Counted from the stretch's first letter, positions 1 to 63,378 are shown. The stretch is DNA of 63,378 nucleotides from an uncultured Turneriella sp. (GCA_964356715.1 CAYHJO010000001.1:1-63378), one strand, 5' to 3'. Notes: generated from the letters alone by a model not told the origin. A program made the numbers and translations.

Positions 1-1719
1 CGAGCTGGCGGCCAACCAGCGGTGAACGTAAAAGTCGTTCCCACCCGGAACCGGCAAAATGCCGCGTAGCTGTGCATCGCCACCTCTCAGACGAAAATCA
101 CAGATGCGGCATGTGCCGCTCGTGCACGCCCCCCGGTGCGCCGCGGCAAATGGTGTAGCGGCGTTATCGATTCCCCAGCCGCGGAATCGGTTTTCGAAAT
201 TGGCGAAATCGCCGATGGTAGCGTAACTTGCCGCGCCACTGGTGTCGCTCGCATTGGCGGTGTCATCAGAGGCGACTTTACCCACGAATGATGAACTTAA
301 ATCGACGGTATTGCTGAAACTGAAATCCGACGCGCCATTGGCCGCGCAGGCATTATCGATGCCGGCGCTCGCCGAACCTGCGCAGGGGTTGATCGTAACA
401 CCGATTTTGAGAAAGCCGCTGAAATAGTTGTTGTTCCCGGTCAGCGAAACTCCGTATGGCTGGTTTGCGGCGACAAAGTGAATCAATTGGCCGCGATTCT
501 GATAATTGACAAATCCCTGGCTTGCCGTATTCACATAGACGGTATTGATGAAGGTACTGTCGCCGAATTCGCTGCGGATGCCTTCTGCGGAGTTATTGGC
601 ACCGGTGTGGTTTATCACCAGATTGTTGGGGTGGTTGATCCCGTTACCGGTCGCTATTCCATAACTGCCGGCGAAGAGAGCTACGTTCAGGTGGATGTTG
701 TTCGTACTCTGCCCGGCATCGTAATACAAGCGGCTGCCGTTTGCAAGAGTCAGATCGTGATAAAAGTTCGACAAGGCGCCGCCCGTGTCGGCGCGTATCT
801 GCGATTCGAAAAAATGGCTATAACCGACGCGGCAGGAACGCGTATTGCCCAACAGCATTTCTCCCCGCGCTATTTTGGCGCCGCGGATCGTCACGAAGCG
901 CGAACCCCTGAGGTCGACGCTGCCCGCCATGCCGTTTGCATCGAGGGCTACCTCAAGCCATGAAAAGTTCGCTATGCTGCTGAGGAGGTAGTTAGACACT
1001 CCGGTTCCGGTCAGAGCAAGACCGGGTTTCGTTACGATGCCCACCGTTTGGGCGGTAGCGATAGGTTTGTTGGGATCGCTGTTAAAAACGTAAATTGTCT
1101 TCGCGGCGCTCAAGGTTAGCGTGGGGGTCACTACGACGGCTGCCGTGGTGACGGTGTTGCCATACCAAACCGCCCCGGGCGTTGTCTGCGAGCCGCAATT
1201 GTCGCTGACCGTGACCGAGTTAGCCCTCCAGCCTCCGGCTCCTGCGAAGTCGATCAGATCTGAGAGAAATTTTTCATCCGAGAGGCCGCCCGATACCATG
1301 TTAGGTACGCCGCCGATCATGGCGCATGTCCATTTAAAAGCACCAAGCATATCCGTCGCGTTAAGCCCAGTGCAACTGCTGCGGTTTCTCACGGGCACCC
1401 GACGCAATTCGCCGCCGTGAAGGCAGCTATTGAAGTGACCTGTTTCTGTTCCGTTGCAGAGCACACCTGTGGCCGTATAAAAAAAGGCACCGTCATTGCG
1501 GACATAGTCCATCCAGTTTGGGGCGGTAGAATAGACGGCCGTCACTGTGCCTAAGGCAGGTGGCACGCAACCGACGCCGCCCGAGCCGGCATCGTACTTC
1601 TCTTTGATGCGCTAAATTTCGTTCAGCAGCGACCCGCAAGCGGTGGCAAAGACGGGTAGGGTTAAGACCAGAAAGCCGCGTAGAATATCTGCAAAGAGCG
1701 AACGATTCTGCTTGTTCAC
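1..1719 (-). pseudogene. Large Cys/Asn/Gly-rich surface lipoprotein (beta-helix-like), runs off the window's left edge; interrupted by an in-frame TAG at codon 36 (1612-1614)
   Basis: Manual translation from GTG 1719 (GGAGG RBS upstream): MNKQNRSLFADILRGFLVLTLPVFATA-C-GSLLNEI*RIKEKYD...NWMDYV...CLHGGE... The frame stays open to base 1 apart from this one stop. Lipobox FATA-C. Confidence 0.7.
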
Positions 1720-1834
1720 ACTACGACCCTCCAGGCTATTTTTCGCATCTTCCGCATTCATTTGCGGAAACTTCTCTTTACTTAGACCGAGCTGAACCCA
1801 TTATTCCTCCGGTGTAAAGCCATTTTTTAGGACG

Positions 1835-2179
1835 CTAGTGCGCGGCGGGCATGGCGCGGATGATCCCCACTACGCCGACGCCGATCCAGAAAATATTGAG
1901 CAGCGAATAGGCCAGATCTCGCCTGACAACCGCGCACCATGACAACATAACCGCATCTATCGTATTAAAAATCCAGATGAGCATGAACGGGCTTTCCGGC
2001 CCCATCCAGCTGACGGTAGAGAAGCTTACAATGCGCATGACGACGCCGATGAGTTCAATAGCCTTGATACGGCGCAGAATATACGCATTCATCGCATGCC
2101 GCTGCATTCGCCCGGCCTGAACGTGTTCTGCGCTTCCCGGCACAAAACTGGCCGGCAGACTCGTGATTACTTTTGTCAT
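1835..2179 (-). CDS. Small hypothetical membrane protein (about 3 TM) downstream of ric
   Basis: ATG 2179 with GGAGG RBS; hydrophobic segments in the C-terminal half. Confidence 0.6.
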   Translation of the reverse strand: MTKVITSLPASFVPGSAEHVQAGRMQRHAMNAYILRRIKAIELIGVVMRIVSFSTVSWMGPESPFMLIWIFNTIDAVMLSWCAVVRRDLAYSLLNIFWIGVGVVGIIRAMPAAH

Positions 2180-2219
2180 TGGATAGATCCTCCCGATAAT
2201 GGTGTTGCTTTGGTGAAAG

Positions 2220-2948
2220 CTATGGAGCGAGCTGCCGCTCGAGATTCTCCGCCCGCACAAAAAGGTTCTCGGTCTCGATTCTCATGTGTTCGGTCACATC
2301 GGCTTCAAGCTCTTTCAGTTTTTCGAAAAGAAACCTGTATGAATTGCATGCGCCTTCAGGCAGCGAGTAATCCTTTGACAATTTTCGGATTTTCGCCAGC
2401 ATGTCTGTCGCCGAATCATGTTCATAATTCATGACACGAATGGGATTATTCACCGAGCCGCAGTGCATATTTTGCATGGGCTGTTTATTCTGGACTTTGT
2501 CGTGCATATCGAGTATCAGAGGGAAAAGGATTTGCTCTTCTTTTATCAGGTGCTGGTCGAGTTCCGCCTTCAACTGCGCACAAAAATTCCGGATTTCGAT
2601 GAGTTCCGGATGTGCGTCGCCATGCACTGAGGCAACTTTAAGGGCAAACTGCTCCACCACTGGCAGGGCTTCGTAGAGATAGGCATGATGGTTATCGAGA
2701 ATATGCCTGATAAGCCCGGGGGTTTCCAGTGCATCGGCGGTGTTCGCGGCTTTTCCCCGTCCGGCAACAGATTCCAGCTCTGCCAGTACCTCAGCGAGAT
2801 TGATCCCGGCCGTGGAGCATGCATCCTTTAGAGTATTGCCCCCGCCGCAGCAGAAATCCAGCCCGTGCTTGCTGAGCACGCCGGCGAGGAGCGGAATTTG
2901 CTCCGAAATTTCCCGTAAGGTCTTGTCTGCCAGTACTATTGTCTCCAT
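2220..2948 (-). CDS. ric: Iron-sulfur cluster repair di-iron protein (Ric/YtfE/ScdA)
   Basis: DFCCGG N-terminal motif; hemerythrin-like HHxYL, HG..HPEL, HLxKEE..LFP, EH, H...E...LF; AAGGAG RBS. Confidence 0.95.
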   Translation of the reverse strand: METIVLADKTLREISEQIPLLAGVLSKHGLDFCCGGGNTLKDACSTAGINLAEVLAELESVAGRGKAANTADALETPGLIRHILDNHHAYLYEALPVVEQFALKVASVHGDAHPELIEIRNFCAQLKAELDQHLIKEEQILFPLILDMHDKVQNKQPMQNMHCGSVNNPIRVMNYEHDSATDMLAKIRKLSKDYSLPEGACNSYRFLFEKLKELEADVTEHMRIETENLFVRAENLERQLAP

Positions 2949-2978
2949 CACTTACTCCTTGACCGTATATTCAATATT

Positions 2979-3035
2979 TAGATCAACTTATCTTTTATTG
3001 AAAAGTAGTTTACCAATGAGTGAACGAAGCGTCAA
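2979..3035 (-). promoter_or_regulatory. Sigma70-type promoter of ric with a downstream AGAT-N6-ATCT operator-like site
   Basis: Minus strand TTGACG (3035-3030), 17 nt spacer, TAAACT (3012-3007) with extended TG. TAGATCAActtATCTTTTATT at 2979-2999 recurs at 54245-54265. Confidence 0.6.
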
Positions 3036-3067
3036 GAAAACTATAGTCATATGGATAGTTTTCTTGA
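3032..3067. promoter_or_regulatory. 13-bp perfect inverted repeat operator in the ric / aldolase-SDR divergent region
   Basis: TCAAGAAAACTAT-agtcatatgg-ATAGTTTTCTTGA; core repeated at 5124-5154. Confidence 0.6.
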
Positions 3068-3157
3068 TTGTGGATTGCCTTCCGTAATGGCAGCTGCTAT
3101 TGCCGTTCCGCGCCGCCGCGGTCTTTTCAAGGCCGTTGGGCCCTACGCAGGATTAAG

Positions 3158-5125
3158 ATGAGAAATCTTTGGACAGACGCAGAAGCAAACGAATTTCCGG
3201 GTGATTTGGGATTAAGGGTTTATTCTTCCCGACTTCTGGGCCGCGAGAAGCGCCTTGTGCTGCATGGCGGTGGTAACACCTCGGTCAAGGTTATCCGCAA
3301 GGATATTTTCGGCCAGGAAGAAGACATCCTTTACGTCAAGGGCAGCGGTTGGGATCTCGAAACCATCGGCGAAAAAGGCTTTTCTCCGGTCTCTCTGAAC
3401 CACGCAATCAGACTCGCGTCGTTACCCTCGCTCAGTGATCCCGCGATGGTCAATGAATTAAGAACTCACATGCTCGAAGCTGCCGCCCCCACCCCTTCGG
3501 TTGAAGCCATCATGCACGCGGTGATTCCATACAAATACGTCGACCACACGCACGCCGATGCCATCTTATCGATCACCGATACGCAAAAGGGCGAGGATTT
3601 TCTCCGCGAGATCTATGGCGACCGTGTAGTGTATATCCCTTACGCGATGCCCGGCTTCGATCTCGCGCGGCTGGTCGCGGCTGAATTCCCACGCCAGGCG
3701 CATTCGGGAACGCAGGGCATGATACTTTTCAAGCATGGGGTGTTCTCATTCGGCGCTACGGCAAAAGAATCGTACGAACGTATGATTGCGCTGGTCGGTG
3801 AGGCTGAAGATTTTCTGGAAACGAAGAATGCGTCTGAAAATGTCTTTTCATTCGACATGGCACCGATGAGCGACATCGCGCCGATACTCGATTTGCGCCG
3901 GGATATCTGTGCACTTGCCGGCATGAACCTCATCCTGAGCACACACCGCACTGAAAAAACTCTGGCCTTTGCCAACCAGAAGGATATGACCGTTACGCAG
4001 AGGGGGCCCGCGACGCCGGACCATATCATCCGCACCAAAAGAAATCCCGCATTGAACCGCGATTTGCAGGCATTCTCTGCTGCTTACAGGAAATATTTCG
4101 AAGACAATTCCGTACGAGCGAAGCAACCGAAGAAAATTCTCGATACCGCACCCCGGCTGATTCTCGACCGGGAACTGGGCCTCTTGTGCGCCGGCAGACG
4201 CGCGCAAGACGCGCTGATAGCGGCAGAAATCTACGACCACACCATCGACATCGTATCGCGCGCCGAAAAACTCGACAAGTATCAGCCGCTGGACGAGCAG
4301 GATCTTTTCGACATGGAATACTGGGACCTCGAGCAGGCTAAACTCGTTAAACCGGGCAATCCGCCCATTTTTGAAGGCCAGATAGCGCTCGTTACCGGCG
4401 CCGCTTCAGGCATCGGCAAAGCCTGCGTGGCGGAATTTCTTGCTTCCGGCGCCGCGGTCGTCGGCCTGGACCGCAGCGATAAAATCACCGAAATTTTCTC
4501 CCGTCCGGATTATTTGGGTATCTGCTGCGATCTTACCGACGAGACGGCTGTGCGCGAGGCTTTTGTAAAGGCCGCCCTGGCTTTCGGCGGCGTCGATATG
4601 CTGATCCTGAATGCAGGCGTCTTTCCGCCGGGGAAAAGCATTGCGGAAATGGACATGGATTACTGGACGCGCGTGATGAATATCAATCTGAACGCAAATG
4701 TCACGGTCATGCGGCAGGCGCATGTATTCCTGAAAAAATCGCCGGCGGGCGGGCGCGTTGTGGCGATTGGTTCGAAAAACCTCGCAGCGCCCGGGCCCAA
4801 TGTCTCCGCTTACTCGGTCTCGAAAGCCGCCGTCAATCAGCTCATGCGCGTCGCTGTGCTCGAATGGGCGTCGGACGGCATACGCATCAACAGCATCCAT
4901 CCCAATTCTGTCTTCGACACGGGAATCTGGTCCGCCGAAGTTATCCAAAGCAGAGCGAAAAGTTACAATCTTACACCTGAAGCATACAGGAAAAATAACC
5001 TGCTTAAGATAGAAGTGACAAGCCCTGATGTTGCGCGTATGGCGGTGACAATGTGTTCCCCGGTCTTTTCGAGAACGACCGGTTCGGGTATTCCCGTTGA
5101 CGGCGGCGTTGAGCGGGTAGTGTAA
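3158..5125 (+). CDS. Bifunctional class II aldolase / short-chain dehydrogenase (RhaD-SDR fusion family)
   Basis: GGGNTSVK, KGSGWDL, PSVE...H, DHTH and TPDH aldolase motifs; TGAASGIG, NAG and YSVSK SDR motifs; start probably ATG 3158. Confidence 0.9.
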   Translation: MRNLWTDAEANEFPGDLGLRVYSSRLLGREKRLVLHGGGNTSVKVIRKDIFGQEEDILYVKGSGWDLETIGEKGFSPVSLNHAIRLASLPSLSDPAMVNELRTHMLEAAAPTPSVEAIMHAVIPYKYVDHTHADAILSITDTQKGEDFLREIYGDRVVYIPYAMPGFDLARLVAAEFPRQAHSGTQGMILFKHGVFSFGATAKESYERMIALVGEAEDFLETKNASENVFSFDMAPMSDIAPILDLRRDICALAGMNLILSTHRTEKTLAFANQKDMTVTQRGPATPDHIIRTKRNPALNRDLQAFSAAYRKYFEDNSVRAKQPKKILDTAPRLILDRELGLLCAGRRAQDALIAAEIYDHTIDIVSRAEKLDKYQPLDEQDLFDMEYWDLEQAKLVKPGNPPIFEGQIALVTGAASGIGKACVAEFLASGAAVVGLDRSDKITEIFSRPDYLGICCDLTDETAVREAFVKAALAFGGVDMLILNAGVFPPGKSIAEMDMDYWTRVMNINLNANVTVMRQAHVFLKKSPAGGRVVAIGSKNLAAPGPNVSAYSVSKAAVNQLMRVAVLEWASDGIRINSIHPNSVFDTGIWSAEVIQSRAKSYNLTPEAYRKNNLLKIEVTSPDVARMAVTMCSPVFSRTTGSGIPVDGGVERVV

Positions 5126-5154
5126 AACTAAATCGTTAACCATAGTTTTGTTGA
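5124..5154. promoter_or_regulatory. Second copy of the AAAACTA-N11-ATAGTTTT-sTTGA operator, upstream of the GRE operon
   Basis: AAAACTA aatcgttaacc ATAGTTTT GTTGA; same spacing as the 3037-3067 copy; abuts TTGACG. Confidence 0.55.
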
Positions 5155-5255
5155 CGACTTGTTCAGCTTAGCGAACCCCTATCCAGCATTAGAGGATAAA
5201 ACAATCTTTTTATTTATTATAGAATGGCCCCGTACTCTGTGCAAAAGGAGCTTCA

Positions 5256-6092
5256 GTGAAAACCAGTTTTTTTGACGGCATCGAACAGACGCAGATTCGC
5301 ATCGGTGAAGCACTGGTTAATTCTCCGGTATTCTTCCGCGATCTGTCGTTCGACGCGTATGTGTTTTCCTGCGATGCGCGCAGCGCCGTGGCAAGACTTC
5401 CGTCGGGCAACTATTCGCCCATCAGGCTACCTTTTGGCAGATGCCTCAGCGCGTTGTTGTGCCTCGAACACCGCGACTCCGATTTGGGGCCATATAACGA
5501 AGCGGCTCTATGCGTTCCCCTTTCAGCCTTCGGATCGCACCTTTTGCCAGACTGGCTGACCGTGCTTCGCGAAGCCATCGACGGCAAGCTGCACGCGCAT
5601 ATTCTGCACATGCCGGTGAATTCTGAACTTGCGCTGCGGGGCGGCGTGGATTACTATGGGTTTCCGAAGTTCATGGCGGGCGTTGCCTTTCGGCACATGC
5701 AGAATGTCCGCGCCTGTGAATTAACCGACCGCGAAAACAAATTCCTGTCGCTGCGTATCTCGCCCGAGCGCGAACGCGGCATCTCGCTCGGCGCCCGGAA
5801 TATAACGTTCTGTTCTTATCCCGTCAAAGCCGGAAAACCGCTGCTGGGACGCATCGATATGCAGTTCGACGATCTGCACGCGAATTTTTTTCCGCGCCTC
5901 GAGCACCTTGAAATCGGCAATAGCGAAATGGCCGAAGCGGCTTCGCTGCTGCTGCAACACCCCATCGCACACATCAGCTCGCGCACTGCACGCGGAATCC
6001 TGAGATTGCCGGTCAATAGCCAACCGTCGGCCGTACTGCCAACGGCCGGATGTGAGGCTCGCAGCCGATTGGAGGCAATTCGTGGAAGCTGA
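5256..6092 (+). CDS. Acetoacetate decarboxylase (ADC)-fold family protein
   Basis: DSDLGPYNE, MPVNSELALRGG...YGFPK (Schiff-base Lys motif). Confidence 0.8.
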   Translation: MKTSFFDGIEQTQIRIGEALVNSPVFFRDLSFDAYVFSCDARSAVARLPSGNYSPIRLPFGRCLSALLCLEHRDSDLGPYNEAALCVPLSAFGSHLLPDWLTVLREAIDGKLHAHILHMPVNSELALRGGVDYYGFPKFMAGVAFRHMQNVRACELTDRENKFLSLRISPERERGISLGARNITFCSYPVKAGKPLLGRIDMQFDDLHANFFPRLEHLEIGNSEMAEAASLLLQHPIAHISSRTARGILRLPVNSQPSAVLPTAGCEARSRLEAIRGS

Positions 6093-6178
6093 AATCGAAA
6101 ATCTGTCAGAGGCGAAACGCGGCGTCATGTCCACAATAACGCGCATCGCATCGACGCATCAATACAAATGGAGAAACA

Positions 6179-7789
6179 ATGAAAGAAGACAAGTTTGATT
6201 TTATCGTGATCGGGGCAGGGCACCATGGCCTGTCGATGGCTGGTTATCTCGCGCAAGGTGGATTCAAAACCCTGCTGCTCGAACGCAGGCATGAGATGGG
6301 CGGCGGATTATCGACCGAGGAAGTCACGCAGCCCGGTTTTTACCATAACCTGCATTCCAATTTTCACGGATTGATCCCTTTCATGCCCTGCTATACGGAT
6401 TTTGAACTGGAAAAATCGGGTGTCCATTACTACCATCCCGAAGCCAATCTCGGTATGCCGCTCAAAGACGGTCGCGCGCTCGTGCTCTATTCCGATGAAA
6501 TCAAGAGCTATGAGTCGCTCGAAAAGTTCAGTAAAAAAGATGCGGATGCCTACGCGCGTTTCAAGAGTTCGATTTCCGACCATATGGACGAGCTTTTAAC
6601 GTACGTATATTCGCCACCCACTAAAGCAAACGAAGACGGCTCACACCGCTTACTGACGAATCTTTATGGCGAAGAGATTTTGCACCAGAGCCCTTACGAT
6701 TGGGTAAAGAGTTATTTTGAGAATCCGCATGTGCAGGCACTTTGCCTGTTTCATATGGCGATCGCCGGCTTCGACGTGACGCAGAAGGGTATGGCAAAGG
6801 CCGGTATCGGCTATCTGGGTTTTGCCACGAACTGGCAGCTCTGCCGCGGCGGCAGCCATTTTCTCGCGCACGCAATGGGCGGCTACTTTCTGCGCCAGGG
6901 CGGCTTTCTCGAAGAAAATGCCCCGGTAAAAAAAATCATCCTCGATGGCAAGCGGGCGGCCGGCGTCGAAACGGCCGATGGGCAGAAGTTTTATGCGGAC
7001 AAAGCGGTCATCAGCGCGATCGATGCGCACCAGACGTTGCTCGATTTTCTGCCGAAAGATGCGCTGGCCTCTGAGTTGCGGGAAAAAGTCAGCAAACTCG
7101 ATTACGGCACGGGCGATTCGCTCTTTGCCGTGCACCTTGCGCTCAAAGAGGCGCCACAGTATACCTCTGCCGCGTATAACCCCGACATCAACCGCACGTT
7201 TAATCTGAACATCGGCTATGAAACCCCCGAAGATGTCGCCGAGCATTTCGTCGAAACGCGTGCCGGTGAAGTACCGAAAGTGCCTCGCCTGAACTGCAGC
7301 ATCAATACACTGTTTGACCCGACGCAGGCGCCTGAGGGATTCCATACAGGACTCATCTGGCAGTTCGCGCCATACAACATCGAGGGCAAAGGACCCGAGC
7401 ATTGGAACAAAATCAAATACGATTTTGCGAAAGAGTGCATCAAGGTTTGGAGCACCTACGCCCCCAATCTCGCCGACAGCGTCATCGATTTCTATCCGTA
7501 CACACCGCTCGATATCGGAGAAAAAATGGTGAATATGCGCAACGGCGGATTCCATTGCGCAAGCGTCATGCCGTCGCAACTACAGAGCCTGAGGCCCACA
7601 GCGGAACTTTCGGGTTATAAAACGCCGGTCGAGGGCCTCTACATGTGCGGGTCCTGTATGCATGCGCATGGCGGCATCACCGGTTCGCCGTCGTATGCCG
7701 CGCTGCAGGTGATTGCCGATGATTTCGGCATTCGCGACAAGCTTAAGATCGGCAACAAATTCTGGGAAAAATCAGGAGCAAAAAAATGA
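6179..7789 (+). CDS. Phytoene desaturase-like (COG1233) FAD-dependent oxidoreductase, copy A
   Basis: IVIGAGHHGL FAD motif, GGGLSTEE, DPTQAPEG, C-terminal YKTPVEGLYMCG..H..GGITG. Confidence 0.85.
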   Translation: MKEDKFDFIVIGAGHHGLSMAGYLAQGGFKTLLLERRHEMGGGLSTEEVTQPGFYHNLHSNFHGLIPFMPCYTDFELEKSGVHYYHPEANLGMPLKDGRALVLYSDEIKSYESLEKFSKKDADAYARFKSSISDHMDELLTYVYSPPTKANEDGSHRLLTNLYGEEILHQSPYDWVKSYFENPHVQALCLFHMAIAGFDVTQKGMAKAGIGYLGFATNWQLCRGGSHFLAHAMGGYFLRQGGFLEENAPVKKIILDGKRAAGVETADGQKFYADKAVISAIDAHQTLLDFLPKDALASELREKVSKLDYGTGDSLFAVHLALKEAPQYTSAAYNPDINRTFNLNIGYETPEDVAEHFVETRAGEVPKVPRLNCSINTLFDPTQAPEGFHTGLIWQFAPYNIEGKGPEHWNKIKYDFAKECIKVWSTYAPNLADSVIDFYPYTPLDIGEKMVNMRNGGFHCASVMPSQLQSLRPTAELSGYKTPVEGLYMCGSCMHAHGGITGSPSYAALQVIADDFGIRDKLKIGNKFWEKSGAKK

Positions 7790-9366
7790 GCGCGCAGGAA
7801 TTTGATTTTATCGTTATCGGCGCCGGCCATAACGGCCTCATTGCCGCGAACTACCTTTGCCGTACCGGTGCTTCGGTGCTGCTGCTCGAGCGCAGGCTCG
7901 AAGCCGGCGGCGGACTGACGACCGAAGAAGTGACGCTTCCAGGTTATCTGCATAATTTACATTCGTACTTCCACGACACGATCGACATTATGCCACCTTA
8001 CCGCGATCTCGATCTCGAAGAGCACGGCGCGGTTTACATCAAGCCGCCCGTGCAAGTGGCAACGATCACACCCGACGGCAAGGCGCTGATTTCGCATACC
8101 GATGTGCAGAAGAGTATCGCTTCGCTCACACGTTTTTCCGCGGCCGATGCCAAGGCCTATGCCGACTGCCATGAAGAGTACCGCGAATACATGGAGACGA
8201 TCGTCGTCCCCGCGTTGTTCTCTGCGCCGTCGCATCCTTCCGAGCAGATCGCCGCGATGGAAGAAACCGACGAAGGTCTGGCATATCTGCGGCTTTGCCG
8301 GCAGACCCCGCAGCAGGTTGTCAGTGAACTCTTTGAAACAGAAATTGCGCGCGCACACGTGCTCTTTCAACTGGCAATTCCGCGCGGCGCGGTTTTCGAC
8401 AGCGCCGGCACGGGTTTTTTTGCGCCGCTCATTATTTCGCAAATTGAAGACTCGCAGATCTGCCGCGGCGGCTCGCATAAAATGGCGCACGCGCTGTGGA
8501 AAGCGCTCTTGAAAGGCGGCGGGGCGATACGCGGCGTGCGTGAGGTCAAGAGGCTAACCGTGGAAAAAGGTAAGGTCACCGGTGTCAAATTGCGCGACGG
8601 TGAAATCATCCGCGCAAGGAAAGGCGTGGTGTCAACGGTCGATATCAAGCAGACATTTGAGGATTTTCTGCAGGATGAGAAAATTGATACGAAGATAACG
8701 CAGGCATCGCGCAACTACCAGCTCGACGAGTTTTCTCTGTTCAGCGTGCATCTGGCGCTGAATGAACCACCCAAATATACTGCCGCAAAATTTGACGCCG
8801 ATAGCGATAAAGCCGTTAAAGTAAACCTCGGCTTTCATGACATGGCTGCGTTCACCGAACATTGGGCCGATATCCGCGCGGGCCGCCTGCCGCAGGTACC
8901 ACGGATGTACTGCTCTGCCCCTACCGTTTTTGATCCAACGCAGGCGCCGGAAGGCAAACACACCGCACTGGCGTGGATTCCCGTGCCCTATGCGCTGAAA
9001 GACAAAACATCGTGGGAGAAAATTAAACACGAATTCGGCGAAAAGTGCATCGCCTACTGGAAAACCTTCGCGCCGAATTTGGATGAGAAAAATATCATCG
9101 CCAAAAAATTCATGCCGCCAACAGACATCGACGCCAAATTCAGCAACATGCGGCAGGGGGGGATTTTCATGGGCAAAGTTACTCTCGACCAGATTGAATA
9201 TTTCCGCCCACATCCGCTGCTGTCGCAGTACAAGACCCCGATTGAAGGACTCTACCTGGGTGGCGCCGGCTGTCATCCGGGTGGCGGCATTATCGGCGGC
9301 GGTGGCTACATCGCCGCCTCGGTTATTGCGGACGATTTTGAACTCGATAAATGGTGGGAGGCTTAA
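7786..9366 (+). CDS. Phytoene desaturase-like (COG1233) FAD-dependent oxidoreductase, copy B
   Basis: IVIGAGHNGL, DPTQAPEG, YKTPIEGLYLGG..HPGGG; ATGA overlap with copy A. Confidence 0.85.
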   Translation: MSAQEFDFIVIGAGHNGLIAANYLCRTGASVLLLERRLEAGGGLTTEEVTLPGYLHNLHSYFHDTIDIMPPYRDLDLEEHGAVYIKPPVQVATITPDGKALISHTDVQKSIASLTRFSAADAKAYADCHEEYREYMETIVVPALFSAPSHPSEQIAAMEETDEGLAYLRLCRQTPQQVVSELFETEIARAHVLFQLAIPRGAVFDSAGTGFFAPLIISQIEDSQICRGGSHKMAHALWKALLKGGGAIRGVREVKRLTVEKGKVTGVKLRDGEIIRARKGVVSTVDIKQTFEDFLQDEKIDTKITQASRNYQLDEFSLFSVHLALNEPPKYTAAKFDADSDKAVKVNLGFHDMAAFTEHWADIRAGRLPQVPRMYCSAPTVFDPTQAPEGKHTALAWIPVPYALKDKTSWEKIKHEFGEKCIAYWKTFAPNLDEKNIIAKKFMPPTDIDAKFSNMRQGGIFMGKVTLDQIEYFRPHPLLSQYKTPIEGLYLGGAGCHPGGGIIGGGGYIAASVIADDFELDKWWEA

Positions 9367-9371
9367 TAAAG

Positions 9372-10025
9372 ATGCAAACTGAAAAAAAAACAGCGAAACC
9401 TGTAAGAATATCGAATACGCTCCTGGTCAATAAACCGATCCACGAGCTGTGGGAATTTTTTGCCGACATCGAGCGCTTTGCGGGCTTTGTGCCGACGGTC
9501 AAAGAATATAAGATGGAGGATGAAGTCACCTTTTCGGGCAAGGTCGGCGTAACGCTGGGGAAAATCCCCGTGCGCAGCAAGATCATTTTCAAGATCACGA
9601 AGAAAGAAGGGCCGTTTTATATGGAAGCGGAGGGCATTTCGTATATGGGTGAGACGATTGTCGAAATGAAGAAAAGCAAATCCGAGGCCGGTGAAATCAA
9701 CAAGAAGTCTGTCGGCCGCATATCAACAACTTTGCGTCTTTCTGTCGAATCAGATAACTCCACGCGGCTCGATTTTGTGGCTAACGTCGTCGCCGAAGGC
9801 AAATTGCGCAATATTTATAACAGTATTGTTAAACTCAAAGTTCCGGCGATAAAGAAAGAATTCGTCGAAAACTTACGCCGGGCGTTTTCGGTCGCTGTGG
9901 AGCAGATTGAAGACCAGGTAGAAGCGGTAATCGGCGTGGAAACTCCGGCGGGCGAGAAGAAACCCGGCAGAATCAGGAGATTTTTCTCGCGCAAAAAGCA
10001 GGTGCAAAATGAAAGTGCAGTCTAA
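9372..10025 (+). CDS. SRPBCC/CoxG-like ligand-binding protein
   Basis: PIHELWEFFADIERFAGFVP is a CoxG-type N-terminus; start probably ATG 9372. Confidence 0.75.
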   Translation: MQTEKKTAKPVRISNTLLVNKPIHELWEFFADIERFAGFVPTVKEYKMEDEVTFSGKVGVTLGKIPVRSKIIFKITKKEGPFYMEAEGISYMGETIVEMKKSKSEAGEINKKSVGRISTTLRLSVESDNSTRLDFVANVVAEGKLRNIYNSIVKLKVPAIKKEFVENLRRAFSVAVEQIEDQVEAVIGVETPAGEKKPGRIRRFFSRKKQVQNESAV

Positions 10026-10236
10026 ATTTCTGAACGGCGACGTCAGAGTCACTTCAATCAGGCCAAATGGCGATTCGATCAGGGTTGAGGGTACCATAAA
10101 AGAACTCTATCCGATCGAGGTCGAGCTGTCGGCGACCGATCTGATCGAAATACTGCAGGTGAGTTTCCGTCCCGAACTCTGGGTGCATTCGGCAAAGCTG
10201 CTGGCCAGTGGACTTCTGGAGGCCGGTGCAAAGTGA
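10009..10236 (+). CDS. Small hypothetical protein in the GRE operon
   Basis: 75 aa; overlaps both neighbours, consistent with translational coupling. Confidence 0.6.
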   Translation: MKVQSKFLNGDVRVTSIRPNGDSIRVEGTIKELYPIEVELSATDLIEILQVSFRPELWVHSAKLLASGLLEAGAK

Positions 10237-12586
10237 TTTCGGAACGCGGATTTCGGCATGGGCCCCGTCAGAGAAGATTCAGCGGCTGCTGAGCGACCAC
10301 TGCGCGGCCGTGCCCGCTCTGGGCGCTGAACGCGCGATCCACTATACGGATTTTTTCAGACGCGAAGCGCGTAAATACAAAGATCCGCATATGCGCCTTG
10401 CCAAAGCGTTTGCCGATCATCTCGAACGGCGGACCATCCGCATCTTCGACGGCGAGATTTTTGCCGGCAGCCACACCGAGCATCGGGTCGGGGCGATCTG
10501 TTATCCCGAGCTTGCCGGCAGCTTTATGCTCGAAGATCTGCTGCGTTTCGAAACCCGCAAAACCAATCCGCTGCGCGTCGAAAAGCGACACAAGGACCGG
10601 CTGATGTGGAACGTGGTACCTTACTGGTTCACGCGCAACATCGTCATGAAAGCATTTTCGTTTATCGACCGCATACGCTATTCGATCGATCAGCTGTCGG
10701 CTACCAGTTTTATTATCAACGAAGCCGGCGGTGTGGCACATTTCATTCCCGACTACGCCGGTTTGTTGCGACATGGAACCAGCGGTATCAGGGCGCAGAT
10801 TCAGACAAGAAAAGAAAAAGCGGGAATTTCCCCCGTGCAGCTGCAGTTCCTCGATGCAGCTCTGGTCGCTTTACAGGCGTTTGAAAGCTTTGCCGGTCGC
10901 TACCGCGCGGAAGCCGAACGCATCGGTAGGCACGACATTGCAGATTTGCTTGCCCGCGTGCCGCTTGGGCCCGCGAACAATATTCGTGAGGCGCTGCAGG
11001 CCATCTGGCTCTACCAGTTACTGATTCAGATCGAATCGCTCGACCAGGGCATTAGCCCCGGCCGGCTTGACCAGATTCTGTATCCGTACTATCGGCGTGA
11101 AAAAGCCGCGGGGACCTTCGTCGCCGCTGAGTTTTGCGACCTGATGTGCGCCTTTTCGCTCAACCTCTCAGAAGTGATTCCGTTGTTCTCCGGCCGGTTG
11201 ACTCGATATTACAGCGGGCTGCCAACGGGGCAGGCAATCGTTATCGGCGGTCTCGGTGCCAATGGCCAGTGTGCGGCAAACGAGCTGACATATCTCATGC
11301 TCGATGTCATGGAAAAATTCCGGGTTCGTCAGCCGAACTGGCATGCGCGCATCGGTAGTCGGTCAGAAAGGCGCTACGTGGATCGCGTCATGCAGGTCGT
11401 TGCGCAGGGCGGCGGTTCACCGGCACTTTACAACGACGATGTCATCATGCCGGCGCTGGAAAAGCACGGTCTTGACGGCGGCGAAGCGTGGAATTACGCT
11501 ACGGTCGGCTGCGTCGAACCGGCGATCGGCGGCAAGAGTTTTACGTCGACCGATGCGGCTATTTTCAATCTCGCGCTGTCGATGAACAACGTGCTGAAAA
11601 AATATGAGAGCGGATTGTGGTCGGTAATCCGGAGTTTTTTTCGGGAGAAGCAGGTTTCGAACACCATCGATGAGTTGATTGCCGAGATCCGCGAGGATCT
11701 GTGCCGCCGGCTTGACCATTTGCATTTCTGTCTGTCGAGTATCGAGCGCTCTCACCAGAAGCACCACCCGACACCGTTTTCTTCGCTTACGATTCGCGGC
11801 TGTATTGAGTCGGCCACCGACTGCGTGAATGGCGGTGCGTTAATCAACGGTTCGGGCATTCAGGCAGTCGGTCTCGCCGATTTAGCCGACTCGCTAAAGG
11901 CGCTCGACGATCTGGTGTTTCAAAATCGGCGCTACACCCTGGCCGAGATAGCAGGGTTATGCCGTCGGAATTTCGCGACCGCCGGTGAGGCGCTGGCTCG
12001 GGTGCGGCGCGAGGCGAAATTCGGCAATGACAACATTGAAGTCGACCGATACGCCGCCCGCCTGGCACAAATGTTTCACGACCTTACCGTGCGGAAAATG
12101 AATACGCGCGGCGGTCGCTGGACCCCAGGGCTGTATTCGATGACCTGTCATCGGGCATTCGGTATGCATATGGGCGCGTTGCCCTCCGGGCGTCTGCAGG
12201 GCGAAAGTCTGGCCGACGGACTCGCTCCGTCAGATGGCTGCGATGTACTCGGGCCTACGGCTTCGCTGAACTCGGCGTGTGCAATCGACAATACGCTGTT
12301 TGCCAATGGGATCAATCTGAATCTGAAATTTGCGTCTGCTTCCTTTTCCTCATCCACGGGGGCTGTATTACTGGCAAATCTGATTGAAACTTTTTTCAGG
12401 AAAGGCGGCATGCAGACGCAGATCAACGTGCTGGACCTGTCGGTGCTGGAAGCGGCCATGGCGAATCCCGGCAAATACCGCAATCTACTGGTACGCGTCT
12501 CGGGTTACTCTGCGTATTTCACCGATCTTACGCCAGAGATGCAGCGGGAAATCATCGCGAGAACCTTTCATTCGGCGGGAGGGTGA
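10208..12586 (+). CDS. Glycyl radical enzyme, non-PFL, eliminase-like (CxE) type; substrate unknown; start uncertain (GTG 10208 or 10226)
   Basis: Cys loop TVGCVEP (Cys codon 11510), Gly loop LVRVSGYSAYF (Gly codon 12503), GRLDQ, KFGND, PSGR...LADG. Confidence 0.92.
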   Translation: MDFWRPVQSDFGTRISAWAPSEKIQRLLSDHCAAVPALGAERAIHYTDFFRREARKYKDPHMRLAKAFADHLERRTIRIFDGEIFAGSHTEHRVGAICYPELAGSFMLEDLLRFETRKTNPLRVEKRHKDRLMWNVVPYWFTRNIVMKAFSFIDRIRYSIDQLSATSFIINEAGGVAHFIPDYAGLLRHGTSGIRAQIQTRKEKAGISPVQLQFLDAALVALQAFESFAGRYRAEAERIGRHDIADLLARVPLGPANNIREALQAIWLYQLLIQIESLDQGISPGRLDQILYPYYRREKAAGTFVAAEFCDLMCAFSLNLSEVIPLFSGRLTRYYSGLPTGQAIVIGGLGANGQCAANELTYLMLDVMEKFRVRQPNWHARIGSRSERRYVDRVMQVVAQGGGSPALYNDDVIMPALEKHGLDGGEAWNYATVGCVEPAIGGKSFTSTDAAIFNLALSMNNVLKKYESGLWSVIRSFFREKQVSNTIDELIAEIREDLCRRLDHLHFCLSSIERSHQKHHPTPFSSLTIRGCIESATDCVNGGALINGSGIQAVGLADLADSLKALDDLVFQNRRYTLAEIAGLCRRNFATAGEALARVRREAKFGNDNIEVDRYAARLAQMFHDLTVRKMNTRGGRWTPGLYSMTCHRAFGMHMGALPSGRLQGESLADGLAPSDGCDVLGPTASLNSACAIDNTLFANGINLNLKFASASFSSSTGAVLLANLIETFFRKGGMQTQINVLDLSVLEAAMANPGKYRNLLVRVSGYSAYFTDLTPEMQREIIARTFHSAGG

Positions 12587-13495
12587 ATGCACAGCGCTGC
12601 GGGGCATGTTGTTGCGCCCATCTTTGACATCCAGCGTTTCTCGCTGCATGATGGCCCGGGTATCCGGACGACCGTGTTTCTTAAAGGTTGCCTGCTCGAC
12701 TGTGCCTGGTGCCAGAATCCGGAATCCAAGAGCCGCAAACCGATGATTGCCTTCTACGCCAACCGGTGTTTGCAGTCGTTCGCGTGCCGCGCTGTCTGCC
12801 CCGACGATGCGATTCTCGCGGGGGCTTTTCGCGTCGATTACGGCAAATGCACTAACTGCAATTTGTGTCTCGAAGCCTGCCCCGGAGGCGCGTTGGAAAA
12901 AATCGGCGCTTACATGGTAGCCGACGATCTCTTTGCGGAGGTGCTGCGCGATGAAGATTATTTCGCCAGCGGCAGCGGTGGCATTACCGTTTCTGGCGGC
13001 GAACCCACCATACACGCGAAATTTCTGACCGATTTCTTCGGCCTGTGCCGACAGCGCGGCATCAATACACTGCTGCAGACTTCGGGCTATTTTCGCAGCA
13101 GTGTACTCACGGATGTTATGCCGCTGGTTGACCGCATCTGGTTTGATCTGAAGCTGATGGATGAACAGCAGCATATGGCTTTCACGGCACGCAAGAACCA
13201 GATTATTCTGCGCAATGCTGCGGCACTCATTGAGTGCGGGGCAGCGGTTGAGTTCCGCATTCCTCTGGTCGAAGGCATCACGGATACTGACGAGAACCTG
13301 ACGCAGATTGCAGGCTTTCTGCGTGACCACGGTGTCGAATCAGTGCATGTGCTGAAATACCACAATATGGGTGAAGCGAAGATTGACATTGTGCGGAGCC
13401 GGCAAAAAAAACTACAGAAAGCCTGCTACGATGACGCCCGTTTCGCCGATAGAAAAAAATTTCTCGAAAGGACAGGTCTGCGTGTTATCTGCTGA
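12587..13495 (+). CDS. Glycyl-radical enzyme activating enzyme (radical SAM with ferredoxin insert)
   Basis: HDGPGIRTTVFLKGC-LLDC-AWC-QNPE; ferredoxin-like CTNCNLCLEACP; SGGEP. Confidence 0.95.
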   Translation: MHSAAGHVVAPIFDIQRFSLHDGPGIRTTVFLKGCLLDCAWCQNPESKSRKPMIAFYANRCLQSFACRAVCPDDAILAGAFRVDYGKCTNCNLCLEACPGGALEKIGAYMVADDLFAEVLRDEDYFASGSGGITVSGGEPTIHAKFLTDFFGLCRQRGINTLLQTSGYFRSSVLTDVMPLVDRIWFDLKLMDEQQHMAFTARKNQIILRNAAALIECGAAVEFRIPLVEGITDTDENLTQIAGFLRDHGVESVHVLKYHNMGEAKIDIVRSRQKKLQKACYDDARFADRKKFLERTGLRVIC

Positions 13496-13590
13496 CTTGC
13501 AGCGCAGTCGTGAGTTGGGGCCAAGCTGCTTTGACATCGCTGGTAAAAAGTGCAATTCGAGCTTGCCGCACTAAGCGCGGGGCGGAAAAC

Positions 13591-13630
13591 ATCCTAAAAA
13601 AGTATAAAAAGATATAAAAATCTATAAAAA
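13591..13630 (+). repeat. Four 10-bp-period units ending in TAAAAA (phased A-tracts)
   Basis: atccTAAAAA agtaTAAAAA gataTAAAAA tctaTAAAAA. Confidence 0.75.
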
Positions 13631-13639
13631 GGCGCCGCC

Positions 13640-15214
13640 ATGATCAAATTCAGCTTTTGGCAGAGATTGTCAGACTATGGTACAGAGGGTTTATCTTCGA
13701 TACCAGAACGCAAGAGGCACCGCATCGCCAACCAACTGCTTGCGGCAGTCGTATTATTTAATCTTGCCTTCGGCGTGCTGGAAATTATCGTTTATCTGAA
13801 GCTTTTGTCTCTCGATCGGGAAAAGCATTTTCACTACCTTTACTTTTATACGGTCCCGGGGGTGATCATCCATTTTCTCGCGGCCGCTACCTACGTGCTG
13901 AAAAACCGTTCGCACAATATGAATTATACCTTTTTGATGCTGCCTCCGCTCGTGGCATATATTACCATGTTCTGCTTCTATCTGGGCAACTCGCTCATGG
14001 TGCACCTGATTCTGTTTGCGCTGATTCCAATTCCATTTTTTGTCTACGCCAGGCACCAGATCCGGGCAATTTTGCTGCATGAAATCAGTGTCATATTGGG
14101 TGTCGCCGCTGCCTATACCGGATATTGGCTTATGCAGCCACTGTTACCCGTTACCCCCGAAATCGAAAACATGCTGCGGCCTGTTCCGGTTCTGACGGTC
14201 ATCGTCATTCTCTGCCTCATCTCGTATTATCACTGGAAGCAGAGTAACTTGTCAGAAAGCCTGCTGGAGCACGAGAAAAAACATACGGAAAACCTGCTCA
14301 ATAATATTATTCCCAAACACGAACAGGCAGAAAAGAAATACCGGCATCTCGTCGAGGGTTCAGGGGACATAATTTTTTCGATGAATCAGACGGGCGAGAT
14401 TATCACGATCAACAAGGCGGTCAAAGCGCATCTGGGATTTTCGCCGGCAGAAATTCAGGGACGCAAATTTGAAGAGTTGGTCTATACTGCCACAGGTGGC
14501 AAGTCTGAAATTGAGACCGATCTGTTTCGCAGTTATCTGCGGGATTTGCTCGACAAAAAGAAGTCAGTCGCTTTTCGAATTCCGCTGCGCCAGAAGTTGC
14601 ACGCCGAGCCGGCCGAATTGTCGGTTTTGCTCGAGCTTGCCGAATCGGACGAGGAGCTGGAAATTCTCGGCAAGGCGATGTCGACTCAGGACGATCTGAT
14701 TCTCAATTTTCTGCAACGCGAACGCGGCCGGTTTGCCATCGGCAACAGCATCGGTCATGCGGATATCCTCAGCCATAAGCTCACCTGCAACCTCAGCAAA
14801 GTGCTGCCCGGTTCCGACATCCAGTCTTTGCGCATCAGCCTGAGGGAAATGCTGATCAACGCCATCGAGCACGGTAACCTCGGCGTGACCTTCGAAGAAA
14901 AAACACGCGCTCAGGAAGAAGGCGATTTCATGGATTTTCTCAAGGTCCGGCAGCAGGATCCCCGCTATGCGGGAAAAAGAGTATTTATCGACTATATCTT
15001 TGATGGACAGAAAGTGGCCTACCAGATTACCGATGAAGGGTTGGGGTTTAATCACAGGGACATGATGGCAGATAACTCAGAAACAGCAAACGCAGAATTT
15101 TTGGCGCATGGCCGCGGCATCACGATGACACGAAATACCTTTAGCCTCGTGCGTTACAACAAGACGGGAAACAAAGTAATTCTCGTGAAACACTTCAACC
15201 GGACAGTGGAGTAA
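13640..15214 (+). CDS. Membrane sensor + PAS + RsbW-like HATPase (anti-sigma-factor-type kinase)
   Basis: About 6 TM; PAS YRHLVEGSGDIIF; EMLINAIEHGN, ITDEGLGF, HGRGI, GNKV; no HisKA H-box seen. Confidence 0.8.
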   Translation: MIKFSFWQRLSDYGTEGLSSIPERKRHRIANQLLAAVVLFNLAFGVLEIIVYLKLLSLDREKHFHYLYFYTVPGVIIHFLAAATYVLKNRSHNMNYTFLMLPPLVAYITMFCFYLGNSLMVHLILFALIPIPFFVYARHQIRAILLHEISVILGVAAAYTGYWLMQPLLPVTPEIENMLRPVPVLTVIVILCLISYYHWKQSNLSESLLEHEKKHTENLLNNIIPKHEQAEKKYRHLVEGSGDIIFSMNQTGEIITINKAVKAHLGFSPAEIQGRKFEELVYTATGGKSEIETDLFRSYLRDLLDKKKSVAFRIPLRQKLHAEPAELSVLLELAESDEELEILGKAMSTQDDLILNFLQRERGRFAIGNSIGHADILSHKLTCNLSKVLPGSDIQSLRISLREMLINAIEHGNLGVTFEEKTRAQEEGDFMDFLKVRQQDPRYAGKRVFIDYIFDGQKVAYQITDEGLGFNHRDMMADNSETANAEFLAHGRGITMTRNTFSLVRYNKTGNKVILVKHFNRTVE

Positions 15215-15225
15215 GCCGGTTTCTT

Positions 15226-15687
15226 ATGCTTTACCGTAATTCCAGTCAGTACGCGCTACGCGCCTTAACCCACATGGCCGGTCTCAACAGCGGCAGTTGC
15301 CAGCGCATTGCGGATCTGGCCGAGGCGCAGAATATACCCCAGGCATATCTCAGCCAGATTTTCAAACAGCTGGTTGAGGGAAAGATTCTCAAGTCGATCA
15401 AGGGACCTGGCGGAGGTTACGTCTTTGCCCGTGCGCCGGAGAAAATTACCTTTTACGACATCAAAATCTGCGTCGATGGTCCGGATGATTTTGAGAAATG
15501 CGTGATCGGATTCGATGTCTGTTCAGACCATACGCTGTGTCCGGCGCACGAGGCATGGAAAAAACAAAAAGTCCAGGCGCAGAAAGACATGTGCAGCATC
15601 AATCTCGCCAGTGCCAGCGAGCTGGTACGAAAAAAACACGCCGAGCAGAATCTTGCCGCGCAGAAGACGCGGCGACGCCGTCTTTGA
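15226..15687 (+). CDS. Rrf2-family transcriptional regulator with three C-terminal Cys (likely Fe-S)
   Basis: SQYALRAL, IPQAYLSQI, SIKGPGGGY; CVIGFDVCSDHTLCPAH. Confidence 0.9.
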   Translation: MLYRNSSQYALRALTHMAGLNSGSCQRIADLAEAQNIPQAYLSQIFKQLVEGKILKSIKGPGGGYVFARAPEKITFYDIKICVDGPDDFEKCVIGFDVCSDHTLCPAHEAWKKQKVQAQKDMCSINLASASELVRKKHAEQNLAAQKTRRRRL

Positions 15688-15754
15688 CGCGAACAGCCTG
15701 CCGTGCTGACTCGCTTTGTTCTTGCCTTGGTGTCGGGAACTGCCTCAACGGGTA

Positions 15755-17392
15755 ATGCGCAAAATCTGGCGGAACGTCTATAACTGGGGGGATACGGAAA
15801 AGAAAATCGACCCCACGATTGAGCACCACATCAACCATTTTAAGCACCTGCTCGGCATCGAAGGCGAGGTGCATGAACTGCCGCTCAACAGCAATGCGCA
15901 GCAGGAAGTCAGACTCGCGAAAAAGAGCCGGCTGGCGCGTGCGGCGCTCAAAGACCTCATGCGGTTTGTCGGCAGCGATAACGTGTACGTCGATGATTTT
16001 TCGCGCGCGAAGCATTCGTTTGGCAAATATTACGGTGACATACTCAAAATGCGCATGGGCAAAATCGAGCATCCGCCCGACGCGGTGGTGTGCCCGCGTA
16101 CCGAAGAAGATCTCATTAAGGTCATTAACTATTGTAATGCCAGGCGCATTGCCGTCGTTCCCTGGGGCGGTGGCACGTCGGTCACGCGCGCGCTCGAAGC
16201 CGACAAAGGCGGCATCGCGCTCGATCTGACCGTGCATCTCAAAGACGTGCTTTCTCTGAACGCCGAAGATTCGACTGTGACCGTCGAGGCCGGTATTCTT
16301 GGCCCCGATCTGGAAAAGTATCTCAACGAGCGCGGTTACACCTGCGGTCACTTTCCGCAATCGTTTGAATTCGCGACGGTGGGCGGTTGGGTCGCAGCGC
16401 GCGGCGCAGGCCAGGCATCGACGGGCTATGGCCGCATCGAAGATCTGTTAGTCGGATTAAGAATTGTGACTCCGACCGGGTTGATCTCGTGCGGAAATTA
16501 TCCCGCCGCTTCGGTCGGTGGCGATATCCGGCATTTTATTCTCGGCAGCGAAGGCACACTGGGTGCCATCAGCCGCGTCACGCTGCGCATACGCAAATAC
16601 AAGGCCGACAGGGCAATTTTGAAATCCTACATGTTCAAGTCGTTTGAACAGGCGGTTGAAGCCATGCGCGAAATGATGCAATCGCAGGTTTACCCGCCGC
16701 ATTTTTTTCGTATCTCAGACCCCGAAGAGACCGAAATCGGGCTCGGCATGAAGGGCAAAGACAAGGGCATCACCGGCGCACTGCTGAATTTTCTCGGCTT
16801 CAAAAAAAATGGCCGCTCGCTGATGTATGCGATTTTCGAGGGCGACGGCCGGCAGTGCCGTCTGGGCGAGAGCGCGCTGGGTAAAATCGTGCGCAAGCAC
16901 GGCGGTCTGTCGCTCGGTGCATACGCCACGCGTAAATGGCTCGAGCAGAGATATTCATCCGCCTATATGCGCGACCCGATGATGGATGCCGGCATTCGCA
17001 TCGACACGCTCGAAACTTCGGTACATTATTCGCAGCTCGTTGAACTTTGGCAGGCGGGCAGGGCCTATATCAAAAAAGACGGGCTGACGTTATGCCTGAC
17101 GCACATTTCCCACACTTATGAGACAGGGGCGAATCTCTACTTTATTTTCGCATCGCCGATGCTGGCGAAAGACGAGCTCAACCAGTTTGAGAAATTCCAT
17201 AAAGGCATCGTCGAAACTTTTATCGCGCATGGGGGCACGCTGTCGCATCACCACGGTATCGGGCGCCTCGTCGCACCGCTACTGAATCAGCAGCACTCGC
17301 CGGCGACGCTGGAAGCGTGGCGCGCAGTAAAAAAGACCCTCGATCCGAAAGGCATTATGAACCCGGGGGCGTTGATTTACAAGGCGAAATAA
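15755..17392 (+). CDS. FAD-binding oxidoreductase, alkyl-DHAP synthase-like
   Basis: PWGGGTSV, GHFPQSFEFATVGGWVAARGAG, GSEGTLG, HISHTY...LYF, SHHHGIG, DPKGIMNPG. Confidence 0.85.
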   Translation: MRKIWRNVYNWGDTEKKIDPTIEHHINHFKHLLGIEGEVHELPLNSNAQQEVRLAKKSRLARAALKDLMRFVGSDNVYVDDFSRAKHSFGKYYGDILKMRMGKIEHPPDAVVCPRTEEDLIKVINYCNARRIAVVPWGGGTSVTRALEADKGGIALDLTVHLKDVLSLNAEDSTVTVEAGILGPDLEKYLNERGYTCGHFPQSFEFATVGGWVAARGAGQASTGYGRIEDLLVGLRIVTPTGLISCGNYPAASVGGDIRHFILGSEGTLGAISRVTLRIRKYKADRAILKSYMFKSFEQAVEAMREMMQSQVYPPHFFRISDPEETEIGLGMKGKDKGITGALLNFLGFKKNGRSLMYAIFEGDGRQCRLGESALGKIVRKHGGLSLGAYATRKWLEQRYSSAYMRDPMMDAGIRIDTLETSVHYSQLVELWQAGRAYIKKDGLTLCLTHISHTYETGANLYFIFASPMLAKDELNQFEKFHKGIVETFIAHGGTLSHHHGIGRLVAPLLNQQHSPATLEAWRAVKKTLDPKGIMNPGALIYKAK

Positions 17393-19155
17393 TGGACGGC
17401 ATTTCACGCGCATGGACGGCGATCAGTGAGATCGGTATCCGCTATGCGCTGAATGATTCTGCGCGCAAAATGGTGCGCCTGCAGAACCGTATTGCCGTCA
17501 TTTCGGCAGTGATTGTCGCTGTGCAGGCTTATAGCTTTTTTACGCTCGGCCTGCATTATCTGCTCGTTGTCAATGCGTGCGCCGCTGCGGCCTATCTTTC
17601 CTGTCTGATTTTTTCCGTGACCGGCCATCTGCTGTTTGCGCGCATCGTGTTTCTGACTACCGCGACGTTCGCGATCACACACCACCATCTGTATTTCGGT
17701 TTTGCTGCGGGATTCTGGATTCTCTTCCTCGCCCTCTGCCAGGCGATTTTCGCGTTATTTCCGGAATGGAGCATGCGCCGGCTGATATTACTGTCTTCTC
17801 TGTTGGGTCTCGCCATAATACTGGTACTTGTCTTTTCTTACAGTTTTCCGCCCCTTTACGCCGGAATGAGCGCCGAGCTGGCACAGAAATTCATGCGCGG
17901 CAATGTCATTCGCGGCCCGATTTTACTGCTCATTGTCGCATATTATCTCGTGCACGAAAACCGCAGAACGGAAGAGGCGTTGCGCTTCACAGCCACCAAG
18001 GCCACAGAAGCGGCCGAGGCCAAGTCGTTTTTTCTTTCGAACATATCGCATGAACTGCGCACACCGATGAACGCGATCAAAGGCTTTGCCGATATTCTGC
18101 TCGAAGATGCCTCTTCGCTCGGCGAAGCAGCTAAACGAGAGAAATTTACCACCCACCTGAACCAGATTCGCATTTCAGCCGCAAACCTGACTTCGATCAT
18201 CGACGACATTCTCGATTTTGCGCGCATTGGCAACGGCAGAATACGTTTCCGCAACAAGGATTTTGATCTGCAGGAACTCGCGGGCAATGTGATGCAGACC
18301 GCGCAGTTTTACGGACACCAGAATAATCGTCTTGAGATACAGACCGAACTCGATGCCGCTTTGCCGCGCCATGTCAGGGGTGACCCGGTGCGGCTCAGCC
18401 AGATTCTGTTGAACATACTGAGCAACGCGATGAAGTTCACGCACTCCGGCTTCGTGAGACTGAAGATTTCGTTGCGCGAAAGCACAGAGCAGGCGCACTA
18501 TATCTCGTTTGACGTCGAAGACTCGGGCATCGGCATACCTGGCGAAAAGCTGCCCTTCCTGTTCGACAGTTTTTCGCAGGTTTCGCGCGAAACAGCCGTG
18601 CGGTACGGGGGTACGGGCCTCGGTCTCGCGATCAGCAAACACCTCGTCGAAATGCAGGGCGGCACAATAGCGGTCATGAGCAGCCCCGGCAAGGGATCGC
18701 TCTTCACAGTCAATCTGTGGTTCGACAAAGGTATGGCCGAAAAGACCGCAGATGGCAAGCCAGTGCGCGATCTGCGCAAGGCACGCATCCTCGTGGCCGA
18801 AGACAATGAAGTGAACCAGATGCTCATTCAGAATATTCTCGAGTCATGGAACGCGGATCTGCAGCTTGTTGAAAACGGTCTCGCAGCGCTCGGCCAGGCA
18901 CAGAAACGGGATTTCGACCTGATTCTGATGGATCTGCAGATGCCATTCATGGACGGTCTCGAAGCCACGGAAAACATCCGTGCGCTCGAAAACAAAAAAC
19001 ATGCGTCGGTACCGATCGTGGCGCTCACAGCGGACGTGCTCAGCGAAACGCGCAAGCGTGCGTTCGCTGTCGGCATGAATGATCTCGTGACAAAACCGAT
19101 CAATCAGGCAGATCTTTACGCAGTGCTCAAAAAAGCGCTGGGCCTGCCAGACTAG
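17392..19155 (+). CDS. Membrane hybrid histidine kinase / response regulator
   Basis: SHELRTPMNAI H-box, NILSNAMKFT, DSGIGI, GGTGLGL; receiver EDN...MDLQMP...KP. Confidence 0.93.
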   Translation: MDGISRAWTAISEIGIRYALNDSARKMVRLQNRIAVISAVIVAVQAYSFFTLGLHYLLVVNACAAAAYLSCLIFSVTGHLLFARIVFLTTATFAITHHHLYFGFAAGFWILFLALCQAIFALFPEWSMRRLILLSSLLGLAIILVLVFSYSFPPLYAGMSAELAQKFMRGNVIRGPILLLIVAYYLVHENRRTEEALRFTATKATEAAEAKSFFLSNISHELRTPMNAIKGFADILLEDASSLGEAAKREKFTTHLNQIRISAANLTSIIDDILDFARIGNGRIRFRNKDFDLQELAGNVMQTAQFYGHQNNRLEIQTELDAALPRHVRGDPVRLSQILLNILSNAMKFTHSGFVRLKISLRESTEQAHYISFDVEDSGIGIPGEKLPFLFDSFSQVSRETAVRYGGTGLGLAISKHLVEMQGGTIAVMSSPGKGSLFTVNLWFDKGMAEKTADGKPVRDLRKARILVAEDNEVNQMLIQNILESWNADLQLVENGLAALGQAQKRDFDLILMDLQMPFMDGLEATENIRALENKKHASVPIVALTADVLSETRKRAFAVGMNDLVTKPINQADLYAVLKKALGLPD

Positions 19156-19185
19156 TCTGCGCGCAACGTCCGGCAGCGAGCGTTA

Positions 19186-20196
19186 TTAAATATGGCGCGC
19201 AACGGCGGCATAGACCTGGTCTGCGGTCAGTTCGCGCGCACAGCGGAAGTGTTTTTTGGGGCACACCTCGAGTCCCTTGTGGTTGCACGGCCGGCACTCA
19301 ATGTTGCGCGCAGAAAGAACCTCAGCCCCGGCGCTCAGCGGGAAAAAACCAAATTCTTCAACAGTGCTCAGAAAAAGTGCAATGAGCGGCGTCTTCGCCG
19401 CGGAGAGAAGATGCATGAGCCCGCTGTCGTTTGTGACAACTGCGCAGGCCAGATCGGCAAGCGCCGGCATTTGAGCTACCGAAAGCTCATTGCACAGGAA
19501 CTCCATGCGTTTTGCATGCCGTTTGAGATAAGGATGTTCTTTGAGAAAATCAAAGACACCGGTTTCGTCGCTGCCGCCGAGCCAGATAATCTTTTTCAGC
19601 GGATGCTTTTCGAGTATCCTGGAGGCCAGCGAGGCGAAATATTCTGCGGGCCAGCGCTTGGTGGTCCAACGTGCTCCTGGCGCAATCAGTACCGGTTTTT
19701 CAGCGGCAAAGCGCTCCATCTTTTTGGGCAGCGCTTCGCGGCGCAGAGAAACCACTTCGCTGCGCGGCGTGTCGTCGATGCCCGCGAGAGTCTCGAAGTA
19801 ACGGTCGGCGACCTTTTTCTTTTCTGTATAACGGTTTTTTTTCAGGTAAACCAGCAATATGCGGTTTAAGTAGGGTTTGCGGTAACGCCGTTTTTTTTCT
19901 GCGCTCAAAACCAGCGACAGAATACGGGTTTTTAGGTTACTCTGCAGGTCGAGCACCAGGTCGTAACGATCGATTTCCGCGTGCAAGGCCGCGCGCACTG
20001 CAAATACCGACTGCCCGTTTTTCCACGTTTCAATTTTGTCTGCATCGGGGCAGGCCGCGATGAATTCGGCGTAACGCTCTTTGACAAGAAAGGTAATGCG
20101 GGCATGAGGAAAGAGTCTCCTGAGTCGCTGCAGCACGGGAGTTGTCAGCAGAATATCGCCGATCGCGCTGAGGCGTATGACCAGAATTTCTTTCAT
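19186..20196 (-). CDS. Glycosyltransferase family 9 (LPS heptosyltransferase-like)
   Basis: IRLSAIGDILLTTP, PGARWTTKRWP, TNDSGLMHL, CRPC...CP..HFRC. Confidence 0.9.
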   Translation of the reverse strand: MKEILVIRLSAIGDILLTTPVLQRLRRLFPHARITFLVKERYAEFIAACPDADKIETWKNGQSVFAVRAALHAEIDRYDLVLDLQSNLKTRILSLVLSAEKKRRYRKPYLNRILLVYLKKNRYTEKKKVADRYFETLAGIDDTPRSEVVSLRREALPKKMERFAAEKPVLIAPGARWTTKRWPAEYFASLASRILEKHPLKKIIWLGGSDETGVFDFLKEHPYLKRHAKRMEFLCNELSVAQMPALADLACAVVTNDSGLMHLLSAAKTPLIALFLSTVEEFGFFPLSAGAEVLSARNIECRPCNHKGLEVCPKKHFRCARELTADQVYAAVARHI

Positions 20197-20834
20197 CTTG
20201 GATTTGCCAGTGCCAATTTGCGAATCCGCAGGGAAAGTGCTTCAAAGTCTGCGGCCGTAAGCCCGCTGGTTCGCACATCCACCTCGGGCTTATGCGGCAT
20301 TGCGTTCAATTGGCGGAATACTTCGCGGTAGTTTGCCGCAATGCGCTCAAGCCGCGCTTCGGTCTCGAACACGTCGAGCTGCGCGCGGGAATTCATGCGC
20401 GCGAGTGCAACGTTAACCGGTAGATCGAGAAACACCACGAGATCGGGCAGACGTATCTGATTATTTGCGAGGTAGGCATTCAGTATCGCATGGATCTGGC
20501 TGTTATCCATAGCCTGGTATGCGGCGGTAGAAAAAAAATAGCGGTCGAGAAGGACAATTTTCCCGGCAAGCAGGGCCGGCAAAATCTGGTGTTTGAGGTC
20601 CCACAGGCGGTCGATGAGAAATAGTTCGAGCAGTTCGCTGCTCATTTGCGCATCGACTTCTCTGGCTGTGCGCAGTATGCGGCGGATTTCGCGCGAAGCA
20701 TCAGTTTTTTCCGTTGGCTCGCGCAAAGCCACGCAACTGAAACCATGCGGCTCCAGGTGCGAGCAGATTTCGCCGATAGTTGTGGATTTGCCGCTGCCGT
20801 CAATTCCCTCGAAAACAATAAATGCGCCAGCCAT
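20193..20834 (-). CDS. tmk: Thymidylate (dTMP) kinase
   Basis: FEGIDGSGKST, REP, LDRYFFSTAAYQ, PDLVVFLD. Confidence 0.92.
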   Translation of the reverse strand: MAGAFIVFEGIDGSGKSTTIGEICSHLEPHGFSCVALREPTEKTDASREIRRILRTAREVDAQMSSELLELFLIDRLWDLKHQILPALLAGKIVLLDRYFFSTAAYQAMDNSQIHAILNAYLANNQIRLPDLVVFLDLPVNVALARMNSRAQLDVFETEARLERIAANYREVFRQLNAMPHKPEVDVRTSGLTAADFEALSLRIRKLALANPR

Positions 20835-20997
20835 TGCGATGTACCCCGGTACGTGTCGGCTACCAGTGGGGACATTGACGGAAGGCGAAATGCATGATAC
20901 ACTATAAAAGCGCCGGTTGTTCATTCAGGGAAAGCGATAGCGGCGGAATAAACTGTAATTAGGGTTGATTTGCTATGCGCCCAAATTATTTGAACCG

Positions 20998-22902
20998 ATG
21001 GCGAACCTGAACAAGTATACAATGTATGAACTGCTCACGACTGCGGTTGCGCAGGGGGGCGAGTCGGTTGCGCAGATGTACCGCGCAGAAAAGAACGCAC
21101 CTTACAGCAAACTTACTTTTAACGAATTTTTTGAAAAGGCGCGTGCCATCAGTCTCGGGCTCGATGCTATCGGTCTGAAGGCCGGTGATAAAGTCGGCTT
21201 TATCGCCGACGTCGGAAACCAGTGGTTGCCGATCAGTATGGGTATCACCGCAATAGGCGGTGTGGACGTGCCGCGCGGCACCGATGCAACTCCGCAGGAA
21301 CTGCTCTATATTTTTCAGCACGCGGATTGTCCGATTATCATTCTGGAAAATGAAAAAGTTTATGCGAGCATTTCCGGGAAAATCGGTGAATTCGGCAATC
21401 TCAGGACGGTCATCTTCATGAACGGCGCCAAACCTTCTGTACCGTCCGGTATCAAGGTCTTCAGCCTCGACGAAATTATCAGCAGTGGCAAGAGCCAGCA
21501 CGCCGCTGCTCCGAATCGCTACACAGAGTTGGGTCAACGCGTGGGCGAAGAAGATCTTGTCACAATCATCTATACTTCCGGAACTACGGGTAATCCTAAG
21601 GGTGTGATGCATTCGAATAAATCACTCACCTGGGAGATTTCGCACGTCGGCGACGGCATCGATTTCAAAGCCAACGGCGTGACGATGGGCTTTTTGCCTC
21701 CCTGGCACGTCGCCGAGCGCCTGATCGAATCTGTCGCACTGACAAAATCAGTGGCTATTGCGTTCACGTCGGTGCCGACCATGGCGAAAGATCTGCTCGA
21801 AGCGCGGCCGACGTTTCTCTTGTCGGTGCCGCGAGTATGGGAGAGTCTCTATAATCGTGTGCTCGACAACGTCAAAAAGGCCCCACCGATAGCGCGTGGT
21901 CTGTTCAACTTTTCGCGCTGGACCGCGATGCATTTTTCCCAGGAGAAGGATGTCCTTGCCAACAACAAGTATCGCCTCGATGTTCCTTCTGTCTTTTATC
22001 ATATCTGTCGCCGGCCGCTGGCGCTGCTCAACCTTATTCTGCTTTTTGTGCCGAACCTGCTGGCGCAGGCCATTCTGGGTAAAGTGCGCAAGAATCTTGG
22101 TGGCCGCGTCGAATTTGCCTTGTCAGGTGCCGGTGCTCTGCCAGAGTACATAGATCGCTTCTTCTATTCACTGGGAATTGCGATTGTGGAAACTTATGGT
22201 ATGACCGAGACCGGCGGGGTAACATGCCGCCGTACATATCCGGGGACGGTGATCGGCACAGTCGGCAAGCCCATCGCCGGCACCAAAGTCAAATTGCTCG
22301 ACGACCATGGCAACGAAGTGACAAAACCGAACACCAAAGGCGTTTGCTGGCATTCAGGCCCGCATATCATGAAGGGCTACTATAAAGAAGAACAGAAAAC
22401 CGCTGAAGTGCTAAAAGATGGCTGGCTCAATTCAGGCGACATACTCGTGTATACAGCTAATGGTGAGCTCAAATTTGCCGGTCGAGCCAAAGACACCATC
22501 GTGTTATTCGGCGGTGAAAATGTGGAGCCGCAACCCATTGAAGACACACTGATTCAAAGCGAATACATCCACCAGATTGTGGTCGTCGGTCAGGATAAAA
22601 AAAATCTCGGCGCGCTGATTGTGCCGGCCAAAGACGCGGTGCTGAAATACGCCGAAACCAACAAGATCAGCCTGCCGGCAGAGATGCGCGATTGGCCGGT
22701 CAACGCCGATATCCAGAAACTGTTCAAAGCAGAAATCAAAGACCGCGTCTCAGAAAAAGCCGGATTTAAGAACTTCGAAAAGGTATCCACATTTACCGTA
22801 ATACCCGATGAGTTCAAGATCGGCGACGAGCTGACGCAGACGCTGAAAGTGCGTCGCAACGTGGTGTTCGACAAGTCCGAGAAACAGACCGAACATATGT
22901 AA
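20998..22902 (+). CDS. fadD: Long-chain fatty acid-CoA ligase
   Basis: IIYTSGTTGNPKGVM, YGMTE, GWLNSGD, GRAKD..GGENVEP, TLKVRR. Confidence 0.9.
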   Translation: MANLNKYTMYELLTTAVAQGGESVAQMYRAEKNAPYSKLTFNEFFEKARAISLGLDAIGLKAGDKVGFIADVGNQWLPISMGITAIGGVDVPRGTDATPQELLYIFQHADCPIIILENEKVYASISGKIGEFGNLRTVIFMNGAKPSVPSGIKVFSLDEIISSGKSQHAAAPNRYTELGQRVGEEDLVTIIYTSGTTGNPKGVMHSNKSLTWEISHVGDGIDFKANGVTMGFLPPWHVAERLIESVALTKSVAIAFTSVPTMAKDLLEARPTFLLSVPRVWESLYNRVLDNVKKAPPIARGLFNFSRWTAMHFSQEKDVLANNKYRLDVPSVFYHICRRPLALLNLILLFVPNLLAQAILGKVRKNLGGRVEFALSGAGALPEYIDRFFYSLGIAIVETYGMTETGGVTCRRTYPGTVIGTVGKPIAGTKVKLLDDHGNEVTKPNTKGVCWHSGPHIMKGYYKEEQKTAEVLKDGWLNSGDILVYTANGELKFAGRAKDTIVLFGGENVEPQPIEDTLIQSEYIHQIVVVGQDKKNLGALIVPAKDAVLKYAETNKISLPAEMRDWPVNADIQKLFKAEIKDRVSEKAGFKNFEKVSTFTVIPDEFKIGDELTQTLKVRRNVVFDKSEKQTEHM

Positions 22903-22920
22903 AAGTACGCCGCCGGTGGG

Positions 22921-22948
22921 CGAGTAGCCCGGCGCGCCGGGCTACTCG
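22921..22948. repeat. 28-bp perfect palindrome between convergent genes (REP-like or terminator)
   Basis: CGAGTAGCCCGGCG|CGCCGGGCTACTCG. Confidence 0.7.
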
Positions 22949-22965
22949 AGACCGCTGTTGCAAGC

Positions 22966-23952
22966 TCAAATTTCACGCAGTAACTTTTTCAGTGCCGGCG
23001 TCACGGCCTGCTTGCGGCGCTGCATCATGCGGGCCGCATCTTCCATGAATTTATTGCGATCGTAAATCTTTGTTTCGCCCCACAGAAACGGGCGAAAGTA
23101 GCCAGAGCGGTGCGACAAGCCGAACAGGTTCGCGCCGAGGTCTACAATCGAGCCGGTGCCGAGCATGGTGCCAATTGCAGTCTTCGCGTAATCGCCAATG
23201 ATCGAACCAAATTTGATCGTGCCAGCCGCATACTTTTCTGCGCCGAAAGTCAGGCGCACCTCGCCATAGTTATTCTTAAGATCAGATGTGGTGGTCATTG
23301 CACCGAGATTCACCCAGTCGCCCACAATAGAGTGCCCGAGAAATCCCTCGTGGTGTTTGTTCGTATAATTGCCGATGATCGAGTCGGCGATCTCGCCGCC
23401 GAGACGGCAATCGTTGCCGGCAATGGCGTTGCTGATATGGCAGTTGTCGAGCTGCGTGCGCTGTCCGATATAGAGCGGGCCTTTGAGCAGGCAGAAGGCG
23501 CCAATGCGGGCGCCGGCATCAATGACAACCGGGCCGGCCTCAGTGTTCAAAACCGCATGCGCAGAAACCTGCGCATCGGTGTGGATATGACAATGCGTCG
23601 GCTCCCCATCTATTTGCAGTCGAAAATTTCCCTGCGACTGGAATTCGGCCGGTAGGTAGGTAATATCCTCTGCAATGCGTTCCCCGATATTTTCCAGTAA
23701 ATGCGTCGGTTTGACTTCCGCTGTTCCGGAATGTGTCAGCGCAAAAGGGGGATTGCCCTCATACAACGCTGCAAGGTTGCTTAATTCTGCCTCTGTTCGC
23801 TTTGAGGCCAGGAGTTTTGGATGTTTGTTCTGCCGTTTGAGGCGGGCCAGCGGCTGCAGAATACCGTCACGCAGAAGGTAGAGTGGCCGCAACCGCAACA
23901 CCGGCGTCAGCGTAGGCTCGAAAAGATCGATGATTGTCTCTTCTGCCAACAA
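22966..23952 (-). CDS. Hexapeptide-repeat GlmU-like / putative sugar nucleotidyltransferase-family protein
   Basis: Left-handed beta-helix repeats; NKHHEGFLGHS, WVNLGA.T..SDLKNNYG. Confidence 0.8.
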   Translation of the reverse strand: MLAEETIIDLFEPTLTPVLRLRPLYLLRDGILQPLARLKRQNKHPKLLASKRTEAELSNLAALYEGNPPFALTHSGTAEVKPTHLLENIGERIAEDITYLPAEFQSQGNFRLQIDGEPTHCHIHTDAQVSAHAVLNTEAGPVVIDAGARIGAFCLLKGPLYIGQRTQLDNCHISNAIAGNDCRLGGEIADSIIGNYTNKHHEGFLGHSIVGDWVNLGAMTTTSDLKNNYGEVRLTFGAEKYAAGTIKFGSIIGDYAKTAIGTMLGTGSIVDLGANLFGLSHRSGYFRPFLWGETKIYDRNKFMEDAARMMQRRKQAVTPALKKLLREI

Positions 23953-23956
23953 TACC

Positions 23957-24745
23957 TCAACGCACGACGCGTAACAGATCAGAGATATGGTAGAAGTACG
24001 TGTTCAGGCTGTGTCCTGAAAGCAGCGAATGCGTGCCGATCATGAGCAACGACGCGCCAACGGGAATAGTGAGGTTGTCGTCGAGAAATCCTTCGTGGCT
24101 AACAAATTCAATCAGCAAAGCGACGATTGAACCGATTATGAGCGTGACCCAGTTTTCGAGACGAATGCCATGGTTGTCCCAGAGGACGTAGTCGGAGTTC
24201 ACATGCGCGGCGGAAATCAGCAGCAGGAAAATCAATCCGGCGACGAGCGCGCCGCCCATGCCGCCCAGAGTGCCCTGCAGACTTTTGCCGTTATAGAAGC
24301 GGATCGTGCCGTATTTGCCGCCGACGAGGGCTGCGGCCGGATCGCCGAAGGTCAGAAATAGCACAGAGAGAATGGCGATCTCACGGGGAAAAAAACCGAC
24401 CACAACGCACAGCGCGAGAATGTAGGGTACACTGCCGTGCATTTTGTCGAGTTCTTTGCCTTTAAGCATCGGCCCGGCAACTTTCACAAACATATTCTGC
24501 CAGAATTTGAAGCGGAAACGCAAAAATTCAATGATGAGAAAAAATACCGTGATTATGCCGGTGATCCAGAAAATGATGGATCGCGTGGTTTCCTGAAAAC
24601 GCCATGGGCTGATACCGTCGAGCAGGTTGAAAAAATAACCAAATGGCACGATCAGCCCGATGAGGTGAAACAGCTTGCGGACGTAATTGAACTTGTCGCC
24701 CGCCTTGTTTTCCTTGCTGAAAAGTTTCTTGGGTTCATCATTCAT
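23957..24745 (-). CDS. Dolichol/phytol kinase-cytidylyltransferase family membrane protein
   Basis: RKLFHL, GDPAAALVG, KSLQGT, DDNLTIP. Confidence 0.85.
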   Translation of the reverse strand: MNDEPKKLFSKENKAGDKFNYVRKLFHLIGLIVPFGYFFNLLDGISPWRFQETTRSIIFWITGIITVFFLIIEFLRFRFKFWQNMFVKVAGPMLKGKELDKMHGSVPYILALCVVVGFFPREIAILSVLFLTFGDPAAALVGGKYGTIRFYNGKSLQGTLGGMGGALVAGLIFLLLISAAHVNSDYVLWDNHGIRLENWVTLIIGSIVALLIEFVSHEGFLDDNLTIPVGASLLMIGTHSLLSGHSLNTYFYHISDLLRVVR

Positions 24746-24838
24746 AAAACAATTGCTCCGTTATTGCTGCGGGTGGTCGGATAAGCTCATATTGTACGCT
24801 CCGTACGCCATTGGCCGCTTACCAAGGAACAATGGTGG

Positions 24839-25192
24839 TCAGGTGAGCAGTTTTTCGGCCGCCATGCGCGACGGTGCATATGAAAACATTTCAGTGAAGC
24901 CGGTCATGCTGATGACCTGCTGCACGCGCGCGGACGGTTGAATCAGCGCGAGTTTTTTGCCGCTGCGCGAGAGCTGTTCACTCATTTCAAACAGCAGGCC
25001 GATACCGGTGGAAACGATTAACTCGACTTCGCTCAAATCGAGCAAAACATGATTTTTCGTCGCAGCATCGAGAAATTTGCGGCGCACTTCGTGAGTGTTT
25101 TGTGAGTTCATAGCACCTTTAATTTTGAAAAAGGTATAGGTCTGCGCTTTTTCTTCGGTAACCTGAAATTGTTGCTCTGCCGGCGTCGCCAT
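24839..25192 (-). CDS. STAS-domain anti-sigma factor antagonist
   Basis: LDLSEVELIVSTGIG motif; start probably ATG 25192. Confidence 0.85.
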   Translation of the reverse strand: MATPAEQQFQVTEEKAQTYTFFKIKGAMNSQNTHEVRRKFLDAATKNHVLLDLSEVELIVSTGIGLLFEMSEQLSRSGKKLALIQPSARVQQVISMTGFTEMFSYAPSRMAAEKLLT

Positions 25193-25322
25193 GAGATTGG
25201 CAATTTGGCAGGGCAAGGCAGACGCACAACAAAAAATCTATTCAAATCCGCATTCCTGCACATCCGGTCTCTGATGGTCTCTAATCCACTTGACGCGACG
25301 CACCATACAGGCACCGCCGCTA

Positions 25323-26534
25323 ATGTTTTCCTTGCTGAAATCGCTAATCTATGCCGGCGCGGATCTTGACGCACACCGCCGCCGATACATAGTGAACGCT
25401 AACGTTTTTGCGGTGATTGTCATCGTCATCACGATGCCATACCCTTTTGTTTACATGTATCTGCACGTGGACGTCGATCCGCTGATACTGGCAGGCAGTC
25501 TGATTTTTCTTGGCGCTTACGCGATCGTAATCTTATTTAACTATCTTAGATTGCATACATTATCCAAGCTGCTGTTTTTTGCCACCGCAGTCTGCCAGTT
25601 ATTTTCGATCTGCGTTATTTTTGGCAAAGGTACCGGACTCGAACAGTTTTTCTATGCCGCTTTTGTCGGTGTTTTTTTTGTGGTGGATCGATACCAACGC
25701 ATCCTGATTATTCCCGCTTTGCTCATTCTCACCGCCGAATACCTGCTGATACAATATATTAACGCGTACATTGATCCGATCGTCAAGGTGTCAGAAGAAA
25801 CAGCGCGCATTATCAGTTACATCACTTCGGGCGCGGTGTTTTCGCTTCTGGCTGCACAATGCCTATATTTTTACTGGAGTAACCAGAAGGCCGAACAGGA
25901 GCTGGAAACAGCACGCCAGCAATCCGACAAACTGCTGCTCAATATTCTGCCGGAGCCGATAGCCGATGAACTCAAACGCACCGGTTATGTTGAGCCTGTC
26001 GAGCATGATTCGGTGACTGTGGTTTTCACGGATTTTGTCGGTTTTACGGCAAGTTCAGAAACACGGAATCCATCGGAGCTACTCAGGGAGCTCGATGATT
26101 GTTTTTCAGCCTTCGACGCGATCATTGAACGGCACGGCCTCGAGAAGCTGAAAACAATCGGCGATGCGTATATGTTCGCGGGTGGTGTGCCTACCAATCT
26201 CGAAGACAATGCACAGCAGTGTGTGCAGGCGGCGAAGGAAATCATCGCCTTTGTCGAAACGCGGCGCAGCCACAATCCACGCTTCTGGCAAATTCGCGTC
26301 GGTGTGCACACAGGGCGTCTGGTGGCAGGGGTTATTGGTCGGAAAAAATTCATCTACGATGTTTGGGGTGACACGGTGAACACAGCGAGCCGGCTGGAGG
26401 CGGCGGGCGAACCAGGTCGGATTAATACTTCATTGGAAACTTATGATCTGATCAAGAACAGGTATGCCTGTGACTTTCGCGGTGAAATACAGGTGAAGGG
26501 CAAAGGTTCTTTGCCGATGTATTTTGTGCAGTAG
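25323..26534 (+). CDS. Membrane class III adenylate/guanylate cyclase
   Basis: TM domain, then LLLNILP, FTDFVGFT, KTIGDAYM, YDVWGDTVNTASR. Confidence 0.92.
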   Translation: MFSLLKSLIYAGADLDAHRRRYIVNANVFAVIVIVITMPYPFVYMYLHVDVDPLILAGSLIFLGAYAIVILFNYLRLHTLSKLLFFATAVCQLFSICVIFGKGTGLEQFFYAAFVGVFFVVDRYQRILIIPALLILTAEYLLIQYINAYIDPIVKVSEETARIISYITSGAVFSLLAAQCLYFYWSNQKAEQELETARQQSDKLLLNILPEPIADELKRTGYVEPVEHDSVTVVFTDFVGFTASSETRNPSELLRELDDCFSAFDAIIERHGLEKLKTIGDAYMFAGGVPTNLEDNAQQCVQAAKEIIAFVETRRSHNPRFWQIRVGVHTGRLVAGVIGRKKFIYDVWGDTVNTASRLEAAGEPGRINTSLETYDLIKNRYACDFRGEIQVKGKGSLPMYFVQ

Positions 26535-27113
26535 TCAGCTTGCGAATTGCATTACTTCAAGAATTTGCCATGGTGACAGTCCTGATTTTGGAATCATTTC
26601 TGTAATCTGCACCCATTGCAGACTACGTGCGGTATTGATTTGCGTCGAACACTGATAGCTAATAAAAACCGGGGAAGTATTGGAACGATTGGCATACTTG
26701 CGCTTCCAGAAATCCTTGTCTCCATGGCACCGCGAAGGAAGAGAACCAGATAAAATTTCCTCCAACATGCGGGGCAGGTAGACGCGGACTGCAAAATCCA
26801 GCATGCGAGATACCGATTCGCCCGAATGTTGGGCACGCTGGCTCACGGCTGCGTGCAATACCTGATTAATATACAATGGACGAATTCTGTATTCCTGTCC
26901 TTCTATGTTATATCTGCGCAAACAGGCATTCTTTTTTCCGCGTCCGTGCCAATGAACCAGGTAATACTGCAATAACCATGAAAAAACGCGCTGCTCTGAG
27001 AAATCAATCTTTTGCCTCGAAAGTATCAGAATTGCTGCCTTTACGCGCCGCAGCGAGCGCATTCGCAAGGTCACTGAGGTGTGGTAACTGTCCAGCGGGC
27101 TGATCCTTTGCAT
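26535..27113 (-). CDS. Hypothetical protein, DUF1564-like (Leptospiraceae family)
   Basis: Basic protein with an RHH-like segment A..SGESVSRMLDFAVR; family recalled, not searched. Confidence 0.6.
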   Translation of the reverse strand: MQRISPLDSYHTSVTLRMRSLRRVKAAILILSRQKIDFSEQRVFSWLLQYYLVHWHGRGKKNACLRRYNIEGQEYRIRPLYINQVLHAAVSQRAQHSGESVSRMLDFAVRVYLPRMLEEILSGSLPSRCHGDKDFWKRKYANRSNTSPVFISYQCSTQINTARSLQWVQITEMIPKSGLSPWQILEVMQFAS

Positions 27114-27188
27114 CTATATATTAAATACCAAAAATCAGGCATTTTTTCTCACGGGATTCGGAAAAAATGCAAAACCCGAGCACGGCGT

Positions 27189-27941
27189 TCAGGCTATCAT
27201 ACTGTCAGTCAGCTCCAGGTTACTATAAACGTTTTGCACATCATCGTTGTCTTCGAGGGCTTCGATAAGTTCCAGGGCCTCCTTTGCCTTTTCACCTTCG
27301 ACGGTGATAGTTGACTGTGGAATATATTCCAGACCCGATTTGGTAATTTTGAAACCTTTTGCGGCGAGTTTTGGCTCCATGGCGGAAAGCACAGCATGAA
27401 AATCGTTGACGGCCGTTTTGACGGCATAGGCCTTTTCATCGTCTTTTTCAATGTCTTCGGCACCGGCGTCGAGCGCAATTTCCATGACGTCGTCTTCTGT
27501 TATATTTTCGCCCTCGATGAGAATCAGGCCCTTTTTGTCGAAAAGATATGCCACGGCATTCGCCTCTGCCATCGTGCCACCGTTCGATTTAAAGGTACTC
27601 TTGAGTTCCGGTACCGTGCGGGATTTCTTGTCGGTTAAAACCTCAACCATGATGGCGATGCCACCCGGGCCATATCCCTCGTAGACACCTTCTTCGTACG
27701 TTACGCCTTCGAGTTCACCCGTGCCTTTTTTAATGGCCCGCTCGATATTGTCTTTCGGCATGCTGTTCTGCCGCGCTTTGAGCGCCGCTGTTCTCAGGCG
27801 CGGGTTCGATGCTTCGTCGCCGCCGCCGAGTTTTGCTGCCACCATGATTTCCTTCGCGAGTTTGGTGAACATCGCCCCGCGTTTTGCATCAGCTGCGCCT
27901 TTGCGGTGCTGAATATTTTTCCACTTACTATGGCCTGCCAT
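27189..27941 (-). CDS. yebC: YebC/PmpR family protein
   Basis: MAGHSKWKNIQHRK, NPRLR, YEGYGPGG, DDVQNVYSN. Confidence 0.95.
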   Translation of the reverse strand: MAGHSKWKNIQHRKGAADAKRGAMFTKLAKEIMVAAKLGGGDEASNPRLRTAALKARQNSMPKDNIERAIKKGTGELEGVTYEEGVYEGYGPGGIAIMVEVLTDKKSRTVPELKSTFKSNGGTMAEANAVAYLFDKKGLILIEGENITEDDVMEIALDAGAEDIEKDDEKAYAVKTAVNDFHAVLSAMEPKLAAKGFKITKSGLEYIPQSTITVEGEKAKEALELIEALEDNDDVQNVYSNLELTDSMIA

Positions 27942-27999
27942 ACGCGGATTAATTGCGTATTCCTGACGGCTCGCAAAGTACAATCAGGATCGAAACTTG

Positions 28000-28036
28000 T
28001 TGACATGTTATCATTATGACAAACAATGATAACATG
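28000..28036 (+). promoter_or_regulatory. TA promoter (TTGACA) overlapped by a 12-bp inverted-repeat operator
   Basis: TTGACA 28000-28005; CATGTTATCATT-N9-AATGATAACATG 28004-28036, ending on ATG 28034. Confidence 0.7.
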
Positions 28037-28261
28037 ATAAGGACGCAGATATCTCTCGAAAGCGAAGTCTATGAAGAGGCCAAGCTTTATGCGGCCGAAA
28101 GCGGTATTTCTCTGGCGGAATTTTGCCGCCAGAGCGTAACCGAGCAACTGGTCAAATACCGTAAGTCAGGCCCCATTGCGCGTTTTGTCGGTATCTACGA
28201 CGGTGACCCCAACGACAGCTCAACCGTCGACGAGGTTGTGTACGGTAAGCGCTACGTATGA
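28034..28261 (+). CDS. vapB: RHH/CopG-type antitoxin (VapB-like)
   Basis: MIRTQISL...A...GISLAEFCR RHH pattern; ATGA overlap with the PIN gene. Confidence 0.8.
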   Translation: MIRTQISLESEVYEEAKLYAAESGISLAEFCRQSVTEQLVKYRKSGPIARFVGIYDGDPNDSSTVDEVVYGKRYV

Positions 28262-28665
28262 CCGAGAAAGTATTTATCGACAGCGGCATTTTCATCGCCT
28301 ATTTGAACAGGCGCGACCGCTGGCACCAGCAGGCGCTCTACCTGTTCCAGGAGAAGCACGTCCAGCCTTATACTTCCGAGCTGGTCATTTCAGAGACGTA
28401 TTCGTGGTTCCTGCACCAGGCGGGTGAAGAGATAGCGCGGCAGTTTCGTCTCTTAGTACGCGCAATTCCCAAACTCAAAATTCTTTATTCATCTGCCGAT
28501 GCGCACACGGCGACGGAGTCGATGCTTGACAAGCACCGCGGAGCAAAGTTGACCTACGTCGATGCCGCAAGTCTTGCATTTTTGGATGGCCAGAAAATAC
28601 CGACGGTCTGGTCGACCGACTACCATCTTTCGCTCACCGGCAGAACTATCAGACCGGTGAAATGA
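28258..28665 (+). CDS. vapC: PIN-domain toxin (VapC)
   Basis: VFIDSG, SE.VISET, TYVDAAS, STDYH acidic PIN tetrad. Confidence 0.88.
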   Translation: MTEKVFIDSGIFIAYLNRRDRWHQQALYLFQEKHVQPYTSELVISETYSWFLHQAGEEIARQFRLLVRAIPKLKILYSSADAHTATESMLDKHRGAKLTYVDAASLAFLDGQKIPTVWSTDYHLSLTGRTIRPVK

Positions 28666-28674
28666 GTATTGCGA

Positions 28675-30435
28675 TCACGCGGATGCTATTTTTTCAACCA
28701 GCTCAGATTCTGTCAGTTCAAACTTTTCGCCAGATTTGCGCAGCTTCACCTCCAGTTTACCCGATTCGATCGACTTCTTGCCGACAGTCACAATAAGCGG
28801 AAAACCTACCAGTTCGGCGTCGTTGAATTTTACCCCGGCGCGTTCGTCGCGGTCGTCAAGATACACGGTGATACCACGATCTTTGAGTGTCGTATAGAGT
28901 TTGTCGACGAAAGCCACTTCGGCTTCAGCTTTTGCCAGCGACACCAGATAGACCACGAACGGCGATAGCGTTTTGTTCCAGATCAGGCCGCGCTCGTCAT
29001 GGTTCTGTTCGATCGCCGTGGCCACCGTGCGGCCAACGCCGATGCCGTAGCAACCCATGGTGGGGTGCAGCGGTTTGCCGTTGGGGTCGAGCACTGTGAG
29101 ATTCATCGCCTGCGTGTATTTTTTGCCGAGCTTGAAAATGTGACCGACCTCGATGCCGCGGGTCTCTGTGAGTTCGGCTTTTTGGCATTGCGGGCAGATG
29201 TCTGCCGCGTGCGCTACGATGAGATCGTGGCCGTCGCCTGCTTGAAAATCTCTGCCTTCAGCAACCTGCTTCTTGTGGTAGCCGGTTTTGTTCGCGCCGG
29301 TGATGAGGCCGCTGCGTCCCCTGAGATGGCGGTCAAAAAAGATGCGAAGAATTTTCTTGTCGATTTTATCGCCGTCTTTATTCTTTAATCCCACTGGCCC
29401 TGCGTAGCCCGGTTCTGCACCGGTTAGTGCGTTGATAGTTTCTTCGGAGGCCAGCCAATAGTCGGTGGCACCTGCCAGATTCTTCATCTTGATCTCAGAC
29501 AGTTCGCGATCGCCCTGCACAAAACACAGGTAGATGTTTTGCGCGTCTTCGAAAATGACCGCTTTGATAAAATCGCGCGGGTTCTGCCCGGTCAGCTTCG
29601 CCACTTCGTCGATGGTTTTGAGGGCACCGGTTTCAAAATCTTCGACGCCCCCCTTGACTGCGCTCGGCGAGCGGTCGGTGAGCGCAGCCGAACCTCCGCG
29701 CTTCGGGTTTTCAATGAACGCTGTCTTCTCTTGATTTGAACGATAACCACACTTCTCATCGCTGCATAAGAGCAGTGTCTCTTCGCCGATAGAAGACGCG
29801 ACCATGAATTCTTCAGAGCCGCTACCGCCCATGTTGCCCGAGTCGGCCTCGACCGGTATCGTTTTTAATCCGCAGCGTTCGAAGATTGCGCGGTAGCATT
29901 CGCGCATTTTCTGGTAGGTTTCGTCGAGTGATTTGTCGTCGGTGTGAAACGAATACGCATCTTTCATCACGAATTCGCGGCAGCGGATCAGGCCATAGCG
30001 CGGCCGAATTTCGTCGCGGTATTTGCGGCCGATCTGGTACAGGTTGATCGGCAGCTGTTTGTACGATTGCAGAAAACTGCGCGCGACATCGGTCATCGCC
30101 TCTTCGTGCGTCGGGCCGAGCGCGTATGGCACTTCGTGGCGGTCGGTCATGCGCATCATTTCTTTGCCCATGAGATCCCAGCGGCCAGATTCTTGCCAGA
30201 GTTCAGCGGGAGTGATGACGGGGAGCGTGACTTCGACGCCGCCGAAGCGATTCATCTCTTCGCGCACGATCTGCTCGACCTTGCGGTGAACCATGTCGCC
30301 GAACGGCAGATAAGCATAGAGGCCTGAACCCTGCTTGCGGATGTAACCCGCGCGCGACAGCAGGCGATGTGAAGCGACCTGCGCGTCTTTGGGATCGTCC
30401 TTGGAAGTGAAGAGAGGTAATTGTGACGCGCGCAT
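28675..30435 (-). CDS. proS: Proline-tRNA ligase (bacterial type with INS editing domain)
   Basis: GPTHEE, RDEIRPRYG..R.REF.MKDAYSF, GIEVGHIFKLG, MGCYGIG, GVKFNDAEL. Confidence 0.97.
   Translation of the reverse strand: MRASQLPLFTSKDDPKDAQVASHRLLSRAGYIRKQGSGLYAYLPFGDMVHRKVEQIVREEMNRFGGVEVTLPVITPAELWQESGRWDLMGKEMMRMTDRHEVPYALGPTHEEAMTDVARSFLQSYKQLPINLYQIGRKYRDEIRPRYGLIRCREFVMKDAYSFHTDDKSLDETYQKMRECYRAIFERCGLKTIPVEADSGNMGGSGSEEFMVASSIGEETLLLCSDEKCGYRSNQEKTAFIENPKRGGSAALTDRSPSAVKGGVEDFETGALKTIDEVAKLTGQNPRDFIKAVIFEDAQNIYLCFVQGDRELSEIKMKNLAGATDYWLASEETINALTGAEPGYAGPVGLKNKDGDKIDKKILRIFFDRHLRGRSGLITGANKTGYHKKQVAEGRDFQAGDGHDLIVAHAADICPQCQKAELTETRGIEVGHIFKLGKKYTQAMNLTVLDPNGKPLHPTMGCYGIGVGRTVATAIEQNHDERGLIWNKTLSPFVVYLVSLAKAEAEVAFVDKLYTTLKDRGITVYLDDRDERAGVKFNDAELVGFPLIVTVGKKSIESGKLEVKLRKSGEKFELTESELVEKIASA
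29651..29694. repeat. REP-like hairpin inserted in frame in proS
   Basis: GACTGCGCTC...GAGCGCAGCC stem; the half CGGTCGGTGAGCGCAGCCGAACC matches CGGCTGGTGAGCGGAGCCGAACC at about 43933-43955. Confidence 0.65.
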
Positions 30436-30579
30436 AAGGGGAAAAACCGAATTTTAGATGGGGCGTAAAGCAGAGAGCAGGATTCACGTGCTCTGCGCGC
30501 GACATGAGATCGCATATTGGCGCAGAGAACAAGGATGTTCGAATCATTGACCTGCCGTCTTTGTGATATGCGTTGGAAG

Positions 30580-32001
30580 ATGCTCACCAGGCTCAGATCG
30601 ATAATTCTCAAACCCTATCAGGATACCGGCTATGTCATCAGGCGTAAGGCGACGATCCTGTATTATTTCTGCTTATCGCTGGTTTTGCTCATGCCCGCCT
30701 TCATGCTCATCTATCTTATCTGGATTCCTCACCGTTTACCCATTGCGGGGCCGCCGATGGTCGCGGCAATGGTGATCGGCGTCACGTGTCTGCTTATTCT
30801 TGCCGCGGGAAAATTCTACATTGCCGGACAGACGCTGGCCTTCGTTGCGTTCCTGATTATCGCCGCGGCACAATTCAGAAAGCTCGACGGCGAATATTTT
30901 ACTGCTTATTCGACGTTTATCCACCTGTTCGCGATACCGATTCTCATCGTCGGGCTTTTTGGTCGTAAACGCTATATTCTGCCTATCTACGGCGTGATGG
31001 TGTTCGCCAATATCGCCTTCTTCTTGCTACTGCGGCCAAGAATCTACGGCGAATACCTGACTGCCGCACAGGTCGGAATGATGACGAGCATCATATCTCT
31101 GACGTTAATCACGACTCTGCTTTTCCTGCTGCGTAATGTCATGGATTCTGCGGTTACCGAAGTGGAGAAAACAAACGCTTCCATGAACCGGTTTGTGCCG
31201 ACCGAGTTTCTGCAGCTACTGAATCGTAAGAATATTCATGAAGTGGGTCTCGGCGACCATACTGAACAGGAAATGACCATTTTATTTGCCGATATCCGTA
31301 ATTTCACCGGCATTTCAGAGACACTCAGTCCGGCCGAAAATTTTTCCTTCATTAACGACTACCTGAGCGTGATGGGGCCGATCATTCGTGAGAATAATGG
31401 ATTCATCGACAAATACATCGGTGACGCGATTCTTGCGCTGTTCTTTAACCCTGCGGATGCAGCGCGCGCCGCAGTAGCGATGCATGACATGTTGCAACGC
31501 TTCAACGCGCAGTTTGTCGACGGTATTTTTCCCGAAATACGCATCGGTATCGGCATTCATACCGGGCGTATCATGCTGGGCACGATCGGTGAAGTCAGGC
31601 GCATGGAGAACACGGTCATCAGCGACACGGTCAACGCCGCTTCACGCATTGAGAGCATGACCAAAAAGCTTTCGGCTGGCATCTTGCTCAGCGGCGAAGC
31701 GTTGGCGCAGATTCCGAAAGACGATTACGTGGTGCGTCTGGTCGATGTGGCACAACCCCGCGGCAAAACGCAGACTCTCGAAATATACGAATTGCTGAAC
31801 CCGCTGTCTGAGAATCGGCGCAGACTTTTATTGTCATATGACCCGCTTTACCGCAAGGCGCTGACCGCGATGCAGGAAGGCAGCTTTGCAGATGCGCGCA
31901 CGGGTTTTGAAGAGTGCCTTAAGATTTGCCCGGACGATGGCGCTGTCTTGTACCACCTGCGCTTGTTGGCCAAAATGGCGTTGCTCAGGAAGAAAAGCTA
32001 A
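30580..32001 (+). CDS. Membrane class III adenylate/guanylate cyclase with C-terminal TPR-like helices (start uncertain)
   Basis: RFVP, LFADIRNFT, DKYIGDAI, GIGIHTG, TVISDTVNAASR. Confidence 0.9.
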   Translation: MLTRLRSIILKPYQDTGYVIRRKATILYYFCLSLVLLMPAFMLIYLIWIPHRLPIAGPPMVAAMVIGVTCLLILAAGKFYIAGQTLAFVAFLIIAAAQFRKLDGEYFTAYSTFIHLFAIPILIVGLFGRKRYILPIYGVMVFANIAFFLLLRPRIYGEYLTAAQVGMMTSIISLTLITTLLFLLRNVMDSAVTEVEKTNASMNRFVPTEFLQLLNRKNIHEVGLGDHTEQEMTILFADIRNFTGISETLSPAENFSFINDYLSVMGPIIRENNGFIDKYIGDAILALFFNPADAARAAVAMHDMLQRFNAQFVDGIFPEIRIGIGIHTGRIMLGTIGEVRRMENTVISDTVNAASRIESMTKKLSAGILLSGEALAQIPKDDYVVRLVDVAQPRGKTQTLEIYELLNPLSENRRRLLLSYDPLYRKALTAMQEGSFADARTGFEECLKICPDDGAVLYHLRLLAKMALLRKKS

Positions 32002-32052
32002 TTGCAGTGACCTTTCGCTTTACAGCGCCATGCGCGCCCATAGGTGAGCTGA

Positions 32053-32592
32053 ATGCAGGCGATTAAGAACTATATTGGCGGCTTTTTCGGTTCGCTGCTA
32101 GAACGTATTTTTGTCTTTTTTATGGCGCTGTTTCTCAGCCAGGCGCCGCAATATATGAACTTGTACCTCAATGTTCTAAGCGGCGCCAAAGCAGCCTATG
32201 AAAAATCCGTCAAAGAAATCGCTGAAAAGGCCGGCGAATTGGGCATGAGCACCAAAGAGTTCATCGCTGACCTGACGAAATCGCAGAGCCAGGCAGCGAA
32301 AAAATCGGGAGAGCTGCACCAGAGCCAGATCAAAAATTTCGAATTGGCGAAAAAAGCCTTTGACGCGATCAAAAATGCTTCGGCCTTCGTGCGTCCGTTT
32401 GTTTTCCTGAAGCATGTAGACTGGGCGTTGGCGAAGAATGTACAGTTCCAGCCCGCGCTGCCTTTCACGCTCGAATCCCTGATCTACGTGATCGTCGGCA
32501 TTATCCTCGGCATGGTACTCTACCGCCTGCTGGCCTTCTATCCCCGCCGCTGGCTGGGTGGCGGGAAAAACAAGCAGCAACCCGCTTATTAA
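32053..32592 (+). CDS. DUF2937-like membrane protein
   Basis: SQ.PQY...Y...L.G pattern, two TM segments. Confidence 0.65.
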   Translation: MQAIKNYIGGFFGSLLERIFVFFMALFLSQAPQYMNLYLNVLSGAKAAYEKSVKEIAEKAGELGMSTKEFIADLTKSQSQAAKKSGELHQSQIKNFELAKKAFDAIKNASAFVRPFVFLKHVDWALAKNVQFQPALPFTLESLIYVIVGIILGMVLYRLLAFYPRRWLGGGKNKQQPAY

Positions 32593-32632
32593 CCAATCAG
32601 TGAATGTTGCGTGGGAACATTCACTGATTGGT
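32592..32632. terminator. 17-bp-stem hairpin between convergent genes, overlapping the apaG stop
   Basis: ACCAATCAGTGAATGTT-gcgtggg-AACATTCACTGATTGGT. Confidence 0.65.
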
Positions 32633-33010
32633 CGTTAGATAAAACCGCGCAATACGCACTTCAAACGGCTGCCCGTCGCGGCGCACCATGCTGAACGAGC
32701 CTTCCATCGTGCCGAAATTCGTGCCCAGCGGGCAGAAACTCGAATAAGAGTACGTGCCGCCGGGTTCGAGTTCGGGTTCTTCGCCCACCACTCCGGGGCC
32801 GTAAACGTCTTCGCGTTTGCCGTCGGAATCAATGATAATCCAGTGGCGGGATTTCAGTTTTGCCCATTCGTTGCCTTCGTTGGTGATGGTGATTTTATAA
32901 CGAAACAGGTACTGGCTTTCTTCCGGTATTGAGCGTTCGAGCAGGTAATGCGGCTCGGCTTTGATGCGTATGCCTTCGGTGACAATCTCTGAATCGGCCG
33001 TGGCTGGCAT
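32621..33010 (-). CDS. apaG: ApaG/CorD protein
   Basis: SRHWIIID, GPGVVGEEP, YSSFCPL.T..GTMEG. Confidence 0.95.
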   Translation of the reverse strand: MPATADSEIVTEGIRIKAEPHYLLERSIPEESQYLFRYKITITNEGNEWAKLKSRHWIIIDSDGKREDVYGPGVVGEEPELEPGGTYSYSSFCPLGTNFGTMEGSFSMVRRDGQPFEVRIARFYLTTNQ

Positions 33011-33172
33011 ACGTACCTCTGCCTCCGCCGCAGCGGCTGTAAAGGACGATTTGCATGCTGGCCAGGCGCTGCCGGCATTTTGAATTGGCAAAATACATTG
33101 ACGGAGCGTCTCTTTAATGAAGAGACATAACTCCTTCGGCCAAAAGCACGGACTTTTTGCTGACTTCCACGC

Positions 33173-34288
33173 ATGCTCGCAGAGATATTATCGCGCTACA
33201 AATCGGCTTCGTCGCTGGTCTTTACTGTGCTTTTTTGCCTGAGTTGCCTCATCTGGAAATCGAACCTGGTTTCGCGCACGGCAAATTCCGCGAGCCAGGC
33301 GTTGGATTTCTTTTCGGGTACATTCTCTTCTTTTGGTAAGGGCATTTCGCGCTTCGTCGACAGCTACGGGACATATGAAGCGGTCCGCGCCGAGCGTGAT
33401 GCGCTGCGCGACAAGGTGAAATCCAACCTCGACATTCAGGTTGAACTCGTACGACTGCGCGAAGAAAACGTGAAGCTGCGCCAGTTTCTACAGCTGCCGC
33501 CCGTCAGCCAGTTTCCGGTGCTGCAGGCTGAGGTGATTTCGCAGGACCCCGATAACTGGTTCCGCACGATCATCATTAATAAAGGCAGCGCAGATGGCAT
33601 CGCTACTTACATGCCGGTCGTCGCGATGCAGTCGGTCATCGTGCCCGCACAGGACAATAAACCCGCCGAGACGAGGCTCATTGTGGGCATCGTCGGCAAG
33701 ATCATCCAGGTGAATCCGCATTCGGCGCGCATTCTGCCGCTGACAGACCAGTTTTCGCGCATCGGTGTTACGGTGAAAAAGACCGGCCACTGGGCATTGC
33801 TGAACGGGCAGAGCCCGCATCAGGATTCGCCGCTCATCGATTACCTGAGCCTGGGCGTGTTTATTTCGACGGGAGATGAAATTGTGACGTCCGGCGGGGA
33901 TGGCATTTTTCCGCGCGGTTTGCCCGTCGGGACCGTCGGCAAACGCATCGAGCGTCTTGGCAGTTTCCAGAAAGCCGAAATTATGCCGGTGATTGATTTC
34001 AAAAAACTGGATTTCGTCATCGTCATTCAAAAAAAGGTCGAGACCGAAGCGCTCAACTTTTTGCCTTTGAAGCCTGACACCGTCGAAGAACCGAAACTGC
34101 AGCCCGCGCCACCGGCTCCCAAAAAAACAAACCCGGAAGATGCAGATGAAACCGATGAACCCGCGGCAAAAAAGGCCGACAGCAAAACCGGCGCATTGAA
34201 GCCCGAAAAGAGTGCTGCTGCGATCTCTCCTGAATCACCAAAAGCGGCCGCCCCCGCGACAGCTGCACCGGGCGAGGCGACACCATGA
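33173..34288 (+). CDS. mreC: Rod shape-determining protein MreC
   Basis: Coiled coil LREEN.KLR, INKGS.DG, VTSG.DGIFPRGLPVG. Confidence 0.93.
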   Translation: MLAEILSRYKSASSLVFTVLFCLSCLIWKSNLVSRTANSASQALDFFSGTFSSFGKGISRFVDSYGTYEAVRAERDALRDKVKSNLDIQVELVRLREENVKLRQFLQLPPVSQFPVLQAEVISQDPDNWFRTIIINKGSADGIATYMPVVAMQSVIVPAQDNKPAETRLIVGIVGKIIQVNPHSARILPLTDQFSRIGVTVKKTGHWALLNGQSPHQDSPLIDYLSLGVFISTGDEIVTSGGDGIFPRGLPVGTVGKRIERLGSFQKAEIMPVIDFKKLDFVIVIQKKVETEALNFLPLKPDTVEEPKLQPAPPAPKKTNPEDADETDEPAAKKADSKTGALKPEKSAAAISPESPKAAAPATAAPGEATP

Positions 34289-34845
34289 TTCTTGAAAAAG
34301 TCGTTATTGCCATCGCGATCTTTGTCTCTTATTTTTTACAGACCAGCGTGGATTTTTTTGCGCTGGGCAGCATAAAACCCGATTTTCTGCTGATGCTGAC
34401 CGTCTACTTTGCGCTTTACCGCGGTTCGTTCTCTGCGCTCTGGGTCGGCTTTTTCGGCGGCCTGCTGCAGGATGTAAACCTCGGCGGTTATACCAACCTC
34501 ATCCGGCAAGATCTGCAATACTACATCGGCACCTCGGCGCTGGCGAAAACTATTGTCGGTTTTATCGCCGGCAAAGTCGCCCGCGATATCAATAAAGAAG
34601 CGACGTCGCTGATTGTGATTGTGGTGTTTGTCGCCTGTTTTGTCAAAGGCGTGATTATGTTCTTCACCGTGGCGATTTTCCACAGCAGCGCTCACGCTTC
34701 TGCGCTTATCACCATCGTTTTGCCCGAGGCGCTGTTCACTGCTGTGCTGTCGATAGTGTGGTTCAGAGTGCTCAAATGGGCATTCCCGACCGTCGAAAAA
34801 TCCACAATGGGGCCGCAAGGGATTATCCGCAGATTGGGCCAATAG
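34285..34845 (+). CDS. mreD: Rod shape-determining protein MreD
   Basis: KPDFLL, GF.GGLLQD, multi-TM, operon position. Confidence 0.9.
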   Translation: MILEKVVIAIAIFVSYFLQTSVDFFALGSIKPDFLLMLTVYFALYRGSFSALWVGFFGGLLQDVNLGGYTNLIRQDLQYYIGTSALAKTIVGFIAGKVARDINKEATSLIVIVVFVACFVKGVIMFFTVAIFHSSAHASALITIVLPEALFTAVLSIVWFRVLKWAFPTVEKSTMGPQGIIRRLGQ

Positions 34846-34851
34846 AACAGC

Positions 34852-36708
34852 ATGGCGCAAACCATTCAGCAGTTTCAGTTGCGGCAGCGCCTCGACCGCC
34901 GCGTCACCGCACTGACGATTTTCACGCTGGCGATGCTGGGTGTATTATTGCTCAGAATCGGCGATCTGCAGTTGTTGCGCGGCGATGAGTTTTTTGAAAA
35001 ATCGCAGCGCGTGATACGCCGCGTGGTCGCGCTGACCGCGCCGCGTGGCGAGATGTTTGCGCGCAATTACACCAGCCGCGACAAAGCAACGTATATCGTT
35101 TCAAACTCATCGGCCGTGTCGCTGAGCGTGATTCCTTCGCATTTCCCTAAAAAGAAAGAGCTGCGGGAGCTGGTCGCCAAACTCGAACGCCTGCTGCGCT
35201 ATCCGGAAGGCTCGCTGACATCGCGCGTCGCGGACAACAAATATAAAGCGCATGAAGAAATCGTGCTGATCGAAAACCTGAAGCCCGAGCAGACCACGGT
35301 GATTGCCGATTATTACATCACCTTCTCCAAATTTATCATCCGTCCCACTTCACGGCGCTTCTATAATCTCGGCCCCGCGGCGGCTCACCTGACCGGCTAC
35401 ATCGGTTTACCGAACCAGCGCGAGGTCGCAGCAGGCGTGCGCAGCTACCAGTACACGGGCAAAAACGGTCTCGAATCGCAGTATGACACGATGCTGCGCG
35501 GCGACGACGGCGAGATTGTGCAGATCAAATCGGCGACCGGCGATATCGAAGAACAGAAAGTGTTCCGCAACTTCGCGCCGGGTAATAACCTGATTCTGAC
35601 GATCGATGCTGATCTGCAGGTCGCGGCAGCGAAGGCGATGGGCGATAAAACCGGCGCGCTGATTGCGATGCGTCCCCATACCGGAGAGATTCTCGCCATC
35701 GTGTCGAAGCCCGATTTTGATCCGAACATCCTCATTGCGCTGGATAACCCGAACCGCTCTGCGCATATCCGGCAGATTCAGGAACAGAAAGCCGAGCTGA
35801 ATCGCGCGATTTCCACGAAATATCCGCCGGCTTCGACTTACAAACCTCTCGTTGCGCTCGCCGGCCTCGAAGAGAAGCGGCTTTCGAAATCAGACCGCTA
35901 TTTCTGCACTGGCAAGTTCACGCTGAAAAGCAGCTACAAGGGTTCGCCCGATGCGGTTTTCAACGACTGGTCGCGCCACGGCAGCAACGATCTCGTCGGC
36001 GGCCTGGCGCAGAGCTGTTCAGTGTATTTTTACGAAGCTGGCTACCGCATGGGTGCCGAGCCGATGATCAAATACTCGCGCTATTTTCACCTGGGCGAAA
36101 GATCGCAAATTGATCTGCCAAGCGAGATCCCGGGTTTTGTGCCGGACGGCGCATGGAAAGAGAAGCAGTTCAACGCGCGCTGGTTCGACGGTGATACCGT
36201 GAATCTGTCGATCGGCCAGGGCTTTATTGAAACGACGCTCATCGGTATGGTTGGGTTCTATTCAGCCGTGGCTACAGGCGGCACCATCTACAAACCCCAC
36301 CTTATCCGCCAGGTCCGTTTTGCCGAAAACGATCAGGTCAAGGTCGATGTTAAGCCGGTTATTCAGGACCAGATTCCGCTGTCGAAGTCGGCCTTGCAGA
36401 CGGTGCGCGAGGGACTGCTGGCAGTAACAACCCGGGGCACCGCCGCGAGTGTATTCCGCGTGCCAGGCATCGTGCAAGTCGGCGGCAAGACCGGTACTGT
36501 GCAGACGCGTTCGGGCGCTCCTTCTGACAAAGCTTCGCAACACGCGTGGTTCATTGGCTACGGTCCATTCGATGGCGATCCCAAAGATGTGCTCGTCATT
36601 GGTGTGATTATCGAGCGTGGCGTCGGCGGCGCTGTGGGCGCGGCACCGATTGCGCGCGACGTGTTTGTGAAATATTCGCAAAAACTCAAAGCGGGGACTG
36701 CAAACTAG
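34852..36708 (+). CDS. mrdA: Penicillin-binding protein 2
   Basis: STYK (SxxK), SCS (SxN variant), KTGT; operon position. Confidence 0.93.
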   Translation: MAQTIQQFQLRQRLDRRVTALTIFTLAMLGVLLLRIGDLQLLRGDEFFEKSQRVIRRVVALTAPRGEMFARNYTSRDKATYIVSNSSAVSLSVIPSHFPKKKELRELVAKLERLLRYPEGSLTSRVADNKYKAHEEIVLIENLKPEQTTVIADYYITFSKFIIRPTSRRFYNLGPAAAHLTGYIGLPNQREVAAGVRSYQYTGKNGLESQYDTMLRGDDGEIVQIKSATGDIEEQKVFRNFAPGNNLILTIDADLQVAAAKAMGDKTGALIAMRPHTGEILAIVSKPDFDPNILIALDNPNRSAHIRQIQEQKAELNRAISTKYPPASTYKPLVALAGLEEKRLSKSDRYFCTGKFTLKSSYKGSPDAVFNDWSRHGSNDLVGGLAQSCSVYFYEAGYRMGAEPMIKYSRYFHLGERSQIDLPSEIPGFVPDGAWKEKQFNARWFDGDTVNLSIGQGFIETTLIGMVGFYSAVATGGTIYKPHLIRQVRFAENDQVKVDVKPVIQDQIPLSKSALQTVREGLLAVTTRGTAASVFRVPGIVQVGGKTGTVQTRSGAPSDKASQHAWFIGYGPFDGDPKDVLVIGVIIERGVGGAVGAAPIARDVFVKYSQKLKAGTAN

Positions 36709-38232
36709 ATGGAACGATTTGCACGTCTCGACTGGGTTTCCATCTTTCTGTCGGTGTCAGCGACGCTGTTGGGCGTCATCGTGCTCTATGGCGGCGGTGT
36801 GACCGGCGAAGAGCTCGCGCAACGAAAGTTGCTGTGGCTCGTGCTTTGTGTCGTGGTCATGCTCATCTTTGCCAATGTCAATTACCAGTTATTAGGATCG
36901 TTCGCTCCGATTATTTATGCGACCGGTATTGTGATTCTGCTTTTGGTATTGGTTCCCTTTATCGGTCGGGAAGTCAAGGGCGCACGTTCGTGGATACGCT
37001 TTTTCGGCCTTGGCTTTCAACCGGCAGAGTTTATGAAGCTGGTGCTCGTGATTACACTCAGTAAGTACCTGGTTTTGCGCGAGTCAGAAATCGGGAAACT
37101 CAAGGAACTTATCATTCCCGCCGTGCTCGCGACGGTGCCCGCGCTCATGATCGGCATACAACCCGACCTCGGCGGCGCTGTCATGTTCATGGCGATTCTG
37201 TTCGGTATGCTGTTTATCGGTGGCGCAAATACCTCGGTACTGTTCGGTTTCACTATCATCGGCTTTATCTCTCTGTTTACGCCGATGTTTCTCGAATATG
37301 AACGGTACGTTATCGTTGACGAGATCTACAACGCGCTGCGCGAGGAACACTTTCGCCTCGCTGATGCGGTGCGCATTCTGAACTTCGAAGTCTGGGAGGT
37401 CGCCGAAAATCTCGACTATACCACGCGACTGATTCAGGATAAGACCCTTGTTACCTGGGCCAAAGAAACCCTGTCGCAGGGCGAGAACCTGAAGATCTTC
37501 TGGCAGTCGGCGGCCGAAATCGAGAAGGCCAACCCGAGCTTTTTGCGCGATATGCTGCGTAACACGACCGTGATGGTGGCGCTCGGAGCGTCGGGTATCT
37601 TCTTCTATGGACTCGGCGTGCTTGGCAATTTCATGACCGGTGCCCCGTGGATGCGCCGCGTGGGCAATATTGCGCTGATTGTCGGTTTATCCTTCACTTC
37701 GGCGTTCATGACCAACAAGTTCATCAATTTCAAGCCTCACCAGGTCATACGTATTGTCTCGTTCGTGAATCCGGATAAATTCCAGAAAGGCGCGGGCTAC
37801 CAGCTGCGCCATTCGCTGATTACTGTCGGCTCAGGAAAATTTGCCGGCAAAGGTCTCTTTAAAGGCGACATGACAAAAGGTGACACGCCGTTCTTGCCCG
37901 AGTGGTATAACGACTTCATCTTTTCCGTGGTGGGCGAACAGCTGGGCTTCTGGGGATCGGCGCTGCTGTTGTTGCTGCTTTTCGGACTGATTTTGCGCGC
38001 GATCAATATCGCCGCCACCTCGAAAGACGATTTTGGGGCAATGCTTGCCTCGGGCATTGCGCTCATTTTCTTTCTGCACGTCTTCATTAACATCGGTATT
38101 TCCGTGGGATTGTTGCCGGTGACCGGTATTCCGCTGAGTTTTGTGAGTTACGGCGGTTCGCACATGCTGCTGTGTTTTGTCTGCGTGGGCATTCTGATTA
38201 ACATTTACCGACGCAGATTTATTAATGCTTGA
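36709..38232 (+). CDS. rodA: Rod shape-determining protein RodA (long form)
   Basis: GARSWI, FQPAEFMK, QPDLG, PE..NDFIF, TGIPLSFVSYGGS. Confidence 0.95.
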   Translation: MERFARLDWVSIFLSVSATLLGVIVLYGGGVTGEELAQRKLLWLVLCVVVMLIFANVNYQLLGSFAPIIYATGIVILLLVLVPFIGREVKGARSWIRFFGLGFQPAEFMKLVLVITLSKYLVLRESEIGKLKELIIPAVLATVPALMIGIQPDLGGAVMFMAILFGMLFIGGANTSVLFGFTIIGFISLFTPMFLEYERYVIVDEIYNALREEHFRLADAVRILNFEVWEVAENLDYTTRLIQDKTLVTWAKETLSQGENLKIFWQSAAEIEKANPSFLRDMLRNTTVMVALGASGIFFYGLGVLGNFMTGAPWMRRVGNIALIVGLSFTSAFMTNKFINFKPHQVIRIVSFVNPDKFQKGAGYQLRHSLITVGSGKFAGKGLFKGDMTKGDTPFLPEWYNDFIFSVVGEQLGFWGSALLLLLLFGLILRAINIAATSKDDFGAMLASGIALIFFLHVFINIGISVGLLPVTGIPLSFVSYGGSHMLLCFVCVGILINIYRRRFINA

Positions 38233-38272
38233 ATTCTATTAGCCCCGGGCTTAAGCCCGGGGCTAATAGAAT
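38233..38272. repeat. 40-bp perfect TTAA-centred palindrome directly after the rodA stop
   Basis: ATTCTATTAGCCCCGGGCTT|AAGCCCGGGGCTAATAGAAT. Confidence 0.85.
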
Positions 38273-38290
38273 GTAAATCGCCCCCACGCG

Positions 38291-39310
38291 TTAAGAAGCG
38301 TAGTCCTTAGCGGCGGGCTTAAGGCCGCCGCTAAGGTTTCTCCGCAGTGCCGGAATCACCTTCAGAGACGCGCGCCAGACCAACCAGGCAACCAGTCCCA
38401 GTGGAATGAGATAGATCCCCAGATAGACCAGTTGCAGCAGTAAATTCAGCAATCCGACAAACGCATTGCGGAAATGCGGCACTTCGACCGGGGCCACATG
38501 AGGCGTGACGGGCAGGCTCAGCGCGATGGTGAGCGTCGCCCAGCCGATGCGGTCGCCCACGCGCCATTCTTCCATGCGCGTGGCGAGCTGTTTGTCTTCC
38601 GATTGCGAAAGCAGATTTTCCGTGGCCTGCCAGTTTGCCGACGCAGTGCCGGTATTCGCGTTGGCAATTGCGCGGCGACGGTTGCGGATGTCTTCGCGTG
38701 CGGCCAGCATTTGCTGGTAGACGGCATTTTCCGTGTGGTCGTGAACGGATATATTTTCAGACGTGAGTTTGCCGATCGCATCGAGATCGTTCAAGGCCGC
38801 GTACAGGTTAGCCGAACGCACCCTGACGCGCAGCGTCATGTAACCGTTGTTGTCGCCCGAAGCAGTTTCCTGCAAAAGAAAGCCGTAGCGCGGTATCCAC
38901 TGGTTGAAAAAAGCGCGCGCCGATTTCAGGCTGTCTATCTGGTAATTGACCGCAAGATTATACTCGAGTTTGCGCTCAGAACCCGTGGCGGGGATGTATA
39001 TTTTGCCGAGGCTGGCCTGTGCCGGTTGGCGATCGCGCGCATCGTGCGGCCTTTCACCGGCGCTGAGGGTCTCTGCTTGTTCATCGATGGTGCGGCCACG
39101 GCCCGGCGCAGCGGCAGGGTGTGTTGTCACATTATCTGCGTCTATCTCCTCCTGCGACAGATAACCAGCCGCGGCTTCTTTCTTATTTTCGTTTTTCTGC
39201 TTTGTAGCGAAAAAATCGTGTTCGCTGCGCTTATTGAATCTGAAGGCCAGGGGCAGGGCGATGACAAATGCCGCGACGACCGCTATGGCAATGAGGATTT
39301 TCTTTTTCAT
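38291..39310 (-). CDS. DUF4349-like membrane-anchored protein
   Basis: N-terminal TM, LRVRV...L..LG.L.SENI...D.T, coiled coil, C-terminal TM; start ATG 39310. Confidence 0.7.
   Translation of the reverse strand: MKKKILIAIAVVAAFVIALPLAFRFNKRSEHDFFATKQKNENKKEAAAGYLSQEEIDADNVTTHPAAAPGRGRTIDEQAETLSAGERPHDARDRQPAQASLGKIYIPATGSERKLEYNLAVNYQIDSLKSARAFFNQWIPRYGFLLQETASGDNNGYMTLRVRVRSANLYAALNDLDAIGKLTSENISVHDHTENAVYQQMLAAREDIRNRRRAIANANTGTASANWQATENLLSQSEDKQLATRMEEWRVGDRIGWATLTIALSLPVTPHVAPVEVPHFRNAFVGLLNLLLQLVYLGIYLIPLGLVAWLVWRASLKVIPALRRNLSGGLKPAAKDYAS
38305..38336. repeat. 32-bp TTAA-centred palindrome (1 mismatch) inside the 3' end of the DUF4349 CDS
   Basis: CCTTAGCGGCGGgCTT|AAGgCCGCCGCTAAGG; encodes LSGGLKPAAK. 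Confidence 0.7.
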
Positions 39311-39339
39311 GCGGTTTTGACGCCCAGGCAAAAGAAATC

Positions 39340-39380
39340 GTTCAAATATTGTGCGGGCTATGCCCGCACAATATTTGAAC
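39340..39380. terminator. 19-bp perfect stem, 3-nt loop, directly after the omp85 stop
   Basis: GTTCAAATATTGTGCGGGC-TAT-GCCCGCACAATATTTGAAC. Confidence 0.7.
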
Positions 39381-39381
39381 A

Positions 39382-40872
39382 TTAGAAAATGTGATTGAAG
39401 TTGATGAACATGTTGGTGTCTTCTTTACTCATCGCATAGTCCACCATAATGATCGTCGCCTGGTTCCACGCAATGCGCAGGCCGGCACCGTAAGCATAGC
39501 GCCATGCGCTGGTTGAAATGTCTTTGGGTTGGTCAAATGCGCTGCCGATGTCAAAGAATGGAATCAACATCGGAGCAAAGTGCTGACCGAGCACGGTGAA
39601 ATCGAACATGGTCCAGCGGAGTTCCAGGTTGGCGACAGCGATATTGTTCGCCACAAAACGGTTCTCTTTGTAACCACGCAATGAGCGCAGACCGCCGAGT
39701 GCGCTTTGGTAGGTACGCTCGGTGCTGCTGAACTGGTTCAGCGTGTAGAACGGGACATCTCCGACTGCCTGAGTATAGGCGGCGCGGCCGGCGATCACGA
39801 GATCCACAAGTTTTTCAAACGGGCTGATAAAAAATTTCTCGGCCACTGTATAGCGGGCGAAATTGAATTCGGAGCCATAGCCCTTGTTGGAAACGTCGAC
39901 AATGGCCTCAAACATCTGGCCTTTGTTTGGGTTTGGTTCATAGTCGCGGGTATCGATAGCAAAACCGGCCCGCAGCACGTTATGGAATCCGCCATTGTAA
40001 CCGTTGATCAGGCCCATTTGATTATATTGGGTCAACAGCGTTGAGTTGTTCGTCGCTTCCCCACCTTCGGCCTGTACCTTGCGATTCATCAGGTCATTGA
40101 TGTTATATTTGCTCACCTGCATGCCGATCTGCGGGCGCACGATGCCACCAAACATATCGCGTTCGAGCATCGCCACCAGCGCCGGTCTTTCGTAAGAATA
40201 GCGGTTAAAAGCGGCGTTTGTTTGCCCGCCGTTTACCTTGCGCAATTCCTCATTAAAATCCGCATACTTGTCGTAGGTTTTGCCGCTAGTCCCAAAATCA
40301 CTGCCCAGCGCATTCATCGAACGGCTGCCAGAGCCGTAGTAGTTTGCCCAGGTATTCTTCTCAAACACAAATGCCGCGCGCAGGCGGTAGAGTGAGTTGG
40401 CGATATACGGCGAATCGAGGTTGATTTCATGGTACTGGTAACCCAGCGTTGTCTGAAAGAACTGCGCATAGAGCTGAGTGCGGTAGGGCGTGCGGCGGAA
40501 AAGTGGATCTTCTTTCTCACCGTTGTAGAAGTAAAATACGCGTGCGCCATAGCCCACACCGGTATTCGGGTCTGAGTTGATGAGCGGCAGACCAGTGACA
40601 AACCCGCCGGTCTTTTTCTTCTCAAAATCTTTATCGTTGAGCATGCGCTTTCGCTTGAGAGATTCCACGAGTTCTTCTGACAGGCCATGCTTGCCGGCGT
40701 CGAGGGTGTCGGCTGCCGCAGGGGCTGCAGTTGCCGGCGCAGCGGTCGGTTCTACTTTAGCGGGTGCCGGGGCTTTGGGTGCCGGCTTGCCTTTCTTTGG
40801 TGCCGCCTGCACCGCCATTATGGCTGTAAAAAAGCCCAGCAGTATAAGACTGCTCAATATCTTTTTGCTCAT
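39382..40872 (-). CDS. Omp85-superfamily outer-membrane beta-barrel without POTRA domains
   Basis: Signal peptide, Pro/Ala linker, LRGY lid-lock motif, YG.GLR, C-terminal Phe. Confidence 0.85.
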   Translation of the reverse strand: MSKKILSSLILLGFFTAIMAVQAAPKKGKPAPKAPAPAKVEPTAAPATAAPAAADTLDAGKHGLSEELVESLKRKRMLNDKDFEKKKTGGFVTGLPLINSDPNTGVGYGARVFYFYNGEKEDPLFRRTPYRTQLYAQFFQTTLGYQYHEINLDSPYIANSLYRLRAAFVFEKNTWANYYGSGSRSMNALGSDFGTSGKTYDKYADFNEELRKVNGGQTNAAFNRYSYERPALVAMLERDMFGGIVRPQIGMQVSKYNINDLMNRKVQAEGGEATNNSTLLTQYNQMGLINGYNGGFHNVLRAGFAIDTRDYEPNPNKGQMFEAIVDVSNKGYGSEFNFARYTVAEKFFISPFEKLVDLVIAGRAAYTQAVGDVPFYTLNQFSSTERTYQSALGGLRSLRGYKENRFVANNIAVANLELRWTMFDFTVLGQHFAPMLIPFFDIGSAFDQPKDISTSAWRYAYGAGLRIAWNQATIIMVDYAMSKEDTNMFINFNHIF

Positions 40873-40984
40873 GGTGTCTCCTCGTGTTTAAGGGCCGGAT
40901 GTATGTTTGTTTCCGGTCGCTGTTCGCCGGGTTAAGCCCGGTCGTCCACGGGGAAGGTCGGGAAGCAATCGTCAAGTACGAAAA

Positions 40985-42091
40985 TCAAAAATTCTTCTTG
41001 AGAACCCGGAATGTCTTGTAGCGCACACAACCGATTTTTTCGAGTACAGTGATCATCGGGGTGTTCGTTTCGACGATCAGTGAACAGTCGGACTCTGTAA
41101 TGCCCATGGCAATCCCGTTCTCCATGGTTTTGTGCACCATCGCGATTTCATAGCCCCTATTGCGGTGTTCTTTCAGCACACCCATGATCGTCGTGCGGAT
41201 GCGCTTGATTTTCTTCATCCCGAGCAGAATTTTGATCAGACCGAAAGGAAACAAACGGCCGTTCGCTTTCTTCACCGCCTGGTTCGCGTCGATCAGGCTG
41301 ATCGCAAAAGCGATAGGTTCGCCGTTGAGCTCGGTGATGAACGCCAGCTTCTCATTGATAATCATTTTGAGATCTTTCACGAGATGCTGCCACTGGTCTT
41401 CGGTGAACGGCACATTGCCCCAGTTTTCAGACCACGCCTGGTTGAAGATGTGCTTCACTGCCGCGGCTTCTTTATCAATATCTTTGCGTCTGACTTCGCG
41501 GATAACGAGACCCTTTTGCTTCATGACACGGGCGTTGATTAGCCGCATAAAATTCGGGATATTGGTATCTTTGAGAAAAGCGTACCAATCGACTTCCTTT
41601 CTAAAACCGGCGTTTTCCAGCAGCTGCAGGTAATAAGGCGGATTGTACGTGCATAGCAGCACGGGATCCGTATCGAATGCATCTACCAGCAGGCCGATTT
41701 CGTCATAGACCGCAAAATTCATCGGTCCGAGCGCAGAACTGCATCCCTTGTCTTTCAGCCATTTTTCACCGGCCGCAAAAATCGCGTTTACTGCTTCCTG
41801 GTCGTCGAAGGCTTCGAAAAACCCGAAAAATCCCTGATTGGTTTTGTAAAAATCGTTATGCGCAAAGTTTCGGTGCACAGAGAGCCGCGCGACAATTTTT
41901 TCACCGCGATAGGCCAAAAGCAGCTGCTTTTCGCCGATCTTATTGAAAGGTCCCCTGAGAATAAATTTGATGACTTCAGAGTAGATGGGTGGCACAAAAT
42001 GCGGGTAGAATTTATAGACGTCCTTCATGAAATACACGAATTTTTTGATATCCTTCTTTGTTTCAGAAAGCACTTCTATACGCAGCGACAT
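40985..42091 (-). CDS. GNAT-family N-acetyltransferase-like protein
   Basis: FGFFE, GPMNF, YNPPYY, FN.AW.ENWG..P, MGV..EHR.RG. Confidence 0.75.
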   Translation of the reverse strand: MSLRIEVLSETKKDIKKFVYFMKDVYKFYPHFVPPIYSEVIKFILRGPFNKIGEKQLLLAYRGEKIVARLSVHRNFAHNDFYKTNQGFFGFFEAFDDQEAVNAIFAAGEKWLKDKGCSSALGPMNFAVYDEIGLLVDAFDTDPVLLCTYNPPYYLQLLENAGFRKEVDWYAFLKDTNIPNFMRLINARVMKQKGLVIREVRRKDIDKEAAAVKHIFNQAWSENWGNVPFTEDQWQHLVKDLKMIINEKLAFITELNGEPIAFAISLIDANQAVKKANGRLFPFGLIKILLGMKKIKRIRTTIMGVLKEHRNRGYEIAMVHKTMENGIAMGITESDCSLIVETNTPMITVLEKIGCVRYKTFRVLKKNF

Positions 42092-42286
42092 GCGTTCAGA
42101 TGTATTATTTAAGACGCGGCGGGAATGAGATTTTTACGGAGAGGAAAATTTCAACCATTGCAGCCGCGGCAGGAAAAGAAGCGCATAGCCAGAGACAGGC
42201 AAAGGTGATTTGGCTCAACGGTTTTGTTTGCATCGGCCTTTTTCTGAAGTCCGCAGATTGTCCGGTGCCTCGCCGTAAACCCACTT

Positions 42287-42895
42287 TCAGATTCCGGTGG
42301 CGATTTCGGCGCTAGCCAGTACCGATAAGAGTTCTTCAGGCCCGCGGACAATCTCAGCCTGAAAACCAAGAGACCGCGCCATTTCGACATTGAGGCGGTT
42401 GTCATCGACGAAGAAAATTTCCTGCGCAGAATACGGCAGGGTTGCCAGCACGGCCTGGTAAATCTCTGCGTGCGGTTTGACATGCCCCATCTTATACGAG
42501 GCAAAATGGTAGTCGAAATAGCCGTCGAGCTGCCATTCGCGCTGGAAGCGGGGGTAATGCAGCGGGTTTGAATTCGAAAGATACGCGAGCTTGTAATGCC
42601 GGCGCAGTCTACGCAATAAATCCGTCATGCCGCCGTAGAAGCCGAGCGGCCAGGCGGTGAAGGATTGCAGAAATTCTTCTGAGGGTATCGCAGACGAAAA
42701 TGCATCGAGCACACCGCGCGCAAATTCGCCGTCGGAAATTTTGCCCGCTTCGTAAAGTTGCACTGCCGGGCAGGTGAGCCATGTCTCCCACAGTTCAACA
42801 TCCGACTTGTCTTTGCCGCCGAGCAGGTGCAGTTCCGTCGTCGCGACCTCGATCAGCACACCGCCGAGGTCAAAGAGCAATAGTTTGGGTTTCAT
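42287..42895 (-). CDS. HAD-family phosphatase
   Basis: FDLGGVL, LSNSN, KP, FFVDD...NV. Confidence 0.9.
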   Translation of the reverse strand: MKPKLLLFDLGGVLIEVATTELHLLGGKDKSDVELWETWLTCPAVQLYEAGKISDGEFARGVLDAFSSAIPSEEFLQSFTAWPLGFYGGMTDLLRRLRRHYKLAYLSNSNPLHYPRFQREWQLDGYFDYHFASYKMGHVKPHAEIYQAVLATLPYSAQEIFFVDDNRLNVEMARSLGFQAEIVRGPEELLSVLASAEIATGI

Positions 42896-43006
42896 GCAGA
42901 GTGCAGGTATCGGCGCAGGCGCGCACGGCAGCGTAAACGCGAAATGGTTATGGTTGTCGCGATTCGTTATTGACGAGGCAGGCGTTGTTTTCAGAAGTCG
43001 CCGCCT

Positions 43007-43486
43007 ATGAAAAAAATATTCATTATGGGCATTTTAGCGCCGACGCTGATGGCGGGTGGTTGCTGGAAAAGAGAACAACAGCCGCTCGAGGCAACAGTGA
43101 TCGAAAAGGTGTGTACCGAGGCTTTCGCGCCTTTTTACGATGCAAAGAAGCATTCGCGCTTCCATCATGTATCTTTTGCCGGCTATCTCGCGACGCCCAA
43201 GAGTGTCATGATCACTAATACCATGTTTGTCGACGTGTACCAGAGTCCAAACCGCGCAGGGGTGCAGCTCAAAGCCTCGTTTCCTGTCGGCACGCGCAAG
43301 AACTTCGTTGCGCGCCTCGAAAAAAACTACAAAGAATCGGATCTCAGAATCGAAAGCAACAGCGGGGTCATGCTCGGTAATGGTTCGAAGGTGCTGATCG
43401 AAGGCGACGTTTCACCGGGCGCCGTGCCGGGTAAATGGAAAGATTCGTGCTACGTCAGGGTCGATAAAATCGAGAAGGCCGACTAG
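43007..43486 (+). CDS. Hypothetical lipoprotein
   Basis: MKK + hydrophobic stretch + AGG-C lipobox-like site. Confidence 0.7.
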   Translation: MKKIFIMGILAPTLMAGGCWKREQQPLEATVIEKVCTEAFAPFYDAKKHSRFHHVSFAGYLATPKSVMITNTMFVDVYQSPNRAGVQLKASFPVGTRKNFVARLEKNYKESDLRIESNSGVMLGNGSKVLIEGDVSPGAVPGKWKDSCYVRVDKIEKAD

Positions 43487-43517
43487 GCCGCTTTGGCGTG
43501 ATGTGACATAAATCCAA

Positions 43518-43556
43518 ATAGCAGGATAGCTGCGCTTCCCGCAGCTATCCTGCTAT
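43518..43556. terminator. 17-bp perfect stem upstream of rpsP
   Basis: ATAGCAGGATAGCTGCG-cttcc-CGCAGCTATCCTGCTAT. Confidence 0.65.
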
Positions 43557-43599
43557 CAAGTTTAATTTGACGCCTTGTCTAAACACCCGGTTTTAACCC

Positions 43600-43932
43600 A
43601 TGACTGTAAAGCTCCGGCTGCAACGCTATGGCACCAAAAAGCGCCCATACTATCGCATTGTTGCAACCTCATCCGCCGTTAAACGCGACGGCCAATTTCT
43701 CGATATCGTCGGTCTCTACCACCCGCTGGTGAAAGAAGGCGAACAGGTTCGCCTCGAAAAAGAAAAAATCGACACTTGGCTCAAAAAAGGCGCACAGCCT
43801 TCTGATACTGTTCGCAGCCTTCTTTCAAAAGCCGGCATCTGGAAACCGTTTGCCGAGGCAAAGGCTCTGAAAGACGGCGCACGCCAGAAAAAGGCCAACG
43901 AAAAAGCCAAAGCGAAACGCGCGGCGAAATGA
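43600..43932 (+). CDS. rpsP: 30S ribosomal protein S16
   Basis: [27 protein letters not shown]. Confidence 0.97.
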
Positions 43933-43955
43933 CGGCTGGTGAGCGGAGCCGAACC

Positions 43956-44246
43956 ATGACCGAAGCGCGCAATTCAGACCCCGCATCTCTCGTTGAGTTC
44001 ATTGCACGCAGCCTCGTGCGCAACCCCGACGACGTACAGGTGCTGCCGGTAAAAAGCCCGGCGTCGCTGATTCTCGAATTGCGCGTCAACAAAGACGACA
44101 TCGGCATGATCATCGGCAAAGGCGGCCGCATTGCCAAAGCAGTGCGTGTGCTGCTCAATGCCATTTCGATCAAAAAAATCATCCTCGAAGACGGCCGCGA
44201 AGAGCGCTACCAAAAAATTCTTTTAGAAATCGTCGACGAAGCCTAG
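43956..44246 (+). CDS. khpA: KH-domain RNA-binding protein
   Basis: DIG.IIGKGGR.A.A.R; position after rpsP. Confidence 0.9.
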   Translation: MTEARNSDPASLVEFIARSLVRNPDDVQVLPVKSPASLILELRVNKDDIGMIIGKGGRIAKAVRVLLNAISIKKIILEDGREERYQKILLEIVDEA

Positions 44247-44253
44247 TTAAGTT

Positions 44254-44300
44254 TAGGCATATTCTAAATTCTGGCAACGCCAGAATTTAGAATATGCCTA
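44254..44300. repeat. 22-bp perfect stem hairpin covering the rimM start codon
   Basis: TAGGCATATTCTAAATTCTGGC-AAC-GCCAGAATTTAGAATATGCCTA (ATG at 44294). Confidence 0.8.
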
Positions 44301-44893
44301 CCCCCCTCGTAATTCTCGCCCGCATCGGTAGCCCGCATGGCGTTCGGGGCGCTTTGAGTGTTAATCAGGCCGGCGAACACCTGCGCGATTTTTCCGGCAA
44401 AAAAATTCTTATCTGCCCCGCGCAGAATGTCGTGAACGGCATTTTGCATGAATATACTGTCAAAGCAGAAATGCAGATCAACCGCGTTGACCCCGTGAAA
44501 GGCACACCGCTGCGCCTTGAGCTTGACGGCCTCACCGACCGCGATGTCGCGAAAGGCTTCACCAACTGCCTCATTGCCACGCCGCTGGCAGAGCTGCGCG
44601 CGCAAGTGCAGGCCCGACGCTCCGGCCAGTCGCCAAATCTGCACGACCTGTGGTATTTTGAAATTGTGGGGCTCGAAGTGATTGAGGCCGAAGGTCGTAA
44701 GCCCGTTGGCAAGATTACGCAGGTCGAAGATCTGGGCCTCAACACGGTAATCACGGTCGAAAGGCCGCCGGCAGGCGACAAAGGCTCAACGGCATTGGAA
44801 ATCCCTCTTGATCACCCCAACTGGCAAAGCGTGGATTTAGCCAACCACACTGTCTCTATCTCTGACTGGCAAATCTTTATTCCCGCCGAGTAG
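44294..44893 (+). CDS. rimM: 16S rRNA processing protein RimM (divergent)
   Basis: I.SPHGVRG, G..DR..A, Y.EIVGLEV; synteny. Confidence 0.85.
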   Translation: MPTPLVILARIGSPHGVRGALSVNQAGEHLRDFSGKKILICPAQNVVNGILHEYTVKAEMQINRVDPVKGTPLRLELDGLTDRDVAKGFTNCLIATPLAELRAQVQARRSGQSPNLHDLWYFEIVGLEVIEAEGRKPVGKITQVEDLGLNTVITVERPPAGDKGSTALEIPLDHPNWQSVDLANHTVSISDWQIFIPAE

Positions 44894-44942
44894 CCGCAAA
44901 AAGGCGATTTACAGTCTGCGCAGGCATACGCTACACGCCCTG

Positions 44943-45437
44943 ATGATACGAAGTATGTTTTTCATCGCCTCGGCGACGATCTTACCAATATTTGCCGATT
45001 CGGCCAATGCATTGCAGACCAGTATTATGAACCGGCACAACACTCTGCGCGCAAAACACGGCGCGCCCGCGTTGCAATGGAATGCCGATGTTGCGAAAGT
45101 CGCACAGGACTGGGCTGACAAGATCGCGCGCAGCGACCAGATGAGGCACCGCCAGCCCAACAAATACGGCGAAAATATCTTTTGGATGAGCGGCGGTCAG
45201 GTCACCGGCGAGACGGTGACCGATTCGTGGTACGATGAAATCAAGGATTACAGCTTTGCGCGCCCCGGCTTTAGCATGAAGACCGGCCACTTCACGCAGG
45301 TCGTGTGGAAAGGTTCCAAAGAGATCGGCTGCGGCGTTGCCAAATCGCGCCGCGGCGGTACCTATGTTGTGTGCAATTACAATCCACCGGGTAACTATCA
45401 GGGCCGTTTCCCGGAAAACGTGCAGAAGGCGCAATAG
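44943..45437 (+). CDS. Secreted CAP/SCP (PR-1-like) domain protein
   Basis: HN.LRA.HG...L.W, GENI, GHFTQVVWK, VVCNY.PPGN. Confidence 0.92.
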   Translation: MIRSMFFIASATILPIFADSANALQTSIMNRHNTLRAKHGAPALQWNADVAKVAQDWADKIARSDQMRHRQPNKYGENIFWMSGGQVTGETVTDSWYDEIKDYSFARPGFSMKTGHFTQVVWKGSKEIGCGVAKSRRGGTYVVCNYNPPGNYQGRFPENVQKAQ

Positions 45438-45439
45438 TT

Positions 45440-46336
45440 ATGCTGACCCCGATAGAAAAGATCGGCCTCGCAGTCATGATCTTTGTGCTCATGTTCGGCA
45501 TGGGCGCGACACTGACATGGACGGATTTTGCGCGCACGCTGAAAAAGCCCAAAGCGCTCATCATCGGCTTTCTTTCGCAGTTTGGTATTATGCCTGCGTT
45601 GGCGTTCGGTTTGGCAAAGGCCTTTCAGCTGCCAGACGCGGTGGCGCTGTCGCTCATTCTTGTCGGCTGCACGCCGGGTGGCACCACCTCTAACCTGTTC
45701 AGCTATTATTCGAAAGGCGATGTTGCACTGAGTATTGCGATGACCACAGCCTCGACATTGGGCGCTGTGGTGATGATGCCTCTGTTGCTCCTGATCTACG
45801 GCGCTGCATACGGCAAAACTCAGTTTCCGCTGCCCTATGGTAATATCATTTCGACGCTGGTGATTACACTCATACCGGTGGTGATCGGCATGTATGTGCG
45901 CAAACTGCACCACCGTGCCGCACAGATCTGTGAAAAGGCCGGCAGCTGGGCTGGCATTCTGGTCATCGGCTTTCTCATGGGTGAGTTTTTCATTCGCAAC
46001 GGCCAGCTGTTGCGCGAAGCGCCGCTGGGTGTGTTTGCTTCCGCAGTACTTTTGGGCCTGGTGGGCTTTTTGTTCGGTTACTGGGCAGGCTTCTTTACCG
46101 GGCTCACCCCAAAACAGAGCCGCACCGTGGCGCTCGAAACCGGCATACAGAATACACCGCTCACAATGGCATTGATTATTGCCAGCTTTCCTTTGGCGCA
46201 ACAGCAGCAGGCATTGCTGTTGCCAATTCTCTACGCCGTCTTTATCGTCATCGATTCGGTGCTGGTGAGTTTGCTGTTCCGCCAGATGGCGAAGAAAGAT
46301 CCGCATACGCCGCATGAACAAAGCGCCCATTCTTAA
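45440..46336 (+). CDS. Bile acid:sodium symporter (BASS) family transporter
   Basis: MFGMG, QFGIMP, PGGTTSN, GDVALS, ETGIQN. Confidence 0.92.
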   Translation: MLTPIEKIGLAVMIFVLMFGMGATLTWTDFARTLKKPKALIIGFLSQFGIMPALAFGLAKAFQLPDAVALSLILVGCTPGGTTSNLFSYYSKGDVALSIAMTTASTLGAVVMMPLLLLIYGAAYGKTQFPLPYGNIISTLVITLIPVVIGMYVRKLHHRAAQICEKAGSWAGILVIGFLMGEFFIRNGQLLREAPLGVFASAVLLGLVGFLFGYWAGFFTGLTPKQSRTVALETGIQNTPLTMALIIASFPLAQQQQALLLPILYAVFIVIDSVLVSLLFRQMAKKDPHTPHEQSAHS

Positions 46337-46338
46337 TG

Positions 46339-46369
46339 TTCAGTGGCGGGTCTGAGACCCACCCCTGAA
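46339..46369. repeat. Short imperfect REP-like palindrome between the BASS gene and trmD
   Basis: TTCAGtGGcGGGTCT-g-AGACCCaCCcCTGAA. Confidence 0.55.
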
Positions 46370-46383
46370 AAATTTCCAAATGT

Positions 46384-47055
46384 ATGACCATCAACATCAT
46401 CACGCTCTTTCCGGAATTTTTCGACAGCCCGCTCAAAACTTCGCTTCTGGGCAAGGCTCTCGCAGCGGGTATCGTTAACATCCGCTATGTCAATCCGCGC
46501 GATTTTACGCTGAATAAGCACAGGAAGGTTGACGACAGCCCGTACGGCGGTGGTGCCGGTATGGTGATGATGGTTGAGCCGATTGCGCTCGCAGTCGAAC
46601 ACATTAAAAAGCAAGCCCCTGAAACACATGTTGTGCTGCTCGCGGCGCGTGGGCGCCTATTTGAAACATCCGTCGTGCGCGAATACACCAGCACACACAA
46701 AAGTCTTACCCTGATTTGCGGCCATTATGAAGGGGTGGATGAGCGCGTTGCCGAACACATCGCACACGAAAGCCTGCGGATCGGCAATTTTGTACTGTCT
46801 GGTGGCGAGGTCGCGGCCTTAACCGTGATCGACGCGCTCGCAAGGCGGCAACCCGGTTTCATGGGCAACGCCGATTCGCTCACGCATGAATCGTTCGACG
46901 ACGGCGAAAGTTTCGAACACGCACAATACACACGCCCCGAAGACTGGCGCGGCCACAAGGTGCCCGAGGTGTTGCTATCGGGAAATCATGCGAAAGTGGC
47001 GGAGTGGCGGAAAAAAGAGGCGGAGGGATTTAAGACTAAATTCAGGAAAATATAG
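46384..47055 (+). CDS. trmD: tRNA (guanine37-N1)-methyltransferase
   Basis: TLFPE, VDD.PYGGGAGMVM, CGHYEGVDER, LSGGE, YTRP, VLLSGNH. Confidence 0.97.
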   Translation: MTINIITLFPEFFDSPLKTSLLGKALAAGIVNIRYVNPRDFTLNKHRKVDDSPYGGGAGMVMMVEPIALAVEHIKKQAPETHVVLLAARGRLFETSVVREYTSTHKSLTLICGHYEGVDERVAEHIAHESLRIGNFVLSGGEVAALTVIDALARRQPGFMGNADSLTHESFDDGESFEHAQYTRPEDWRGHKVPEVLLSGNHAKVAEWRKKEAEGFKTKFRKI

Positions 47056-47581
47056 TTAGTATCCCAAAACGAATTCTGACAAACGGCACCAGATAATTCA
47101 AATACAGAATATGCAGCACCGCATACGCGGCGAATTTGGGAATCGAAATCGCGAGGAACCTTCCCGCCGCATCGTCGAGTTTTGACCACAACCGCAGCGC
47201 ATAATGCACTACACCCGAACAGGCGGCGAGAGCTACCACGCCCAGCAGCAGCTGCTTCACTGAGCCCGGCGGCAGGCGCTCGAGAATCAGCATGCGCAGA
47301 AACGCAACAAAGTCGGGTGAGCCGAGCGTGATGTAATAAAAGGCAGAAACGAGAAAATAGCCGGCGATCGGCCGTGCATCTTCATGCGGATCAAAAAACC
47401 GAAAGGCAAAAATCGGGAATGTCGCGATCACCATCAGCACCACAAGGTATGGGCCGCGCACCTTAATAATGTTGCGCGTGTGTTCGAAAGCCAGCAGTGA
47501 GCCGAGCGTCAGTGCCACAGCTGCCACCAGCACCGGAATGAAGATGCGGTGTGAAGAAATCCTTTGGAATATTTCTTTCAT
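47042..47581 (-). CDS. Hypothetical membrane protein (start ATG 47581; the longer ORF reads through a repeat)
   Basis: About 5 hydrophobic segments. Confidence 0.6.
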   Translation of the reverse strand: MKEIFQRISSHRIFIPVLVAAVALTLGSLLAFEHTRNIIKVRGPYLVVLMVIATFPIFAFRFFDPHEDARPIAGYFLVSAFYYITLGSPDFVAFLRMLILERLPPGSVKQLLLGVVALAACSGVVHYALRLWSKLDDAAGRFLAISIPKFAAYAVLHILYLNYLVPFVRIRFGILTIFS

Positions 47582-47583
47582 TA

Positions 47584-47683
47584 ACCCCACCCCGGCCTTC
47601 GGCCACCCCTCCCCATAAAATGGAGAGGGGCCCTTCGTATTCCCCCTCTCCACATTTGTGGGGAGGGGGTTAGGGGGTGGGGT
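47584..47683. repeat. MITE/REP-like G/C-run element with two internal hairpins, downstream of eno
   Basis: ACCCCACCCC...GGGGTGGGGT terminal inverted repeats; CCCCTC.CC / GG.GAGGGG hairpins; same architecture as 56815 and 58013. Confidence 0.75.
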
Positions 47684-47693
47684 AAAGAGTTCA

Positions 47694-49088
<1,395 letters not shown>

Positions 49089-49174
49089 CTAATCGGCGAT
49101 TTGGCGTAATATCTCCACAAGTTCATTTAGCATGTGTTCAGGGGCCGGCTGCGTGCCATAGGCAAGGGGGGGTT

Positions 49175-50785
49175 ATGGAAAAAGTTACCGCCACCGAGAT
49201 CGTGGCAAAAACACCCCGGAAAACTACGCCAAAAAAGCCGCGTGTGCACGCGCATAAACTCGAGCTGCGCAAGCTAAGGCCCTCTGATTATTCTGCGGTC
49301 AAGGGAATTTCTGACAAAGTTTACACGACTTCGGGAGGTGGGTGGCGCGAAGACCAGTTTCTCTCGATGCTCGCGCGGTTTCCCGAAGGGCAGCTGTGCA
49401 TCGAAGACAAAGGCCAGGTCATTGGCTGCGCGCTGGCCGTAGTGGTCAGTTACGACAAGTACACTGATTTGCATACCTACGAGCAGATAACCGGCAACGG
49501 TTATATTACCAACCATGAGCCGGACGGAGACACGCTGTACGGCATTGATATCTTCGTCGATCCGGAATTCCGCGGTCTCAGGCTCGGTCGGCGTCTCTAC
49601 GATGCGCGCAAAGAACTGTGCCAGAGTCTTAACCTCAAGCGCATCGTCGGCGGGGGATGGATGCCGGGTTACCACGACCACGCCGACCAGATGACACCGC
49701 AGGCGTATATCGAGCAGGTCAAAGAAAAAAAAATCTATGATCCGGTGCTGACTTTCCAGATGGCGAACGGCTTTCATGTCCGTAAGATTCTCACGAATTA
49801 CTGGGCCGAGGTCGCCGAGAAAGAGAACTACGCAATCCTGCTCGAATGGATCAATATCTACTATGTCGAAGAGGCCAAGCTGGTCGGCGCGAAAAAGACC
49901 GTGGTCCGCATCGGCGTTGTGCAGTGGCAGATGCGTCCGTTCGGTACTATTAAGGAGATGGTTAATCAGGCCGAGTTTTTTATCGATGCGGTTTCGGGTT
50001 ACAACGCCGATTTTATTATCTTCCCCGAATTATTCAACGCACCATTGATGGCCGAATTTAAAGAAGCGAAGCCCAGCGATGCGATGCGCTATCTCGGCGC
50101 GTTAACCGACATGATCCGCGATGAGTTTTTGCAGATGGCGCTGTCGTATAACATCAATATCATCGCCGGCAGCATGCCGGTCGTGCGCGAAGACGGAACA
50201 TACAACGTCGCGACACTCTGCCGCCGCGACGGCACCTGGGAAGAACAGGACAAAATTCATATTACGCCCAGCGAGGCGAATTACTGGGGTTTTAAAGGCG
50301 GCAGCAAGCTGAATGTTTTTGACACCGACGTAGGCAAGGTCGGCATACTTATTTGCTACGATGTCGAGTTTCCCGAGTTGTCGCGCGTTCTTGCCGAGCG
50401 CGGCATCGACATTCTTTTTGTGCCATTTTCCACCGACACGAAGAACGCTTTTCTGCGTGTACGGCACTGCGCGATGGCGCGCGCGGTCGAAAATGAATTC
50501 TACGTGGTAATCTCGGGTAACGTCGGTAATTTGCCCAACGTGGAGAATATGGATATCCAGTATGCACAGTCTGCGGTGTTCACTCCCTCCGACATCTTCT
50601 TTCCGCAGGACGCTATGATTGCCGAAGCGATTCCCAATACCGAAATGACGCTCATTGCCGATCTGAATCTGCAGCTGCTGAAAGAACTGCGCACCGAGGG
50701 CAGTGTCTCGAATATGCGCGACCGCAGACATGATCTTTACAAGCTACAGTGGCTCGATAGCGACGCGCCCGAGAATCGCAGCTAA
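49175..50785 (+). CDS. Bifunctional GNAT acetyltransferase / carbon-nitrogen hydrolase
   Basis: GNAT V.PEFRGLRLGRRLY; nitrilase triad FPE, K.HITP, ICYDVEFPE. Confidence 0.92.
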   Translation: MEKVTATEIVAKTPRKTTPKKPRVHAHKLELRKLRPSDYSAVKGISDKVYTTSGGGWREDQFLSMLARFPEGQLCIEDKGQVIGCALAVVVSYDKYTDLHTYEQITGNGYITNHEPDGDTLYGIDIFVDPEFRGLRLGRRLYDARKELCQSLNLKRIVGGGWMPGYHDHADQMTPQAYIEQVKEKKIYDPVLTFQMANGFHVRKILTNYWAEVAEKENYAILLEWINIYYVEEAKLVGAKKTVVRIGVVQWQMRPFGTIKEMVNQAEFFIDAVSGYNADFIIFPELFNAPLMAEFKEAKPSDAMRYLGALTDMIRDEFLQMALSYNINIIAGSMPVVREDGTYNVATLCRRDGTWEEQDKIHITPSEANYWGFKGGSKLNVFDTDVGKVGILICYDVEFPELSRVLAERGIDILFVPFSTDTKNAFLRVRHCAMARAVENEFYVVISGNVGNLPNVENMDIQYAQSAVFTPSDIFFPQDAMIAEAIPNTEMTLIADLNLQLLKELRTEGSVSNMRDRRHDLYKLQWLDSDAPENRS

Positions 50786-50834
50786 GCATGGCGTAAATTT
50801 CCGGAGCTTTTGCGGCTTGCCGTTTTGTCGCGAC

Positions 50835-50848
50835 TTGATGCATATCAA
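50835..50848. promoter_or_regulatory. Perfect FNR/Crp-Fnr-family box
   Basis: TTGAT-GCAT-ATCAA, about 65 nt upstream of ATG 50913. Confidence 0.75.
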
Positions 50849-50912
50849 TGGCGATTGGTCTGCGGCAGAGTAATCTGTGCGATATGAAAGGAATCTCTGC
50901 AAAGGAATCGTT

Positions 50913-51557
50913 ATGCGCTATAAAAAGTTAGTTATTGCCCTGGTTCTTGTCGCCGGTTTTGTAGCGGCGACTTTCGCCTTCCGCAGGGTTTCGTTTATGG
51001 TCGGTGGATTTTTTCTGCACACCGGCTATGTGATTCAGGACTGGTCGGAGTCATTCCACCACGAACTCGGCGACGCAGACCCTGTGCATCCCAATGAAAT
51101 CTATAAGACCCTCATGGATCAAAATGCCATGCAGGCGAAGATCTGGAAAGTGACGCCCGGATTAAAGGACCGCAAACCCAAGGCCGTGTTAATCATGTGT
51201 ATAGATCCGCGCCTCGACGATAACCGTATTCTCGGGGACACGCGTGGCTACTACGATGTGATTCGCATACCGGGTTCGGTGATCACCGAAGAGGTGGCCG
51301 AAGCGGTAGAACTGGCAGTGGTCAAGCACGCGGTAAAGCTTGTTATGGTGGTCACGCATACCGACTGCGCGATGGAGCGCCTCGCGGCCTCAGAAGACGG
51401 CAAACACCATTATCCGCTGCTGGCCGAGGGTATCAATAACCACTCAAAGCGCCTGCAGTCGCTTTCGCACCGGCCGGCAATTCTCGCGCGGTTACAGAAA
51501 CAAGAGGTCTGGGTCATCGAAAAACGCATCGACACCAAAACCGGCAAATTTTTATGA
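50913..51557 (+). CDS. Exported or membrane-anchored beta-class carbonic anhydrase-like protein
   Basis: CIDPR and HTDC zinc-ligand motifs; N-terminal hydrophobic leader. Confidence 0.75.
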   Translation: MRYKKLVIALVLVAGFVAATFAFRRVSFMVGGFFLHTGYVIQDWSESFHHELGDADPVHPNEIYKTLMDQNAMQAKIWKVTPGLKDRKPKAVLIMCIDPRLDDNRILGDTRGYYDVIRIPGSVITEEVAEAVELAVVKHAVKLVMVVTHTDCAMERLAASEDGKHHYPLLAEGINNHSKRLQSLSHRPAILARLQKQEVWVIEKRIDTKTGKFL

Positions 51558-51589
51558 ATGATCAGGGCGACGCGAAGGCGCCGCATCGA

Positions 51590-52615
51590 TCATTTATGCT
51601 GCAACTCTTCCGGTTCCGTCGGTGAAGTCAGTTCGGCAAAGGTGAAAGGTATCACCCGCGCGAAGGCCTCGCGCCTGATTTTGCAATCCGCCACATCGCA
51701 CGCATGGCAGTAAACGCGGCGGCAGGGATCGATGTGAAAGTGTATTTCACCCTCGTGCCCGTAGCGCTCGATCACTTTGTGCTCGAAGTCATTCGTTGTG
51801 TTGTGCGCGGTCAGCACATCCCAGAACTCGGGCACCACGACGTGAGCGTCGATATGGTGGTACGCGCCCGAACGGATGACGCGCGTATGGTGTACCCGAA
51901 TGATACCTTCGATGCGCGCGGCGGTGAAATGTTCGCCGAGGCTCGTGATGAGCGCCGAATCTTCGGCGTCCATCAGCACCTGAATCGCATCGCGCACCAG
52001 GTGAAAACCTGTCCAGGCGAGTACCAGGCCGACGATCAGCGCGGCGGCGGGGTCGAGCCAGTTTAATCCCGTGAAGCGCACGAGAATGAGGCCTGCGATC
52101 ACAGCCGCGCTGGTGTAAAAATCCGACAGCACATGCTTACCGCTGGAAATGAGCGCTACCGAATGGTGCTTGCGCCCGAGCCGTACGAGATAAAAACCGA
52201 GCAGCGCGTTGGCGATGCCTGCCGCCGTGATTAAAACCAGACCCGTGTCCAGACGTTTTAACGCGCGGCCATGGACTATCGCATCGATGCTTTCGATGAA
52301 AATCATGATCGCAGCAAACGAAATCAGCGCGCCTTCAAAGACCGAACTGAAGTATTCGGCTTTGCCATGCCCGTACGGGTGGTCGCGGTCTGCGGGTTTG
52401 GCGCTAATGTAGATAATGAACAGCGCGAGAGTCGCCGCCGTGACGTTGACGATGCTTTCGAGCGCGTCGGAAAGTATGGCCTGCGAACCGGTCAGGTAAT
52501 AGGCAAAAAATTTGACAAGCATCAGCAAGGTGCTGACGGTGAGGGAAATGTAGGCGCCGCGGCGAACCATCCATGCCAAGGTCAGGGCTGAGTCTGGTAA
52601 AGCAAATGTTTTCAA
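51590..52615 (-). CDS. Cation diffusion facilitator (FieF-like) transporter
   Basis: SDALES, D..HPYGHGKAEY, H.LSD; C-terminal HIDPC...C..C....C. Confidence 0.9.
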   Translation of the reverse strand: MKTFALPDSALTLAWMVRRGAYISLTVSTLLMLVKFFAYYLTGSQAILSDALESIVNVTAATLALFIIYISAKPADRDHPYGHGKAEYFSSVFEGALISFAAIMIFIESIDAIVHGRALKRLDTGLVLITAAGIANALLGFYLVRLGRKHHSVALISSGKHVLSDFYTSAAVIAGLILVRFTGLNWLDPAAALIVGLVLAWTGFHLVRDAIQVLMDAEDSALITSLGEHFTAARIEGIIRVHHTRVIRSGAYHHIDAHVVVPEFWDVLTAHNTTNDFEHKVIERYGHEGEIHFHIDPCRRVYCHACDVADCKIRREAFARVIPFTFAELTSPTEPEELQHK

Positions 52616-52662
52616 ACACGCCTGGTCACCTTCGCCGCTGCTCCGGAAAAGGTTGAGTATTC

Positions 52663-52676
52663 TTGACTTAGATCAA
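52663..52676. promoter_or_regulatory. Near-perfect FNR-family box between the divergent CDF and porin genes
   Basis: TTGAC-TTAG-ATCAA within TATTCTTGAcTTAGATCAATGC, nearly identical to the 54234-54255 context. Confidence 0.7.
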
Positions 52677-52746
52677 TGCTTTTTCGCCGGATGCGCAACA
52701 GTTTCAAGCCAGTAGACAGGCCGAATGGTCTGGCTCAGGAGGCAAT

Positions 52747-54168
52747 ATGCAACGCATTTTTCAAGGGATAGCCTTTGTATCTCTCATCGCATTCACCATG
52801 ACGCAGGCGCTTGGCGCGCAGGCGCAGAAGAAAAAACCGGCAAAGGCCGTGGCCGCCACGACCGCAGAACCGGCCGCAGCGACCCCTGTCACCGCTGCAA
52901 CACCGGCTGCGCCCGAACCGCAGCCAGAAGAAAAGTGGTACGACAGCGTAAAGATCTCGGGCATGATTCGCATGCGTCCCGAAGTCAAAGAAAATTTCAA
53001 TTTTGACGACAGCCAGCGTTACAATTTTGTTGGCCAGAAACTCTGGCTGACAGCGGAAAAAGAGTTTAAAGACAAAAGCAAAATCGTCATCACGCTGCAG
53101 GATGTGCGCGTCTGGGGTGGCCAGAACCCGACGATTACCGACACGAATACACTGCAGCGCGCGACGGATATCCGCGAAGGCTATCTTTTACTCAAGAACT
53201 TTCTCTGGACGCCATTTGATCTGAAAGTCGGTCGCCAGAAAATTGTTCTCGGCGAAGAAATGTTCGTGGGTGGGCTCGACTGGGTGAACGTCGGTCGTTC
53301 GTTCGACGGCGCACGCCTGATCTGGGACAGCAAGATGAACAACCTGCAGGTTTTTTCGACCATCATTCAGGAGAACAACTCGAACGACCTGAATAATCTC
53401 AACAGCCCGAAAAACTCTCCGGGTATGTATTTCAGCGGTATTTACGATACGCTCAAGCTGCACAAATCGTTCTGGCTCGACACATTCGTCTTTGCGCGTA
53501 ACCAGGATGCTGCGATCCACTCGAATCAACTGTACACGTTCGGTGCACGTCTCCACAACCGCACCGAAGCCGGCAATAAAACGGCTTCTGACCAGCTCAT
53601 CGACTACTCGCTCGATGTCGCATACCAAGGCGGGCAAAAAGGCGGACAGGAGATTCAGGCGTATGGCGCGGTCGGCTTTCTCGGCGTGAATTTTAATCCC
53701 GGCCTGAAGATGCGTCTCGGCGGTCAGGGTGCCTATTCGAGTGGCGATCAGGATTCAGCCGACGGTAAGTACCAGACATTCGATCCGCTTTATCCCACAC
53801 CGCACTACCAGTTCGGTCAGGCAGATATGACCAGTTGGAGAAACCTTGCGGGCGCCGGCGTCAACTATACGCTGTGGTTCACGCAGGATTTCAACCTCAA
53901 GTTTGATTACTGGTACGCGATGCGCCAGTCGACCAACGACTACTGGTATGCAGTCAGCGGTGCGGCGAACACGACTACCACTCTTGCGTCACTCGGCGCA
54001 GAGAAACAGTTGTACCAGGAATTCGGTCTTTTGGCGAATTACACGGCCAGAAGCTTCCTGTCGTTCCAGGCGGGCTATTCTTACGCGATGCGCGGTGCTG
54101 CGATGACCGCGGCGAACAAGAGCGGCGACTACCAGTTTGCCTATCTGATGTCGACGCTGAGTTTCTGA
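52747..54168 (+). CDS. Alginate-export-family outer-membrane beta-barrel (porin)
   Basis: Signal peptide, LQD.R.WG, KVGRQ, W.NVGRSFDG, SGD...D....TF.PLYPT.H, terminal Phe. Confidence 0.85.
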   Translation: MQRIFQGIAFVSLIAFTMTQALGAQAQKKKPAKAVAATTAEPAAATPVTAATPAAPEPQPEEKWYDSVKISGMIRMRPEVKENFNFDDSQRYNFVGQKLWLTAEKEFKDKSKIVITLQDVRVWGGQNPTITDTNTLQRATDIREGYLLLKNFLWTPFDLKVGRQKIVLGEEMFVGGLDWVNVGRSFDGARLIWDSKMNNLQVFSTIIQENNSNDLNNLNSPKNSPGMYFSGIYDTLKLHKSFWLDTFVFARNQDAAIHSNQLYTFGARLHNRTEAGNKTASDQLIDYSLDVAYQGGQKGGQEIQAYGAVGFLGVNFNPGLKMRLGGQGAYSSGDQDSADGKYQTFDPLYPTPHYQFGQADMTSWRNLAGAGVNYTLWFTQDFNLKFDYWYAMRQSTNDYWYAVSGAANTTTTLASLGAEKQLYQEFGLLANYTARSFLSFQAGYSYAMRGAAMTAANKSGDYQFAYLMSTLSF

Positions 54169-54184
54169 GAAACACAGGAGAATA

Positions 54185-54211
54185 CCGGCGCACGTATATT
54201 GCGTGCGCCGG
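54185..54211 (+). terminator. GC-rich hairpin after the porin gene
   Basis: CCGGCGCACG-tatattg-CGTGCGCCGG. Confidence 0.6.
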
Positions 54212-54238
54212 GTGACTCTTTCAAAAAACGTACTATTC

Positions 54239-54282
54239 TTGATATAGATCAATGCATCTTTTATTCCAGTATGGTATACAAT
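54239..54282 (+). promoter_or_regulatory. Promoter of the heme-copper reductase operon: perfect FNR box, overlapping AGAT-N6-ATCT site and a -10 element
   Basis: TTGAT-ATAG-ATCAA 54239-54252; TACAAT 54277-54282 (class II-like spacing). Confidence 0.75.
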
Positions 54283-54319
54283 GCATCTATAAGTCAAATT
54301 TCCCACTGGAGGTGGCGTT

Positions 54320-54520
54320 ATGCAAGAAGAACAGACGGAAAAAAAGACATTTGGGCAAAAGATATTCGATAACATATTCATCCTGCTGGCCCTTGGTATG
54401 GCCTTCCCGGGTGTTTTCTACCTTGGTTGGGGTATTATCGAAATTTTCGTTCTCAACAACACAAAACTCGTGGACTATTTAGGCGCCAGCAACCAGAAGT
54501 TTCTGCTGCCGGGAAAATAA
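54320..54520 (+). CDS. Small single-TM subunit/accessory peptide of the heme-copper oxidoreductase
   Basis: GGAGG RBS; Q..FDNIF.LL.LG...P.VFY..WG..E pattern; first gene of the operon. Confidence 0.75.
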   Translation: MQEEQTEKKTFGQKIFDNIFILLALGMAFPGVFYLGWGIIEIFVLNNTKLVDYLGASNQKFLLPGK

Positions 54521-54529
54521 GGAGTAACA

Positions 54530-55105
54530 ATGCCACTCTCAACCCCAACGAACTGGTGGAAACCGTTCAACAAAGAAGAGCGTATCTGGCTCTATATTTC
54601 GATCGCGTGGGGTATCATCATGTTTGTCATGATGCCGCTCGGTCACTTCTGGAACCAGAACGTCTCTTCTGAAACATACAAAACAAATCCCGAGGAATAC
54701 CGGCTGATCGCCGATAAGTTCATCGCCACCTACCAGCGCAAAGACGCGAAGGGTGAGGCCGTGACGCACAACGGCAAACCCGGCGGCATTCCGCTGGTCG
54801 ATGCGCCCAGCAAAGAAAAAGGCGATGTGTTTCTTGTGGCGCAGGCCTGGCAGTTTCGCCCGGTGCTGGTGATGAAGAAGAATAAAACATACCGTATTCA
54901 CATGTCGTCGCTCGACTACCAGCACGGCTTCTCGTTGCAGCCGCAGAACCTGAATATCCAGATTCTGCCGTACTACGATTTCGTGATCACGATGAGCCCG
55001 AACGAAACGGGAAAATTTTTCCTCATCTGCAATGAGTACTGCATGTTCGCAGGCGAGAAGTTCGGCCACGATACGATGGTCGGGCAAGTGATTGTGGAGG
55101 ATTAA
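54530..55105 (+). CDS. Heme-copper oxidoreductase subunit II (single TM, CuA)
   Basis: AWQF; D.QHGF; CNEYC-x8-H-DT-M CuA ligands. Confidence 0.92.
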   Translation: MPLSTPTNWWKPFNKEERIWLYISIAWGIIMFVMMPLGHFWNQNVSSETYKTNPEEYRLIADKFIATYQRKDAKGEAVTHNGKPGGIPLVDAPSKEKGDVFLVAQAWQFRPVLVMKKNKTYRIHMSSLDYQHGFSLQPQNLNIQILPYYDFVITMSPNETGKFFLICNEYCMFAGEKFGHDTMVGQVIVED

Positions 55106-55106
55106 A

Positions 55107-56672
55107 ATGAGTATAGCTGATATTACCAACCAATTCAGAACCTGCCCGACAACCGGACTGAAAGTCCACCTGCCGGCGCAGCGTTTAATCTGGATCAACG
55201 CGGTCTCGGCCGTCGTGTTCCTGTTAATCGGCGGCATTATGGCGATTCTGATCGCGCTGACCCGCTGGCCTGCAGTGCACCTTCTGCCGCAAGATCTCTT
55301 CTACCGTTTTCTGACAGCGCACGGCATCAACATGCTCGTATTCTGGATTGTGTTCTTCGAAATGGCGGGCATTATTTTTGCCGCGCAGACGATACTCAAT
55401 TCGCGTTATCCCGGCATCAAGTTCGGCTGGTTTAATTATGGTCTGATGATTACCGGTGCTATCATGGTCGAAGTGATGGTTTTTACGGGTAAGGCGGATG
55501 TCATGTTTACTGCGTATCCCCCGCTCAAGGCAAACCCGATCTTCTACCTGGGCATTATTCTTTTCGCCGTCGGCGCTCTCTTTAATTGCTTCCAGTTCAT
55601 CTATGCGCTGATCATCGCCAAGCGTGAAGGATATCATAAGGGAAGCTTGCCGCTTTTCACCTATGGCATACTCACTGCGGTGATTATTGCGATCTTTACA
55701 CTGGTGTCAGGTGCAGCCGCGTTTATCCCGGCATTCCTGTGGAGCATCGGTGTGATTCCGCACATTGACCCCGAGTACTACCGCATTGCGTTCTGGGGTT
55801 TCGGCCATTCAGCGCAGCAGATTAACCTGGCGGCGATGGTCGCGATCTGGTACCTGTTGGCGAACCTGACCACAGGGGCACAGCCGGTGAACCAGCGCAT
55901 GTGCCGTTGGGCATTCGTTCTGTACCTCTTGGGCATCAACCTCGGTTCGATTCACCACAACCTGGTTGACCCAGGCCTGTCGGCGACGTACCGCATTTTC
56001 AACACCAGTTACCTCTTTTATGCTGCGACGATCGGTTCGATGATCCATGCATTCTCGATACCTGCAGCGGTTGAAACTGCACAGCGCGCAAAAGGCTTCA
56101 CGAAGGGCCTGTTCCAGTGGCTGACGAATGCACCGTGGGGCCAACCCGGTTTCTCGGGCATGGTGCTGTCGATGGTGATTTTCGGCTTCTTCGGCGGTGT
56201 AACAGGTATCATTCTGTCCGTCGAGCAGCTGAATATGCTGTCGCACAACAATTTACGCGTTCCGGGCCACTTCCACATGACAGTCGTGGGCGGTACTTCG
56301 CTGGCTTTCATGGCGGTGACTTACTACATTCTGCCGCTCGTGCTGCAGAGAAAACTCATCGGCGCCAAATGGGCGAAATACCAACCCTACATCTTTGCGA
56401 TTGGCCTGATGATGTTCTCGACCGGTATGCACTTTGCCGGTGTGATGGGCGCCCCCCGCCGCCACTGGGATGTCACGTTCAATAACGCAGTCATACAGGT
56501 GCCATTTGACCCGGCGATGTACACGTTCCTGGGTCTCGTCGGTATCGGGGCAATCGTGGCCTTTACCGGGCTTTTGATCTTCATCGGTATTGCAGTGCTG
56601 ACTGTTTTCTTCGGTGAAAAGATCCCATCGAAAATCGAACCACATACCCCTGCGCATGCGCCGGCGGCATAA
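55107..56672 (+). CDS. Heme-copper oxidoreductase subunit I, B-family-derived eNOR-type (putative nitric oxide reductase)
   Basis: Six His ligands (TAHG, FGHSAQQ, IHHN, GHFH); position +4 from the helix VI His (codon 55806) is Gln, not the cross-linked Tyr. Confidence 0.85.
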   Translation: MSIADITNQFRTCPTTGLKVHLPAQRLIWINAVSAVVFLLIGGIMAILIALTRWPAVHLLPQDLFYRFLTAHGINMLVFWIVFFEMAGIIFAAQTILNSRYPGIKFGWFNYGLMITGAIMVEVMVFTGKADVMFTAYPPLKANPIFYLGIILFAVGALFNCFQFIYALIIAKREGYHKGSLPLFTYGILTAVIIAIFTLVSGAAAFIPAFLWSIGVIPHIDPEYYRIAFWGFGHSAQQINLAAMVAIWYLLANLTTGAQPVNQRMCRWAFVLYLLGINLGSIHHNLVDPGLSATYRIFNTSYLFYAATIGSMIHAFSIPAAVETAQRAKGFTKGLFQWLTNAPWGQPGFSGMVLSMVIFGFFGGVTGIILSVEQLNMLSHNNLRVPGHFHMTVVGGTSLAFMAVTYYILPLVLQRKLIGAKWAKYQPYIFAIGLMMFSTGMHFAGVMGAPRRHWDVTFNNAVIQVPFDPAMYTFLGLVGIGAIVAFTGLLIFIGIAVLTVFFGEKIPSKIEPHTPAHAPAA

Positions 56673-56681
56673 GGAGAAGTT

Positions 56682-56816
56682 ATGAGCAACGATAACCAAA
56701 AAGAAAAAATGCACGCGCCGGGCAGTTTTGTGCTGGCGCTGATCTTCCTCGCGTGGTTTGCCGTAGTGTACTTCACGCAGTGGATTGCGTTGAGTAAGAA
56801 TTGGATTGTGTATTAA
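56682..56816 (+). CDS. 44-aa single-TM subunit IIa-like peptide (below the ORF-track cutoff)
   Basis: AAGGAG RBS; MSNDNQKEKMHAPGSFVLALIFLAWFAVVYFTQWIALSKNWIVY. Confidence 0.75.
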   Translation: MSNDNQKEKMHAPGSFVLALIFLAWFAVVYFTQWIALSKNWIVY

Positions 56817-56916
56817 CTCATCCCCCCGGCCCCCTTCTCTTGCAAAGAGAAGGGGGAGCTAAGAGAGAGTCTTCCTCAACCCCCTCTCTTTGCAAGAGAG
56901 GGGCAGGGGGTGAGTT
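56815..56916. repeat. MITE/REP-like element, about 100 bp
   Basis: AACTCA.CCCC...GGGG.TGAGTT termini; two CCCC(T)TCTCTT-GCA-AAGAGA(A)GGGG hairpins. Confidence 0.8.
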
Positions 56917-56922
56917 AAAACC

Positions 56923-59157
56923 ATGAAACCCACAGCCTTCCGCCAACCGGTTTTCCAGTTCTTTCTCGGCCTCTTCACCCGCGCTGAAACCGCGATCAAC
57001 CATGTCTGGGGTGAGCGCTGGAATTTCTTCTACTATCTAGGCTCTTTGCCCATTGTCCTTCTCTTTATTCTGCTGTTCACCGGCCTCTTCATGTTTATCT
57101 ACTATAACATGTCTGTGTCGTCGAGCTACGACTCCGTAAAGTATATGACCGAACACGCGCTGTTCGGCCGTTTCATGCGCAACCTGCACCGTTATGCGGC
57201 AGATGCGATGATGTTTTTCGTTATCTTACACCTGCTTCGGGTGCTGTTTGAAGAGAAATTCCAGAACCATCGTACACTGGCCTGGATTACCGGCCTTATC
57301 ATCATGCTGCTGATGCTGGTCCAGGGTGTCACCGGCTACATTCTGCCGCTCGACACAACTTCGCGTTTTGTGATGGAAAAGACCTCCGAGATATTGGCCG
57401 GTCTCAAAGTGTTTGGCGATACCCTGCCGCGCTCGTTTTCTTCGCCGGCACTGCTCGGCAAATGGATCATGTGGGTGATACTCATCGTGCACCTGATCAT
57501 CCCTCTGTTTTTTGTGCTCTTGCTGTTTATTCATCTGCTGCGCGTTTCGCGCGCCAAACTGTTTCCACCGAAGCACATCTCGCTCGCCTTCATCGCGATT
57601 CTGGCAGTTTATACCATAGTCATCCCGATACCGATGGCGGGCAAGGCCGAAGCCGAAAAGCTGCCGCAGCTTCTGCAGCCCGACTGGTTTTATCTGTTTT
57701 TCGCGCCGGTATTTGAAAACCGTTTCGGCATCTATATCTGGTTCGCAATGGGGGCGACGGTCTTTGGCCTCTTCGCTTTGCCATGGCTACTCAAACGCCG
57801 CAAGATTGTGCCGGCGGTAGTCACTGCCGACAAATGCACAGGCTGCGGGCTGTGCGCGATCGATTGTCCGTATCAGGCGATGCACATGGTCGAACGGCGT
57901 GACGAGAGCCATCACAAATACCTGGTCTCGATCGACACCAATATCTGCTCGGGCTGTGGCGTATGTTCGGGCTCGTGCGCTTATGGTGCGATTGGGTTTC
58001 CGGCCTCACCCACCCTCACCCCCAACCCCTCTCCCGAAGGGAGAGGGGAGCTTAAACTCCCCTTCTCTCTGCAAGAGAAGGGGGCGGGGGATGAGTTCGG
58101 CGAGCTCAACGGCAAATGGCTCACCCTCGTCTGCCAGAGCCGCGCACATACTCTCGGTATTAGCGATGATTCAGGCAGGTCGCATAGCGACCTGCCTGAA
58201 TCATCGCATGTCTTCCAGGTCGTTCCATGCTCAGGCAAACTCGGCGTCAGCATGGCAGAAGAGATTCGCAGCGCCGGCGCAAAAGGCATCATTGTCGGCG
58301 CCTGCCCCGGCGGCGATTGCTGGTACCGCGAAGGCAACAAATGGCTCGAAGACCGCATCGCGCAGAATCGCAAACCGGGGTTTAGAAAAATTCCCGCCGA
58401 GTTTCCGATTCTCGGCATACGTTTTACCGGCGCGCAGAAGAAGGATTTTCTGCGTGAAGTGAATTCGATCGTTACGCAGCAGATATACCGCAATAAACCG
58501 ATACCGACGCGGCTGTTTGAATTCCTCAAACCCTCGCAGTGGGCATATTCGTTTTCCATGAGCACGCTTGCGCTCGCGGCGCTGCTGTGGGTGTTCTATA
58601 TGGGGTCGTCGTCGCGCTTTGGTGCTGTCACGGGCGACGCGAATGCCGCGCTGATTCGTCTCGACTTCTTCTACCAGACCGACAAAAAGACTTGCTCCGC
58701 CGACATGATTCCACCGGGCGCGAAACAGGCCGCGCTCGAACGCATGGCAGGTCTGGTCAAGCTCGACAATCTCACACCCGAAGCGCGCGAGCGTATGCTC
58801 AAACAGGCAGAAGACAGCGTCGCGAGCAAATACTGTAGCCGCGCGCGCCGCAGTCTCGACATTCAGGTGCGCGTCGATGGCAATCTGGTCGCCGAAAATT
58901 CGTATGCACCGGCTGGCTTCCAGAACGACGGTATTACGTATGTGCTGATGAAGCAGAAGACGACGCCGGGGGTGCACACAATACACATCGCCGCGCATGA
59001 AAGAGACACCGCATCGCTGGGGCGCAAATTCGAATTTGCGGAAAAAATGGAATTCATTCAGGGCGAGGTAAAATTGATTGACTTCGAACCTAATCAGGCA
59101 AAGTTCTTTCTGCGCACGGTCAAGCCTGTGCCTGAAAATGCGACAGGGAAGGAGTAG
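56923..59157 (+). CDS. Fusion protein: cytochrome b + 2x[4Fe-4S] ferredoxin + MvhD/FlpD-like [2Fe-2S] domain + TM + soluble tail
   Basis: Heme His pairs LHRY..LHLLR and VHL..IHLLR, PDWF; CTGCGLCAIDCP, CSGCGVCSGSCA; VPCSG, GACPGGDCWYREGN. Confidence 0.88.
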   Translation: MKPTAFRQPVFQFFLGLFTRAETAINHVWGERWNFFYYLGSLPIVLLFILLFTGLFMFIYYNMSVSSSYDSVKYMTEHALFGRFMRNLHRYAADAMMFFVILHLLRVLFEEKFQNHRTLAWITGLIIMLLMLVQGVTGYILPLDTTSRFVMEKTSEILAGLKVFGDTLPRSFSSPALLGKWIMWVILIVHLIIPLFFVLLLFIHLLRVSRAKLFPPKHISLAFIAILAVYTIVIPIPMAGKAEAEKLPQLLQPDWFYLFFAPVFENRFGIYIWFAMGATVFGLFALPWLLKRRKIVPAVVTADKCTGCGLCAIDCPYQAMHMVERRDESHHKYLVSIDTNICSGCGVCSGSCAYGAIGFPASPTLTPNPSPEGRGELKLPFSLQEKGAGDEFGELNGKWLTLVCQSRAHTLGISDDSGRSHSDLPESSHVFQVVPCSGKLGVSMAEEIRSAGAKGIIVGACPGGDCWYREGNKWLEDRIAQNRKPGFRKIPAEFPILGIRFTGAQKKDFLREVNSIVTQQIYRNKPIPTRLFEFLKPSQWAYSFSMSTLALAALLWVFYMGSSSRFGAVTGDANAALIRLDFFYQTDKKTCSADMIPPGAKQAALERMAGLVKLDNLTPEARERMLKQAEDSVASKYCSRARRSLDIQVRVDGNLVAENSYAPAGFQNDGITYVLMKQKTTPGVHTIHIAAHERDTASLGRKFEFAEKMEFIQGEVKLIDFEPNQAKFFLRTVKPVPENATGKE
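58013..58097. repeat. In-frame copy of the 56815-type element within the cytochrome b fusion
   Basis: CCCTCACCCCCAACCCCTCTCCC-GAA-GGGAGAGGGG...CCCCTTCTCT-CTGCA-AGAGAAGGGG..GATGAGTT; encodes TLTPNPSPEGRGELKLPFSLQEKGAGDE. Confidence 0.85.
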
Positions 59158-59871
59158 ATGCGTCTAATATTACCCACAAACACCAATTGGAATACATTCC
59201 CGCTCTGTCTTCTTTCAACTATATTCTCTCTTCTCGCCTGCAAACCTGCGGTCGAGAAAATATACGAATCGAGTTTTAATCTGCGCGCTGCGCGCGAGCT
59301 CGATTCGACGGGCGATAGCAGCGGGGCGCGATATTACCTGAATCGTGCAAAAAGCGAGGTGAACGCGCGCGCAGAAGCGGACGACTTTCTCCGCCGCATC
59401 GGCGAACGCAAAACCAAAGCCGGGGGATGCATCGACGACAAGAAGACTGATCTTGAAATCAATCAGTACCCGCGCATACGGCACAAACATTTTTTTCAAC
59501 TTGCGGTCTGTCTCGAGTCGGCGGGCGAAACCGATAGGGCTTTGAAATCCTACAAACTTTCGGAAAATGCCGGGTCAAAGCAACCGCAACTCTACATACG
59601 CCGCGCGCTGCTCAACGAACGGCTGGGTGACGGGGTGGCCGCCGCACACGATTTTAACCACGCGGTCGAGCTCAACGCCGAATACCCCCCCGCGCAGCTC
59701 TCGCAGGCGTTGTTTCTCGCGCGTACGGGGCGTGGCGAAGAGGCGGAAAAAATTGCCACCACGTTGCAGGCCAAAAAGCATTTTTATGCTGAGATTATCC
59801 GCGATGTGCTGAAAGACCGTGAAAATTTTGCCAAAGCGTGGCCGCAGGCAGCGGCAAGGGTTGCTAAATGA
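59158..59871 (+). CDS. TPR-repeat lipoprotein
   Basis: LLA-C lipobox; TPR-like helices (YIRRA...LG...A..DF..AVELN). Confidence 0.7.
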   Translation: MRLILPTNTNWNTFPLCLLSTIFSLLACKPAVEKIYESSFNLRAARELDSTGDSSGARYYLNRAKSEVNARAEADDFLRRIGERKTKAGGCIDDKKTDLEINQYPRIRHKHFFQLAVCLESAGETDRALKSYKLSENAGSKQPQLYIRRALLNERLGDGVAAAHDFNHAVELNAEYPPAQLSQALFLARTGRGEEAEKIATTLQAKKHFYAEIIRDVLKDRENFAKAWPQAAARVAK

Positions 59872-60497
59872 ACGGCAGCAGTTCAAGACGCCTGTGGCTT
59901 CTGCGCCTGACCGGCATTCTGTTTATGTGCGCTTCGGTCTACATTGCCTGGTACACGATGAGTTCGGGCAAACCGCGCGACTTCTGGAAAGAGAAGATGA
60001 ACCCGCGGCGCGGCAACATTACCGAAATCCAGGGTGAGTTTGAAGACCAGGACGGAAAAAAGGTATCTTTGAAAGAATTTCAGAATAAACAGGTGATTGC
60101 CACCTTCGTGTTCAAAGACTGCAACATGTCATGCCCGTTTATCATGAGTGATCTGAAATTTTTCGACGCGGAAAATCCTACTTTCAAGGATAATGGGGCC
60201 TTTATCGTGTTCACCTTCGAAGATCATCGCGGCCACGGCGATCAGCTAAAAGATTTTTTGAAAAAATATCGTATCGCCGGCGACCACTGGCGCGTGCTGA
60301 CTTCAGATGCGAAGACTATACGCAGGCTCGCCGACACGTTCGAGCTGCAATACAACAAAGGCGAAGACGGCAACTATGTCTATATGCACACGAACTTCTA
60401 CGCGGTAGCGGATAAAACCGGAAAAGTAAAACGCGAATTTCGTGGCATGGAGCCAAATAAGGCAAAATTTGTCGGCGAAATCAGGGATGCGCTGTGA
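59868..60497 (+). CDS. SCO1/SenC family copper chaperone
   Basis: DQDG..V, CNMSCP (CxxxC), conserved His in YMHT. Confidence 0.88.
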   Translation: MNGSSSRRLWLLRLTGILFMCASVYIAWYTMSSGKPRDFWKEKMNPRRGNITEIQGEFEDQDGKKVSLKEFQNKQVIATFVFKDCNMSCPFIMSDLKFFDAENPTFKDNGAFIVFTFEDHRGHGDQLKDFLKKYRIAGDHWRVLTSDAKTIRRLADTFELQYNKGEDGNYVYMHTNFYAVADKTGKVKREFRGMEPNKAKFVGEIRDAL

Positions 60498-60880
60498 TAA
60501 AAAAGAACCGGGTCACCTACGCAATTTTGATTCTCGGCATCTGGGCGCTGTTTGCAGCCAACGGCATCAAGGATTTCTATTTTGAGATGAAACTCAAAGC
60601 GCGCGGCGAGGTGATCAGCTATTCGACGCTCGCCGAATTCTGCGGCTGGACGGGCGACAAAAAACCCGGCGAAAGCGACTGGGATTACCGCTGGCGTTCG
60701 GCGCGTAACATGTTTTCAGCCGTGATGACGATGAGCTTTCTGTCGGTGCTTTTTTTCAGTTCTGTACTCGGCGCAATTTTGGGGCTTTTCTATCTCGGCG
60801 GTGCCTTTAAGGACGAAGAGCAGGTCGGCGCCGGCGCGGCCAGCGTAACGGCAGTGCCTGCGCGGCGGAAAGAAGTATGA
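60494..60880 (+). CDS. Hypothetical 2-TM membrane protein
   Basis: GTG start overlapping the SCO stop; two hydrophobic segments. Confidence 0.65.
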   Translation: MIKKNRVTYAILILGIWALFAANGIKDFYFEMKLKARGEVISYSTLAEFCGWTGDKKPGESDWDYRWRSARNMFSAVMTMSFLSVLFFSSVLGAILGLFYLGGAFKDEEQVGAGAASVTAVPARRKEV

Positions 60881-61659
60881 AAATTTCCACAAAAATCTGG
60901 ATACTGGTAACCACAGTGTTGTCGTTGGCGGCACTGGCGATCAAACTCTACTTTCTGCCCGCGGCCGAGCGTTTCTCCCGATTGACCGTCGAAGAACAGA
61001 TGGTCAGAGACATGGAATCTTTCGAGAAGATCATCGCCGTTGTGGTCACCGCGGCCAACGGCGACAAAGATTATGTGCGGCGTGCGCTCTATGCTATCAG
61101 CGCAGACAAAAAGATTCCTATCGAACTCAGGCGCAGCGAGTTTCTGCACAGGCAGTTTGGCCGGCGCAAAGATAAAGAACCCAAAAACGAATTCGAAGCC
61201 AACGCGCTTTCCTCCGGTGCCGCGCAATTCCGCACGACGGACAAATTTATCGAATATGCCTACCCGCTGAAAGCGCAGGCCGTCTGCATGGGTTGCCACG
61301 TCGACGCCGCTGGCAAATCGATTCCGTTCGGCTCTCCGGTAGGGCTCGCGATACGGCGCGTACCGCTGAGCGCAGTCACCGACTCGCGCATCGCGTACTT
61401 CACACTCGATCTGTTCTGGGAGAATTTTGGTCTCGTACTGTTCTCTGTTCTGCTGACGATACTGCCGGTTTTTCTGTGGATACTCAGACCGATTCGCGGC
61501 ATGGCCAAAGAAAGCGAAAGGTTGCTCAAGGCCGTGGACGAGCAGGGCGAGGGTGATGCGGTCACCGAATTCGAAATTACCAGCCACAGCAAAGATGCTG
61601 ACGAGCTGCACGCGATTCAGAGATTGATAAAATATGCCCAACGCCGACTCTCAAAATAA
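60877..61659 (+). CDS. Membrane-anchored c-type heme protein (Tll0287/DUF3365-like sensor domain with HAMP-like tail)
   Basis: TM - periplasmic domain with P.NEFE...L and YPL....CMGCH - TM - LRPI...DEL. Confidence 0.7.
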   Translation: MKISTKIWILVTTVLSLAALAIKLYFLPAAERFSRLTVEEQMVRDMESFEKIIAVVVTAANGDKDYVRRALYAISADKKIPIELRRSEFLHRQFGRRKDKEPKNEFEANALSSGAAQFRTTDKFIEYAYPLKAQAVCMGCHVDAAGKSIPFGSPVGLAIRRVPLSAVTDSRIAYFTLDLFWENFGLVLFSVLLTILPVFLWILRPIRGMAKESERLLKAVDEQGEGDAVTEFEITSHSKDADELHAIQRLIKYAQRRLSK

Positions 61660-62656
61660 ATCCGTTGCCCGCTGGCTCATAGTCTGTGCTGCAATAGTGT
61701 TCTGCATAGTGGTCGTCGGCGGCATCACGCGCCTGACGCGTTCGGGGTTGTCGATTGTCGAATGGAAGCCATTTACCGGCACCCTGCCGCCGCTCGGCGA
61801 GGCGCAGTGGAATGAAGAATTTGCCAAATACCGCGAGACTCCCGAATACAAGTTCGTCAACCGCGGCATGCAGCTGAATGAATTCAAAAATATCTTCTGG
61901 TGGGAATATATTCACCGCGTGCTCGCGCGGCTGATTGGTGTCGTGTTTCTTTTGCCGTTTCTGTTGTTTCTCGCGCGCAAACAGATTCGCGGCTTCATGG
62001 CGGGCCGCCTCGCGCTGATCTTCTTTCTCGGCGGGGCGCAGGGTTTTCTCGGCTGGTACATGGTCAAAAGCGGTCTGGTGAAAGACCCGCATGTCAGCCA
62101 TTTGCGGCTGATGAGCCACCTGCTTTTGGCGGTATTGCTCTATGCGACGATGCTCTATACCGCCTGGCAGTTCCTGCATCCGCAGGCAGGGCAGAAAAAA
62201 GCCACAGTCGGATGGTTGAATGTGCTCGTGACTTTTATACTGCTGGGAAGCGGCGCACTTGTCGCAGGACTCAAGGCCGGCAAAATCTATAATACGTTCC
62301 CGCTTATGAATGGCAGTTATTTTCCGCCGGGTGTCGAATTACAGGGGCCGTTCCTGAGCAACCTGATCGACAACCCGGCGATTGTGCAGTTCATCCACCG
62401 CAACATGGCCTATTTGCTCGGGCTGTGGATAGGCGCACAGCTCTATATCCGGCACGGTGAAATGCGCGCCGTGCATTTCAAACATCCGCTCGTGGCTTTT
62501 TTTGCGCTCTATCTGCTGCAGGTGCTGCTGGGTGTGCTGACGCTGCTCAACGCAGTGCCGGTCTCTCTGGGGGCGTTACACCAGGCGAACGCGATGCTGC
62601 TGTTCTCTGCGGCGCTGTATCTTCTTTTTCGCGACAGAACTCCGGCCGGGGCATGA
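61634..62656 (+). CDS. ctaA: Heme A synthase (COX15/CtaA, type 2)
   Basis: VGGITRLT.SGLSIVEW, EYIHR, GWYMVKSG, QFIHR, LHQ. Confidence 0.93.
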   Translation: MPNADSQNKSVARWLIVCAAIVFCIVVVGGITRLTRSGLSIVEWKPFTGTLPPLGEAQWNEEFAKYRETPEYKFVNRGMQLNEFKNIFWWEYIHRVLARLIGVVFLLPFLLFLARKQIRGFMAGRLALIFFLGGAQGFLGWYMVKSGLVKDPHVSHLRLMSHLLLAVLLYATMLYTAWQFLHPQAGQKKATVGWLNVLVTFILLGSGALVAGLKAGKIYNTFPLMNGSYFPPGVELQGPFLSNLIDNPAIVQFIHRNMAYLLGLWIGAQLYIRHGEMRAVHFKHPLVAFFALYLLQVLLGVLTLLNAVPVSLGALHQANAMLLFSAALYLLFRDRTPAGA

Positions 62657-63015
62657 GCGCAGATTTACCGCTGGTCTATTCCTGTTCAGGTTGCTCATCC
62701 GCGGCGCAGCTTGCCAATTCTCTCGCGCTGCGCCTCGACAGCGATGAGCACGCTGAAATGTCGTGCATCGCGGGCGTCGGCGGCGGCGTCAAATCCCTTG
62801 TGCGTGTGGCGAAAAGCGGCCGGCCGATTATCGCGCTCGACGGTTGTCCGCTGGTCTGCGTGGCCCATTGCCTGGCTCGGCATGGCCTGGTGGCTAAACG
62901 GCATGTTGTGCTGTCAGAATTCGGCGTTGAAAAGAAAAAAAAGCACCTGTTCACTGCCGAAGAAACCGAAGCGGCGTACGGGCAGCTCAAAGCACAGTTG
63001 GGCATTACCCGCTGA
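62653..63015 (+). CDS. DGC-domain putative zinc-binding protein
   Basis: YSCSGCSSAAQLAN, MSCIAGVG, DGCP..C...CL. Confidence 0.88.
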   Translation: MSADLPLVYSCSGCSSAAQLANSLALRLDSDEHAEMSCIAGVGGGVKSLVRVAKSGRPIIALDGCPLVCVAHCLARHGLVAKRHVVLSEFGVEKKKKHLFTAEETEAAYGQLKAQLGITR

Positions 63016-63021
63016 ACTCCC

Positions 63022-63378
63022 ATGGCTGTAAAATCGACTATCTTCAAAGCCGACCTGCAGGTGAACGATGCCGACAGAGATTATTACGAGCTGCATAAGC
63101 TGACTCTCGCGCGCCACCCGTCAGAGACCGACGAACGCATGATGCTGCGCCTGCTGGTGTTCGGCATGCACGCCGACAAATACCTCGAGTTTGCAGGCTC
63201 GATCAGCACAGAAGAGACTCCCGCGCTGTGGAAAAAAAATCTGTCCGGGGAAATTCAGGAATGGATTGAACTCGGTCAGCCCGACGAAAAAAGAATCCGC
63301 AAAGCCTGCGGCCGCGCGCGGCAGGTCTATATTTACTGTTACGGGCTGCACAAAGCGAAGCCGTGGTGGCAGGGCATA
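63022..63378 (+). CDS. yaeQ: YaeQ family protein (partial, runs off the window end)
   Basis: Manual translation MAVKSTIFKADL...DRDYY...LARHPSETDERMMLRLL...WIELGQPDEKRIRKAC. Confidence 0.9.
   Translation, partial: MAVKSTIFKADLQVNDADRDYYELHKLTLARHPSETDERMMLRLLVFGMHADKYLEFAGSISTEETPALWKKNLSGEIQEWIELGQPDEKRIRKACGRARQVYIYCYGLHKAKPWWQGI

What the first reader, a model, noticed from the sequence alone, without database searches (positions are those of the whole stretch)
5256..13495. Candidate undescribed pathway: glycyl radical enzyme operon with twin CrtI-like flavoproteins, an SRPBCC protein and an ADC-fold enzyme
Seen: seven co-directional genes, with 6179-13495 overlapping or separated by at most 5 nt: ADC-fold, two COG1233 flavoproteins, CoxG/SRPBCC, a 75-aa ORF, GRE and activase. 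No microcompartment, CoA-acylating aldehyde dehydrogenase, P5C reductase or Bss/Hpd-type small Cys-rich subunit is present, so it does not match the cut, pdu/grm, hypD, isl, hpd or bss loci I know. Known: GREs are O2-sensitive, whereas cultured Leptospiraceae are described as aerobic or microaerophilic. Inference: an anaerobic radical transformation of a hydrophobic or cyclic substrate (SRPBCC pocket, desaturase-type redox pair, Schiff-base enzyme), implying an unrecognised anoxic metabolism that fits with the eNOR module in the same window.
Basis: partly seen in the sequence, partly recalled or inferred. Interest (0 to 1): 0.85.

Follow-up and report, generated by a model that had tools for sequence, protein, structure and literature searches.

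The report
Wandering radical enzyme joins lipid cassette
Two gene modules that relatives carry separately sit end to end here, so the seven genes are probably not one pathway: a radical enzyme of an unstudied, widespread family with its activator, which likely strips water or an alcohol from a fat-derived diol without oxygen, and a twin-flavoprotein cassette predicted to oxidise a lipid without oxygen.

Summary
The seven genes are real, co-directional and tightly packed, but the set is a mosaic. FlavA-FlavB-CoxG-orf75 recurs without the GRE in 3 of 3 related loci. L031 (88-97% protein identity) has an oleate hydratase-like gene in the GRE's slot, and G011 (99% complete) has no PFL-like gene. 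The GRE belongs to a conserved, uncharacterised clade. In 26 loci the activase follows it in 21 of 21 with downstream sequence, while FlavA/B, ADC or orf75 lie nearby in 0 of 26. What remains is of interest. The GRE's nearest solved relative is the functionally disputed Archaeoglobus PFL2, sharing 12 of 16 chosen pocket positions. It keeps the eliminase set (CxE, His, Asp) and probably has a roomier pocket, so it is likely a 1,2-eliminase, possibly on a lipid-derived diol. Carriers more often have nosZ (14 of 23 vs 5 of 39). The flavoproteins carry the covalent-flavin histidine motif of CtmAB/delta-24 desaturase. Substrates are untested.

The parts
5256..6092 (+). ADC-fold protein with the Schiff-base-type Lys138 (G-F-P-K) kept. 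Module 1, accessory. Its C-terminus is 21 aa longer than in L031, where the next gene is an amine-oxidase-family flavoprotein that now lies on contig C17 of this genome.
   Evidence: PF06314 E 2.7e-10; Lys motif in window, L031 and L054 (its role is recalled)
6179..7789 (+). FlavA, COG1233 flavoprotein, His59 in G-F-x-x-N-L-H-S. Predicted alpha subunit of a CtmAB/delta-24-desaturase-type enzyme. Module 1.
   Evidence: motif consensus from PMC11061730; 97% identical in L031, 68-69% in G011 and G017
7786..9366 (+). FlavB, second COG1233 flavoprotein, His59 invariant in 80 of 80 aligned homologues; carotenoid-desaturase fold. Module 1.
9372..10025 (+). CoxG/SRPBCC protein, predicted lipid-binding shuttle or anchor. 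Module 1.
   Evidence: PF06240 E 1e-11; follows FlavB in 4 of 4 cassette loci
10009..10236 (+). orf75, Cys-free small protein of an unnamed family that travels with the flavoproteins, not with the GRE. Its variable C-terminal tail holds the module boundary at about 10205.
10226..12586 (+). Glycyl radical enzyme, 786 aa, with Cys429-Val-Glu431, Gly760, His172, Asp443 and Tyr637. Uncharacterised clade nearest A. fulgidus PFL2. Module 2.
12587..13495 (+). Radical-SAM GRE activase with CxxxCxxC and a ferredoxin-like insert. Module 2.
   Evidence: TIGR02494 278.7 bits, cut-off 174.35; Cys motifs; follows the GRE in 21 of 21 clade loci with downstream sequence
10153..10320 (.). Module junction. DNA likeness to L031 (84% over 4031 nt) stops at 10205; the GRE start overlaps the orf75 stop by 11 nt.

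Best explanation
The locus joins two modules that relatives carry apart: a GRE-plus-activase pair that likely acts alone as an anaerobic 1,2-eliminase on a bulky, possibly lipid-derived diol, and a FlavA-FlavB-CoxG-orf75 cassette predicted to be an oxygen-independent allylic desaturase or hydroxylase for a lipophilic alkene. Module 2. The activase would install the radical on Gly760 and pass it to Cys429. The thiyl radical would take H from the carbinol carbon, Glu431 would deprotonate that hydroxyl, and His172 (with Asp443) would help expel the neighbouring OH or OR group, giving an aldehyde or ketone. Shown: residue conservation and equivalence to glycerol dehydratase (GD) His164/Cys433/Glu435/Asp447/Tyr640/Gly763. 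Inferred: the chemistry. GD His281, Ser282, Tyr339 and Ser642 are replaced by invariant Gln274, Gly275, Gly335 and Met639, which would leave room for a larger non-polar substituent (inferred from sequence only; no cavity was measured). A product handled by household aldehyde dehydrogenase and beta-oxidation would explain why the pair needs no pathway genes. My odds: eliminase-type chemistry about 0.7; a lipid-derived substrate (glycerol ether, monoglyceride or long-chain 1,2-diol) about 0.3. Module 1. FlavA and FlavB likely form a heteromer, each with flavin bound covalently at His59, that removes allylic H from a sterol, terpenoid or unsaturated fatty acid. CoxG would carry the lipid; orf75 is a likely accessory protein. 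In this lineage the GRE pair was inserted at the 3' end of orf75 and is now probably co-transcribed with the cassette.
For: GRE without cassette: 0 of 26 clade loci (48-57% identity; 25 genomes; 18 with at least 1.5 kb upstream) hold FlavA/B, ADC or orf75; one has a 21% CoxG-like hit 7 kb away. The activase follows in 21 of 21 with downstream sequence. Sister clades at 34-41%: 0 of 12. Cassette without GRE: L031, G011 and G017; no PF02901 gene in G011 (99% complete) or G017 (82%); GRE in 0 of 19 other family genomes. In 400 phylum genomes 12 have a GRE match and 3 a FlavB match, none both. The DNA likeness to L031 ends at the GRE start. Active site: E166, H172, Q274, G275, G335, C429, E431, M639, T640, H642 and G760 are invariant in 120 of 120 homologues, D443 in 119 and Y637 in 116; GD numbering; CxE and His164 roles from PMC13450708 section 26. 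Flavoproteins: N-x-H-S/A in 109 of 120 FlavB homologues, matching the flavinylated His57/58 consensus of delta-24 desaturase and CtmAB (PMC11061730). Cassette neighbours are lipid genes (SCP-x-type thiolase, oleate hydratase-like, MMPL/LolA uptake genes in L031), and distant twin pairs lie beside EBDH-type Mo hydroxylases (L055, L060). Anoxia: nirK, nosZ; GRE next to ubiTUV/nos in L004 and norQ/D-like genes in L006.
Against: The GRE start overlaps orf75, leaving no intergenic room for its own promoter, and GRE/activase codon use is ordinary for this genome (34th and 57th percentile). The join is therefore not clearly recent and may have been kept by selection. The context of the closest GRE homologue (P0122, 79%) could not be fetched. 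Eight of the 26 loci have under 1.5 kb upstream, and most are incomplete MAGs. The zero overlap among 400 genomes is also what chance gives (expected about 0.1), and 11 of those 12 GREs are sister-clade. Neighbours of most GRE loci say nothing about substrate. The nosZ link is not phylogenetically independent, and 9 of 23 carriers lack it. No NrdD was found in 5 of 5 genomes tested. CtmAB and delta-24 desaturase sequences were not aligned directly. The role of GD pocket residues other than H164, C433 and E435 is recalled.
Confidence: 0.72

Rival explanations
1. Lineage-specific co-option. The modules arose separately, but here the GRE now works on a product of the flavoprotein cassette (for example an allylic or vicinal hydroxy-lipid), filling the slot that an oleate hydratase-like hydro-lyase fills in L031.
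For: Overlapping start, no terminator-like hairpin called between orf75 and the GRE, genome-typical codon use, and a lipid hydro-lyase in the same slot of L031.
Against: Seen in one genome only. The same slot holds an unrelated 242-aa gene in G011, and the GRE pocket is the same as in stand-alone members.
Confidence: 0.17
2. One reading: an ancient, conserved seven-gene pathway for a hydrophobic or cyclic substrate.
For: Tight packing; every family fits lipophilic substrates; a GRE (limonenylsuccinate synthase) and CtmAB both attack limonene in other bacteria.
Against: 0 of 26 and 0 of 12 GRE loci with the cassette; 3 of 3 other cassette loci without the GRE; G011 lacks any PFL-like gene; ADC is absent from the G011 locus.
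Confidence: 0.05
3. The GRE is a fumarate-adding alkyl/benzylsuccinate synthase, as proposed for A. fulgidus PFL2.
For: Nearest structure is PFL2, suggested to be a MASS (PMC13450708 section 33; PMC8163825 passages).
Against: CxE motif of eliminases/isomerases; BSS and MASS score 153 and 148 bits against 387 for GD; no Cys-rich small subunits, which BSS and MASS have (orf75 family Cys-free in 24 of 26); no conserved Arg within 21 residues after Cys429 (the fumarate-binding Arg of BSS is recalled).
Confidence: 0.06
4. The GRE is a dehydratase, C-N lyase or ring-opening isomerase for a small polar substrate (polyol, amino alcohol, anhydrosugar). This rivals only the substrate guess, not the mosaic.
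For: GD, propanediol dehydratase and PflD are the next-best structures; the extra invariant acid E166 and H642 could bind an amine or more hydroxyls.
Against: No transporter, kinase, aldolase or alcohol dehydrogenase is conserved next to it, unlike the GD locus with its alcohol dehydrogenase.
Confidence: 0.35

Closest known systems
Archaeoglobus fulgidus PFL2/PflD (PDB 2F3O), GRE of disputed function
   Same: Best sequence and fold match (412 bits, TM 0.92, 32% identity). Shares 12 of 16 chosen pocket positions, read by eye, including E166, Q274, F439, S441, M639 and T640.
   Different: G275, L332, G335 and H642 differ. In-clade homologues score 875-1420 bits, so this is a separate bacterial clade, found in facultative denitrifier-type genomes.
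B12-independent glycerol and 1,2-propanediol dehydratases (1R8W, 5I2A, 9RCO)
   Same: CxE Cys loop, His164, Asp447 and Tyr640 equivalents, GRE plus activase.
   Different: About 30% identity; only 5 of the 16 positions shared with GD; H281/S282/Y339/S642 replaced; no alcohol dehydrogenase or microcompartment genes.
Limonene dehydrogenase CtmAB and delta-24 steroid desaturase (PMC4109377, PMC11061730)
   Same: Two adjacent paralogous COG1233-type subunits of about 530-570 aa with the N-terminal flavinylation His motif; lipid-catabolic neighbourhoods.
   Different: Subunits are 41% identical to each other (27% in CtmAB, 26% in delta-24-SD); consensus deviates (N-L-H-S rather than H-A); no CtmEF ferredoxin pair; CoxG and orf75 instead; substrate unknown.
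Carotenoid desaturase/ketolase CrtI/CrtO
   Same: Fold (4REP TM 0.79); NCBIfam CrtO is the top model.
   Different: 223-262 bits against a cut-off of 1000, and below the CrtI cut-off; no carotenoid genes at the locus.

Membership tests
PFL-like glycyl radical enzyme superfamily | Gly loop, Cys loop, 10-stranded barrel | tested here: met
   PF02901+PF01228; C429 and G760 invariant; model pLDDT 90.8, TM 0.92 to GREs
PFL-like glycyl radical enzyme superfamily | Dedicated radical-SAM activase | tested here: met
   TIGR02494 above cut-off; adjacent in 21 of 21 loci
GRE 1,2-eliminases/isomerases | [quoted passage not shown] | tested here: met
   C429-V-E431 in 120 of 120; definition from PMC13450708
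GRE 1,2-eliminases/isomerases | Radical C-O, C-N or C-S cleavage of a substrate | not testable with these tools
   Needs anaerobic reconstitution
Named GREs (CutC, HypD, HpfG/HpsG, IAD, HPAD, PFL, PflD) | NCBIfam cut-off | tested here: not met
   For example CutC 336/1050, HypD 329/1100, IAD 265/1100, PFL2-3 subfamily 570/678
Glycerol/propanediol dehydratase | Pocket residues H281, S282, Y339 (F in PD), S642 | tested here: not met
   Q274, G275, G335, M639; pocket roles recalled
Fumarate-adding X-succinate synthases | Cys-rich Fe-S small subunits | tested here: not met
   None at the locus; orf75 Cys-free
CtmAB/delta-24 desaturase flavoenzymes | Two adjacent paralogous COG1233 subunits | tested here: met
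CtmAB/delta-24 desaturase flavoenzymes | Flavinylation His in G-F-x-x-N/S-T/L-H near residue 57 | tested here: met
   His59 in both subunits; last consensus position S, not A
CtmAB/delta-24 desaturase flavoenzymes | Direct sequence clade membership with CtmA/B | not testable with these tools
   Their sequences were not in any collection reached
CtmAB/delta-24 desaturase flavoenzymes | Covalent flavin and allylic oxidation | not testable with these tools
   Needs protein MS and assay
CrtI/CrtO carotenoid enzymes | NCBIfam cut-off | tested here: not met

The most novel reading that the evidence does not exclude
The GRE defines a new reaction class member: a stand-alone radical lyase that cleaves glycerol-ether or other long-chain vicinal C-O bonds without oxygen in denitrifying bacteria, i.e. 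a missing entry enzyme for anaerobic ether-lipid or long-chain diol breakdown. It would also settle the function of Archaeoglobus PFL2. In this lineage it has been recruited behind a radical-flavin lipid desaturase cassette to form a young two-radical lipid pathway.
Probability: 0.15. Interest if true: 0.85.

Novelty: new variant of a known kind. Interest (0 to 1): 0.5.

Why it matters
The seven-gene pathway does not hold, but the GRE clade does. It is tightly conserved (120 listed clusters at 51-100% identity), spread over Myxococcota, Acidimicrobiia, Alphaproteobacteria and spirochaetes, and is the bacterial clade here with the closest pocket to A. fulgidus PFL2, whose function a 2026 review calls debated for nearly two decades (PMC13450708). 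PFL2-like genes are already read as alkane-activation markers in MAG papers (PMC8163825). A two-gene bacterial version with eliminase residues and no small subunits makes that question testable and warns against the marker reading. The cassette adds a candidate third type of CtmAB-like flavoenzyme with two conserved accessory proteins, in a genus not found linked to such chemistry in my searches.

Tried and rejected
Complex prediction of FlavB with orf75 gave no verdict (score 0.00); it is not used as evidence. The orf75 profile found 0 of 301 and 0 of 251 genomes (overlapping samples of one phylum, no positive control). Homology of orf75 to the small ORFs beside distant twin pairs stayed weak (hhalign probability 19-23%). 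The ESM Atlas gave only unnamed clusters. No RNA holder was listed, so expression is unknown. One search showed no listed contig across the junction; one search did. The promoter/terminator scan was near chance, and no FNR-type box lay upstream of the genes (motif recalled). Codon use does not mark the GRE as foreign. ADC had no PDB match. No close FlavB or GRE homologue lies on plasmids (best 32% and 34%). Ten of 20 GRE-carrying genomes hold distant COG1233 genes (at most 35% identity); in G032 they are about 70 kb from the GRE, so I rejected them as linkage. Eight weaker hits (L022-L029, 28-39%) were left out of the clade count; they also show no cassette. Two long repeat proteins (P0248, P0266) were dropped from the orf75 set. 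The careful tree did not finish; the quick tree is used, and row L098 was empty and is ignored. The careful comparison with GD/PD pocket papers failed: PMC4957038 and PMC4992073 were not held, and searches found nothing. Earlier-findings look-ups were blank. orf75 as a GRE small subunit was rejected: it is Cys-free and absent from GRE loci.
Full report
Observation. Better starts are CoxG 9372 and GRE 10226; the gaps from FlavA to the activase are -4, 5, -17, -11 and 0 nt. The window's genome shares a genus with G011, whose proteins are labelled Turneriella sp.. The best-matching public runs are groundwater metagenomes, and one contig bridges the orf75/GRE junction without differences, though that run may be the source sample.

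The cassette travels without the GRE. A FlavB scan of metagenomes gave one locus, L031. It has FlavA 97%, FlavB 94%, CoxG 88%, orf75 90% and ADC 71%, but no GRE or activase in 18 kb, and DNA likeness ends at window 10205. Its order is thiolase, aldolase/SDR remnant, ADC, amine-oxidase-family flavoprotein, 187-aa gene, FlavA, FlavB, CoxG, orf75, oleate hydratase-like gene (547 bits against an NCBIfam cut-off of 567). The two genes missing between ADC and FlavA in the window lie on contig C17 of the same genome, and the window's ADC runs 21 residues past the L031 stop, so the window arrangement looks rearranged (inference). FlavA/B occur in 2 of 19 other family genomes. G011 has FlavA-FlavB-CoxG-orf75; G017 has ADC, the amine oxidase, FlavA-FlavB-CoxG and orf75 up to a contig end. 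Neither has a PF02901 match, and G011 is 99% complete.

The GRE travels without the cassette. It was found in 0 of 19 other family genomes and in 6 of 186 class genomes including this one. One search gave 29 loci, 21 at 50-57% identity; searches added five more clade loci. Of these 26 (25 genomes), the activase follows directly in 21 of 21 with downstream sequence. FlavA/B, ADC or orf75 occur in 0 of 26, of which 18 have at least 1.5 kb upstream; one has a remote 21% CoxG-like hit. Sister clades at 34-41% show 0 of 12. Neighbours vary: ubiTUV and nos genes (L004), norQ/D-like genes (L006), hydrogenase (L012), Mo enzymes (L014, L019), TonB receptors and transposases. Part of the 40% sister clade is GntR(FadR-type)-activase-GRE. 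In 400 phylum genomes, 12 carried a GRE match and 3 a FlavB match, none both; this agrees with the mosaic but is also expected by chance.

What the GRE is. It falls below every NCBIfam GRE cut-off. Its nearest structure by sequence, profile and fold is A. fulgidus PFL2, then glycerol and propanediol dehydratases and PflD (model pLDDT 90.8). The best 120 of 373 hits at E<=1e-100 are 51-100% identical and form a well-supported clade on a long stem in a quick tree (15 rows, 100% SH-aLRT). Against C. butyricum GD (L092), H164, C433, E435, D447, Y640 and G763 are kept as H172, C429, E431, D443, Y637 and G760, while H281, S282, Y339 and S642 become Q274, G275, G335 and M639. E166, T640 and H642 are further invariants. 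The review PMC13450708 (abstract, sections 23, 26 and 33, passages) gives CxE as the mark of eliminases and isomerases, assigns Glu435 and His164 their acid-base roles, lists Cys-rich small subunits for BSS/MASS/HPAD, and calls PFL2 unresolved. PFL2 shares 12 and GD 5 of 16 positions that I chose as pocket equivalents (my selection; other pocket roles recalled). I therefore infer 1,2-elimination (about 0.7). The Tyr-to-Gly and Ser-to-Met changes, the absence of pathway genes and the FadR-type regulators of the sister clade make a lipid-derived diol or glycerol ether my preferred substrate, but only at about 0.3; a small polar substrate is about as likely.

What the cassette is. FlavA and FlavB have a carotenoid-desaturase fold but miss the Crt cut-offs. 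Both carry His59 in G-[FY]-x-x-N-L-H-S; 109 of 120 homologues have N-x-H-S/A and His59 is invariant in 80 of 80 aligned. PMC11061730 (abstract, passages, supplement passages) reports covalent FMN on His57/58 in a shared consensus of delta-24 steroid desaturase and limonene dehydrogenase CtmAB, both two-subunit oxygen-independent allylic oxidases; PMC4109377 (passages) places ctmAB in COG1233. Distant twin pairs lie next to EBDH-type Mo enzymes. It works like CtmAB by prediction; membership is not proven, as no direct alignment was possible. orf75 is a real small family (6 and 24 hits), and an orf75-like ORF directly follows single COG1233 genes in L100 and L101 but not the pair in L102.

Anoxia. 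The genome has nirK, nosZ, two Mo-enzyme genes and a NOR-like oxidase, and no NrdD match. nosZ is found in 14 of 23 GRE carriers against 5 of 39 non-carriers (Fisher p 1e-4, overstated because kin are not independent, MAGs are incomplete and three later carriers were untested). nirK and the NOR-like oxidase are also in GRE-less relatives.

Against my reading. The overlap leaves no room for a separate promoter, codon use is ameliorated, and a lipid hydro-lyase fills the same slot in L031, so co-option in this lineage remains possible (0.17). The closest homologue's context is unseen.

Literature. Searches found no paper on this clade or locus; the library lacks most subscription journals, and bioRxiv supplements were closed. 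PMC8163825 (passages) shows PFL2-like GREs being read as Ass/Bss. Khelifi 2014 and LaMattina 2016 were not held and are known only through citations.

Verdict. Observation confirmed; pathway interpretation largely refuted; enzymes uncharacterised. New variant of a known kind, interest 0.5.

Noticed in passing
L090:7941-11316, L091:7941-11316 (plasmids of Acinetobacter towneri and Moraxella osloensis): A related GRE (34%) plus activase behind an AraC-type regulator, among transposases, on plasmids of hosts recalled as strict aerobes; 4 of 24 plasmid hits. Its pocket differs from this clade.
   Followed up: partly
L023:1396-4881: One open frame of about 1114 aa that joins an activase to a GRE in a Leptospirales MAG; a possible natural fusion.
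   Followed up: no
L103:7039-10044 (G188): Second GRE of 1001 aa with an N-terminal extension of about 200 aa that has no Pfam match, plus activase.
   Followed up: partly
L079, L084, L085, L114: Sister-clade GREs (about 40%) with no activase within about 8 kb on either side.
   Followed up: partly
L077, L080, L081, L082: Divergent GntR/FadR-type regulator-activase-GRE unit in other spirochaetes; L112 has a GntR-like gene upstream of a core-clade GRE (by eye).
   Followed up: partly
window 54530-62656: Heme-copper oxidase cluster (COX1-family 526 aa, cytochrome b/Fe-S, SCO, CtaA). Far below the CtaD cut-off and present in GRE-less relatives; eNOR identity not tested.
   Followed up: partly
window 2220-2951 and 15226-15687: RIC iron-sulfur repair protein (passes TIGR03652) and an Rrf2 regulator flank the locus.
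   Followed up: no
L056:10938-11339, L057:9397-10017, L058:470-874, L060:12063-12593: Small conserved ORFs beside distant twin COG1233 pairs, weakly similar to orf75.
   Followed up: partly
L031:1649-2029: 3' remnant of the aldolase/SDR gene that is whole in the window (3158-5125), a further sign of rearrangement around ADC.
   Followed up: partly
own genome C176:6757-8052: COX1-family match with one in-frame TAG.
   Followed up: no
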